Source: Callorhinchus milii (lineage: Eukaryota). From it: DNA of 64,000 bases. Of the stretch, positions 1 to 64,000 are shown in pieces. The stretch's first letter is position 1. The number at the start of each line of letters is the position of its first letter. Below the pieces are notes generated by a model that was not told where the DNA came from, searched no databases, and worked only from the letters and a program-made list of their open reading frames with translations. The stretch is from assembly GCF_018977255.1 (NCBI RefSeq), contig NW_024704742.1, positions 81,904,001 to 81,968,000 on the forward strand. Reading direction: 5' to 3'. Position numbers and translations under genes: made by a program.

Positions 1-1974
1 TCTTCATTCCCCAAACCAATCAGTAAAGGTTTTAACCACACAATTTGACCACATTTTTTTCTCCAGGTAATAATTATTACATCTCATTCTGCACTTCTCT
101 TCCCGCTCTCCACAATATTTTTAATCAATTGAAATTATTCTCCTCACAAGATACAACCTTTCAATTAAAACAAATTTCTTGGATCGTGCACAAAGCAATT
201 CTGAAGCTAAAAGTCCAGACTGGAAATAATGCCCAAAAATATAATTATCAACATGTGAAGTTCTAAATGAGAAATGCCATTATCACATAAGACCTATGTA
301 AACCCCAGTAAGAAATGTTGAAACATTATTCAGCATCGGAAAACACGTCAAATGTTAGTGGCAAAGGACTGCTTACAGCAAGACAAGCAAAGAAACCAGC
401 TGTTGTAAAGGTTCAGTTAGGATTGTACAACACACAAACTAATAATGATCAAGGAGAGATTAAAGCGGTAAAAGGCAATAATGCATAATAACCTCTGGAG
501 AGAACTGAAATACTCACCGCAGAAATTTATGAGACTAAATCCTGTAATTAACAGAAGCAAAACAAGAGGACACAAGTTAATGGGAAAACTAATTAAGTAA
601 AGTAATCAGGTAGAAAGAAGTTTTCAGCACTTCTAATCCCAGCTGCTTGCCAAAGATAAAAACCCAGCAGAGGGAGATGCCAAACTCCACATCAAATAGA
701 AAGCCATAAAAGAAATTACAATTGAAACCATTCATATTTTAAAAACTTCTTTTAAAAAAGTTTTGGTGCTGATTTGGGAGTATGCTAAGACAGGTAAAAT
801 GAACTGAAAGGATAATAATGAATTCTTATCCTTGTAGTTGGTATACACCTTTCACATCTCAAAGGCCTTTACAGGATTTACTGAAAAGTGTAGTGACTGT
901 GTTCTTTGTAGGTGATTTTGTAAGATGAAGTCAAATGGGCTGAAGAGCCTCCTTCATCTGAACCTCTCTTGTGATCCCATAACACTATTCTAGAAGAGAG
1001 TTTATGCTGGTGTCTTGATCAACAATCCACCAAAATAAAAAAATTGCTTATTCATTTCATGGCTTTTCATGGGGCATTGCTGGGTGCAAATTGGTCACTG
1101 TGTTCACTTACAAATGACAGTCACTGTACATTACACTGTAATCCTGTGAAGCGCTTTGAGACACCCTCCAGAGATGAAAGTCGCTATGCCAAATGTAGTG
1201 ATGATTATTATTATTTATCTTGTGAATTGTGCAAGGAGATGGCAGAGTGGTGGGGACATGACTTTGCTCCTTGGCACTTCTACAGCTTTTACCACTTTGA
1301 TTTATTTAGTTTATTTCAAATTTTCTTCTTGGGTAAAACTTCCCTTTCAGATGTTCATAAAATATTTCAAAGAGGTAATAAAGGGCAATGATGAAAAAAT
1401 ATATGATTATTTCTGTAACAAAAAATCACATCAGAAGGCAGATATTCATAAATAGAAATTTACATGAATCCACTTGAAAAATTAATGAGTTGCTCAGTGA
1501 AAAATATACACACAGAAAGCTGAGTTTACAATATCAGCTATCCCTTACTGATATCTGTAAGTATCTTAATATAGTTACAAGGAACAGCAATTAGAGCAGG
1601 AGCTGACAGGACTTGAGTAACTACACATCAAATTAATTAAAGTCTGATTAATGCCATCGTTTCTTTCATGTCATACAGAAAAATCAATTTACATCATTTT
1701 ACAGTGAGCATTTAATGTCTGGAACAGCCCCCTGCCTCGCCCCTTCTCTTTCTACCTTTAAATCCCGCTTTAAGATCTTTCTTTTGAAATGTATTTTCAG
1801 TCACCTGCCCATTCCTGTTCCCACTTGGCTCTCTGAAACACTTTGAGACGTCTTCACGATGTGAAGGATGCTATATAAATGTAAAATTGTTGTTAGTTAC
1901 CAGAAAGGATGGTTGAGGCCAGGATGCGGGACTTGCTTAAGAAATATCCAAATTAATTGATAATAATCCTTACA

Positions 1975-2345
1975 TTTGCTTTACTGCATTTCAATTTGGA
2001 AGGATGTCCCAAAATGCTTCACAAGATACAATGTAAGATGCAGTGACTGTGTATGCTTTGAAGGTGACTGTGGCAACCAATTTTGGATACAACATGGTCC
2101 CACAAACAGCTATGAAGTGAATGATCAAGTTAATTTGGTGGATTGTTGGTCAGGGCATTGGGAGAAGCTCCCTTCTCTTTTCAAATGTACGATGGGATCT
2201 CTAATGTTCAGGCAGATGGGATCTTGGTTTAACATCTCAACTGAAGGACGGCACTTCCAGCAACGCAGCCCAGCCCAGCCCAGCTTTGCATTGGAGTGTC
2301 ACCTGAGACTATATGAGTTCCGCATCCTGACATGGGGCTTGAATT
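1975..2345 (-). mobile_element. Old Deu-domain SINE, decayed
   Basis: Reverse complement resembles the Deu-SINE body and L2-type tail seen in better copies (8255, 28833, 53510). Confidence 0.55.
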
Positions 2346-3904
2346 TGGGCGCAAAATAGGTGTAATGTTAAAACAGCGCATTAAAAGAGATGTGGAGTCA
2401 TCTCAGTTTATACCATCCCTCTCCTGCTCTCCCTCCCAGGGATGGGAGGTTGTGGGTTCAAGACTTGTGTTGCGATTTGATCTCTTTATCTAGTTTAATA
2501 TTCCAGTACAGTGTTGGAGAAATGCTGCATTTTCAGAGTTAGGAGCGTTTCTTTCAAAAGATCTTTGGTATGTACCGATTTCCAAAGATATTCTTCATAT
2601 ATTTCTTAAGCAATGTCAAAACCGAGACTTGATGTGCCTATTCAGGTGGACAACGGAGACCGTATTGCACTATTCAAAAAGAAAAAGGAATTTCTATCAG
2701 TGCCCTGATCAACAATCCTTAAGGTTAACTGGTTACTCATTATACAGCTGTTTGTCAAACCTTGTTGTGCAGAAATTGGTAGAACATTTATCCGTGAATA
2801 TATAGTCACAACATTTGACAGTAATTACTGCTACATACTCGACTCATGAATGCTTATTTTATCAAAATGCTTTCTGTTCAGCATCATATGCGATTTTTCA
2901 TCGTCCTGCTCTTAATGGTTCCTGGCAGGATAGCTTGACTGTTCATGGGAGCATCTTTAAAAATCTGACTGAAAGGTTCAGGCTTCACTTTACCTCCCTT
3001 CTGGCAGCAGCAGCAGCAGAGATAATAAAGATGACACTTACTTGATGAATCACAACAATGCTATCAGATCACAGAGCAGAACACAAAGACAATACCACTT
3101 GTGGGATTATTCTGCTCCATTTACTAAATATAGCTTGTTTGGTGATGTACATTACCAATTGACCTCAGTGCCCAGGTTGGGTTGGAGTAATACAGCTAGG
3201 GTTCTGACTCCTGATCTCTGTCCAGTGACCCATTCCCCTTCTCTACTGAAGAAGCTCTTGCATGGACATAATTGGAAGACAGGATAAGGAGATGTCTCTA
3301 TGGTCAAATGACCTCCCAACACTCACTGTTAATGTTCACACCCAAAGAATAACCTGTGGTGAGGTATCAGGGAACTTTTGTACCCTACTGGAAGCGGAAA
3401 TGAATCAAACAATCTTCAGGAGAGAGAGCAAGAAGGAAACAAAGACACCCTGAGATTGAATTCTTGCCTTAAATTTCACTTCCAGACACTTGTTCTTTTT
3501 AATCATGTAGATTGTCTAATGTCTGACAGTTTACCTGCAAAGTTATTTTTTTACTTTTCCTTAACCATTGTGTAACTGAAGCACTGCAAAAGCAATGATA
3601 ATGGCATGATGTAGGATGAAGGAAGATTGTGAACATAATGTAACTGTGTGATGATAGAAATCCTCATCACCAACATCTTGATGGAGTCTCTGAACTAAAT
3701 CCCTTCATCTATAGGGGAAAAGCAACCAAAGGGACTGACAAGGAAATAGATTTTTAGTAGGTTTAGGATTAGGAGAATGATAAGGAGAGAAGGTGCAAGT
3801 GGAGTGGAGGAAGGCATCTTTACAGTATATTCCTTGAAGCACTTTGAAACATCTCAAAGACATGATAATGCGCTATACCAAATGGAAGATTTTTTCAATT
3901 ATTA

Positions 3905-4052
3905 TTATTAAAGAAATTCCTCCTGAACTCTCTTTGAGAACTGCTGGTTCATGCCTCCTTGCTATGGATTCACCAACAAGTGGAAACAGTTTGTTTATGT
4001 CCATTGTATCAAATTCTTTCATGGTTTTAAAGACCTTGATCAGATCCCCTCT
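3905..4052 (-). mobile_element. CR1 LINE 3' fragment
   Basis: Reverse complement reads RGDLIKVFKTMKEFD...LFPLVGES, matching the CR1 ORF2 C-terminus seen at 44195-44300. Confidence 0.6.
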
Positions 4053-5074
4053 CTTAAGGCAGGTCTTGAAAATAGAGGAGAGGGTGAGACAGAACGATAG
4101 AGGAAGAGATTTGCAAAGGACTATATTGGAAAAAAATCAAATAGTTAGTTTCAAGTGTTAATGAACATCTACTTCAACTGTAAATATCCTAACACAATTG
4201 TACTCCGAAATTAGATTGATATCTCAGCTTTAACTTGGTAGAAAGCTGTTCCATGCCCGTGCAATTTTTTAACAATTCTCTATTATTAATTGACTTCCAG
4301 CATGTGCTTAAATAACCTTAAGGGATTAATACACGATAGCATGGTTATTGGCTGCTGATGTTTCACAGCTTGAACAAATGACTAAGGTTAAAAACTGTTT
4401 GACAGTAACCTGTAAGTTAAGTGGGACAGAGGTATGATAAACAAACATTCTTGGACAGAAACAAATTGCTGTGAAGTCTTGTGCTGCCTAACTGAGAAGA
4501 GAACTGACTAAACAATGAAGATGATAGCTGACGTGCTTTCACACATTTAAGGTGCCCTATTCCAGAATAGAATTTGCAGTTTCAGGCAAAATAGCTTTGA
4601 GTAGACAGCTGTCTTATAATGTATGCAATGCCAGCTTGAAAATTCAAACACATCCCCACAATGCACCGTGGTGTTCAAATACTCTCTCCGACTGCAGAGC
4701 TCCACTGGGAATCAATGCCTGATAGCCACCCAATCCACTCACTGGTTTCTAATGAAGTGCCTATTAATCTGCTTTAATACTAGCAGTGCCCATTGATTAG
4801 GTAATATTGATCAGTTATGTCACAAGAGGGTTAATGAATGCGTGATCTAAATTTTACGAGTCAGTGTGACAGAACAGTCGTACTGTATTCAGATATTCCA
4901 GATTCAATCATAACACCACTCCTTGTTTATTTCCTCACCAAATATTGTGTTAAAAGTCTGAGATACTGCTATCACAGTGTAAATCCTCGCTCATTATACT
5001 TCATATCCTCTGTTGAAGGTATGAAAGTAAAAGAATTAGATGAGGTTAATTGGCCCCATACCCCTTTTGTTATA

Positions 5075-5308
5075 AAAACAGAAGTCGCTGGGAACATTCA
5101 GCAGGTCAGGCAGCATCTATGGAGAAAGGAAAGTGAGTCAACGTTTCGGGTCCACGACCCTTCGTCAGAATGGACCCGAAACGTGGTGGTGGACCCGAAA
5201 TGTTGACTTACTTTACTTTCTCCATAGATGCTGCCTGACCTGCTGAGTGTTCCCAGCGACTTCTGTTTTTGTTTCAGATTTCCAGCATCTGCAGCATTTT
5301 GCGTTCTG
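5075..5308. mobile_element. Penelope-like element terminal fragment with inverted (fold-back) structure
   Basis: About 81-bp inverted arms 5075-5155 / 5189-5269; perfect 14-bp flanking direct repeat CCCCTTTTGTTATA at 5061-5074 and 5309-5322; internal hammerhead core. Confidence 0.75.
5135..5170 (-). ncRNA. Minimal hammerhead ribozyme core motif (probably incomplete in this copy)
   Basis: Minus strand reads CUGACGA-A-GGGUC-GUG-GACCC-GAAA-CGUU: both conserved core boxes flank a 5-bp stem II, with a palindromic AACGUU stem III. Confidence 0.6.
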
Positions 5309-6304
5309 CCCCTTTTGTTATATCTGCTCAAATTTTGATGCAAAGCGTTATTCAAAGGAATCAAGTTCCTGTAATCTGCGTATTTGCTTTTGACTGTTGT
5401 ACTGCTAGCTCATTTAATATCAAGAAGATATTTAATAAAGTTATGCCCTTTTCTCTTGGGTGATTAAACTACCACGTTATTCCCAATGTCACCCACTTTA
5501 CAGAAATTACCAGGACATCTTAGGTACCATTTATATGCAAACATTCTTGTTCTATATATAACCTTATCAACCTTTATTTCCTCTCACCTCATTAGTTTAA
5601 TTAGGCATGTTTCTTGAAGAAGTGGGTAGATGAGGAATCACCAGAGGAATCAGAAGATCTGCAATTAAATGGCTCTGATTTTAACTAATTAACACCATTT
5701 GTTTCTCTTTTGTGCTGACTATAAAGATTGAAATTTCAAGATGCGTGTAGTGAAATAAAAAGTGTTCAGTACAATGTTCCTCCTATCTGCACTATCTTCA
5801 CTGACTTATCATCTGCAACTGCAGGGACCTCTGGAAAGTACAACAATTTCTTGCAATACCAAGGCTGCACTCAGATATTATTTATTGCAACAAAGCTCCA
5901 TAGCATAATAAACCACAGCTATTTCTCAATATGACTTGGGGATCTGTCTCTATTGCATTGATTCTCTCAACCTCTCTCAAATGGTTTCTCAATTAACAGT
6001 TACTGTTCCTTGTGACAACTGATGACAAGTGGAATGAAAATAACTGGCCAAGTGTCAAGCATTTAAAACAAATACAGTATGAAACATGAGAATGTCTGAG
6101 ACAGGGTGTTTATCAGATTTGTTCTTAAAGTGCCTTGTCGTATGTAATCACTATCTCAAACAATTGAGAAGAATCTGAGAAGTGTTAAATCTAACCTTTT
6201 TATTACACCCTTGTTTTTAGAATTAGATGAAAATCAAAGGGAATGATTCCGTTGAGGACCTTATGATTGAAATGCCATCACAATCACATAGGAGTCAATT
6301 GAGT

Positions 6305-6760
6305 AACAACAAAAACAACAACTTACATTTATATACTGACTTTCATGTAGAGGGCAATGTCTCAGGGTGCTATACAGAGATGGATATGGATGCAGACAAG
6401 GGACAGAAGTGAGGGGAGAGAGGCGACCATAGGTGCTTTCGAAGAGGTAGAATTTGAGGCAGAATATAAAGATACAAAGAGAGAGCAAGACCGAGTGGTA
6501 GAGGAAGGGAGTTCCAGATGTTAGAAGCATACGAATTGAAGGCTCAGCTACTGATGGTGTTGAGGAGAGAGGGCGAGGGTTACACAGCAAGCCCATTATA
6601 GCTGAATGGAGAAGATGGGCGGAGGAGTTAGGGTAGGAGAAGATTGCAGAGATATGGAAGTGCCAAGGAATGGATGGATTTAAAGGTAAGAGTGAAGATC
6701 TTGAAATGGATCTGCTGGGGGACTGTGGAGATTGCCAAGAATTGGTGATGCTGTCTGGAG
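6305..6760 (-). mobile_element. L2 LINE 3' fragment, old
   Basis: (AAC)n tail at 6305; ORF 6628-6906 ends in IHFKIFTLTFKSIHSLALPYLCNLL, the L2 ORF2 C-terminal motif. Confidence 0.75.
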
Positions 6761-8254
6761 TTTGGTAATAGAAATGCCCCAGGGATGCTACCCAGGGATG
6801 CTATGTTATTGTTGCCTGAGAAAATATAGTACCTGTATGTGCCGGCAGTACAGCAAAATCTATACAAGCACACCTCAATATTGTATATGCTGGACACAGC
6901 GTACATTCATAACATGCTGTCATCTTTTGTTTCTCTTTATAGAGGAGGGCATGGCATATTTCCTTTAACCCTACTAAGCTGTGATTTTTTACTTTGTTGT
7001 ATAATCACTGACAGGTAGATTAGGCTAGACATGCTTCCCAGCCTCCAATTGTCACAGCTACTTCTTTGAAAACAGACCAAAAAAATACTATATGGAAAAA
7101 TAGCTCAGTTCCTATGATTTTTTTTAAACATGAGATTGCATTGCAGTCGAATGGATATCCACAGCACACAGATGCGAGCAGACTTAAGATATGCAAATTT
7201 GCTTAGCATTTCCAAGCCATTGTAGACTTACTCCAAATGTCTATAAATAGTTGAGAAGGTAAATCATTGTGGAATTTATCATTTTCGATCATGTTAAATA
7301 TTTGGTTGTGTTTGTCCTTAAGCCCAATGCTTTTAACAGTATCACAATGCCCTTATATAATAATAGTAAATATATGAAAGCTTCTATATATTTATATATA
7401 TAAATAAATATATTTAAGCATTGTCACAGTCATATACACTTCAACATTTAATTCACCTCTTAACAGTATCTCAAAATAATAATCCTTGCATTTGGTATAG
7501 CAACTAGTCAGATTATCGAGACGTCTCAAAGCTCTTCACAGAATATACTGTGAAGTGAATTGACTGTTTATTTTGTATGTGAAACAAGGAAATAATATTT
7601 TACGGGGCAGAAAGTGATTCTTTTCGGGTGTTGCAGCTTTTTGTAAATCCGGATATCACAAATTGTGAATCACTGTTCAAATTACTGAATGCTCTTTTCT
7701 CTGCCTGAATTGTGAAAGGGGGTTGAAAGTATATTAAAGCAGCTTAATTCATGATAAATTCAAAAATACTGCAATTGAACTGCAAACTAACTGCCAATTA
7801 AAAATGTTAAACAAGCAAAATTGAAAATAGCATTTCACTGCATTTCGGTGGTTCTGATGATTACTTTCTGCTGTCACATTAGACATGAAAGAGAATGGAG
7901 GAGGAAAGGTCCATCACATGATCAACCACATTCAATAGTCTTTGGCATTATCTCTGCCTACTCTAACTTTGTAGACAAGATAGAAGAGGTAACAAAAATC
8001 AACAGTTATTTAAAAAAATACATCTGATGTTACTCACACTTGAGGCAGACACACGCCCTTAGCTTATTTGAAGCAACACAACTGTTTCTCTTTTTAAAAT
8101 AATTTCCTCCTTCCATTGGAGACTCCCCTCTTCTCATTTGCTGCACTGTTACACTCAATCAGGGTGGTTGACATACCATTGTGAATTCTGCTCTGGTTAG
8201 TTGAAATGAGTAGAGCTTGGTCAAACTACACTGTGCCTGGTGGAGTGACTGTGT

Positions 8255-8425
8255 GTCAGCCTGGCTCACTTGGTAGCACTCTTGCTTCTGAGTTAGAAGA
8301 TTGTGAGTTCAAGCCCCACAGTGGGACTTTGAACTCATAGTCTAGACTGACAATCCAATGCAATGCTGGGGAAGAGCAACATTGTTGGAGTGCAATCCTT
8401 TGGATGAGATGTTAAACCGAGGTTT
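8255..8425 (+). mobile_element. Deu-domain SINE, 5' half
   Basis: tRNA-like head (TGGCTCACTTGG, GAGTTCAAGCC) followed by GGATGAGATGTTAAACCGAGG Deu-like motif. Confidence 0.65.
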
Positions 8426-10952
8426 AGCATTTATATAGCACCTTTTACGTCAGGAGGATGCCTCACAGCATTTCACAAAGCTGATTGGGAGCAAGAGCTG
8501 GGGTTGGGTAGGTAAAGTAGGGAGAAACTGGCCCGAGGAGTGCAAACAGTAACTCCATGAGGAAGAGTGACCATTAGGATAGAGGAAATGGGAGTGAGAG
8601 CGAGAGTGACTAAGGTGCAAGGTAAGGATGAAGGTAATAGTGAGTGCCCTCATTTGAAGAACAACTGGCAAAAGGAGTTTAGGATGTTGGTTTATTTTAG
8701 AAGAAACTGACCAGAGTGGGCAAACAAAGGGAGCCTCATCAAGTGTGATGGTGGTACGAGGAATACGATTAGCCAAGGTAAGGTTATGGCACCTTTCACA
8801 TTGGAAAGACGTCTCTTATCATTGTCCCCACCCACATTGGACCAGTTTTTTTCCCTATTGTATTAAGTGGCCATCTCACTAACACTTGATTTCAGCTTCA
8901 AACCCCACCCCCACCGTAGCAACACAACATTTGTTTCCCTGCCACTTCTTCTGCAATTAATCGAAATCTAGTGTGTCCACACCTACAGGTGCCTTTTCCT
9001 TCATGACCATTATTGTCAGACCCTCTTGCCCTGTCTTGTAGTGTGGCAAGCAACTGGGGTATCCTCGAGACCAGTGCTGTTGAAGTTGTGTGCGTACTGT
9101 ACAAGCGAGGCTAACTGAAAGCAGCAATGGTAATGTGGTGGTAAGTCCTCTTTGGTAACTGTGGTCTCTTTTGGGCTGCGTTAACTCCACGATGACACAC
9201 CAGGCAATGGAATTTCAGAATTCAGTCAATCAGTGGTCCAGTTCTTGAGCCAGGCAGGTTTGCAGTACTCCAAAGACCACCGATGACAAATCACACAATT
9301 TGGCTTGGGTTTGGAGGAGAAAATCAGTCACAGCCATTTGGCTCCTGTTAATTCAACAAGCCAAAGCTTTAATGGGTAATGCGGTGCCAACAGCAGAATG
9401 TTTGACAGTCAGTGTTCACACTGGCAAACTATGCAGTTTAAAAACCTGGTTAATCTTCAGAAATTCCCCAGTGCACAACAACTTAGCTCTTGCTAACAGG
9501 GGCCTAATACGTTCTAGGAGTGGGTAAGTCGGGTGCATCCCTTCAAAAGAGAATGTGCATTCCATTCTAGATGCAGGTAAATGTCTATGTGTATATGGGA
9601 CTTTCAGTAGCTTAGTTTGGGATACACTTAAGCATGGTGATAGGTTTCTGTGGCGTCAGACAAAATAAAATAAAAATAATAAGCTTAAAGCTTTCAGAAA
9701 AAAAAATCAGAAATTTTTATTTCCCAGAACATATGGCACTCCTCCAACTCTTACAATTTACAGTTCAACCTAATTGGGAACAAGGATCCATCAGAATTCT
9801 TCACCAGCCCAGTAATGATTGACGTGATCAGCTTTTGCTGGGAAAGTGACACCTGAGATCTGATACCAATTACTGAAGGCAGGAAGGCAAAGGCACAGAC
9901 TTGAAAGAAACATTGTTGCATCCACTGTGTAGCAGAGAAAAAAGTTAATCCTGACATCTGTAACACACGGTTTACATCGGAGAACATATTCAATTGAAGC
10001 CTCAGAGACATTCACAGAATATGAGTTAGATTGCATCAAATAACAGTCTGCGGCATGTACTGTGATTGCATTGAGGAAGCAATGAGGAGAGAGGAGCCAG
10101 TGGAAATTTAATCTGACTGTTTATATACGTGGCTGATTTAAAATTATTTTTAGATAGATTACAACTGCTGTACACCTATTTGCGCAACAATGTAAAATCA
10201 CGTGTCAGTGGGTTCTGCCTCACCTGGTTTCCTAGTCCTATTGTTCTGCTCCCAAAACAATTTGTAGACCGTCATTTCATGTCTACCATTTCTTGTGGTT
10301 TTGAGATTGTGCTCATACGATTTCTGAATTTTTTTTGAAAATTTGCATTATTTTCTACTTTAATTTAGAGCCTTGTGTCATAACATTGTTAAAACTGTCT
10401 CCAAGAAGGTTGGTTCTCTTTTTGTGAAAAATAGTTATTTTCCTCTCAATAACTCTTGCCTATAAAATTCAGTCTGTCCAAAAAATGTATTTGGATATTG
10501 CTCGCACACCCAGAGAAGCTCTTTGCTTTGAATCTCTCTGAATGGAAGAGAGAAAAAAAACTAGTCATCACATCAATGATTGTTTTCTCACACCTGGTCT
10601 CCAACCTCCATCTCCAATGCAATCTTCTGTTTATTGATACAACTATCCAGCTCATTGCTCACTGGTGTTTCATTTATTGTTTCAAATACTGCACATTATC
10701 CTATACAGTTTACCTCCTCACTGCTTTATTGCTATCAAAATCATTCTCTCCAACTCATCCGTTTTCAGACCTCAAAACATTGGTAATCCTTATCTCCCTC
10801 GGTATTGCTGTCCTATAATGTATGGATGGTTTAAATATGAGATGGTGTCACCAACCACAGCTTCTTGATTTATATTCTTTTGTACCCTTGTTAACTTTCT
10901 TGGGTTTTTGTTTTCAGTTAAATGGTTTTTGTCTTTTCAATTTCATTTCTTT

Positions 10953-11312
10953 GGAGTCCTGATAAGAGCACTTGCCTCGCAAGTGAGAGGACCATGGTTC
11001 GATTCCCAGGCAGGGTGAAAGATTGGGCAATTTTCCTTACTCCATATGCCTCTGTTTACCTAGCAGTAAGTAGGAACCTGGTTGTTAGTCGATTGGTGGA
11101 TCACGTTTCCAGGGATAATAATCCCTTCAGCAAAAATAAAATAAAAAATAATAATTTGGTCACTCAATCTATGACTGTTTGTAGGACAATTGGCTGCCGC
11201 ATTTCTCCCATAAAATGCACAGTTAGTTCACTTTACAATATATTCTGAGAAGCGCTTTGAGATATCTTAAAGACATGATAAGGCACTATATCAAAAATGC
11301 AAGGTTTATTAA
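10953..11312 (+). mobile_element. tRNA-derived SINE, long variant
   Basis: GGAGTCCTG start, B-box GGTTCGATTCC, internal CTGTTTACCTAGCAGTAAGTAGGAACC segment, L2-type tail. Confidence 0.8.
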
Positions 11313-11477
11313 TTTAAAAAAGAAATGCGCTTCTTTACTTTTTAATGGGGATTAAAAATTCAGGAACTTTCCTGATGAAATCACACAGTAAAAACATCTA
11401 GAAATAGTGAAATAACAAACAACATTATTTTTCTTTGTGATGTGATAATGTTAGTATTAGGTGAGGTTGAAGTTTCT

Positions 11478-11764
11478 TTGCAAGCGAAAGACTTGGGTTT
11501 AATTCCCGGTAGGGCAAAACCTTGGGCAAGTTTCTTTACACCACACACCTGACAATAATCCCTCAAAAAAAACAATAATAAATTGGTCATTTCAATCCAC
11601 GACTCTTTGTGGGACACTGCTGTGCGCAATTGGCTGCCTCAGTTCGCCCACAAATATATACAGTCAATTAACTTTACAGTGTATTCTGTGAAGCGCTTTG
11701 AGACGTCTAGAAGACGTGAAAAGCGCTATATCAAATGCAAGGATTATTATTATTATATTATTAT
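11478..11764 (+). mobile_element. tRNA-derived SINE, short variant with damaged 5' end
   Basis: Colinear with 17163-17484; (ATT)n tail. Confidence 0.8.
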
Positions 11765-11889
11765 GGTAGGCTGTTGAGATTTGGTTTACATCCTGGAATC
11801 TGCCACCTCTGAAATTATTACGCACTTATTTCTGACTGAACAACATTTACACACATGAGCAGGATGAATATAATAATAATGAATATAAT

Positions 11890-12300
11890 AATTGCATTTG
11901 ATATAGCAGAACATCTTGAAACACTTAACAGGATTTACTGTAAAATCTAATGACTATCTATTTTGTAGGTGAATGCGGCAGCCAATTTGTGCACAGCAAT
12001 ATTCCACAAACAGGCATGAAGTGAATGATCAATTTAGCTGAGGTATTGTTGGTCAGGACATCAGAAGAAACCCCAATTTCTTTTCAAATAGTGTCGTGGG
12101 ATTTATCACGTCCAACTGAACAGGCAAGCAAGACCTCTGTTTAACATGCATTCTATGGACAGAATTGCTGGCAATGCAGCATTTCCCAAGCATTGCACTG
12201 GAGTATTTACCTAGACTGGGAGCTCAAAGTCCAACATGGGACTTGAACCCATAACTATGTGACTCAGAGGTCAGTGTGCAACCAACTGAGACAGGCTGAA
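11890..12300 (-). mobile_element. Deu-domain SINE, near full length, old
   Basis: Reverse complement has head CAGCCTGTCTCAGTTGG...GGGTTCAAGTCC, Deu body and L2-type tail. Confidence 0.65.
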
Positions 12301-15300
12301 GAAATAGAGGTTCTAAAATAGTACTTCCCTACATCTGAAATGAGGTCTTGACGGGTATCAGTGGTAGTACTACAGTATTTGAAGGATTAAAACTGTTTAA
12401 AATGGTTATGAATAAAATATTAACACAACCATCTGAATAATTTGAATGCAACTATGTTACTGATATATATTAGAAACAAATCCTATAGAGCAAATGTTCT
12501 CATTAAAACACTGAATTCATCAAAGTCCAAGTCAAACAAAATGTAAATAGATTGCATAGTTCTATTAATTAAGGATTAATGTATCATACCAATACTATAT
12601 CTACACGGAAGAGAGGGGATTAAATATTGCTTAAAGTTTTATAATCAGAAGTTATGCACTGGGGAATTTTTCTATCTAAATTAAACCAACCATGTAGACT
12701 GGCCATCATATAGTTTTAGCAGTGTTTTTCATGTACAGGATTCTTTCTCATAAATGCTCCATAGTATGAATGCTACCTCTATTATTTCAGAATAAAACTG
12801 TACCACCAATAAATAAACTTTGATGCTGCAATTAAACATGTCTGAGGTAATATTACTACCCAATTATCACTTACAGCAGAATGGCTATTTTGGTAGTAAT
12901 TACGACACATTTGTATATGCCACAGTGAATTAAACATAGCCCTGATACATTGGAGCACAAGGATTACAACTCCAATCAAATCTGGCATTCTGTGATAAAC
13001 CGGAAAAAAATTCAGTTTGAAAAAGAAACAATTTTCCCAATGCATCTGAAGTCAGGGTCAACATATGTACCAATAGCAATATGACTGAAGCAGTTCACCC
13101 CACAATGAAACAGAAACACAGACATTTTCAGGACAGGAGCCCTCTTGGACGATCAATTATGTGCCACAGCTACCTCTGCTTTTATTTTCAAAAGGAAAGG
13201 TAGCTGTGGCACAAAAGCAGAGATAGCTGTGTGGCGTTACATTCTTCAGTGGATGTTAAAGATCCCATTATTAATTCCAATTTCTAGTTGTTTCCCCACA
13301 TCATTTACTGATTTTGCTAAGTTAATTATGTCAAAGATTGAGTTCAAGTTTATGCTGAGACCACATTAATCTATGCCATAGTATTTAATGAAACAAGTAT
13401 CATATCTCTGCTCAAGTCGACCAAAGGAAACTTTTCAATTTTACTCCTATCTGTAGAATAGATAGATAGTAATGAGGAGCAACACTGAGGAAAGGACTTT
13501 GAGTTAGGAGTATAGGGAACAAGGTTATAATAGCAAATTCATTATTAGATTTCAGGCGCTGTCATTAGGATGACATGGAAACCAAGGTCCCGTCTGTCTG
13601 TTCAGATTCTCAGTCAGAAGGTTGTGCATTCATACCCCACGTTGGAACTTTAGGGTAACATCTGATGCAGTGCTGCGTATGTGGAGGGAAGGGGGAAGAT
13701 GGGTCGTTACATTCTTCGGGTCCACGTTAAAGATCCCATGGCACAATTCTAAAAAAGAAGCAGTTTCTTTCTTTTTGTATCCACAAGCTCTGGGACCTGC
13801 CCTGTGTGAGGAGTACTACATAAATGCAAGTTGTTGTTGTTGTGTCCTGGACAACAATCCCCCAGATAAAATTGATCATTCAATTCATGGATTTCTGCAC
13901 GACATTACTGTGTACAAATTGGCTGCTGAGATTGTCTATGAAACTCATAAGTCACTACACTAAATCATCCTATGATTTTGTACTTTCAGACATTGTCCTG
14001 ATGTGAAATGTGCTACATCAAATGCAAGATTATTATTATTAATAATAATAGTAAATGAGGACAAGAGTTAAACTTAAGTAAATTGATAAAGGATAGAGAA
14101 ATGACAAAGGAAAAGACCTGTAAGTGGTGTTTGTTTCAGTGCAAATTGTCCTCCAAATAGAGTCTGAAATGTTCGTGGATCTACTCTGTATTTAATGGTA
14201 ATACTATTCCTCTGTTATTTAAAGGCCTATTCATTAATCCATAATGCATTTTTGACAGGAAACTAGTACATAATTTATATAACTATTGATGAATAACAGT
14301 ATTACTTAGGAGTACACTACTTTAAGATTTTTAGAATCTGTTCATTTTTTAAGTTGGTTAAAATTATTGCATTTTATTCGCAACAAGAAAATCACGTGAA
14401 TAGGAATTGCACTCTATACAACGATTCTTTTAGTTTGCACAAGATAAATCATCTACTCATATATATGCAGGGAGAAAAATTCCACTCAGAGTCTCGATTT
14501 ACTCTATATGTCACGTTTCAGAACATACAGAATTTGGCAAATTGTTGAATTCAGTCTGAACTTTGAAGTTGTTTTTCAGTAGCTCAATACTACAGAAAAA
14601 CAGCTTCAAAATTAAAACTATATCTATGAATTTTCCAAAATGTCATCTTATATTGATATTCTTATAAATTGCAATCTTACACATTATTTGACAACATTCT
14701 AAAAGAGAATTATAAATCAAAACCATTGATTTATGGATAATTAAGTCATGAATACTCTGAAAAGTAATGATAAGTAATATTACGGGAATAATTCACCATG
14801 AGGCTTATCCTCTTCTTATATGTCAAGAACAACATTTTACATTCATATTCATTTCACATCCTTATATTTGACAATACACTTCACAGGATATACAGTAAAG
14901 GGTGGTGACTGTGTATTTCGTGGGCAAATACGGTTGCCAATTCTGCAAAGCAAAGTCTCACAAAGGGCACAAAGTGATTTTCTTGGAAGATTGCCAGCTA
15001 GGACACTGGGAGAAGCTCATTTCTCTTTTCAAATTCTGCTATAGCTTCTTTAATGTCCTCCTGAACACGGATATTTGTTTAACGTCCCATCTGAAGGACA
15101 TCACAACTGACAATAAAGTCACTGGTGTGACCACCACTCTGAACTCCACATACAGTCCATTACTGCACTGTTGTGGAAGCATCCAGTGAAATCCAAGCAA
15201 TTTATGAAGAAGATGATCACCTTCCTTAGCCTTTTGAGTACTGAAGGCCCTTGTAGCTTTCGATACATCATAAAGCTCACGTCGAAGCACATACTATTCC

Positions 15301-17162
15301 GAGATTATCTCATAAAAATTCAACTGATTATCCAGCAGAATTTGAAACAGAGATTCGGGACTTGGACCTGTAACTTTCTGTCTCAAAAACAAGAGTGCTA
15401 CTAATTGAGCCAGGCTGGCACACAATAAACCCACAATAAACCCACAAATAAACTCCTTTTAAAGATAATCAACAACAACAACAAGATTACATTTGTATGG
15501 CGCCTTTCACGTCGGATCAAGGCATTGATCTGAGTTATTGCTTTTTGTGGAGGACTCTGCTTCTTGTGAAGTCCAAAATGTTCATGCTTGGCAACTACCA
15601 GATTCCTTTTATATGAAATACGCATTCAGTTCTCAAGAAGAGCTATCCATGAATGTTTAAGATGCTATAAATAGTGTTTAAAATCAAAAGGACATAGAGC
15701 ATCCACTGCAATCCAAACAATTTCAAATCCATTGCAGTTTATGAGGAAGATAATCACCTCCTTTAGCCTTTTGAGTACTGAAGGCCTGTGGATAGCTTGT
15801 AAAGGGTCCAGAAACTAATCCCCACTTTCAAATAAAGAACAATAAAATGGTCAACTGCTGGGTATCAGGTCTCTGCTTACAGCACTTCCTGTGCACATGC
15901 CTACAAGCCAGGAGCAATGCTGACATCTCTTCATTCAAAAAATGACCTTAGTAGTGCTTCCTGTACATAGCACACATGCAAAGAGCACAGGAAGTTACAT
16001 CAGCGATGCTGCAGGTTTCACAAAATGTGACAGCTGTCACAAACTATTGACCCAAAATACAGACTTTTTTTTTGTGTGGGAAGCTGACAACTCAGCACCA
16101 GAAGCCAACTTTACCCCATTTCTAGTTAGCACAAGTCTCCAATACACCTGAGCTTTAAGAGGATCTGCTCTAAATCGGGACACATTCTGGTGGAACTTTC
16201 AGTCTGATTTAGATACTCTTATCTTAAGAATGATGATGGGATTCCGCGTGCGCCTGTCACCCAGGATAACCTGCAAGTCTGAACTCCAAAATGTTCAGTC
16301 ATAACGTACCACAGAAAGCACAGCTCCAGGTTTTTTTTCTTACTTTGCCAGTGTGAGGAATGTTGAAATATATTGTGTTATGACTGAAATGTCATCTGTT
16401 CCATCTGTTCAACTAATACTGAAATGTTGGTCTAGTGTTTCAGGGAACTTCAGAGAATAAAACTGAAAATTAAACAAGTAATGACAACAGGTGGATATTA
16501 TATTCTTTGTGATAGCACTATTCTGCCGGGTGTCTGACACATACAGAAACCCATTACTATGCTTACAAGTTTCTAAACCAGTCTGAGAGTCCCCATATGT
16601 ATGCCACCTATACATTTTCGCTATGAAGGCAACGACATGTGAATTCTTTCTCTGGAGGAAATTTTCTTGTTTTCCTAATTCCAGAGTATATTATGCACAA
16701 ATTGGCAAGAGCCAATGCCTGGGAACCCCAGAATTCTGGATTGGAACACTGCTAGATTTTACACAGCTTAAACCACATAGATTGCCATTGAGTGCAATGT
16801 CCCACTACTTGTCCAGCCTGGACCACCCTAGCCTGAAGTGACTTAGTTTGCAGGCTTAGCAGGAATTGAGTGTGAAGAATCCCTGGACCGACTGATTGGT
16901 CTGTCCAAGATAAGGCTGGCTGGTCTGTCATCAGTAGTGCCCTCGAGTACAGACCCACCTCAGCAGCTGGACTACCAAAACCTCCACAGAGGAATTCTGC
17001 CCATTCAGCTCCAAGGAGAACATGTTTACCTCTAACCCAAGATGGACTGAAATAATTCAAGTCAATCAATCATATGACAAGACATCCTGCAAACTTTCTG
17101 TGTGCCCTTGAAAGGCAGACATACTAAAATCAAAATCTCCATTTAATCTGAGGTCCTACATT

Positions 17163-17484
17163 GTGGAGTCCTGTAGCTCAGTGGTTAGAGCACTCGCTTT
17201 GCAAGTGAGAGACCTGAGTTCAATTCCAGGCAGAGGCGAAACCTTGGGCAAGTTTCCTTACTCCACACGCCTAATAATAATCCTTCCAAAAAACCAAAAA
17301 CAATAATTAAATTGGTCATTTTCAATCTACGACTGTTTGTGGGACATTGCTGTGCGCAATTGGCTGCCGCGTTCGCCCACAAATATACAGTTAATTCACT
17401 TTACAGTGTGTTCTGTGAAGCGCTTTGGGACGTCCGCCCGACGTGAAAAGCGCTATATCAAATGCAAGGATTATTATTATTATT
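17163..17484 (+). mobile_element. Young full-length tRNA-derived SINE, short variant
   Basis: A-box TAGCTCAGTGG, B-box GAGTTCAATTCC, TGC-centred anticodon-like loop, tail GTGAAGCGCTTTGGGACG...CGTGAAAAGCGCTATATCAAATGCAAGG(ATT)n; possible TSD TACATT at 17157-17162 / 17484-17489. Confidence 0.9.
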
Positions 17485-18629
17485 ACATTATTTATCCATG
17501 AACAGTTGCCTCTCTCGCGAAAATGTCTCCAAGATCACAACAGCTCTAGAACATCATTTTCCACACAACATTCAATTATCTGCACTTATTCTGCTAACCC
17601 TTAATCCTGTTCGTAACCAGATATTCATTCGGCTCTCTTTTAAAAGATTTAATCCACACAGCATTGATACCTTCAGATGAGAGTCTATTTTGCATACCCA
17701 CTATGCTGGGGAAAAAATCTTTTTAATCTCAAATCTTGCTTAAGGCTTGTTCATTTTAGCACTCAAGTTCCCTAGTTCCGGGCTCAAGTTAAATAACCTA
17801 CTTGCATTTACATTATACATTCCTCTCAGCGTTCTACTAATTAAACCCTTCCATAACTCACAAAGCCAAGATTTATATTGCTGTCATGCAATTTTAGTAC
17901 GAGCTGATCGTTCTTGTATCTTGGCCTTTAAACTGCTGGTGGCTAGATTTGGAGTGGAGCTTTTCGGTTAGGGTATTTGAGCAATAATGGGGAAAAGATT
18001 AAGATTCATTTTATTTGGACATAAAATAGCAAATATAAATATGGAATTTCTTTCATGTCCAATGTTGAGGGATTGATGATCTATAAATAAGATATATGAA
18101 AATGCATTTGCACCCTAACTGCCCAAGAATAGCTTTTTACAGTGTTCAGCATCATTGATGATGTATATTTTGGAATGGTATAACTCATTATGGTATAACT
18201 TTTGTGTTTTTAATTTTATTTTACACTTTCCTTTTCCTCCTGGTATTGTTCTTAGTTTCTCCTTTCTCCTTTTTCTTTCTGATATCTACCTTGCAATCGT
18301 ACCTTTTGACCGCTTCTGTTAATGCACTTTATTGATTTCAGGTTACCTTTCAACTTTTGTGAGATTATCGGCACAATTGGCAAGATAAATATTATCAGCC
18401 TATTTGTCATCTTGTCTAAACAGCAATCTGATGGCAAAGAAAGTTTTATACCAGAAGTATCCCGATTAGCATTATCTCAAGCAAAACTTAACTCTCTTTG
18501 AGCAAAATTCAAATTACAATGTTAAACCCAATACAATTTGTGTACGAAAACATTAAATAACAACAACAAATTACATTTGTTTAGTGCCTTTCACGTCGGG
18601 ATGACGTGAACTAACAGTATCAAAGCACA

Positions 18630-18965
18630 ATAATAATCCCTGTACTTGATATAGAGTGCTTTGCATTCGGAGGAAAATGCTTCACAGGATTTATAAGTGA
18701 ATATAGCAGCCACCAATGGCTCACAAACAGCTATGGAATTAATTCAACTTTATTTGAAGGAACACCCGGAGAAACTTCCTTCTCTTTTTAAGAAATGCCG
18801 TGGGATCTTCAACGTTCACAGGCAGACGAGGCTTTGGTTTAAGGACGCCAAGGGACGGCATCTCCAACAATACAATCATTGCCCCCAGCACTGCACTGGC
18901 ACGTCAGTTTAGATTGTGAGTTCAAAATCTCAAAGTGGGCTTTGAACCCTCAACTTACTGACTCA
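18630..18965 (-). mobile_element. Deu-domain SINE, decayed
   Basis: Similar to 11890-12300. Confidence 0.55.
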
Positions 18966-21900
18966 GTAGAATTTATTCTTACTCTGAGTGAAAATTTGGA
19001 GGAAGGGCAGAAACATGCAACAACAACAAATACTCCACCATTACTTTCTTTTCTATATTTGATTACAAATGTTGTGTTATGCTTAAAAGTGTTAAATCCA
19101 TAAACCTCATTCACAAACTCCCTAAAATGTATAAAAAGTATACATGTGTCTTGCTGCACAATCATATTTATGTTGACTTCATGTTCCACCGACAAACTGA
19201 AGTTGGTTGCTTGATAGATTATTTTTTATTAAAATAATTGATGGCTTTAAGAAATCTTCTGTGTGCATCAGTCTGATTTTGTCTTAAGTGCTGAGATTAA
19301 TCACAGTTTCAACACTTTTGACTTCACTAAATCGTGGGAGACAATAAAGACCGTCAGACATTTCAAGATGGTTCACTTGTTTGAATATATTGGCTGTTAA
19401 ATTGAGATTAATGGATACCCAGAAATAAGTACCAGGTAGTAATCTCATTGAGGGGTTCGGATTCCAACATAAATCATGAGGCAAGTTTAAGTGATTTATA
19501 GTGGTCATCTGAACCTTCAGTACAGGTTGATGCCGGAAAAGCATTCCTGCATATTCAACAGATTTGGTAATGTGCATCTTAGATTTTGTATATTGCCAAG
19601 CTTAGTAGCCCCAATTTATTTTTGCTCTTTGCTCTTTTGCGCCTTGAATTAGCACAAAACAGTGTTCTGCAAATCGTACTTAGGCACTACAAAATAATGT
19701 TTACAATGTACTTGCGTGTGCAGAACTAATGTGTACCCATGAACGTGCTTAATGCATATTAACGTACAGTGATGTAAAGATAAAGGAGCCCCAATCTTCT
19801 CCCATTTTGTAACTAGCACTAATGTTTAATCATACAAATGAACCCATTATATCTCTTATATCGCGTTAACTAAAACTGTCTTTCAATCTTACATTGATTA
19901 AGGCAAGAAAGCAGCACGGGAGCAATCTCCATTCTTTCATATTTTGCTGCCAGCTCTCGTGGTGCTAATTAATTTTTAAGCGGAATTCTATTTTATTTTA
20001 TCATGAAAGCGCATGCTTTGGGTTAGTCATTATTGATGGAGGTGGAAAACTTTCAAAGTCATACAAGAATGTGTCAAGGCAACTGCCTTTAACACCCTTT
20101 CTTACCACCTACAAATAGAAAGAAAAAAGAACTTTTGCTGCAATTTTATGGCACCACAGCACATCAAAACAACTCGAGTAGCTTCACCGGTAATTGTCTT
20201 CAAGTGTAGTGATTGTTTTTGAAGTCAACATGGCAGCCATTGCTCAAGCAAGGTTCCACAAACTGCCATGAAGGTGAAATGACTAATGTATCTGGGGATT
20301 GTGGGCCAGGCCATTGAGAGAAATTCCCTTCTCTTTTCCAACAGTGTCATAGTATCACTTCATAGCTGTTTGTTGGACATTACTATGTTCAAATTGCCTG
20401 TCACGTTCTCCTACAAAAATACATATCACGATACTTTATAGTAAGTCCTGTTAAGTGCTTTGAGACATCCTCCTGATAATTTTCTGTTTTGCAATTGAGT
20501 AGTTTTGACATAGAGCCATTAGAACAGAAATTATTAGAACAGAAAGAGAGCATTCAACTCATCATGTTAGTGCCATGTTATTTTTGTTACATTTCTAATT
20601 AGCCTGTGTTCAATTATTTTATAATGCTCTAATCCTCTCCGCTCTAACATCCACCTCTTAAATCATTCAATTCAGTGACAACTTTCCTCAAACCCTTCCA
20701 GCAGAAAGAGTTTTTCTTGATTTATTCTTTCAAACCCTTTCATTATCTTAAACACTTTATCATATCAACCTCAACCTTCCCTGTTCCAAGGCCTAACTGC
20801 GAGACCTAACTTCTCTAGCAATTCATTATGGATAACAATCCAGTAACTATCTCACTTTTAAGCTTTATCTATTGCAGGATGGAGGTCAGTCAGGCTATGT
20901 GTGAGGGTGAATGAATATTTTGGATAGGTCAAATGTTTTTTTCTTATTCCATGCTGTCTGAAATTCTCAAGTGACCAAAGCTGAATTTAGCAACCACCAG
21001 AGTCCAATGGAAACAGCAGTATTAGAGGCTATTCTATGTCCATTGCTAATGGGATTGATTATTTATAGTCTCCAAGTCCCAAACACAGCTCCTGTTGATA
21101 ACCAAAAATGGGACACATTGACCAACGGGAATCCCATGATAATAATATTCCTTACATGATCTACCTCAGGGCAAGTTAGAAAAGCGCACTTTCAGTTCGC
21201 CCACAAAATACACAGCCAATTCACTTTACAATATATTCTGTGAAGCGCTTTGAGAAGTCTCATAGACATGATAAGGCGCTACATCAAATGCAAGGATTAA
21301 TATCATCATTATTCCAGTTATCCACATGATTCCCTTTTGGAGATTCAGAGGCGACAAAAATCTACCTATGATTTAACAAATCCCATCAGAAATCACTGCA
21401 AATTGGACTACAAAATATCACAGCTTTTACAATTTGGAATGAGTACAAAAGCAAACAACACATTTGGCTTCTATAATTGAAAGAGATCAGATCAAAGCAT
21501 ATCTAAATTTTTTTTTAAAATGCACAACTTGAGCTTTCTAATCGAGAACCTGACTATTCAATGCCAATAAAACCACTGAGACATGCTACAGTTATTGCAC
21601 AAGTCTGTGCATCAGCAAGGCAGTTTCTGACACGATCAGAACCTTCAGAATCTGCCATCTGAAACTGATCTCTTAGCAAAGATAGTATCACGCTTGCTGC
21701 TCCCTGTAGCTATTGAGATGAGTTTGATCATTGCACCAAAATTTACAGTCATTAGGGCGCACTGGAAATAGAATTGCTTGCTGTTTAACTGCTTATTATG
21801 TTTCATTCAACCTGCAGTAATGAAGTCACAGTTTTAAACCCTCCTATGTGAGTGAGTATCATCACAAAACCCCATCAGCAAACACATTGGTGGCTTTTGA

Positions 21901-23105
21901 TAGCACGAAGACTTGGCCAAACAAGAATAAGCTCCAGACCTTAAACTGAACAGGTTATATCATAAATAGATTTATACAGTGCAGTAACCAAATGAAGGGT
22001 TCCAAATGAACACTGTAAACTGGTAGAGGTTGACATTGTTTCAACTCCTTTGGGATTAACTTTACATTTACAATAATTTTCTCTTTACAGACACCAGGGT
22101 CAAAGTGCAGTGATTTCAAATCGGATTTCTTATAATAGCTTATATAATTGCACTCATATAAGGATCAATCACTGAGAGTAGGACAGAAAGAGTGAAAACA
22201 AACAGTCGACCAATAGACCAGAGTCAAAAGATTAGTGGGATGGAGAGGTTACAGAGGAAAGCAGGACAACATCATGTTACAGTGATGTGCACTTATATTT
22301 CTCCACTCACTCAGCTGCTGATTTCAATCATTCTACTGTAGGCATCTACCAAGTAGAGGCCGGTCCTTACAGTAAGGGAGAAATGTACAAAACTTTCCAT
22401 AAAAAAACTGTGGGTTTCATAATAATAATAACTTAAATACTGTGTTTGCTCCAGTTTCTGAGATACACTTACCTTTTATTATTATTATTATTATCATATT
22501 GGAACGACATCTCAGAGCGGTTTACAGGAATTACAGTGAAATGGAGTGACTGTGTATTTGGAGGCAAACGGGGCAACACGATTGCGCACAACAACTTTTT
22601 TCTTGGCTTCTATTACAGAAAAGAGATGTCAAACTAAACTATGGGAACGTTCCATGATCAGACAGGCTTTGTATGGAAGCCAAGGACCAAATGTTTAGTG
22701 GGTCTTGAGAGAGCACAGGTGACCGAGAAGTGAGTCCCCAGACGGCCGGGAGGAGCCCAGTTATACTGTGATCCATGAAATCCCAACCCATGTTACAGTG
22801 AGGTGTGATTGAGTGGGGGGGGTGACTGCACAAGCCCAGAGGGCAGCTAATGTACCTCCTGCGTGTTGGCCGGATCGCGTTCAAAAAGGGGCCTGCTGAT
22901 GTCACTTCCTGCCCACCGCGCAGCGCAAAACGGGAAGTGATGTCATTTCCTGTGATCTGATGAACTGGAAGTCAGCAACGTTTTACTTAACGCGGGAACT
23001 GAAGGTCGATGCTCAAGAGGCTCGTTGGCCTGGCTGTGGACAAACCTGTCGTCACACCATGACTGTGACCCTGGCGGCCACCTCATGACCAGCTTTCAGG
23101 CAGCA

Positions 23106-23395
23106 AACAATGACAGCAACGACAAGATTCCATTTATAGAGCGCCTTTCATGCCGGGAGGGCGTCCCAAGGCGCTGTACAATTGGGTCGGGACCCGAGCA
23201 GAGGGGAAATGGTCAGGGTGAGGGGAGGGAAGGGAGTGAGCGAGGAGAGGGTAGAGAGTCGAGAGGGGAGCTGAAGGCACGGTCAATGAGAAAGGTCTTG
23301 AGACCGTCCTTGAAGGAGGAAAGGGAGGAGGCGGCGAAGGTCCTGGGGGATAGAGTTCCAGAGCCTCGGGGCTGAAGGCCCGGCCACCGATGGCA
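23106..23395 (-). mobile_element. Young L2 3' end, heavily 5'-truncated
   Basis: Close reverse-complement match to about 45810-46100. Confidence 0.9.
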
Positions 23396-26296
23396 CACCT
23401 CGACCGCGCTATAATCAAAACCACATGAAAGACCCCCCCATCCCCCATAGCGCAGCTGGACTGTAAGGAGCATCATGGTGAGGAACAGTCCCCTCCCCTG
23501 CTGGAGGAATTCCTTCTTGAGGATAGCTTGTATGGCAAACATATGCTCTTTAATGATTTGTGCTGATCTTCATGAGGAGGTTAAACAGCATAACCATGGA
23601 CACCACACAAAAGAAAATATAACGTTCTTGAGTGTGACCATCCAGAGCAATCGGGCATCTAAATGTCTGATTCACATAGCCACAGGTTTGGCCAGTAACC
23701 ATGTCTGAATGTACTTTTGTTTATCTGAGGCTTAAGGTATAAATTAATCATAAGAAACAGTTTGAAGTCAAACTTGTTTCCCAGCAGCTGGCCTTGCAGT
23801 GAGATGGTTGGGTTCAAACAAACACATTCAAGAATTGTTAAGAACAATCGAGTCAAATGTTGAACCTGGCATTTTTTGAAGCAATATTCTGGGTGTACCA
23901 CAGCACTGCTTGTGATTAATGTTCCCTATCAGACTGACTGGCAGAGCACAGGTCTTCTCCCTAAGCTTTATACACCCCACCCACTCTGCAATGAAAACTT
24001 GCAATGACAAAACTTTAGCTGTGGGGCTTAGCGTTTCTATAGACTTGCAGAAAAATAAATGAGTCTGCCAGGAACCCAGAAGAGTACATCTGTCATCTTA
24101 AAGTTTAATAAGTTGACTTTCCTTTGGCTGCAGTGGACAACAGCCAGTGTGATGGTGTGGTGGAGCTGGTATACTTCCTCAAAGTGCACTGCTTCTTTTC
24201 ACTCTAACTGCACTCCAAACATCCGGGTGAAACTCACATGCAAGTTATTGCCTAACTAGTCTCTAAATTTGGGAAATCTACAAATTTGGAACATCCAAGA
24301 AGCACTCTTTCCATAATGAAGAGAGATAATAAGACCCGTAACACGTGTTAACTACTCCAGAAGTGACATATCCAAATCAAAGTCCTCTTTTTCGTTTAAA
24401 CAAGGTAAATACAAAATTCATTGTGGGAGGCAGGGAATGCTGTGCATTTGCTTGCAAGAACAAAACTGATAAGAAATGTCCTTCCTTACAGAGCAAACAA
24501 TTTAAAGTGTCTCACCCAAATCAGCTTCATTGGATAGAAGTGTGTCAAGGAAAGTAATACATATAATGTAAGGATTTCATCAAAGTTTTATCAAGAAAAT
24601 CTGCAAATAGTTTGAAATAAATCTTAGCAGATCATGTTTCTACATGACTGCAACACAAAAACAAAAAAAAAATTACATTTATAGAGCGCCTTTCACGTCG
24701 GAAGGACGTCCCAACTGCAGCACAGTTCCATAAATTCAATCTCTCAACTCCCCAAAAAGATCAGTCTCTTCAGTTTTGTTAAAATAAATATTAAGTCAGC
24801 AGTTAAAGTAAATGTAACCAGTCCACTGGGAACAATTTCCGTGCCCATCTATAAGCATCCTAATATTTTGGACTTATTACAACTTTTTGTCTTTTTACAC
24901 ATTGAAGTATGATTAATGAAAATCGAAACTTTAAGATTTTTTTTAAAAAACAAAAATTACCAATGAGCACCAGTCTCACAATTCTGGAGGTAACAAGACA
25001 TTTAAAAGTAAATCAATGTGAGTTAGGGCTCTATCACACAAGCCATAATATGAACAATAAGTTTGATCCACTCAAGACAGAAATATATCTGCTTCATTAT
25101 AAGTATTGGAATTACAATCAATCCCCCAAATAAACTTTATCACTCACTCCATAGCTGTTTGTGGGACATTTCTGTGCACAACTGGCTGCCTAGTCCTGTC
25201 CCAAAAATACACAGTTAATCCACTTTATATTATATCCTGTGAAGCTCTTTGAGATGCCTTGATGACATGATAAGGCACTATATCAAATGCAAGGATTTTT
25301 ATTATTATTCATTCAAAAATATATTTTAAAATTACTATTGGATCCTATTTGTACCCATCACAAAACAAATAGTGTGTTGTCAGTCACAATCTCGAGTTTG
25401 AAACCCCAAACCATGTGTCCATGTATTGATCTTCCCAGACACATAGATTTATTTAACTAACTAAATAATTAATAATAGTTTGGTCACTCAATCCATGACT
25501 GTTTGTGGGATAATGTTGTGGGCAATTGACAGCCGCGTTTCGCCCACAAAACACACAGTCATTTCACTTGACAATATATTTCTTGAAGCGTTTTGAAATG
25601 TCTCCAAGACATGATATGGTGCTATATCAAATGTAAGGATTATTATTATTAACTGGAAATGAAGACTTGCTTTTGCAAAAAAGAGAACATTTGCAATACA
25701 TATAAAAAATGTGTTTACCAAGAAGGCTTTGAGGCCACTTCTGATAAATCATAAGTTGTTAGAAATAAAAACATTCTTAAGTAGTTTTCTTCCATTATTA
25801 TTTTCCCAAAGTCCATCACCATGGTGACCAATAGAGCAATATAATTTTCACCAGTGACTGAGTCAGCTCGGTGCCAGAAGTAATTAGGAGTCATTGCCTT
25901 CCCAATTACACACTGTTGACTATAAAGCTTTTCTTCTTTGTCTACGCACCATCTGCCAATTGTGGCATTAGGCGCAATAAGTGAGCCATTATGCTAAGTG
26001 TCACATTCACCAACTTATTCCCTGAGCTTCGCTTTTCCATGCACTTACCTATACAAATCGATTTGAATACGGAGTAGGAATCTGCATTTGGGAAAATAAA
26101 GGTTAATACGAACATTTGTTCAAATCTTATGTTGAAATATTACCTTTCTTACAGACTTAAAACTTTCTACCCAATCCATTATCATTGAAAAAAAATCATT
26201 ACCTTTTGGTTTGTCACATGGCAATAACATGTTTTGGGGGAATCAGTCAAGTGGTATCTAACATGCATGGAAACTCATCATTATGGTTAAGCGTAT

Positions 26297-28210
26297 AACA
26301 ACAACAAGTTGCACTTATATAGCGCCCTCCATGCTGGGTGGCATCTCAGAGCGCTTAACAATGATGGAGCCCAAGGCCGAGCCAGGGGGAAGGGGGAAGG
26401 TGACCGTAGGCACGGTCGAAAAAGAAGGTCTTCAGGCGTGACAGGGAAGGAGGGGGCAAGGCGAAGGGGTTGAGGGAGGAAGTTCCAAAGTTTTGGGGCA
26501 TAGTGGCTGAAGGCACAGCTGCTGATGGTGGAGCAGGGGATTCGGGGGACGTGGAGGAGGCTGGATGCAGTAGAGTGGAGGCAGTGGGAGAGAGGAGGTT
26601 AGAGAGATGGGGGGGTGCCAAGGAATGGAGGGATTTAAACACTAGACTGAGGAACTTGAAGTCAATCCACTGTGTGACAGGGAGCCAGTGGAGTCTGGCA
26701 AGGACTGGAATAATTGGGGTACGAAGTTTGGTGAGGGTGAGAATGCGGGTGACGGAGTTTTGAATAAGCTGGATTTTGTGAATAGCAGAGGAGTGGAGAT
26801 CAGCGAGGAGGGCATTACAGTAGTCCAGCTGAGAGGTGACACAGGCATTGACAAGGGTTTTGGTAGCTTTTGGGTTGAGGTATTGTCAGAGACAAGCAAT
26901 GTGGCAGAGGTGGAAGAAAGCGGTGCTGGTCAGGGAGTCTGGATGTGGGGGAGGAAGGATAACTGGAGATCGAACCTGACGCCTAAGTTGCGCTCATCCA
27001 GCTCCCGATATCTGACAGATAAAACTGACAGAACATCCAGGGACTGAGGGTCGCAGCTGGAGATGGAAAAATCGAGTTGAGTGTCATCCCCATACATGTG
27101 GAAGTTAACCCCATGTCTATGGATGACATCACTGAGAGGGAGCATATAAATGAGAAAGAGAAGGGAACTAAGGATGGATCCTTGGGGTAACCCAGAGGTC
27201 ACCGTGTGGAAGCAAGAAGAAAAACCATTTGCAGAAATGTAGTGCTGACGGTTTGTAATGTAGAACTCGAACCAAGCGAGTGCAGTCCCACTGAGGTGGA
27301 TGATGGAGGACAGACAGTGGAGGAGGATGACGTGGTTGACTGTGTCGATCACAGCGGAGAGATCTAGGAGGATGAGGCGGCAGAGGGAGCCCTGGTCACA
27401 GATAGAGAGCATATCGTTTGTGACCTTCACGAGCATTGTTTCTGTACTGCGGACAGGGCAGAAACGGACTGGAAGGTTTTGAGTAGGGTGTAGAGGGCAA
27501 TGGTGTGTATGAAGTTGGTTGGCAATAATGCACAATGATGCACAGGTTGGAAATGTCGAGGCCATGTGTGATGAAGACGTCACTGTTGCGGGTCGGCGAG
27601 TTGATGTGGAGGGTGAGGATTAGAGAGGAGAGGAGGGGAGTAAAATCAGAGGATGTGGTGCAAGGAGAGCTTAGTTGGAGGTTGAAGTTTCCCATAATGA
27701 GCAGGCGTTCTGAGCAGAGGGACAGGGAGGAGAGGAGAGCAGAGATATCGAAGAGGAAAGAGCCAGGGGTTTTGGGGAGCTGTAAACCAGGAAAATTTTG
27801 AATGAGAATTAGGAGGAATGGTAGAGGGTGAGGTGCTCAAATGAGGAGAAGCAGCCAGAGGAATAAAGGAATAGACCAAGGGAAGCTTGGGAGATGAGGG
27901 CCACTCTGCCACGATATTGGTTAGGACGGGGGGTGTGGTGGAAGTGTAGCCATGAGGTGAGGCTGCAACTAGGGGGCACAGTCGCTGGAGGAGAGCCAGG
28001 TGTCCGTAAGCCCAAGAATATCCATGTGCTCATCCAGGATGAGATCATGGATAGTGAGAGCTTTATTGGAGAGAGAGCGGACATTTTATAGGGAAATGCG
28101 GATGGTTTTGCTGGTGGGGGGGACAGAGGAGACGGTGGTATGGAGTTGTGGAGGAGAAATAACTGTGGAGTTTGAGGAGCAGGGAGTGTTGGTGAGGTTA
28201 TGGATGAGGG
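26297..28210 (-). mobile_element. L2 LINE with APE endonuclease and RT remnants, internally deleted
   Basis: RT motifs LLDLSAVIDTV, GLPQGSILSS, HMYGDDTQL (ORF 26930-27583); APE-like MGNFN near 27690; (AAC)n tail at 26297. Confidence 0.9.
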
Positions 28211-28832
28211 AGGTATAGAAACCAAACAGAATTTCGTATGAGTATGCAATCTACAAATGGAATTTTTTCTGTATCTTGAATGGACAGTTTCTCCCCTGAT
28301 CAAAATACTCTGCTTAATTAATTTCAAAAATAATTAGGCACAGATTGGCAGGAGTTAAGGTTTGAGAACCCCAGATTGTGCGTTGGGGCTATGCTCAAGT
28401 CTACCCAACTTAGGTCACGTAGCTTGCCATTCAGATCACTGTTTGGGAAATCCTGAGAAGAAATATTATGTTGACACGATAAAGCTTTATATCAAATTGT
28501 GTTATTATTTGCTAACTTCAAAAAGATTTCATGCCCCTATGATCTTATTCATTTGTAAAGAATCAAAAGTTATTCCAAATTCTAAAAGATTTTTGAGAGA
28601 ATAATTGGTGAAAGTTTCTTCAATTGGTAAATCAGTAACTGGGGGAAAGGAGAACTCAAGATTTTCTCTGAAAAAATTAAGAGTGCATTGACAATACCTT
28701 TTCAAGCAGAAAACTTTTACAAGATGGCACATTTTATCACAAGTAGCTGACACTGAGATCCAATCCTGCATACTTTTATTTACATTGATAGTTAAAAGAC
28801 ATACGCAATACAAAATTGTATTCTTTAAAATG

Positions 28833-29222
28833 TCAGTCTGACTCATTGGTAGTACTTACACTTTCGAGTCAGAAGTTTCTGAGTTCAAGTTCCACTTTGG
28901 GACTTTGAACACAAATGGTCAAGGTGGACACTACAATTTAGTAATGGGGTGTGCTGCACTATCGGAGGTACCATTCTTTAGATGAGTTGTCACACCAAGT
29001 TCCCATCTGTGCCTGTTCAGGTGGATAGTAAAGGTCACACTAGTTGATAGAGAAGGGATTTTCCTGGTGTTCGACCAACTATCTCCCATATAAAATTGCT
29101 GCCACAATCAGCTACGACATACATACACAGTAACTACACTAATCATCAAGTTCTGTGAAGTACTTTGAAACACATTTCTGATGTGAAATACAGTTTGTCA
29201 AATGCAAGGTTTATTATTATTG
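28833..29222 (+). mobile_element. Deu-domain SINE, full length, old
   Basis: tRNA-like head, CTGTTCAGGTGGA Deu motif, L2-type tail with (TTA)n. Confidence 0.7.
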
Positions 29223-31259
29223 TAATGTGAAATGTGCCAATTTGAAAACAACATTTTAAAAAATTGGACTTGTTCCCTCCCTCACTTCATTCAAGGTCCA
29301 TCTCAAGACTGCTTTCAGTCATCTTTCCCCTCCCCACTCCCATCAGCTCCCACCACCAGCAATATAGTATTATACAAATATTAAGAGGAACAACATGAAA
29401 GGGTACAGGAAAAGAGTAGGCAATTGGGATTTGTATAGTGGGCTATAGTAGAGCAACAACTGCCAGTTCATTGGAATGAATGATCTGGCATGAGTTCCTT
29501 CTGCTCAATAATTTCTTTGCTACGATGATTCTAAATGACATTTTATAGTTTAATTTGTTCTTTTTGATGAATAGCTTTGATAGTAAATAGTAAATGTAGT
29601 TTTCGCTAACCTTTGGTCAGATGTTGTAGGCTGTTTCTTAGTTGAAAAAATATCTTGGTAGTGAGCATACAGTGGGAATTAGTGCAGCGATTTACAGGTT
29701 GCTATGCCATATTTTGAACCTCATTTTAGTTGCACATCAGCAGCTAAACAAACATATAGTAAAACATAAATAAGTCAGACCATATTCCTGCAGTGAAGTT
29801 TGAGGCTGTTGGATTCAAATAACAAATCTAGCTGTTAAATGCTTTTGAAAGGTTACCATTATGTTATCGAGAGACACAAAGAGAACATAATCTGGTTTGC
29901 CAAGCTATCTATCAAAGTAAGTGGGAAGTGGGATCCAGTGAGGCTGCACATGGCAAGCAATGCAATACATCATACTTCTAACTGTACTGAGATGAAATCT
30001 TGACATGTTAAAATTGCTGACTTAAAGCATAGTTTTAGTGGAAACAATCACCAAGCAGTAGGAGAAGGTAAAAAAAAAACCTTGGGGAGGAGGAGGAGAG
30101 CACAAAAGGGCAGATAGATAACTTCACAATCAGATTGTACTTTATAAGAATGGAATATTTCATATTCAAGAAAGTGGATTTAATCCTTGGAGATACTCCG
30201 TTCTATGTATTTTTTTATCCCTATCCATCATAAAGAGGGGCTTCCAGAAATCTTTCTTTCTTCAGGGCAAATAAATGACTCACAATATCCATTGTGACTC
30301 TCAAGCCAATCTACAGACCAATTTTCAAAACAATTGAGGCTCCACAAGGTCATTTCCAGCTTTGCAGTGTTTCTGAAAATGCCTTTTGCAGAGGATTTGC
30401 AATTACGCCACGCTTTTAGTTGGGGGTCTTGTATACATTTCAAGGACGTACAAAAAATGTTGCAACAATTTCCATCTGTCTGGAGGTGTTTCATTGCAAA
30501 TCAGTTACAAATCCTTCCCGAAATCCTATTTTTAGTTTTTTTCTTCCACAAGTCACAGGCATGTGAGGAAGGCACTTGCACCTGATTTGAATCCTTCTCA
30601 AGCTGTTGGAAAGGGATATTTAAAGGTACGCTGAAGGGAATTGTTTTCCCAATACATCCTCAATAAAAAGAGAGGTGTTTGAGGTCCAAATAAATCCTCT
30701 GGTGATCTTGCCACGTACTGTGTTGCCATTTCCTGGGGAGATGAGGGTTAGCTCACCCCGTATAGAACTCTTCACAAGGAAATACAAGACTCTATTTTCA
30801 AGATGTCAAATATTGTTGCAGTTAAGATCAACCTCAGCTTCTATGTTGCTGATAACTTTTCAAATGTCAATGGCTGCTATAAGAGAGGCATGCTTGTCAG
30901 AATGTAAAATAATAATAATCCTTGAATTTGATATATCGCCTTATCACATTGTTGAGACAACCCAAAGTAGTTCACAGAATATATTGTAAAGTGAATTGAT
31001 TGTGTATTTTGTGGGTGAAATGCTGCAGCCAATTGTGCACAACATCACCTGGGTACACAGTGCTTTGTTGCACAAAACTGCCTTTTTAAGCAGCAACAGA
31101 AAATGTAACAGGGACACCTTGCCCTTGTGCCACTTTGTAATGTTTCGGGGCAACTAAATATTTAAATAATGTGGGAGCGTCTCAAGAGCTTTGAAACATC
31201 GTCCCGACGTGAAAGACGTTATATAAATATAAATTGTGTTGTATTATAAAGTGAGCCGC

Positions 31260-31900
31260 AAGCCTGTAAATTATAGATCAGCTATGCTAAATATAACCTC
31301 CACTGTAACATGTGTTGAGATGTCCACAACATGATTCTAGCTGTCAGCCAGATGCACGGAGGATATGACAAATCACCAAAAATCTATCAACCTTGTTGGT
31401 TGTTAAGTAAGTGCTTGACTCTGGATGTCTGGAAGATGAATGAATTGTTGTAGGTACCTGGGTACAAGGTATTTGCAGGTATGACCTTCATGTCGTAATA
31501 GGTTCATTGATGGAGAAATACACCTTACAGTTGTAGATTTTGACAGAAGAATCGGATGTTGGCAACGTGCATTCCATCAGTGCCATTTTGCACCCTGGGG
31601 AGACCAGCAATCTGAACAACCAACTGTTACCTGGCACGGTTTCTTCCAATGCTGTTTTGGAACATGATGAATTGTTTTATCTTTGGAAATAGGGTCGCTG
31701 TGACCCTGTGGCTAGCATGAGACAAACAATTGTACCTAATGCTAGCAAAGCAGATGGACTTTGTGGGAGGCTGAAGGCAATAAAAGTTCAATGTATCAAT
31801 GACTGTCATAGCTAAAGGGACCAATGTGTGATGGTACAATGTGGGCTCCAAATCAGGTTGCAGGACGGTGCACAGGTCTCCAACCATTTGATGTGGTCCT
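31260..31900 (-). pseudogene. PIF/Harbinger DDE transposase fossil (HARBI1-like family)
   Basis: Colinear manual translations across frameshifts: DLCTVLQPDLEP...LNFY...VTATLFPKIKQFIMF, IAGLPRVQNGTDGMHV, IYNCKVYFSIN, YPGTYNNSFIFQTS, FGDLSYPPCIWL. Confidence 0.75.
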
Positions 31901-32074
31901 CTGGATCTGATTTCTTCAATGCCTCTCTCACTGTCATTTCTAATCCTCACACACACATGCGCAAGCTACATATCATCCAAAAATTCCAGACTGTATTCTT
32001 TGCGATACCAGACTCTGTAGGCTATTGTCCCCATCCTTGCCAAGCTCCACTGCCACCCCACCTCACCATTACCC

Positions 32075-32450
32075 AACAACGACAACAGCAACAACAAATG
32101 ATACTTGTATAGCGCCCTTCACATCGGAATGACATCCCAGAGCACTGAGCAACCAGGAGTTTTGGACCCGACCTGGGAGTTGGGGTCAGAAGGGGAGGAA
32201 GGCAGTGAATGTGGGTGTGGGAGGGTGGTCAAAGGCACAATCGAATAGGAAGGTCTTCAGACAGGACTTGAAGGAGCCAAGAGAGGGGTTTACGCAGAGT
32301 GATTGTGGGACAGAGTTTCAGCATGTGGGAGCAGAGATGCTGAATGCCCGACCGCCAATGGTGGGGCGGAAAGTGCGGGGGACCTGAAGCAGGCCAGTGT
32401 CCGCTGAGCGGAGGGAGCAGACAGGCTGCTTTGGGGTTATGAGGTCAGAG
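32075..32450 (-). mobile_element. L2 3' fragment
   Basis: (CAA)n tail followed by the reverse complement of the L2 3' UTR and ORF2 end. Confidence 0.8.
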
Positions 32451-33433
32451 ATTGTTTTTAAGATCCTTGTTCTGAATTTCAAATGCAATCAAACCCTTAC
32501 CCCAATCTACCTTTTTGGTCCTTCTGCTGTGAAAGGTGCTATATAAATATAATTTGTTGTTGTTCTTGCTGTCGATTTCCTATGATCCGACTCCATGCTG
32601 ACTGCCCCCTCTCTGTTACCTCTGATAATTGATACATTTGTGATGAAGATGGAAAGGAAAGATAACTGAGAGAAATAGAGATGTTACAATGATGTATGGA
32701 GAGCTTTGCTAAAATAAGGTGAAGGCAAAGTATAGAAGCAGAAAGAAGGAGCTCGGATTACTCAATACTGACATTGGTGGGTGTCTGAATGGACATTTCC
32801 ATTGGAAACAATTGAAGTTTCCATTTATCAACAAATCCACCCCTCATCTTGAGCTGTGGTGCAGAAAGACTCTCTGGAGCATAAAACAGAGGATGTTTAT
32901 TCATCAATCGAGAGCTTCTAAATGTAAACTATTATGTATTTTAGCCAATTAACCCTCCAACCAGCATTGGATTTTTCATGCCTGTCCTGTCAACTGCTTT
33001 CCTTTGGGAAATTATCCTGCTGTCCAGAGCATGGAAGGAAGATCCAAGGCCTGACTTAGTCAGGAGATGCCAGACTGGTTATCTGGTGTTGGAGGGAGGA
33101 TGTTGTTCAAAATGTCAAAGTAGCAGTGATCTGAAAGACGAAAAGTCAAAGTGAATACTCATTATTTAACAAGACACACAGGGGACAAATCACACTACTC
33201 TTCAAAGGCAGTAAAGCAATTGCAGCTCAGAATTCTGAGCACTGCTTGTGCTGCATCAACCATAGCATTGAATCATTAGACAATACCGCACAGTCATTGG
33301 GAACAAATGGGAACTCCCAAGCTCACCTGCCCTGACCAACAATATTAATATCAAGTATCACACTGTGGACAGGAAGTGATACTTCAATAAATGGATCAAA
33401 ATTTATGTTTACCTAACAATGTGGGAACAGTGA

Positions 33434-33692
33434 ACAACAACAACACATTACATTTGTGTTGCTCCTTGTACACCTGTAGAATGGCCAAAGGTGCTGGACA
33501 GTCAGGGATTTGGACCCAAGATGGAAGTTGGGATCAAGAGAGGTTGGTGGCAGGGAGGGTAGGAGGGTGACTGCAGACGCAGTCGAAGAGAAGGGTATTG
33601 AGACGGGCCATGAAGGAGGTAAGGGAGGGAGCAATGTAAAAGGAATGTGGGATGGAGTTCCAAAGGGTGGGGCAGCGAAGTTGAAGGCCCGA
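33434..33692 (-). mobile_element. L2 3' fragment
   Basis: (AAC)n tail; similar to the reverse complement of 38520-38720. Confidence 0.7.
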
Positions 33693-33710
33693 TCAGTTAA
33701 TTCAACTATC

Positions 33711-34085
33711 GGAGTCCTGTAGCTTAGTGGTTAGAGCACTCACCTTGCAAACGAGACAATCTGGGTTTGATTGCTGGCAGAGCGAAACATTGGGCAAGTT
33801 TCCTTCCTACACACGCCTCTGTTTACCTAGAATTAAGAAGGAACCCAGTTGTTAGTCGATTGGCGGGTCGCTTTTCCGGGAATACTAATTCCTTAAAAAA
33901 AAATGTGGTCACTCAATCCACGACTGTTTGTGGGACACTGCTGTGCACAACTGACTGCTGTGTTTTGCCCACAAAATACAAAGTCAATTCATTTTACAGC
34001 ATATTCTGTGAAGCGCTTTGAGACTCGAAGATGTGATAAAGTCCTATATCAAATGTAAGGATAATTATTGTTATTATTATTATTA
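33711..34085 (+). mobile_element. tRNA-derived SINE, long variant, full length
   Basis: GGAGTCCTGTAGCTTAGTGG head, extra internal segment, (ATT)n tail. Confidence 0.85.
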
Positions 34086-36681
34086 GCTTTGTGTACAAAA
34101 TAAAACATTTGCTCAGTAAAATTCTGCAGCACTGATATTTCTATTGTTTGCACTTTCATTGACAACAACAAAGTATGGAACTGTGTGTGAGGACTCTTTT
34201 CGCTACTGTAATACAACTGAGTTATTTTACCCCATGCTCCTGAATTACATCATTCCTTGTCACTGGCCCAGACCTGCCCCAATCCCCAAACCACTGCTGT
34301 AATTTGCACCATGCTGTTAATTATTTTGATGCTTGTGTTACATTAACTGCTGTGGATTAAGAAAAAAAGCTGGCATGCAATTTTGCTACAAAATTATCTT
34401 CATCTTCCCGGCCCCATGATTAATCTTCAGAAATATTTGGGTGTCATAACACCAGACCTAAGAATGCAAAGTTGTAGTAAATGTAAGCTATCAGGCCTCC
34501 CCTTGTGAGTCTCAGTGAATGAATAGCAATTTATTAATTTGAATAATTGTGGCTGAATCTTCCCGTCTGTGGCAATGTGGCTGCTGAGATATAGTGGTAT
34601 GGTTATTTTGGCAGTAATCCTATGTTTTGCATAGTTTGCATAAATCTAGATTTCCAGCCTTAAATTGAGCAAAGCAAAGCCATAGTGGATTAGTGCACGG
34701 TGAACAAAACAAATTAATTTCATGGAGCAACTTGATGAAAATAAGGCTATGGCTTTTCTTCAGTGCAGCTTCATCTGGCTTCATTTACCTTCAGCTACAA
34801 ATATTATTGTGAGCAAATTGGCTTCCCACACAGGTGCCTCACTTTCAAGTAAATTCTTTATAGTGAAGTACTTTGGGATATCCACCTAATGCCAGAGTTT
34901 ATGTTCATGGATCCTCCACGGGGTCAGAAAAAAATACAACAACCACTGTGGCTCTCAAGACTGGCCCAAGTGGCTGGACAGAACCTGAAATGTTCTTAGA
35001 AATGAACAAGTGTAGCTGGAAGCTGATGGACAGAAATAACCTGCTCTATGTTATACAACAACAAAGCAACTTGCATTTATATTGGGCCCTTCATGTGGAG
35101 TGGTGTTTCGGAGCTCTCAACAGTGGTGAAGCTCGATATGCCAGGGAGAGGGGGGAGGCACTGTAGGTAGAGTCAAAGAGTAAGATGGTTAAGGAGAGGG
35201 CAATGCATAGGGATTAAGGCGAGCTTTAAAGCACAGCTATATAATCAACAACTATTGCAATAATAGCAACAATAACTTGCATTTTTATAGGATCCTTTAT
35301 GTAGGATAGCGCACTTCACGTAGCATAACATTTACAATGGTGTGATAGGTGACTGAGCATAGGAGTGGGGGAAGGTACCGGTCAAAGAAATTAATTTTAA
35401 GGTAGGACTTTAAAACAGATAAGAAAAGGGGAAGATAGAGTGGAAGTGGAAGCGAGTTCCAGAGGTTAGGGGTGTGAAATCTAAAGATGTGGCCATGGAT
35501 AGTGGTGCAGAGATGGTGGGATGGGGGCAGGGTAATCCAAGGATTTTGGGTAATTTGGGAAGAAACATTTGCCCTTATTCATCCGCATGATATTATTTGT
35601 ACAACTTTAAAGTAACTCAACAGAGGCTTGGGAAAAAATTCATGTTTTCTATGGACCCAGTGATGCACTTCAATGGATGACCAAGACATTGGCTAAATGT
35701 CCAGCCATGGCCTCAAACAGGAAGATTCACAATGATTGATGATTGTTTATTATAGTCTGGTTCCACTTTCTCCTACCAATCTAGAATTAGGGTTGATAAG
35801 AGCAATTTCAAGACAGATAACAGGAAGTTTTGTTTATGCAGAGGGAAATTAATGACTGGAACAGGTTGCCAGGATTGATGGTAGAGGCTAGGGCACTGGA
35901 CTCATTGAAAAAGCAGCTTGAATCTGGAATGGGAGGACAGTAAGGTGGATATTCTGGAGAGATAATATTAATAATCCTTGCATTTGATATGCGCTTTATT
36001 ACTTCGTTGAGACGTCTCAAAGTGCTTCATAGAATATATTGTAAAGTGGGTTGACTGTGTATTTGTGGGCAAAACAGGAGAGCCAATTTTGCACAGCAGA
36101 CACGGACAAACAGTCCTGGAGTGAGTAAACCTTTTTTTTTGTTTTTTGGAGTTGTTATTACCACCAGAAAGTGATCCAGATGAGATCAGATGGACGGAAG
36201 ACCTTCTTCATCTGAACCAGTCTTGTGATCTTGTGATCTATCAATAAAAATATTCTATTTATTCAGATTTCCAATTTTAACGTGCCTAAAATGACCAGTG
36301 GTTCTGATACAAATCTCATTTTGGCTCCTGAAACCAAGTTGTATTTGATCTTTCGCACAAAGCTTTCTTTTGTAACTCGGCAGTTGCTGAATCAAGACAC
36401 TTTTGGTGATCGAAATATTTCTGGACATTATTCATAAGAAGTATTCCAGAAGATAATTTCAAAGATAGGAGATTCTGTGATTTATAGGCATTTCAGATTG
36501 GTTTGACATTTAACCAATAAAAAATGCCCTAGTTTTTTTTGGAAGATTTCTTATGAAGACATTGGAATTCTATCTTCTCCACCCCCCTCCCCACTCCCCG
36601 TACATATGCAGACATATACACACACACCACACAGACACACAAGCACACATGCAAAAGTAATATGAGCACAAAATAAATGTG

Positions 36682-37050
36682 GAGGCCTGTAGCTTAGGGG
36701 TTGGAGCACTTATCTTGCAAGCAAGATACTTGGGTTTGATGACCGGCAAGGCAAAATGTTGGGCAAATTCCACAGACCTCTGTTTACCCAGCAATAAGTT
36801 GGAACCCAGTTGTTAGTCAATTGGAGGATCGCTTTTCCGGGGGTAATAATTCCTTCAAAATAAATAAAAATAAATTGGTCACCTAACCCATGACACTTCG
36901 TGGGACACTGCTGTGCACAATTGGCTGCCACGTTTCACCCACAAAATATATAGTAAATTCACTTTACAGCATATCCTGTGAAGTGCTTTGAGACGTCACG
37001 AAGATACGATAAGACATTAAATCAAATGCAAAAATGATTATTATTATTAC
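36682..37050 (+). mobile_element. tRNA-derived SINE, long variant, full length
   Basis: Colinear with 33711-34085. Confidence 0.8.
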
Positions 37051-37539
37051 AATAATAAATTATGTCTGCTTCGATAATTTTAAAATATGATCTTCAGCAA
37101 GACAATACAATACGGGTATTTTTTTGGTGCAATGGAGCAAGAGAAAGAAACTGCATTCACTTAATTTCATTCAGTTTTGTGACTTTGGGTGAAACTGGGA
37201 ACTGACAAATTCATTCCTATGCATTTATAAAATAACAGCAGGAAATGACAGGAATAGAATTTCCTTGCACCTTGCATGAAACAGCTCTGTTGGATACTGT
37301 TAGTATTAGGCTGGCAGCAGAGACAAACCCAGCCTTAAAGGAGCACTCCCCAGGGTAACGTAACCATTCTCTGCACTTGTTTACGAATTGAGCTTATTGT
37401 CGTGCCTGCATATGCAATTCCTCAAAACTATCCGTTTCACTGTGACACGGCCTATAATAGCAGTACGTACAACTTGTTTGTGGGAACAACCAAACAATGA
37501 AGTGCCACAAAATGTCCGAGTGCTTTGGTTTTGATGTAT

Positions 37540-38745
37540 GCTCTGTCTCCTTGTCCTCCTTGACTTCTCTGCTGCCTTTGAAATTTTGGACCACTCTATC
37601 CTTCTCCACCACCTCCCCTCTCACTTTAACCTTCAAGGTTCTGTCCTTGAATGTTTCAGATCCTATCTCTCACGCTGGCTCCACTTTGTCTCCACAAATG
37701 GCTTCTTCTTCAGCCCCCGCACCATCTTCTGTGGGGTTCCTCAGGGCACTGTCCTTGGTCATCTCCTCTTCAACCTGTATATGCTCCCTCTTGATGGCAT
37801 CATCTGTAGACATGGGGTCAATTTCCACATGCACAAGAATAACACCCAACTCTATCTCTCTGCCTCATCCTTGACCCCAGGACCACTGCTATCCTGACAG
37901 ACTGCCTGTCAGTCATCAAGTCCTGGATGATAGCTGACTTTCTCCAGTCAGCAAAACCAAGGGCTTCGTGATTGGTTCATGCCAATGCCTCCTCACTTCA
38001 GGCACTGGCAGCATCAGCAACCACAGAAGCACACTCCACTCACCAAGCTATCAGGAACATAGGCATCTTGTTCGACCCTCAACTGTCCTTTCTCCCCCTT
38101 ATCCATGCCATGATCTGCTCTGCCTTTCCCCCAATGCAACAATGCCTGACTCTGCCACTGCCTCATCCCTTAGGCAACTGAAACCCTCATACATGCTTTA
38201 ATTACAACTAGGCTCAACAATACCAATGCTCTGCTTGTCGGCCTTCCCAACTCTTCACTCCACGAGCTGCGAATCATCTAGAACTCTGCAGCTCATGTCC
38301 TCTTCCATACCAGGCTACATGACCCCATCGCACCCACCATTGCCCGGTTCCACTGACTCCCCATACCTCAGAGGATCAAGTGCAAAATTCTTGTCCTCAC
38401 CTTCACGTGCCCGATCCAACCTCTCCAATTGCTAACCCCTTATTAACCTGTTCACTCCCACCGATCAACAGGTTCCAGCCTGCTCCATGTCCTCCGTCTG
38501 GCCCATCCCACCATTGGTGGTCGGGCCTTCAGCCTCTCTGCCCCCATTCTTTGGAACTCCATCCCACATTCCCTTCACCTCGCTCCCTCCCTTGTCTCCT
38601 TCAAGGCACACCTTAAGACCCACCTCTTTGCCAATGCCCTCAACCACCCTCCCCACCTTCCACCCTCCCTGATCCCAACCTAATGCCCTAATCCCTGACA
38701 GCTCAGCACCTTGGGGCATCCTCCTGATTGGAAATGCACTTTTTA
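37540..38745 (+). mobile_element. L2 LINE, 5'-truncated, RT remnant
   Basis: ORF 37538-37897 [13 protein letters not shown]...GVPQGTVLG with degenerate YADD; L2 3' UTR follows. Confidence 0.9.
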
Positions 38746-38829
38746 GAAATTTAATTTTGTACCATATTTGTATGTTAATATACGGTGAAAAACTGTAAAC
38801 TTGCAAGGAAAAGTATGTGACATCGAGCT

Positions 38830-39655
38830 TGTGACATCGAGGCCTGGATGATCACAAACTTGTTGCAATTGAATGTTGACTCAACGGAAACCATATTCCT
38901 TCACTCCTGTCAACATCTTCTCTCATGCGGCTCTGACCTCCACAACCTCCCCAGCCTATCCTTAAAACTTACCAAATTTGTGCATAACCTGAGTGTCAGG
39001 TTTGATGTCCAGCTGTCCTTCCTACACCACATCCCTTCCTTGACCAGAACTGCAATCCTCCACCTCTGTCACATTGCTTGCCTCCACCCGTACCTCACAT
39101 CCAACACAGCCAAAACTCTCATCCACACATTCATCAGCTCCCATCTCGATATTCCAATATCCTCCCACCTTGATTATCCCAGCTACATTGTCCACTAAAT
39201 CCAGTTAATTCAAAACTTGCTACATCAAACTCTGTACCCCCTCATACCAGTCCTTGCCAGGCTCCATTGGCTCTGTATTGCTGAACAGATCGACTTCAAG
39301 ATCCCCATACTCATCTACAAATTACTTCATTCCCTGGCACGATTCTACCTCTCCGACCTGCTTACACCCAACTTCTCCACCTGCCACCTCTGCTCAGCTG
39401 GCTCTGGCCTTCTGCAGATCCCTCCTGCTCTCAGATCCATCATCAGTGGCCATGCTTTCAACCACTATGCCTTGATACATTAGATCTGTCTCTCTGAATT
39501 TCTCCACCTGGCCTCCTCCATCATGCCTGAAGACCTTCCTCTTCAACCATGCCTATGGTTACCACCCCAGCTCAGCGTGAGGCTATGCCACTCTTAGACA
39601 CTCCGAGACGCTACCCTGTGTGAGGCGCATTATATAGATGCAAGTTGTTGTTGTT
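38830..39655 (+). mobile_element. L2 LINE 3' portion (second subfamily)
   Basis: LQLNVDSTE, LHWL...IDFKI motifs; (TTG)n tail at about 39645-39655. Confidence 0.85.
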
Positions 39656-40874
39656 CTTGAATGAAATATCCTTACTTTGCTGGTTGAGAGGGTCCTACAT
39701 ACAATAAGCTTCGATAGCACTTCAGGCCAGATCAGGGTGAAAAAACAATCCATGAGACAATAAAATGTTATACTGGTTTAGTAAGGAGTGATTCGCTGAA
39801 ACTTTAAAACATGTCGGTGGATTAATGTAGTTGAAGCTTGATGATAAATATGCATCCAACCTTGCAATGCCGAGTGCTGAAAAATTAGCATAAAAGTTAA
39901 AAATATTCAATAGGATTCCTCATCTTCATTTACCTAAAAACCCAGAGGAAACAGTGAGCATAGTCATAATTCAGCACAGAATCATATTAGAGCATAACTA
40001 AAAATTTTGACAAATAATCATTGGAGTCACAAGATTTAAATTAAAGTCTTGAACTACTCATATTTCTGTACATAGAGTCTGGAACTCATTCTAAGTTTCT
40101 GTTCATGTAGATGGGTCCGAAAAACACAATAGAGAGGCACGAGAGGAATGGCTTTGAATAGCCTATATATTAAATAGAAACATTGACCTCAAAACTGTCA
40201 ACAATATAGGCTATGATGACAACTGGGCACAGGGAGTGATTTATTTAAGTTGCTGGTTGGAAGGCATTTTGAGTAAATCTTTATCTCTGCTTACACTTTT
40301 ACAAGCAAAGTGATATCACTTTCAGCAATAGAGCAATGCCTGATTTATAACTCCTGCTCCGCATTGCACCTCATATACTCAGAATTCTGGCATTGCTTGT
40401 TATTTATTTTAAGCATTCTTGTGCCAGGTAAAGGAGAACTGGAATTGACCAGCTGTATTCATGCTGTGATGGTACAAGAAAGAGCTGCCAAATCCATCTC
40501 CTCAAGGTGGTCTCAGCAGTATGCGGTCCAGCCCTGACCTCTTCCAATTCACCCTGCTCAACTCTAATTATATTACTCTTTGACTGCAAAACACACTCGA
40601 TATAGATAGTTTTAGGCACTGGAAGGAACAAAGGTCTTCTTATCATCCAGGTTAACAACAAAAGTGAACCCCAGATATGTTGGTAAAAAATATTTTAAAA
40701 TGTTCTAAATAAAAGTAGACCAATGATACAAAGCACCAAAGTATCTTAACAGAAAAGTATGGAAGAGATAATTCATGGAACTACAATATTTCACCTGTGG
40801 AACAGAGGATATGACATCCCCTCTATCTGCATTGATTCTGGTCATTGGGTTTTATGATGCAGAGTTTATTAAGA

Positions 40875-41262
40875 TCATAATCCTTGCATTTGATATGGTG
40901 CCCTACCTATTATGCTAAACCATCTCAAAATACTTTTTATCTGAAGTATAGTGATTATTTATTTGTAGGCAAATGCACCTGCCAATTTGTACGTAGAAAT
41001 GTCCCCCTAAAATGAATGATGAATATTGTTGGGAGAAACACCCTTCTCTTTTTGATCACTGCCATGAGATTTTTAATATTCAACTGAACAGGCAGGTAGT
41101 TTAACATTTCATGTGGAGGACAGCAACTCCAACAATACAGCAACTCCAAAACTATTATTGCACTGATCTGTTATCCTTGACTGCAATCTCAAAGCTCCAT
41201 TGAGAGTTGCATCCACAGCCTTCTGATCCAATAGTGAGAGTGCGACCAATTGAACCAGGGTG
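40875..41262 (-). mobile_element. Deu-domain SINE, decayed
   Basis: Reverse-complement tail AATCCTTGCATTTGATAT and body similar to 11890-12300. Confidence 0.55.
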
Positions 41263-42099
41263 ATGAGCAACAGTACATTGGTTTAACATACCTCACAAGA
41301 CTATAAGATGGGTTTGGATGAAGATGGCTTTCCAGCCCATTTGATCTCATTCCCCTGGAATACCCACCCTACTATCTCCCATCACAGTATTAAGCTGCTT
41401 TTTAAATTGGTTCTATGTCGTGGCCTGGGCCACCCATCCTGGTAATTTTTTCCACTCAGTAATTAGCCTCTAATATATCCTCAATGTATTGTAAGCAGAC
41501 GCTGCCTCCCCCTTGACATCATTCTCAGTGGCAACATCCATCAAGTCAGGCCAGCAATATTGGACTTGCAACTCAGTTATTTTGCCTGCAAGTAAGCAGG
41601 ATACCTGTTTCTTGAAGTATCTGTTCCGTAAGCCACTAACTACAGTTGGAATGTGTGAGCTGGAGTTCCAATGCTGTAACATAGATATAAAGGAGGGTAG
41701 AAGTACAATAACAAATGGAAGAAAATTGAAGGCATTGTTAGCATGACATTTGAAGGGGAAAATTTATAAGTGTTTCCTGCTGATGCATTTGCATCTTGTA
41801 CTTTTTTTAAGATTAGATGCATGTGTGAGGAACACCCTCTTTTGACAGGAGTGACCAGTTTAGCAGCATGACTAATTACATTTATTGACTGAAAACAAAT
41901 TTTGTGCAGTCAGATTGATTTTTTTAAAAGGTACCAAATTAGAGAACCATCACATCAATAACTCTCTAACTGCCGCCTGACAAGACAATTATCCTTATTT
42001 GTCTGTTAATGTGGTTTGTAACTAAAATGTCTTGCATTTCTTAAGGGCGAATCCAGTCTTTATAAGTTGTGAATGTCATGCAAAAAAAAACAAGTCAAA

Positions 42100-42970
42100 A
42101 TAGTATGAGGCAGCAATAAACAAGGGAAACAGGATGCTGGGCTATAAAGCTACATTAGGGGGATTTAGATCCCCAGACATCATGCTGGACTGTACATTGC
42201 TCTGATCATACCGTACTTTGAATACTGCAAGCCGTTCTGTACACTGTGACATAAGAGTGTTGCCTTGAGTCAGTGCAGAGGAGAGCAACAGGATTATCCC
42301 AATGTTGGAGAATTGGGCTATGGGCAAGGATTAGACAAGCTCGGGTTCTTCAGTCTTAATAATAATAATAATCCTTGCATTTGATATAGCGCTTTTCACA
42401 TCGGGCGGACGTCCCAAAGCCCTTCACAGAATACTCTAAAGTGAAATGACTGTATATTTGTGGGTGAACGCGGCAGCCAATTGTGCACAGCAATGTCCAA
42501 CAAACAATCGTAGATTGAAAATGACCAATTTAATTATTGTCTTTGGTTTTGGAGGGATTATTATTAGGCATGTGGAGTAAGGAAACTTGCCCAAGGTTTC
42601 GTCCTGCCTGGAATTGAACTCAGGTCTTGAGAGAAGGTAAGTCAGAGGGGACCTTATAAAGGTACATCGAATTTTAAATGGGATTGAAAAAGTAAATCCA
42701 GATCATACCTTAGGCTGCAACAAGACCACAAAACATGAGCCCACAGGTTTTGAGTTGTAAAGGGCAATTTCAAGATAGAAAACAGGAAGTTTTTTTATTA
42801 CTCAGAGGGCAATCAATGACTGCAATATTTGCCAGAAAAGGTGGTTGAGGCCAGGACACTCGACTGATTTTAAAAAGCAGTTTAATGCTGTGATGGGTGT
42901 TGTGGAAATAATCAGATTTTATGGGCTGAAGGGCTTTTTTCATCCGGACCAATCTTGTGACCTTGTGAAG
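42100..42970 (+). mobile_element. Old CR1 3' fragment split by a SINE
   Basis: RLDKLGFFSL|ERR...RGDLIKV rejoins across the SINE at 42358-42623. Confidence 0.65.
42358..42623 (-). mobile_element. Young tRNA-derived SINE, short variant, 5'-truncated
   Basis: Reverse complement of about 17210-17484; GTCTT repeated at 42353-42357 and 42624-42628. Confidence 0.88.
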
Positions 42971-43486
42971 TGAGTTGTAATAAACTACTTGTTGGTAAAT
43001 TACCTATTATTTAGCAACATTTAAGTTCCAAAAAAGTAACAGCCAGCTGGTTACCTGCAAAGAATATTCATCTGGATAAGGATGCAAAGGATAAGGTGTT
43101 CAGACTGAAACACAGGAAGCTTTACAATGGAGAAAATAAATTGAGTTAACTTGGAAATCAATTGGACGGAATGAGAGTTTTTAAAATGGGAGAATGAGCC
43201 CAGCATCATACATGCCACTGTCCAGATAAAAACCTAAGTTCTCCTAAATTTATTTTGTCCAGGTAGTTTCAGGAATGGGAGTCCTGCTCCTTCTGCACAT
43301 TTGTGAAAAATGGGTGGCAAAATCACAGCAATTTGAAACCAAACATTCAGTCTAAGCACAGCATTGAGTGCACATACAGTAAAGCCACTGCCCTTCTTAT
43401 TGTTGATTGCAGCGTGCAAGAACTGGCAGTAAAGAAATGCTTACTGTAATTACCAGCTGTTTGCAAGGTCCACACTATTCATAGAT

Positions 43487-43622
43487 TCATAGATTCATAG
43501 AATGCTACGGCACAGAAGGAGGCCATTTGGCCCATCGAGTCTGTGCCGGCTCTTTGACAGAGCAAGTCACTTTCACTAACCCCAATCACCAGCTTTCTCC
43601 CCATAACCCTGCAAACCCGTCT
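43487..43622 (-). mobile_element. CR1 3' UTR with octamer tail
   Basis: (TTCATAGA)x3 followed by the reverse complement of the CR1 3' UTR. Confidence 0.8.
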
Positions 43623-44099
43623 ATTAAACATGGCTTTTATACAGACAAGTTTGCAAAACACGGATTAAAACAAGTATTTCTGTTTAAAACAGAAAGTCTG
43701 CAAGTCTGTAATTGTGGTTTATGGATGCAAAAGAAATTTCTTGCTGTACTATTGGCTGGTAACATGTTCCACCCAGGAAGCTTCTTTTGATATCTTAGAG
43801 CTCTAATTCCCCACATAGTTTCAATTGCTCTTTACTGAAGCCAGTCGAATGCTCAATATTCTTTAGCAGGTAAGGTGATACAACCAGCGCACAATATCTC
43901 GTGATCCATAATGATTTATTAGGATGATATCAGGGAAGAGTGGTTTGGCCTATTAGCTCTCCGGGACGCTACCCCGCATGAAGGGCGCTACATATAGGCA
44001 AGTTCTTGCTGTTGTTGTACTAGCAGACACAGGAGGAAAAGGAAATTTTTCATTGTAACAAATCTGGTAGAGGTGCTTTTGCTAGAGTCAATAGGGAGA

Positions 44100-46185
44100 A
44101 CAGATTTACAAGAATGGTACCAGGAATGAGGGACCTTGATTATGAGGAAAGGCTAGAGAGGCTGGGATTATTCTCATTGGAGCAGAGAAGGTTACGAGGA
44201 GACCTAATAGAGGTCTTCAAAATCATGAGAGGTCTTGATATGTTAGAAAGGGAAATACTGTTTCTACTGGTGGGTGTGTCGGTGACTTGAGATCAGAGAT
44301 TCAAAATAGTCTCTAAAAGAAGCAGAGGGGAGGTGAGAAGAAATGTTTTCACCCAGCGAGTTGTTCGAATCTGGAATGCATTGTCTGAAAGGGTGGTCGA
44401 GGCCAATTCGATAACTACTTTTAAAAACATGGTGTCCTCTGAACTCCTCTTCCTCTGGCCTTCAACCCTCACTGATCCCTCTTCTCCTCTCACCCTCCTC
44501 CACATATCACAGACATCGTCAACCTGTCCCTCTCCTCTGGCTCTGTTCCCATTCCCTTAAAAACTGCCACCATCACTCCCACTTTGAAAAAACCCTCCCT
44601 TGATGCATCGCAGCTATCAAGCTACCGGCCCATCTCCAACCTCCCCTTCCTGTCCAAGGTCCTGGAAAGAGTTGTCGCCTCCCAGCTGCGCTCTTTCCTC
44701 TCCACCCATTCATTATTCGAACCCCTTCAGTCGGGTTTCCGTGCTGCCCATAGCACAGAAACTGCCCTGGTCAAGGTCACCAATGACATCCTGACCATCT
44801 GTGACCAGGGCTCCCTCTGCCTCCTCGTCCTCCTCGACCTATCGGCAGCATTCGATACGGTCGACCACGCTATCCACCTCCACCGCTTGTCCTCCCACCT
44901 CAACCTTCAAGGCCCTGTCCTTGAGTGGTTTAGGTCGTACCTCTCCCACTGTCTTCACTCTGTTTCCACGAATGGTTTTTCCTCCGGCCCCCGCACTGTC
45001 TCGTGCGGTGTCCCTCAAGGCTCTGTCCTCGATCCCCTCCTCTTCACCCTCTATATGCTCCCCCTTGGTGACATCATCCGCAGACATGGGGTTAACTTCC
45101 ACATGTATGCGGATGACACCCAACTCTACCTTTCCTCCTCTACCCTCAACTCCACGACCACCGATGTCCTGACAGCTGCCTGTCCGACATCGAGTCCTGG
45201 ACGAGAGACAACTTTCTTCAGCTCAACGTGCGCAAAACTGAGGCCCTCCTGATTGGCTCACGTCAGCGCCTCCGCACCTCAGGCGCTGACAGCATCAGCA
45301 TCCAAGGCTGCACTCTCCACCTCTCAAAGCCAGTCAGGAACCTCGGGTTCTGTTCGACCCTGAGCTGTCCTTTCTCCCTCATATCCGCGCCACAACTGGC
45401 ACCGCCTTCCATCACCTCCGGAATATCGCCAGACTACGGCACTACCTCACCCCTCACGCTGCTGAAACCCTGGTCCACGCCTTTATCACCTCAAGGCTGG
45501 ACTATGGGAACTCTCTCCTCGCCGGCCTTCCCGGCACCTCCCTCCACAAGCTGCAGGTCATTCAGAACTCTGCAGCTCGTGTACTGTCCCGCACCAGGCT
45601 TCGGGACCACATCACTCCCACCCTCGCTCGCCTCCACTGGCTCCCCATCCCCCAGAGGATTGATTTCAAGATCCTCATCCTCACCTACAAGGCCATTCAT
45701 GGCCTTGCTCCCTCCTACCTGTCCGACCTACTATCCCCCTACCTACCTGCCCGTACCCTCCGTTCCTCTGGCTCCGGTCTGCTCCACATCCCCCGCCCCA
45801 ACCGCCCTACCATCGGTGGCCGGGCCTTCAGCCTCTCAGCCCCTAGGCTCTGGAACTCTATCCCCCAGTGCCTTTGCCTTGGTTCCTCCCTTTCCTCCTT
45901 CAAGGCCGGTCTCAAGACCTTTCTCTTTGACCGTGCCTTCAGCTCCCCTCTCGACTCTCTACCCCCTCCTCGCTCCCTCCCTTTCCTCCCCTCACCCTGA
46001 CCATTTCCCCCCTGCTCGGGTCCTGGCCCAACTGTACAGCGCCTTGGGACGTCCTCCCAACGTGAAAGGCACTCTATAAATGGAATCTTGTTGTTGTTGT
46101 TGTATTTGAGGAGGTCGGCTTTGCAGGGTTATGGGGAAAGGGCTGGGGAGTGGGATTGACATTACATTGCTCTTTTCATGTGATC
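44100..46185 (+). mobile_element. CR1 3' fragment interrupted by a young L2
   Basis: YEERLERLGLFSLEQRRLRGDLIEVFKIM and FTQRVVRIWNAL up to about 44428; CR1 3' UTR resumes at about 46103. Confidence 0.85.
44430..46102 (+). mobile_element. Young L2 LINE, 5'-truncated (RT domain to tail)
   Basis: ORF 44584-45252 with [47 protein letters not shown]; two frameshifts downstream; (TTG)n tail. Confidence 0.95.
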
Positions 46186-47327
46186 TTATGTGATCTGCTT
46201 AGTCCAAATTGGTTTCCATGTTGTACTACAAATACGCAGTTACTGTACTTTATAGCAATTACTTGTGAGGTCCTTTTTGACATGGAAAATACTACATAAA
46301 ATGCAAGGATTATTATCATTAACTTAATTTACTAAACTCTCTTAAATTTAAGATCACCATTTTATTTCTGTCTAGTTGTATCCGCTGCAGGTACGCTTAT
46401 AACCAAAGGATCCAATCTAGAATATAGATTGACACAGAGACAGACCCCCAGACAGACACTTCATCTTTATCTATTTTCATCTAGGAGGACTCCTTTGAGA
46501 GGACTCTTTTTAGGACTCAGAGGAAGTATTCAGCGCTTTAAAAATTTAATTTTGTTGTTGTTGCGTGGCTTAGCTTTGTCTGTGTTCTTTATTTTGTTCC
46601 CGCCACTTGGTTATGTGCGTGCTCTGTGACGCAGGATGCCAAAGCCCCACGGTCAGCTGGTATGGCCACCAGGTTTAACTGCAATGTATGCATCCTTATG
46701 AATGTGCTCTGTGATGCACGAATGCGCAGCGCCATTTTGATTCGTTGGCCACCAGGTGTAACCGCAGCGAAAAATGCAAAACTGAAAATAATTCATGAAC
46801 GATAGGAGATACCTGAAAACAAAAATATGCCAATATCACTCCCAGGTGCAAGACCTTTCCGATGAGGTATAGATCATGTTGCAACGTGAATTAGTTATTA
46901 AGATCTTATCTTTCTTGAAGAGCAGACAGACATTTTTTGGTCAGACACATGCAGAAAGCCATGCTTAAGAGTATCCAAACCAGACTGAGATTTCTATGCA
47001 TTTGATCTAGATGTTGAAATGTATCAAGTTGCCATCCTAAGTGTGAGATAAACAAACCAGAGAAGTATTTGGTTACCATTCTACAGAAACAATATTATAG
47101 CAATTGAGAGAGTGCAGTGTAGATTTACTAGGATTCCAACAGGGAACAGTGGATATAGTTATCGAGAAAAATTGGACAAATTGGAGCTGTTTTCTCTGGA
47201 GGTGAGACAATTGAGAGAAAATCGTGATAATGGTGTTTAAAATTATGAAAGGGTTTGATAAGTTTGTGTCCACTTATTGGTGTATCCAAAACAAAGTTGC
47301 ACAAATATAGATCTAGAAGTTAGTTTA

Positions 47328-47465
47328 CAATCATAGATATTACAACACAGAAAGAGGCCATTTGGGCCATCGTGCCTGTGCTGGCTCTTTGGAAGAGCTA
47401 CCCAATCACTCCCACTCCACCACTCTTTCCCCATATCATTGCAATTTTTTTCTTTTCAAGTACCT
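47328..47465 (-). mobile_element. CR1 3' UTR fragment
   Basis: Matches 43500-43620. Confidence 0.75.
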
Positions 47466-48369
47466 TGGAGTCCTTTTCAAGTACTTTTCAAGTACCTTCA
47501 AGTAGAGAGTATCAGAAGCTAAGGAAGAAGCTAAAGAGTAGGACTTCAAAGGTGATGATCTCTGGATTACTCCCAGTGCCTCATGCAAGAGTAAGTATCA
47601 AAACAGCAGGATGAATGCATGGCTGGAAAAATGGTGCAGAAAGGAGGATTCAGGTTCCTGGGGCAGGTGGTACTTCTATAAGGTGGATGGGTTAAGCCTG
47701 AACAGTTTGGAACCAATGACCTCACAGGGAAGTTAACGAGTGCTATGGAGTAGGGTTTAAACTAATTTTGAAGGGGGAAGGAATCAGGATGTAGGATCAG
47801 AGAGAAGAAACAAGTTACATAGAGGACTGGGACAGACAAATAGCAATGCAGTGAGGAGTAATCCAGAAAAGGAGGCATTAGATAGGGGGAAAATGCAGAT
47901 CAGACTAAGTTGGTCTAGGAGTGCATGAGCGCAAATGTATGGAGTGTGACAAATAAGATTGGTGAGCTGCAGGCTCAAGTTGCCACCTGGGGTTATGATG
48001 TAGTGGCAATAACGGAGACCTGTTACTCTGGTAGGTGTATATACTATAGACCACCAAATAGTGGGATGGAGATAGATGAGCAAATCTGTAAGCAGATTTC
48101 AGAAATTGCAAAACCAATAATGCAGTGATAATGGGGGACCTCAATTATCCTAACATAGACTGGCAAAATAGCAGTGTAAAGGGCAAGGAGGGGGAAGGAT
48201 TCCAAAAATTTTTTGCAGGATAACTTTCTGGATGTGTATGTTTCCAGCCTAATGAGGAAGGAAGTAGTGCTGGATCTATTTCTGGGAATTGATGTGGGTC
48301 AAGTGGAGCAGGTTTCAGTAGGAGAGAATCTGGACAACAGTAATCATAACACCATTAGGTTTGGAGTAC

Positions 48370-48595
48370 AATAACAACAAAATCACATTTGTATAGCACC
48401 TTTCACATTGGGAGGATGTCCCAAAGCGCTGGACAGACAGAGTTATGGACCCGAGCTGGAAGTCAGGGTGGGGGAGGGCGTGGGGGAAGCAAGGAGATCG
48501 AAAGCATGGTTGAAGAGGAGGATCTTGAGATGGGTCTTGAAGGTGGCGAGGGAGGGGTGAGACAGAGGGCTTGTGAGATGGAGTTCCAGAAGGTG
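48370..48595 (-). mobile_element. L2 3' end inserted in CR1
   Basis: GTAC duplicated at 48366-48369 / 48596-48599; removal restores IRFGVLMKKDKEQ. Confidence 0.85.
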
Positions 48596-48762
48596 GTACT
48601 TATGAAAAAGGACAAGGAACAATCAAATGTGAAGATACTCAACTGGAAGACGACTAATTTCTGTGTGTTAAAAAGGGACCTAGCTGGAAATAAAGCTAAC
48701 AAGGTAATAGGAAGCCTTCAAGGAGGAGATAGTTTGGAGACAGAACAAATACATTGCCACAA

Positions 48763-49760
48763 CAAAAACAAGAAGATTATATTTGTATAGTGCCTTTCAC
48801 TTTGGGAAGACGTCCCAAGGCACTGGACAGTGTACAGCATTTCAGACCCGAGTTGGGGTCGGCGGGGGGGGGTGGGGGGAAGGGAAGGGGTTGGCCAATG
48901 GCATGGTCGAAGAGGAGGATCTTGAGGTGGGACTTGAAGGAGGCTAAGGAGGGGGTGAGGCATAGTTATTGGGGGATGGAATTCCAGAGGTTGGGGGCAG
49001 AGTAGCTGAAGGCTCTCCCGCCAATGGTGGGGCGGGTAGGTCGAGGATCATGGAGCAGGCCAGAGCCGGCTGAGCGGAGGAAACGGGCAGGTTGTAGGGG
49101 GTTAGGAGGTCGCAGAGGTAGGGTGGGGTGAGACCATGGAGGGCTTTGTATGTGAGAACTAGGATCTTGAACTGGATCCTCTGAAGGATAGAGAGCCAAT
49201 GGAGTCGGGCGAGAGTGTGGGAGATGGGGTCACGGAGTTTGGTGTGGGAGAGGATATGGGCTGCAGAGTTCTGGATTATCTGCAGCCTGTGGAAGGAGGA
49301 GTTGGGAAGGCCAACAAGCAGGCCGTTTGCATAGTTGAGCCTGGAGGTGATGAAGGCATGAACAAGAGTTTCAGCGGCCTGAGGGGAAAGGTAGTGGCGG
49401 AGTTGGGAGATATTACAGAGGTGAGGGAAGGCAGAGCGGGTCATGGCTTGAATATGGGGGAGAAAAGACAGTTGACTGTCGAACAAGAAACCTAGGTTCT
49501 TGACTGGCTTGGTGATTTGTAGTGTGCAACCATGGAGGTTGATGTTGCCAGAGCCTGAGGTGCAGAGGCACTGGCGCGAGCCAATTAGGAGGGCCTCAGT
49601 CTTGTTCACATTCAACTGTAGGAAATTTGCCCTCATCCAGGACTTGGTGTCCGACAGACAGTCTGTCAGGACAACAGTGGTCCTGGAGTTGAGGGTGGAG
49701 GCAGAAAGATAGAGTTGGGTGTCATCCACATACATGTAGAAGTTGACCCCATGTCTGCGG
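48763..49760 (-). mobile_element. L2 LINE, 5'-truncated, inserted in CR1
   Basis: ORF 48944-49786 (YVDDTQLY...LHWL...FKIL); ACAA duplicated at 48759-48762 / 49761-49764. Confidence 0.92.
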
Positions 49761-51787
49761 ACAAAGGGGAAAGGTAGGGCATCCAAACCTCCCTGGATGA
49801 ATAAGGAAATTGGGATTAAAATAAAATAGAAAAAGGAGGTTTATGATAAATGTCAAGTCCAAAATACAGAAGATAATCAATGGAATATAGAAAGAACAGA
49901 GGAGAACTGAAAAAGGAATTAAGAGGGGCAAAGAGATTGTATGAGAAAAGATTAGTGGGTAACATAAAAGGGAACCCTAAGTTATTTTATAAGCATATGA
50001 AGAATAAAATGTTAGTCAAAGGTACGGTGGGGCCAATTAGGAACAAAAGAAGAAATCTTCTTGTGGAGGCAGAGGGCATGGCTGATGTACTAAATGAGCA
50101 CTTTGCATCTGAAGAGGATGCAGCCAATGCATTAGTATCAGAGGAGAAGGTAGAGAAATTGGATAGGATATGAATAAACAGAGAGGAGGTACTAAAATGG
50201 TTGACAGTGCTCAAGGAAGATTAATCTCCCGGTCTGGATGGGATGCATCCTAGGTTATTGAGGGAAATAAAGGTGGAAACAGAGGAGACTTTGCCACATT
50301 CTTTCAATCCTCCTTGGATACAGCAATGGTGCCAGAGGACTGGAAGGTTGCAAATGTTACTCCCCTGTACAAAAAGAGGCAGAAGTATACACCCGGGAAC
50401 TAAAGTCCAGTCAGCCTAACGTCAGTATTGGGGAAATTTCTAGAGACTACAATCTGGGATAAAATACATTTTCACTTAGAAAAATATGGGTTGATAAAGA
50501 CAGCCAACATGGATTTATTAAAAGCAAATCATGTCTAACAAACCTGATAGTTTTTGATGAAGTTATGGGTAGGGTGGATGAAGGTATTGCAGTTGATGTA
50601 GATTATATAGGATTTTCAAAAGAGGTTTGATAAAGTGCCACATAAGAGATTTGAAAGCAAAATAGAAGCCCACATTATTAAAGGGACATTGGCAGCATGG
50701 ATACAAAACTGGCTGGGAGACAGAAAGCAGAGTGGTGGTGAACGGTTGTTTTTCTGACTGGAAGAAGGTGTGCAGTGGTATCCCCTAGAGATCGGTATGC
50801 AGACCACTGCTCTTTTTTATATACATAAATGATCTGGACTTGGGTATAGAGAGTACTATTTCCAAGTTTGTAGATGATACTAAGCTAGGAAGAGTAGTAA
50901 TTGGTAAGGAGGATAGCAGCAGACTGTTAAAATGGGCAAACACAGACAGACTGATAAAACAGGCAGACACATGGCAGATGAAATTTAATGTAGAGAAATG
51001 CAAAGCGATGCATTTTGGAAAGGAGAATGAGGAGAGGCAATATAAGCTGATGGTAGAATCTTAAAGGGGTGAAGGAACAGAGAGACTTGAGGATTCATAT
51101 CAGTACATCTTTGAAGGTGGCAGGACAGGTAGATAAAGCTGTTAAAAAAGCACATGAGATATTAGGTTTTATAAATATGGGCATAGAATACAAAAGTCAG
51201 GAAGTTATGATGAACCTTTATAAAACACTGGTTAGGCCTTAGCTAGAGTATTGTGTTCAGTTCTGGGCATTATACTTTAGGAAGGATGTCAAGGCATTGG
51301 AAATGGTGCAAAGGAGATTTACCAGGATGGTACCAGAAACTAGGGACTTCAGTTATGAGGAGAGGCTTCAGAAGCTAGGATTATTCTCCTTGGAGCAAAG
51401 AAAGTTAAAGAGGAGGCTTAATGGAAGTTTTCAGAATTATGAGGGGATTCGATAGGGTGAACAAGGAGAAACTATTTCCACTGGCGGGTGGGTCGGTAAC
51501 CCAAGGACACAGATTTAAAATAGTTGTTAAAAGAAACAGAGTGGAGGTGAGGAGAATTTTTTTCACACAGCGAGTTGATCGTCTGGAATGCATTGCCTGA
51601 AAAGGTGGTGGAAGCTGATTAGATAACAACTTTTAAGAGAGAAGTATATAATGATTTGGGGAGGACAAGTTTGTAGGGCTATGGGGAGAGCGGAAGGGAG
51701 TGGGATTGATTTGGATAGCTCTTTCAAAGAGCCAGCACAGATGTGAATGGCCTCCTTCTGTGCTGTATGATTCTAGGATTCTATGAT

Positions 51788-51892
51788 ACCTGTCCAATTC
51801 CCTTTTGAAAATTTTTATTGAATCTTTTTCCACCACCGTTTCAGGCAATGCATTCCAGACCATAATAACTCTCTGTGTAAAAAAAACTCTCT
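51788..51892 (-). mobile_element. Inverted CR1 3' fragment abutting the CR1 tail
   Basis: Minus-strand FFTQRVIMVWNALPETVVEKDSIKIFKRELDRY. Confidence 0.8.
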
Positions 51893-52728
51893 GTGTAGCA
51901 ATGAGTTTAGGAGCAATTTCCTCGTGCAGAATGGTGGTGAGAATGTGGAACTCTCTGACAGACCATATGGTTAAAGAAGAAATCACCCTTAAGAGAAAAC
52001 TCAATGCATATGTTAGGGAGAAGGGGATAGGAGAGGTGTGAAGACTTGCATGCAGTATAAACACCAGAACAGACTAATTATTTTCACGATGTACAGTCTA
52101 TGTAATTCATTTTCTTCTATTGTGCTCTATCTAAATATTTCTTATATTTTATTTTCACTTTGTGGTGTGATTGATATGTATATAGTCTGACAGATTATTT
52201 TCTTTGACTCCTTAGTGTTTGTAATTTGGGGTTTAAACTAGAAGTGTATCTAGGCAAAATACTTGTGTTCGCTTTACACGGTTTTTGTTCAGTGAGCATT
52301 GTTAGGTTTAATAAAATAGTAAAAGGGTTATTTTGTTTGCAGTCTTATTAACACACTATTTCATTTTACACACATCATTCTCTATTGTAATTTTCACAAT
52401 CCTATGAGCAGAGCTGACAGCCAAGAAATTCCACATATGTTAACCCCTTTGACCTCACTTGGAGCATTTCATGACCGAATGTCTGTTCTATTCAATTGAA
52501 GCTGTTTTTTTCTTGCACAGGGAAAGTATTAAAGTCAGGGTGATCTCAGTACATCAAACAACCATATATCATATTGGCACTGAATTCCAGTATAATGTGT
52601 CATCACCCCATCCCAAAGGACTGATTACCATCCAGTGATTTATTATTTATTAATAAAAAAAATGTCAAATAGTACACATAAAATTCTATATTCTTTCATG
52701 TACAGCAGATCCCTGTTAGATACGTTAC

Positions 52729-53043
52729 GTGGAGTCCTGTAGCTCAGTGGTTAGAGCACTCGCTTTGCAAGCGGGAGACCTGAGTTCAATTCCAGGCAGG
52801 GCGAAACCTTGGGCAAGTTTCCTTACTCCACACGCCTAATAATAATCCCTCCAAAAACCAAAAACAATAATAAATTGGTCATTTTCAATCCACGACTGTT
52901 TGTGGGACATTGCTGTGTGCAATTGGCTGCCGCCCACAAATATACAGTCAATTCACTTTACAGTGTGTTCTGTGAAGCGCTTTGGGACGTCCTCCCGACG
53001 TGAAAAGCGATATATCAAATGCAAGGATTATTATTATTATTAT
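52729..53043 (+). mobile_element. Young full-length tRNA-derived SINE, short variant
   Basis: Nearly identical to 17163-17484. Confidence 0.92.
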
Positions 53044-53509
53044 ATTGCACAAAAGAAGGATATGCACCACTGCTGTGAAATACTCTGGGTGCAAGAGTAA
53101 CATATATGCCTGCAGAGGGAATCTGTATTATCAGACGCACATGTTAGTCAGTTTCACTGGAAAGCACTTTGGTTTACACTCCAGGGTAACTTACAATTTT
53201 CACAAAAGGGATGGCAAACTTTGTTACTTTATGTCATTTGCAACATCTGCACACCAGGAATTATGAGTAAAACAGACAGCCACAGGTAGTTTTGCTCCCA
53301 AACAATTTTGTCTTTTAGAATTATAACAACAGCTTACGTTTATATAGTGTCCTTCATGAGGGGTAGCGACTTGGAGCGCTTAACATTGGCATACTTTGAT
53401 GCAGAGCCTGTCAAGGACTGGATTGATGGGGGTGTGGAGTTTCGTATGGGTGAGGATACGCTGCTAATAGGATTAATGTTTCAACAATGTTGACTATAAT
53501 CACAAAGTC

Positions 53510-53955
53510 AGTCAGCCTGACTCAGTTGGTCCAATTTTGCCTCTGAGTCAAAAGATTGTGGGTTCAAGCTCCACTTCAGGACTTTGAGCTCATAGCTGAC
53601 AATCTGGTGTAAACCTGGGCAGTATTGTATTGTCAAAGGTGTTGTACTTCAGAAAACACATAAAACTGATCATAGAATCATACAGCGCAGAAAGAGGCCA
53701 TTCGGCCCATCACAATGTATTGTCTGCCTGTTCAGGTGGACATTAAAGATCCCACTGCATTAGCTGCAAAGAGAAAGGAGTTTCTCTGGAGTCCTGGATA
53801 TCAAATCCCAAACAACAAAATGTTAGTCATTCGTTTCACAGATATTTGTGGAACACTATTGGGTGTAAATTGGCTGCCCACTACAAATGCACAGTCGCTA
53901 AACATTTCATTGAAATGGCCCGAGATATTTTAATAAGATAAGATGCTACATCAAA
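53510..53955 (+). mobile_element. Deu-domain SINE containing a short inverted CR1-tail fragment (about 53670-53712)
   Basis: Head CAGCCTGACTCAGTTGG...GGGTTCAAGCT; CTGCCTGTTCAGGTGGACATTAAAGATCCCA Deu motif; internal ATCATAGAATCATACAGCGCAGAAAGAGGCCATTCGGCCCATC. Confidence 0.65.
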
Positions 53956-54084
53956 AGTTATTACATACTTCTGAAAAGGATGCATAATAAGTGTATACAA
54001 CAACCTCGGCCATCAATTGGGAATTTGTCATGGCTCAGTAGATTTGTGAAAATGATTTTTTGCAGGGGCACACACAGATATAGC

Positions 54085-56262
54085 AACAACAACAAAATTA
54101 CATTTGTATAGTGTCTTTCACGTCAGGAGGATGTCCCAAGGTGCTGGACAGATAGAGTTTCAGACCCGAGCTGGGGGTCTGAGTCGGGGCGGGTGGAGGG
54201 CAGGGGGGGCAGGGGGGGAACCAGGGAGATTGAAAGCACGGTCGTAGAGAAGGGTCTTAAGGTGGGTCTTGAAGGAGGTAAGGGAGGGGGCGAGGCAGAG
54301 CGACTGCGGGATGGAATTACAGTGGGTGGGGGTAGAGTGTCAGAAGGCCCGTCCGCCAATAGTAGGGCGAACGAAGCGGGGGATATGAAGCAGGCCGGAA
54401 CCCGCTGAGCAGAGGGATCGAGCGGGATGGTAGGGTGTTTGGAGGTTGAAGAGGTAGGGGAGCAAGACCATGGAGGGCTTTGAAGGTGAGGCCAAGGATT
54501 TTGAACTGTATCCTCTGTGTGATGGGAAGCCAGTGGAGTTGGGTGAGGATGTGAGTGATAGGGTCAAGGAGCCTGGTGGGGGAGAGGACACGGGCTGCAG
54601 AGTTCTGGATGATCTGCAGCCTATGGGGGGAGGAGTTGGGGAGGCCAACAAGCAATGAGTTTGCATAGTCAAGCCTCGATGTAATTAAACAACAACAATA
54701 GCAACGAGATTCCATTTGTATAGCGCCTTTCATGGCGGGAGGATGTCCCAAAGCGCTGGACAGAGTACAGCATTTCAGACCTGAGCTGGGGTCAGGGGGG
54801 AGAAGGGATGGGAGCTGGAGAGGATGGATGGATCCCAGTAGCTGGAGAGGAGGGATGGATCCAGGGAACATTTTTTTCAGGATGGCGGTGATGACAGCTG
54901 TTTTTAGGGGGGTGGGAACTGAACTGGTGGACAGGGAGAGGTTAATGACATCGGACAGGAGGGGGGGGCAGAAGGTGGAGCTGGGAAATGAGGAGAGAGG
55001 TGGAGATGGGTTCGAGGGAGCAGGTGGTGGGTTTGAGTTTGCGGACAGTCGTGGTGAGGGAGGTGGGAGAGATAGGGTTGAAGGAGTATGGGGCGGATGG
55101 GTGGGGGGTGGGTCATGAGGGAGAGGTAATGTGGGGTTGGCTGTGGATGGGGCTGAGGTGGCAGAATGTATCCCCTCGATTTTAGATATGAGGAAGTCCA
55201 GCATCTCCTCACAGTTGGAGTTTGAGGAGAGGATGGGCGAGGTATGGGAAGGTGGACGGAGGAGACGGTTAGTAGTGGAAAAGAGAAGCCGGGTTTGTCC
55301 TTTGCCTCCAAGATAACCTTGGAGTAGAAGGAGGATTTGGTGGAGGCAAGAGTGCAGCAACAGGTCTTGGTGTAGTGAAACCAAATCTGCCGATGGACCA
55401 TTAGTTTGGATTTGGTCCAGGTGCGTTCAGCAGCTCACACTTGTGCCTTGAGGGAACGGAGATGGCTCGTGTACTGGGGATTTACAGGAGAGTATGAGGC
55501 AGTTCGGGAGGTGAGGGGGGCAAAGGAGTCCATAATGGAGGAGAGGGAGTTGTGGAGAAAGGAGAGTGAGGAGGGGAAATCAGTCAGCGAGGGCCAGAGG
55601 TGTAGGAGTTCAGATGACTCCAGGGCAGTGGAGACGGAGAGGGAGGAATTTTTTTTCTATGTATGTAACAGTGAAGGGGGAAGGGGTTCTGGGGTGTTTG
55701 AGGGAGATGAAGTGGTGGTCCGAGATGGCTTTATTGACGATGGTGATGTCCGAGATGGTGAGGCCCCGGGTGATCACCAAGTCAAGGGGGTGGCCATGGA
55801 TATCGGTGGGAGAATGGATGAGGAGGGAGAGGTTGAGGAGAGCAGGAGGGGGTGAAGCGGAGATTTAAGTTGCCTAAGATAAAGAGGCGTTCAAGCAGAG
55901 GGAAAGGGAAGATAGGAAGGTGGAGATGTCCAAGAGGAAGGTGGGGGAAGGCTTGGGGAGACGGTAAACAAGGAGGATTTTGAAGGAAAGCTTGGAGGGG
56001 TGGTGGAGGGTAAGGTGTTCAAAGGAGAGAAAGGTTCCAGAGGAGTAAGGGGAAAGACCGAGGGGGGACCGGGAGATGAGAGCCATACCACTGCCACGGC
56101 AATTAGGTATGATTAGGCAAAAGCATGTACAAGTGTTTTGGTGGCCTGCGGTATGATACAGTGGCGGAGCCGGACTGTTGCGGAGATGGGGGAAGGCAAA
56201 GCTGGTCGTGGCGTAGATTTGGGATAGAAAAGATAGTTGAGGGTCAAATAAGACGCCTTGGT
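54085..56262 (-). mobile_element. Composite of L2 fragments (APE-linker piece plus two 3' ends)
   Basis: Tails at 54085 and 54688; APE motifs around 55700-56100; [13 protein letters not shown] near 54880. Confidence 0.85.
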
Positions 56263-57371
56263 CTCTCCTGTGTGTTGAAATATAAAAGTGTGTTGCAACT
56301 GGTGTTCTAGTTGGCCGTGCATTTGTCGTTGAACAAGACATCCAATTTTGTGCACAGCAATGGGCCAGGGAGAGCCATAAATGAATGCCAATTTTATTTG
56401 GAGCCTGAACACTAGGAGAAACCTTTCATTTGTTTCAAGAACAAATTTGTTTGTTTGAAAAACAAATTAGATAGATTTCTGCTGGAAAATAATATCTTGG
56501 GACAGTATATAGTTTGTGACATGATATGTCAAGCGACTGCCAGGATGGTGGAAGGCGAACTAAATGGACATTGGTCTTCTTTCACCCAGCAAATTCTTAT
56601 ATTCTTACATTTCAAACTTTTCCATGTGATCTTTAATGCCCACAAGAACAGACAGACAACATATCACCTGAAGGACAACGTCTACCACAATGCAACACAT
56701 CCGTAGCATTGCATTGGAGTGTCAGCCTAGACTTTAAAGCAATTTGAGACATCTTTCTGACATGAAAGAAGCTATATCTAATAGAAATAAAACTATTATT
56801 TAAATTAGTTCAATCTACACTTAATTTAAAATCCTGCAATGCTTATTTAGTTCTTTTAGAAGAATATAATACTAACCCTTCAATAACGTCACCATCATTC
56901 TAAACTCTGCTGGAGGAGATATATACCCATTCTTCAAACCATTAACAATGTCCTTGACTGTTTTTCAATCACATTGTATAAAATGTCAGACCATTGCCTA
57001 TTCATGCTCCCGTGTTTAATGACTGGTTTCCTGAATGCCTAGACACATTATTGTGCTATTTTATCAAATGGGCCTTACTAACATTAATATATTCATATGG
57101 AATATATCCAGAACTGTTTTTCCAAATTATTTCCTCCACTTTGCATTTGTATCCAAATCCAATAAACACACTAATAATAATCTTCTGATATAATAATAAA
57201 GTAATAATTAACCTTGTATTTCTGAGATATTATTCTCAAATCACAACTATCACATATAAATACACAGTCATCAAACACTTAGAAGACATCAAACACTTAG
57301 AAGATTTTACTGTAAAGTCAGTGACTGTGTATTTTATAGGCGAACATGACATGAACAATTTGCACACATCA

Positions 57372-57577
57372 ATGATAATAATAATCCTTGCATTTGAAAT
57401 AGCGCTTTTCACATCTTCTAGATGTCTCAAAGAACTTCACAGAATATACTGTAAAGTGAATTGACTGTATATTTGTGGGCGAAACACGGCAGCCAATTAC
57501 GCACAGCAGTGTCCCACAAACAGTCGTGGATTGAAAATGACCAATTTATTATTGTTTTTTTTGGAGGGATTATTATT
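57372..57577 (-). mobile_element. tRNA-derived SINE 3' part
   Basis: Reverse complement of about 11555-11755. Confidence 0.85.
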
Positions 57578-58890
57578 CAATGTGCCCCAAATAGCCATGA
57601 AGCATGTAACCAATTTTATTTTTTGGGCAGACACTAGGAGAAACTATCTTTTTTTGAATAACGTAAACAGGCAGATGTCCTGCATCTTGGTTTAATGTTT
57701 CATCTGAAGGATGGCCATCCCAGGACTGCATTGGAGCCCAGATTTATGAGTTCACAGTCCTGATGTGGGGATTCAAACAACAATCTTCTGTTTCAGAGCT
57801 GAGGCAGCCTCATTGGGTATATGGGGTGATACAAGGTTGCCATTCTAAGTTTGCCTTTGAATGGAGTTCCTCTCCATCCACTCCATGTAACATACTACAG
57901 TTGCATTTGAGTACACTGTGTAATGTTTCCTAAACATCACCATATCATATTCATAGCAGAATTTGTAGAATAATAATAATAATCCTTGCATTTAATATTA
58001 AAGGACCTTAAGATGTTGAAACATCTCACAGTGCTTCACAGAAATTCCTCAAAGTAGAGTGTCTGTGTGTTTGTATGTGATAGTTGTGATTTTGAGAATA
58101 ATACCTCAGAATCTCAACTAAAAATAAGGCTATCATTCCCTCTTCCAACCTGATTTAAAAATAGATGCAATACATTTAATTACTAGTCCATATTTTATTG
58201 TTTACATAGAATATAACATTCACGGTGAACATTTTGCCTATGAAATACATAGTCACTATACTTTAGAGAAAATCCTGTGAAGCACTTTGAATGAAAAGCT
58301 GCTTTACTAAATTGCAGGACCATCCTGGGTGTTTAAGTCAAATGTTATTTCTTATTTATACAACAATACTTATTCCCAACAACAGACTGCAAGTAAAGTT
58401 CGATGACATTAAAAAGTGTAAAAAATCAACTCTATTTAATGGTGGCTTCACACTTCATCACAGCACAGCTTTGCTCATTAACAGTCTGTAAGGGAGAGAA
58501 TTTGTCATTTCCTTTTATAGTCTCAGAGCACTGCTTCCTCCATCTCTCCTATTAGTCAGTTCTCACCGTTTAGGGTGGAATGACCCCTTCACAAGTACAC
58601 AACAAACTTCAAGTAGCATGTTGGTAATTAACAACACGGACGACTCAATACCTTTCTGTTCTCATTTCATTGCAGGCTCCAGCATGACAATAATATTTGG
58701 TTCGCAGTCACTCCCCTCTTCAGATTGTCAAATAGTCCTATATGAGGTGAGCTAGAATTGCCCTTGTGGGTTGTACTGACTTGTGCAAATCGATTCTCAG
58801 TTTCCCAATTTGCCTTACACAAGATCAGCACTTTAATCTTTAGTCAGGTTGTTCTTTAGATTGTCTTACATCCCTCTCTATGTGTTGATT

Positions 58891-58917
58891 CCCTCTCTCT
58901 CTCTCTCTCTCTCTCTC
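58891..58917 (+). repeat. (CT)n microsatellite
   Basis: About 12 uninterrupted CT units. Confidence 0.9.
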
Positions 58918-59184
58918 CGTATCTCTTTCTCTAATGGATCCCCAAGGACCAACACCTTGTCATAATGCAGATTGATGATGCGCTTCTGTTTATTAGCTCA
59001 GTTTAGACATATCATATCACAGGTTAGGTCACAATAAAACAGTATCTGGACTGTCACATATGGCTTATCAACTAAAACATTTTGAACTTATTTGGTCTTC
59101 TATTGATACAGGGGTGAAGCCCCATTCAAACATGCTTTACAGCTGTTTTAGAACACATTATAACAGCTCCCATATTAATAGCTC

Positions 59185-60320
59185 CCCAGGCTTCTCTTCT
59201 TCATCACCAACCAACTCCTCTGCCAACCCTCCCATGCCACACCCATCCTTTCCTCCAACGCCAACTGCAAGTCGATGCTGGACTTCCTCAAAACCAAAGT
59301 CGAGGGGATCCATGCAGTTGCCTCTGACCTTCTGCCTACTACCCTGTCACCAACTCCCCCTCACATCCCGGCCCCTACCCATCCCTCCCTCCACATCTTC
59401 AAACCTGTCTCCCACTCCTCTCTCATCTAAATCTTCATGGTTCTGTCCTTGAATGGTTCAGATCCTGCCTTTCACACCGTCTCCACTTCATCTCCACAAA
59501 CGTTTTTTCCTCCAGCCCCCGTACATTCTCATGCGGCGTTCCTCAGGGTTCTCTCCTTGGTCCCCTCTTCTTCCGTATCTATATTTACACTCGTAGTGAC
59601 GTAATCCGCAGACATGGGGGTCAACTTCCACATGTATGCGGATGACACCCAACTCTATCTCTCTGCCTCCTGCCTTGACTCCAAGACCATTGCTGGCCTG
59701 ACAGAATGTCTATCAGACAACAAGTCCTGGATGAGAGTTAACTTTCTTCTGCTGAATGTCAGCAAGACCGAGGCCCTCCTGATTGACTCTCATCAGCGCC
59801 TCCACACCTCAGAAGCTGACAGCATCACCATCCATGGATGCACAATATACCCTACTAAGCCAGTCCGGAACCTTGGCGTCTTGTTTTACTCTCAACTATC
59901 CTTTCTACCCCACATCAGTGCCATGACCCGCTCTGCCTTCCCCCACCTCTGCAACATCCAACAATGTCTCACACAGCAGGCTGCCGAAACCTTCATACAC
60001 ACATTCATAGCATCCAGGTTTGACTATGCAAACTCTCTGCTTGTCAACCTCCCAAACTCCTTCCTCCATAGGCTGTAGATCATTCAGAACTTTGTAGCCT
60101 GTGTCTTCTCCCCCACCAGGCTCTGTGACCCTATCAACCCCATCCTCGCCCGACTCCATTGGCTTCCCATCACACAGAGGATACAGTTCAAGATCCTAGT
60201 CCTCACCTTCAAAGCTCTTCATGGCTTGCTCCCCCTACCTCTGCAACCACCTAATCCCCTACCAACCTGCCTGCTCGCTCCCTCTGCTCAGCGGGCTCTG
60301 GCCTGCTTTACTTCCCCTGC
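59185..60320 (+). mobile_element. L2 LINE fragments, internally deleted, tail missing
   Basis: ORF 59614-60078 [10 protein letters not shown]...LNVSKTE. Confidence 0.88.
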
Positions 60321-63300
60321 GCGACGTCACTTGCGCCCACCAGGTTTGAATCCCTGGAACCTGGTGGATAACATAATGTGTGCCCTGCACCCATCTACCC
60401 CCTCTGCGCCACCTCTAGCACGTCCCTCCGGCACCGGTCTCCATGAAAGAGGGCTGACAATGCCCCTTTATTCACCCGCCTCAAGTCTCGGCGTGCTCAA
60501 TTTGGTTGCCGCCCCTGATCCAAGTGTTCCTTCCCCCAAAATACCCCCATTCCTGCAACTCTCCATCTCTGTCCTCCTCTCTCCCCAATCTACTCACATA
60601 CTATCCCCACTTGACTGTCCCACAGTCGCCCTCAGCTCCAGACTGGTAATCCTCTGCTGGGTCCATTGTGGCACTCTGCGTTGACTGTCCAGCAGCAGCC
60701 ATACTAACTACCCCATTACCCACTATCACCGTACGTCCGCTGGACCCAGACACCAGAGTCCAACCTCTCCTTCCTCATCCCTAGTCCCATCCTCACTACC
60801 AATCAGTCCATTATGTCCTCCCATCTCACATATTCCCCTAACAACTGTCCCCTTCGCACCAGCCTTCAAAATATCCGCTCCCTCCTCAACGAGGCTCTGA
60901 CTATCAATGACTTCATCGTTGATGAAAATATCCATATCATGGCCTCACTGAAACCTGGATCACCCCAGGCGACATCTCCCCTTCACTGATGTCACACCAC
61001 CCGCTATACCCACACCATACCCCACATCCCAACCTCCATTGCAGTAGTGTGGCCCTCATATCCAGGACCTCACTGGCCCTAACCCTTACTCCTCTGGCTC
61101 ATTCCCCTCATTTGAGCACCTTACACTCTACCATCATCCAATCTTTCCCTCAAAATTCTCCTCATTTACTGCCCCACATGAAACCTCACCCGCCTTCATC
61201 TCTGACGTCTCCAGCCTTGTAGTTTCCCTCTGCCTTTATTGTGAATGCCTCCTCATCTCCAATGACTTCAACCTTCACTTCACCCCCCTCCTGCTCTATC
61301 TCCTCGGGCTTCTTCTCTCTCCTCTCACAACCTTCCCTCCACATCCATTCTGCCACCCACTTTCATGACCACCCAGTTGACCTGGTGATTACCTGCGAGG
61401 AGATGCTGGATTTTCTTGAATCCAGAATCAAGGGAATTCGCTCCGCGGTCACTTCCCCTCCAACCTCCACCCACCCACCACCCCCTCGCTCCCACACTCC
61501 GACTCCTACCCATCCTCCCCTACACACCTTCATACCAGTTTCCCCACCCTCTGTCACCAAACTCATCCTATCCCTGAAAACCACCACCTGCTCCCTCGAC
61601 CCCATCCCCACTCCACTCCTTATCTCCCAGCTCCACCTCCTTGCCCCACATATCACAGACATCGTCAACCTGTCCCTCTCCTCTGTCTCTGTTCCCATTC
61701 CCCTAAAAACGGCCATCATCACTCCCACTTTGAAAAAACACTCCCTTGATGCGTCGCAGCTATCAAGCTACCGGCCCATCTCCAACCTTCCCTTCCTGTC
61801 CAAGGTCCTGGAATGAGTTGTCGCCTCCCAGCTGCGCTCTTTCCTCTCCACCCATTCATTATTCGAACCCCTTCAGTCGGGTTTCCGTGCTGCCCATAGC
61901 ACAGAAACCGCCCTGGTCAAGGTCACCAGTGACATCTTGACCATCTGCGACCAGGGCTCCCTCTGCCTCCTCGTCCTACTCGACCTATCGCCAGCATTCG
62001 ATACGGTCGACCATGCTATCCTCCTCCACCGCTTGTCCTCCCACCTCAACCTTCAAGGCCCTGTCCTTGAGTGGTTTAGGTTGTACCTCTCCCACCGTCT
62101 TCATTTTGTTTCCACAAACGGCTTTTCCTCCACCCCCGCACTGTCTCGTGCGGTGTCCCTCAGGGCTCTGTCCTCGGTCCCCTCCTCTTCACCCTCTATA
62201 TGCTCCCCCTTGGTGACATCATCCGCAGACATGGGGTTAACTTCCACATGTATGCGGATGACACCCAACTCTACCTTTCCTCCTCTACCCTCAACTCCAC
62301 GACCACCGATGTCCTGACAGCTGCCTGTCCGACATCGAGTCCTGGACGAGAGACAACGTTCTTCAGCTCAACGTGCGCAAAACTGAGGCCCTCCTGATTG
62401 GCTCACGTCAGTGCCTCCGCACCTCAGGCGCTGACAGCATCAGCATCCAAGGCTGCACTCTCCACCTCTCAAAGACAGTCAGGAACCTCGGCGTTCTGTT
62501 CGTCCCTGAGCTGTCCTTTCTTCCTCATATCCGCGCCACAACTGGCACCGCCTTCCATCACCTCCGGAACATCGCCAGACTATGGCACTACCCTCACGCT
62601 GCTGAAACCCTGGTCCATGCCTTTATCACCTCAAGGCTGGACTGTGGGAACTCTCTCCTCGCCGCCTTCCCGGCACCTCCCTCCACAAGCTGCAGGTCAT
62701 TCAGAACTCTGCAGCTCGTGTACTGTCCCGCACCAGGCTTCGGGACCACATCACTCCCACCCTCGCTCGCCTCCACTGGCTCCCCATCCCCCAGAGGATT
62801 GATTTCAAGATCCTCATCCTCACCTACAAGGCCATTCACGGCCTTGCTCCCTCCTACCTCTCCAACCTACTATCCCCCTACCTACCTGCCCGTACCCTCC
62901 GTTCCTCTGGCTCCGGTCTGCTCCACGTCCCCCGCCCCAACCGCCCTACCATCGGTGGCCGGGCCTTCAGCCTCTCAGCCCCAGGCTCTGGAACTCCATC
63001 CCCCAGTGCCTTCGCCGCCTCCTCCCTTTCCTCCTTCAAGGCCGGTCTCAAGACCTTTCTCTTTGACCGTGCCTTCAGCTCCCCTCTCGACTCTCTTCCC
63101 CCTCCTCGCTCCCTCCCTTCCCTCCCCTCACCCTGACCATTTCCCCCCTGCTCGGGTCATGACCCAACTGTGCAGCGCCTTGGGACGTCCTCCTGACGTG
63201 AAAGGCGCTTTATAAATGGAATCTTGTTGTTGTTGTTGTTGTTGTTCCTCTGGCTCCGGTCTGCTCCACATCCCCCGCCCCAACCGCCCTACCATCGCTG

Positions 63301-64000
63301 GCCGGGCCTTCAACCTCTCAGCCCCTAGGCTCTGGAACTCTATTCCCCAGTGCTTTCGCCGCCTCCTCCCTTTCCTCCTTCAAGGCCGGTCTCAAGACCT
63401 TTCTCTTTGACCATGCCTTCAGCTCCCCTCTTGACTCTCTACCCCCTCCTCGCCCCTTCCCTTCCCTCCCCTCACTCTGACCATTTCCCCCTTGCTCGGG
63501 TCGTGACCCAATTGTACAGCGCCTTGGGATGTCCTCCTGACGTGTAAGGCCCTCTATAAATGGAATCTTGTTGTTGTTGTTGTTGTACCTGGGCCTCAAT
63601 CTCTTGAATATCGCAACCACAGACAAAGCCATCTCCAATCACCATTTAATCTTCTTAAATTCCTCAATCCCTCTCCCCACTGGCACCAAACCCACCTCCA
63701 ATTCCTATCGCTGCTGGAAATAAATCTCCCCACAATCCCTCTCCGCTGCTCTGGAATCATCTGAACTCCTCCCCTTCTGCCCTACCTGCCGCACTGATGT
63801 ATCCTCCTTGCTCACTCTCCTCCACAAATCCCTTTCCAACACCCTTGATCCTTTGCCCTCCTCACTCCCGAACCAGCTCCCACTCATAAATCTCAACCTG
63901 GTACACCAGCTACCTCCACTTCCTCGTGGGTAAGGTGTGGGCTGCCGAACACATATGGCTCAAGTCTGACCTAATGGTCCACTGGCAGATCTGGCTGGGT
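60321..64000 (+). mobile_element. Older L2 LINE 5' region (leader and APE), split by a young L2 and running off the window
   Basis: LQNIRSLLNEALTINDFIVDENIHIM, TETWITPGD, NDFNLH, DLVIT before 61395; DKAISNHHLI after 63591. Confidence 0.8.
61396..63585 (+). mobile_element. Young L2 LINE, 5'-truncated, with a doubled 3' end
   Basis: Near-identical to 44500-46102; second tail unit 63246-63585; TACCTG duplicated at 61390-61395 / 63586-63591. Confidence 0.95.

Follow-up and report, generated by a model that had tools for sequence, protein, structure and literature searches.

A probable Penelope-like insertion with two head-to-head end modules and a minimal hammerhead motif in the elephant shark genome

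Introduction

At positions 5061–5322 of a 64,000-nucleotide stretch of Callorhinchus milii DNA (the whole analysed stretch, hereafter the window), long inverted arms are enclosed by short direct repeats, and the minus strand of one arm reads as the core of a hammerhead ribozyme. The locus raises the question of what kind of element was inserted, how its end came to be present twice in opposite orientations, and whether the ribozyme still works. A preliminary description, made from the sequence, had proposed a single retrotransposition product of a Penelope-like element carrying an inverted segment. This proposal fits everything we tested, and a one-sided 38-nt tail and two 3'-end classes add further Penelope hallmarks to it. 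We conclude that the insert very probably stems from an abundant family of endonuclease-positive Penelope-like retroelements and is a dead, 5'-truncated copy, in which the pLTR end module occurs twice, head to head.

Boundaries and anatomy of the insertion

The 234-bp insert at 5075–5308 lies between the two copies of an exact 14-bp direct repeat, CCCCTTTTGTTATA, which we interpret as the probable left (5061–5074, plus strand) and right (5309–5322, plus strand) target-site duplications; the preliminary description had delimited it in the same way. The repeat has no third occurrence in the window on either strand. Because the last A of the left duplication also matches the family, the junction is ambiguous by 1 nt. 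Counting the pair that flanks the insert, the window contains 19 exact direct pairs of at least 14 nt at spacings of 50–1000 nt; the flanking pair is singled out because it sits exactly at the edges of a high-copy repeat, as seen from the step in depth of aligned contigs. AT-rich targets are a trait of endonuclease-positive Penelope-like elements; here the AT content of the duplication (64%) is not clearly higher than that of the surrounding 2 kb (62%).

The anatomy of the insert was observed directly. Its inverted arms, at 5074–5155 and 5189–5270, are reverse-complementary at 78 of 82 positions, with mismatches at 5143/5201, 5135/5209, 5129/5215 and 5097/5247. This agrees with the arms of about 81 bp and few mismatches reported initially, and a repeat search gave them as 86 nt at 94%. 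The left part of the insert (5075–5170, with the element sense on the minus strand) is an inverted, tail-less copy of the element end; it begins 2 nt ahead of the hammerhead core and extends to a short 3'-end site. It is followed on the plus strand by a 14-nt re-copy of the 3' strand of stem II, GAAA and stem III (5171–5184), ending 1 nt short of the predicted cut site, and by a linker inside a GTG stutter (5185–5188, plus strand) that consists of slippage products or non-templated letters. The sense copy of the element end (5189–5270, plus strand) is 5'-truncated in hammerhead loop II and is devoid of the CUGA half on the plus strand. It continues into a 38-nt tail (5271–5308, plus strand) that is confined to the right arm and reaches a long 3'-end site. 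Read in element sense, the right arm extends from loop II at 5189 to 5308 and measures 120 nt; the left inverted arm ends 38 nt earlier than the right one, which makes the tail one-sided. The tail and the internal re-copy are additions to the preliminary description.

Neither arm contains a long open frame. A transcript of the insert is predicted to form a hairpin of −160 to −176 kcal/mol, with folding z-scores of −19 for the minus strand and −21 for the plus strand, and none of 200 shuffles folded as well.

Two observations concern the surroundings of the insert. At 5302–5316, the consensus of loose contig ends behind 5302 starts with CTTTTGTT in three of the sequencing runs described below (X1, X4 and X16), with an agreement of only 0.46–0.47. 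These letters equal the middle of the duplicated target, a match that may reflect a preference for T-rich targets or primer–template pairing at the long start site. In addition, contigs of run X5, from another organism (B), align with several differences to short parts of the unique flanks (4700–4800, 5312–5379 and 5652–5700); they possibly represent the orthologous flank and could reveal an empty site.

A minimal hammerhead motif in the element end

The minus strand at 5168–5140 contains a minimal type I hammerhead core consisting of CUGACGA, an extra A, a 5-bp stem II with a GUG loop, GAAA, a palindromic ACGU stem III and a GUU triplet. The full arrangement on this strand is UU-CUGACGA-A-GGGUC-GUG-GACCC-GAAA-CG-UU, followed by GACUC, and the predicted cut falls between 5140 and 5139. 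By sequence and pairing, the core has the traits of minimal hammerhead ribozymes (min-HHRs): the CUGANGA and GAAA boxes, NUH, a paired stem II, an extra nucleotide after A9 and a palindromic 15.2–16.2. The motif sits in the end repeat of the element, upstream of the tail. The 3' strand of stem I (GACU, 5136–5139, minus strand) can form only two pairs here, with 5169–5170, whereas 4–5 bp are expected for helix I of a min-HHR; its partner in the family was deduced from the consensus of loose contig ends. Both the minus-strand core and the recurrence of its 3' half on the plus strand, at 5171–5184 and 5190–5203, had been noted in the preliminary description and are borne out by our analysis.

By itself, the hammerhead motif is weak against chance, and its weight comes from its context. 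A loose hammerhead pattern matched 67 of 100 shuffles; a descriptor including the pairing of stems II and III found one match in the window and matched 17 of 200 shuffles. A search with Rfam hammerhead models, proposed at the outset, was carried out for 3000–8000 and 5110–5185: at E ≤ 10, no hammerhead family was among the 4 and 6 matches returned, the best of which are chance miRNA-like hairpins. There is only one core in the window and no second.

The hammerhead fold is lost in this copy. Forcing it costs 35 kcal/mol, and the pair probability of stem II within the whole insert rounds to 0. With only two stem I pairs left and the core buried by the hairpin, the folding predictions indicate that the ribozyme of this copy is very likely inactive. 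The initial suggestion that the stem I partner was lost needs adjusting, as stem I is cut down to 2 bp, not wholly lost; the suggestion that the copy might be inactive is supported.

Copies of the family in sequencing data

We aligned contigs of four public runs (X1, X4, X5 and X16) to 4700–5700, including only contigs at least 85% alike. X1 and X4 belong to one study, possibly the source; X5 is from organism B; X16 is RNA by guess. The number of contigs aligning on this 1-kb stretch was 14,976 (X1), 14,530 (X4), 31,802 (X5) and 5,004 (X16). In X1, a summed depth of about 5–7 in the flanks contrasts with one of about 490,000 over the arms; as summed depth is not a copy number, we read it only as 'very abundant'. 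A high copy number is observed directly, and the same applies to variable fold-back centres at other loci and to the two 3'-end classes. Specifically, 14 of the 15 joints listed (of 409) connect the antisense arm to a sense arm starting anywhere between 5219 and 5280, and nine of them do so from 5170. It follows that the fold-back recurs at other loci with variable centres. None of the listed joints is an empty-site joint. The preliminary description had placed the inversion breakpoint immediately beside the ribozyme core, which holds for this copy, starting as it does 2 nt before the core; such a position is common in the family and in no way special.

Loose contig ends pile up at 5274 and at 5302/5305 (among the 24 rows listed of 1,151), defining 3'-end classes about 30 nt apart. 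They also accumulate behind 5170, in 341 (X1), 337 (X4), 600 (X5) and 116 (X16) contigs, where the consensus begins with CTG in all four runs. Given this continuation, the family would have a 4-bp stem I, formed by AGUU and GACU. The variants listed within the hammerhead affect loop II (5153 and 5155) and the CpG of stem III (5142 and 5143), and none is listed in stem II or GAAA. Little weight attaches to this conservation, as the 85% similarity threshold filters the contigs and differences near contig ends are unlisted. The junctions of the insert are crossed by contigs of X1 and X4. Those that enter from the left flank cover 27 letters of the left arm, just under the 31-letter rule, and those that continue into the right flank include 33 letters of the tail. 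X16 has no cover on the flank bins, which says nothing on expression.

In the window, we found no second copy of the family beyond a weak 38-nt match at 43113–43150 to the part of the arm that immediately follows the hammerhead (76%, E about 0.01); this match is possibly an ancient relic of the family and possibly chance. Pattern scans returned no relatives in viral, metagenome or prokaryote genome collections (0 in each). A further prokaryote scan gave three single 21-mer matches in actinobacterial assemblies, which we take as chance. A protein search with the short sense frame, a weak test, yielded 0 of 34 candidates at E ≤ 1. Neither the window nor these searches linked the family to an ORF with the telomerase-like RT and GIY-YIG endonuclease that define endonuclease-positive Penelope-like elements.

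A proposed both-strand priming mechanism of insertion

The insert has an inverted 5'-truncated copy joined head to head with a sense copy, a Penelope feature that recurs at other loci, and a second Penelope feature, a tail of 30–40 bp at one end only, is represented by the 38 nt at 5271–5308. A plausible course of events would start with the GIY-YIG/RT protein of the element, acting in trans, nicking the two target strands 14 nt apart. Reverse transcription would then be primed by each 3'-OH within the element RNA. Synthesis from the bottom strand would begin at the long start site, and so give the tail; synthesis from the top strand would begin at the short site, 38 nt further upstream. The hammerhead hairpin would stop both cDNAs. 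The left cDNA would end 2 nt past the core. The right cDNA would stop in loop II, slip back on a 3-nt ACG microhomology and stop in loop II a second time; slippage on this microhomology could explain the 14-nt re-copy. Head-to-head joining of the cDNAs and subsequent fill-in would complete the insertion, the latter generating the duplication. An overlap of 82 nt between the arms requires two templates or two passes, which would suit a dimeric protein. In contrast, twin priming of LINE-1 takes place on one RNA. This insertion pattern has already been described, with its architecture published, and the present copy is an ordinary example of it.

Template RNA and alternative explanations

Which RNA served as template is a question within the Penelope-like interpretation. 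Instead of an autonomous element truncated at random, the template could have been a distinct, non-autonomous module of about 140 nt that is headed by the hammerhead and has a 5' end of its own; such a solo pLTR or monomeric retrozyme would depend on Penelope proteins for its mobilisation in trans. We regard this possibility, which is compatible with a Penelope-like insertion and differs only in the template RNA, as less likely than not. The agreement of loose ends behind 5170 is only 0.38–0.44, as low as that of 3' ends entering unique flanks, which suggests that the start of many copies lies no more than a few bases from helix I. Consistent with such a boundary, 4 of the 12 rows listed (of 382) start at 5170 with only 2–7 letters before the sense arm, and monomeric retrozymes and their origin from Penelope-like elements (PLEs) have been reported in vertebrates (bioRxiv 10.64898/2026.07.22.740005). 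However, the reference arm ends at 5170, so that longer copies are logged there too, and stalling of the reverse transcriptase at the GC-rich hairpin would give a similar pile-up. Furthermore, the copies begin upstream of the core, whereas a cut-to-cut retrozyme monomer would begin at the cut site, and there is no tandem unit at the locus. A tandem, active retrozyme was rejected: among the 10 tandem rows listed there is no array at the locus, and the window has a single core.

The sequence behind 5170 hints at a more specific, and in our view unlikely, scenario. In the X1 and X16 consensus, read in sense, a pyrimidine-rich run is followed by CAG directly before UU-CUGA, at low agreement. The intron of Drosophila virilis Penelope ends at the 5' end of helix I (Cervera and de la Peña, PMC4209133). 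The 5' boundary of the template RNA might be fixed at the edge of helix I instead of the cut site and coincide with this acceptor-like CAG; a splice-delimited hammerhead module of about 140 nt would then be amplified as a non-autonomous unit of its own by a dimeric Penelope protein priming from both strands. We treat the acceptor-like boundary as a lead only, because the consensus is of low agreement, the X4 and X5 consensus rows share only the CTG start, and the reference ends at 5170. A jump of the reverse transcriptase onto a self-cleaved RNA end could likewise have left its trace in the 14-nt re-copy, whose end lies 1 nt from the cut site; if true, this would provide rare genomic evidence for cleavage by these weak ribozymes in vivo.

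It is very unlikely that the palindrome was made after insertion, by a local inverted duplication or by recombination between two insertions, or that it is an assembly artefact. Palindromes are difficult to assemble, and only 4 of 82 sites distinguish the arms; yet both arms lie inside a single exact duplication pair, contigs of X1 and X4 (a single study, maybe the source) cross the left and right junctions with 27 and 33 letters, and the head-to-head join recurs at other loci.

A functional role for this copy, as an active ribozyme or as a double-stranded RNA hairpin used by the host (for editing or as a source of small RNAs), appears more improbable still. In its favour are the intact core nucleotides and the stable hairpin predicted above for a transcript (−160 to −176 kcal/mol). 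Against this, a Pfam scan of 148 ORFs recognised no host exon, and single min-HHRs are reported to show no detectable cleavage in vitro (PMC4209133). An active ribozyme in place was rejected on the grounds of the 2-bp stem I, the fold penalty of 35 kcal/mol and the lack of a second core nearby with which a dimer could form.

A duplication of 14 bp is longer than is usual for MITE superfamilies. The least credible explanation, and one largely refuted, is a DNA transposon of the MITE or fold-back type bounded by long terminal inverted repeats, in which the hammerhead would be a passenger or a chance motif. It would account for the near-perfect long inverted arms, the flanking duplication, the high copy number and the missing Rfam hammerhead match, but the inverted repeats are not terminal, as the right arm ends 38 nt short of the right duplication, the inner joints differ between copies, and the elephant shark mobilome consists almost exclusively of retroelements according to one analysis (PMC4350176). 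The terminal-inverted-repeat MITE with a fixed short duplication, against which the preliminary description had set its own reading, fits badly for the same two structural reasons, the 38-nt asymmetry and the joints that vary between copies.

Other repeats in the window and significance of the family

The Pfam scan covered 148 stop-free ORFs, a length-ranked subset of the 656 that have at least 45 amino acids. It gave five RVT_1 matches, far from the insert, and one match below the cutoff, to Lit (30298–30582, plus strand; E 7e-4, 20.1 bits against a cutoff of 24), which is probably due to chance. A GC-skewed LINE-like element is present twice, at 44500–46103 and 61646–63239, the copies sharing 96% identity over 1,605 nt; RVT_1 matches associated with them lie at 44476–45249 (E 3e-30) and 61817–62314. 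More diverged relatives are found at 37541–38676, 48759–49761, 59420–60320 and 26985–27485, and a 344-bp unit occurs twice in tandem (93% matched) where a LINE-like copy ends (62901–63586). A SINE-like family of about 300 bp has many copies of up to 94% identity, at 17163–17489, 52729–53046, 11476–11762, 42357–42627 and elsewhere. Self-matches cover about 35% of the window.

Taken singly, the locus matters little: it is one dead stub among very many. The family, on the other hand, is a large natural record of Penelope integration, with two start sites, priming from both strands and the points at which cDNAs stopped. The integration cycle of Penelope elements is still called undefined in literature on the subject, and a genome-wide tally of ends relative to the hammerhead could tell whether splicing, stalling of the reverse transcriptase or self-cleavage sets the ends.

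Comparison with known systems

Penelope-like insertions are described as combining an inverted 5'-truncated copy with a 30–40-bp tail at one end (Craig et al. 2021, PMC8557442), and the same picture is given for curation in PMC8969392. In a copy from Adineta vaga, the tail measures 31 bp, the inverted pLTR is 37 bp shorter than full ones and the duplication is 9 bp (Arkhipova et al. 2013, PMC3846280). The present insert resembles the complex insertions of EN+ Penelope-like elements (Penelope/Poseidon, Neptune and Nematis) in the inverted 5'-truncated copy at the 5' side, the head-to-head join, the one-sided tail of 30–40 bp, the flanking duplication and the hammerhead in the end repeat (PMC3846280, PMC8557442). 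It differs in being a 234-bp insert that has neither an ORF nor an RT to indicate a clade, and in its 14-bp duplication, compared with 8–10 bp in the A. vaga examples (PMC3846280). A literature search that combined Penelope elements with twin priming, inversion and both strands found nothing.

With the min-HHRs of Cervera and de la Peña (2014, PMC4209133), which are typical of metazoan pLTRs, the motif shares the type I core, the extra nucleotide after A9 (between 9 and 10.1), the G10.1–C11.1 pair and the palindromic minimal stem III (15.2–16.2). Stem II has 5 bp here versus 7–8 bp in the min-HHR families of Schistosoma mansoni, and the 2-bp stem I of this copy is reduced relative to the min-HHRs of that study. 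Min-HHRs mostly occur as dispersed singles, sometimes as close pairs on opposite strands, and cleave weakly, only as multimers or with a mimicked helix III (PMC4209133, PMC6765202, PMC6155905); the dimer result of Lünse et al. is cited here as given by a review (PMC6765202). In vitro, cleavage by single min-HHRs is described as undetectable (PMC4209133). That paper is not known to list cartilaginous fishes, and its supplementary alignments may list this family. A literature search on Penelope hammerheads in sharks found no paper that, judging by its listing, deals with this family, which may be listed in the family tables of bioRxiv 10.64898/2026.07.22.740005.

Non-LTR retrozymes are tandem derivatives of pLTRs, and monomeric copies and a PLE origin are reported in vertebrates, including the one chondrichthyan sampled (bioRxiv 10.64898/2026.07.22.740005). 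Like them, the insert is non-coding, has a type I hammerhead and very probably comes from Penelope pLTRs, and dispersed monomers exist among them. Unlike them, it carries one core and is inverted with a tail, with no head-to-tail tandem.

The mechanism proposed here resembles what is described for Poseidon of Anolis carolinensis (PAc). The purified anole protein, a predicted dimer, cuts both strands and extends each of them, and its reverse transcription starts at two internal sites that bound the tail; ribozyme cleavage is dispensable for insertion in vitro (Frangieh et al. 2024, PMC11167929). In both elements, two internal 3' ends bound a tail downstream of the hammerhead, and both-strand priming of the kind described for PAc would explain the two overlapping arms of our insert (PMC11167929). 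The two differ in that the PAc ORF starts at stem II (PMC11167929), from where this copy has no long open frame, and in the position of the ends, which in this insert are 66 nt (short end) and 104 nt (long end) past the cut site.
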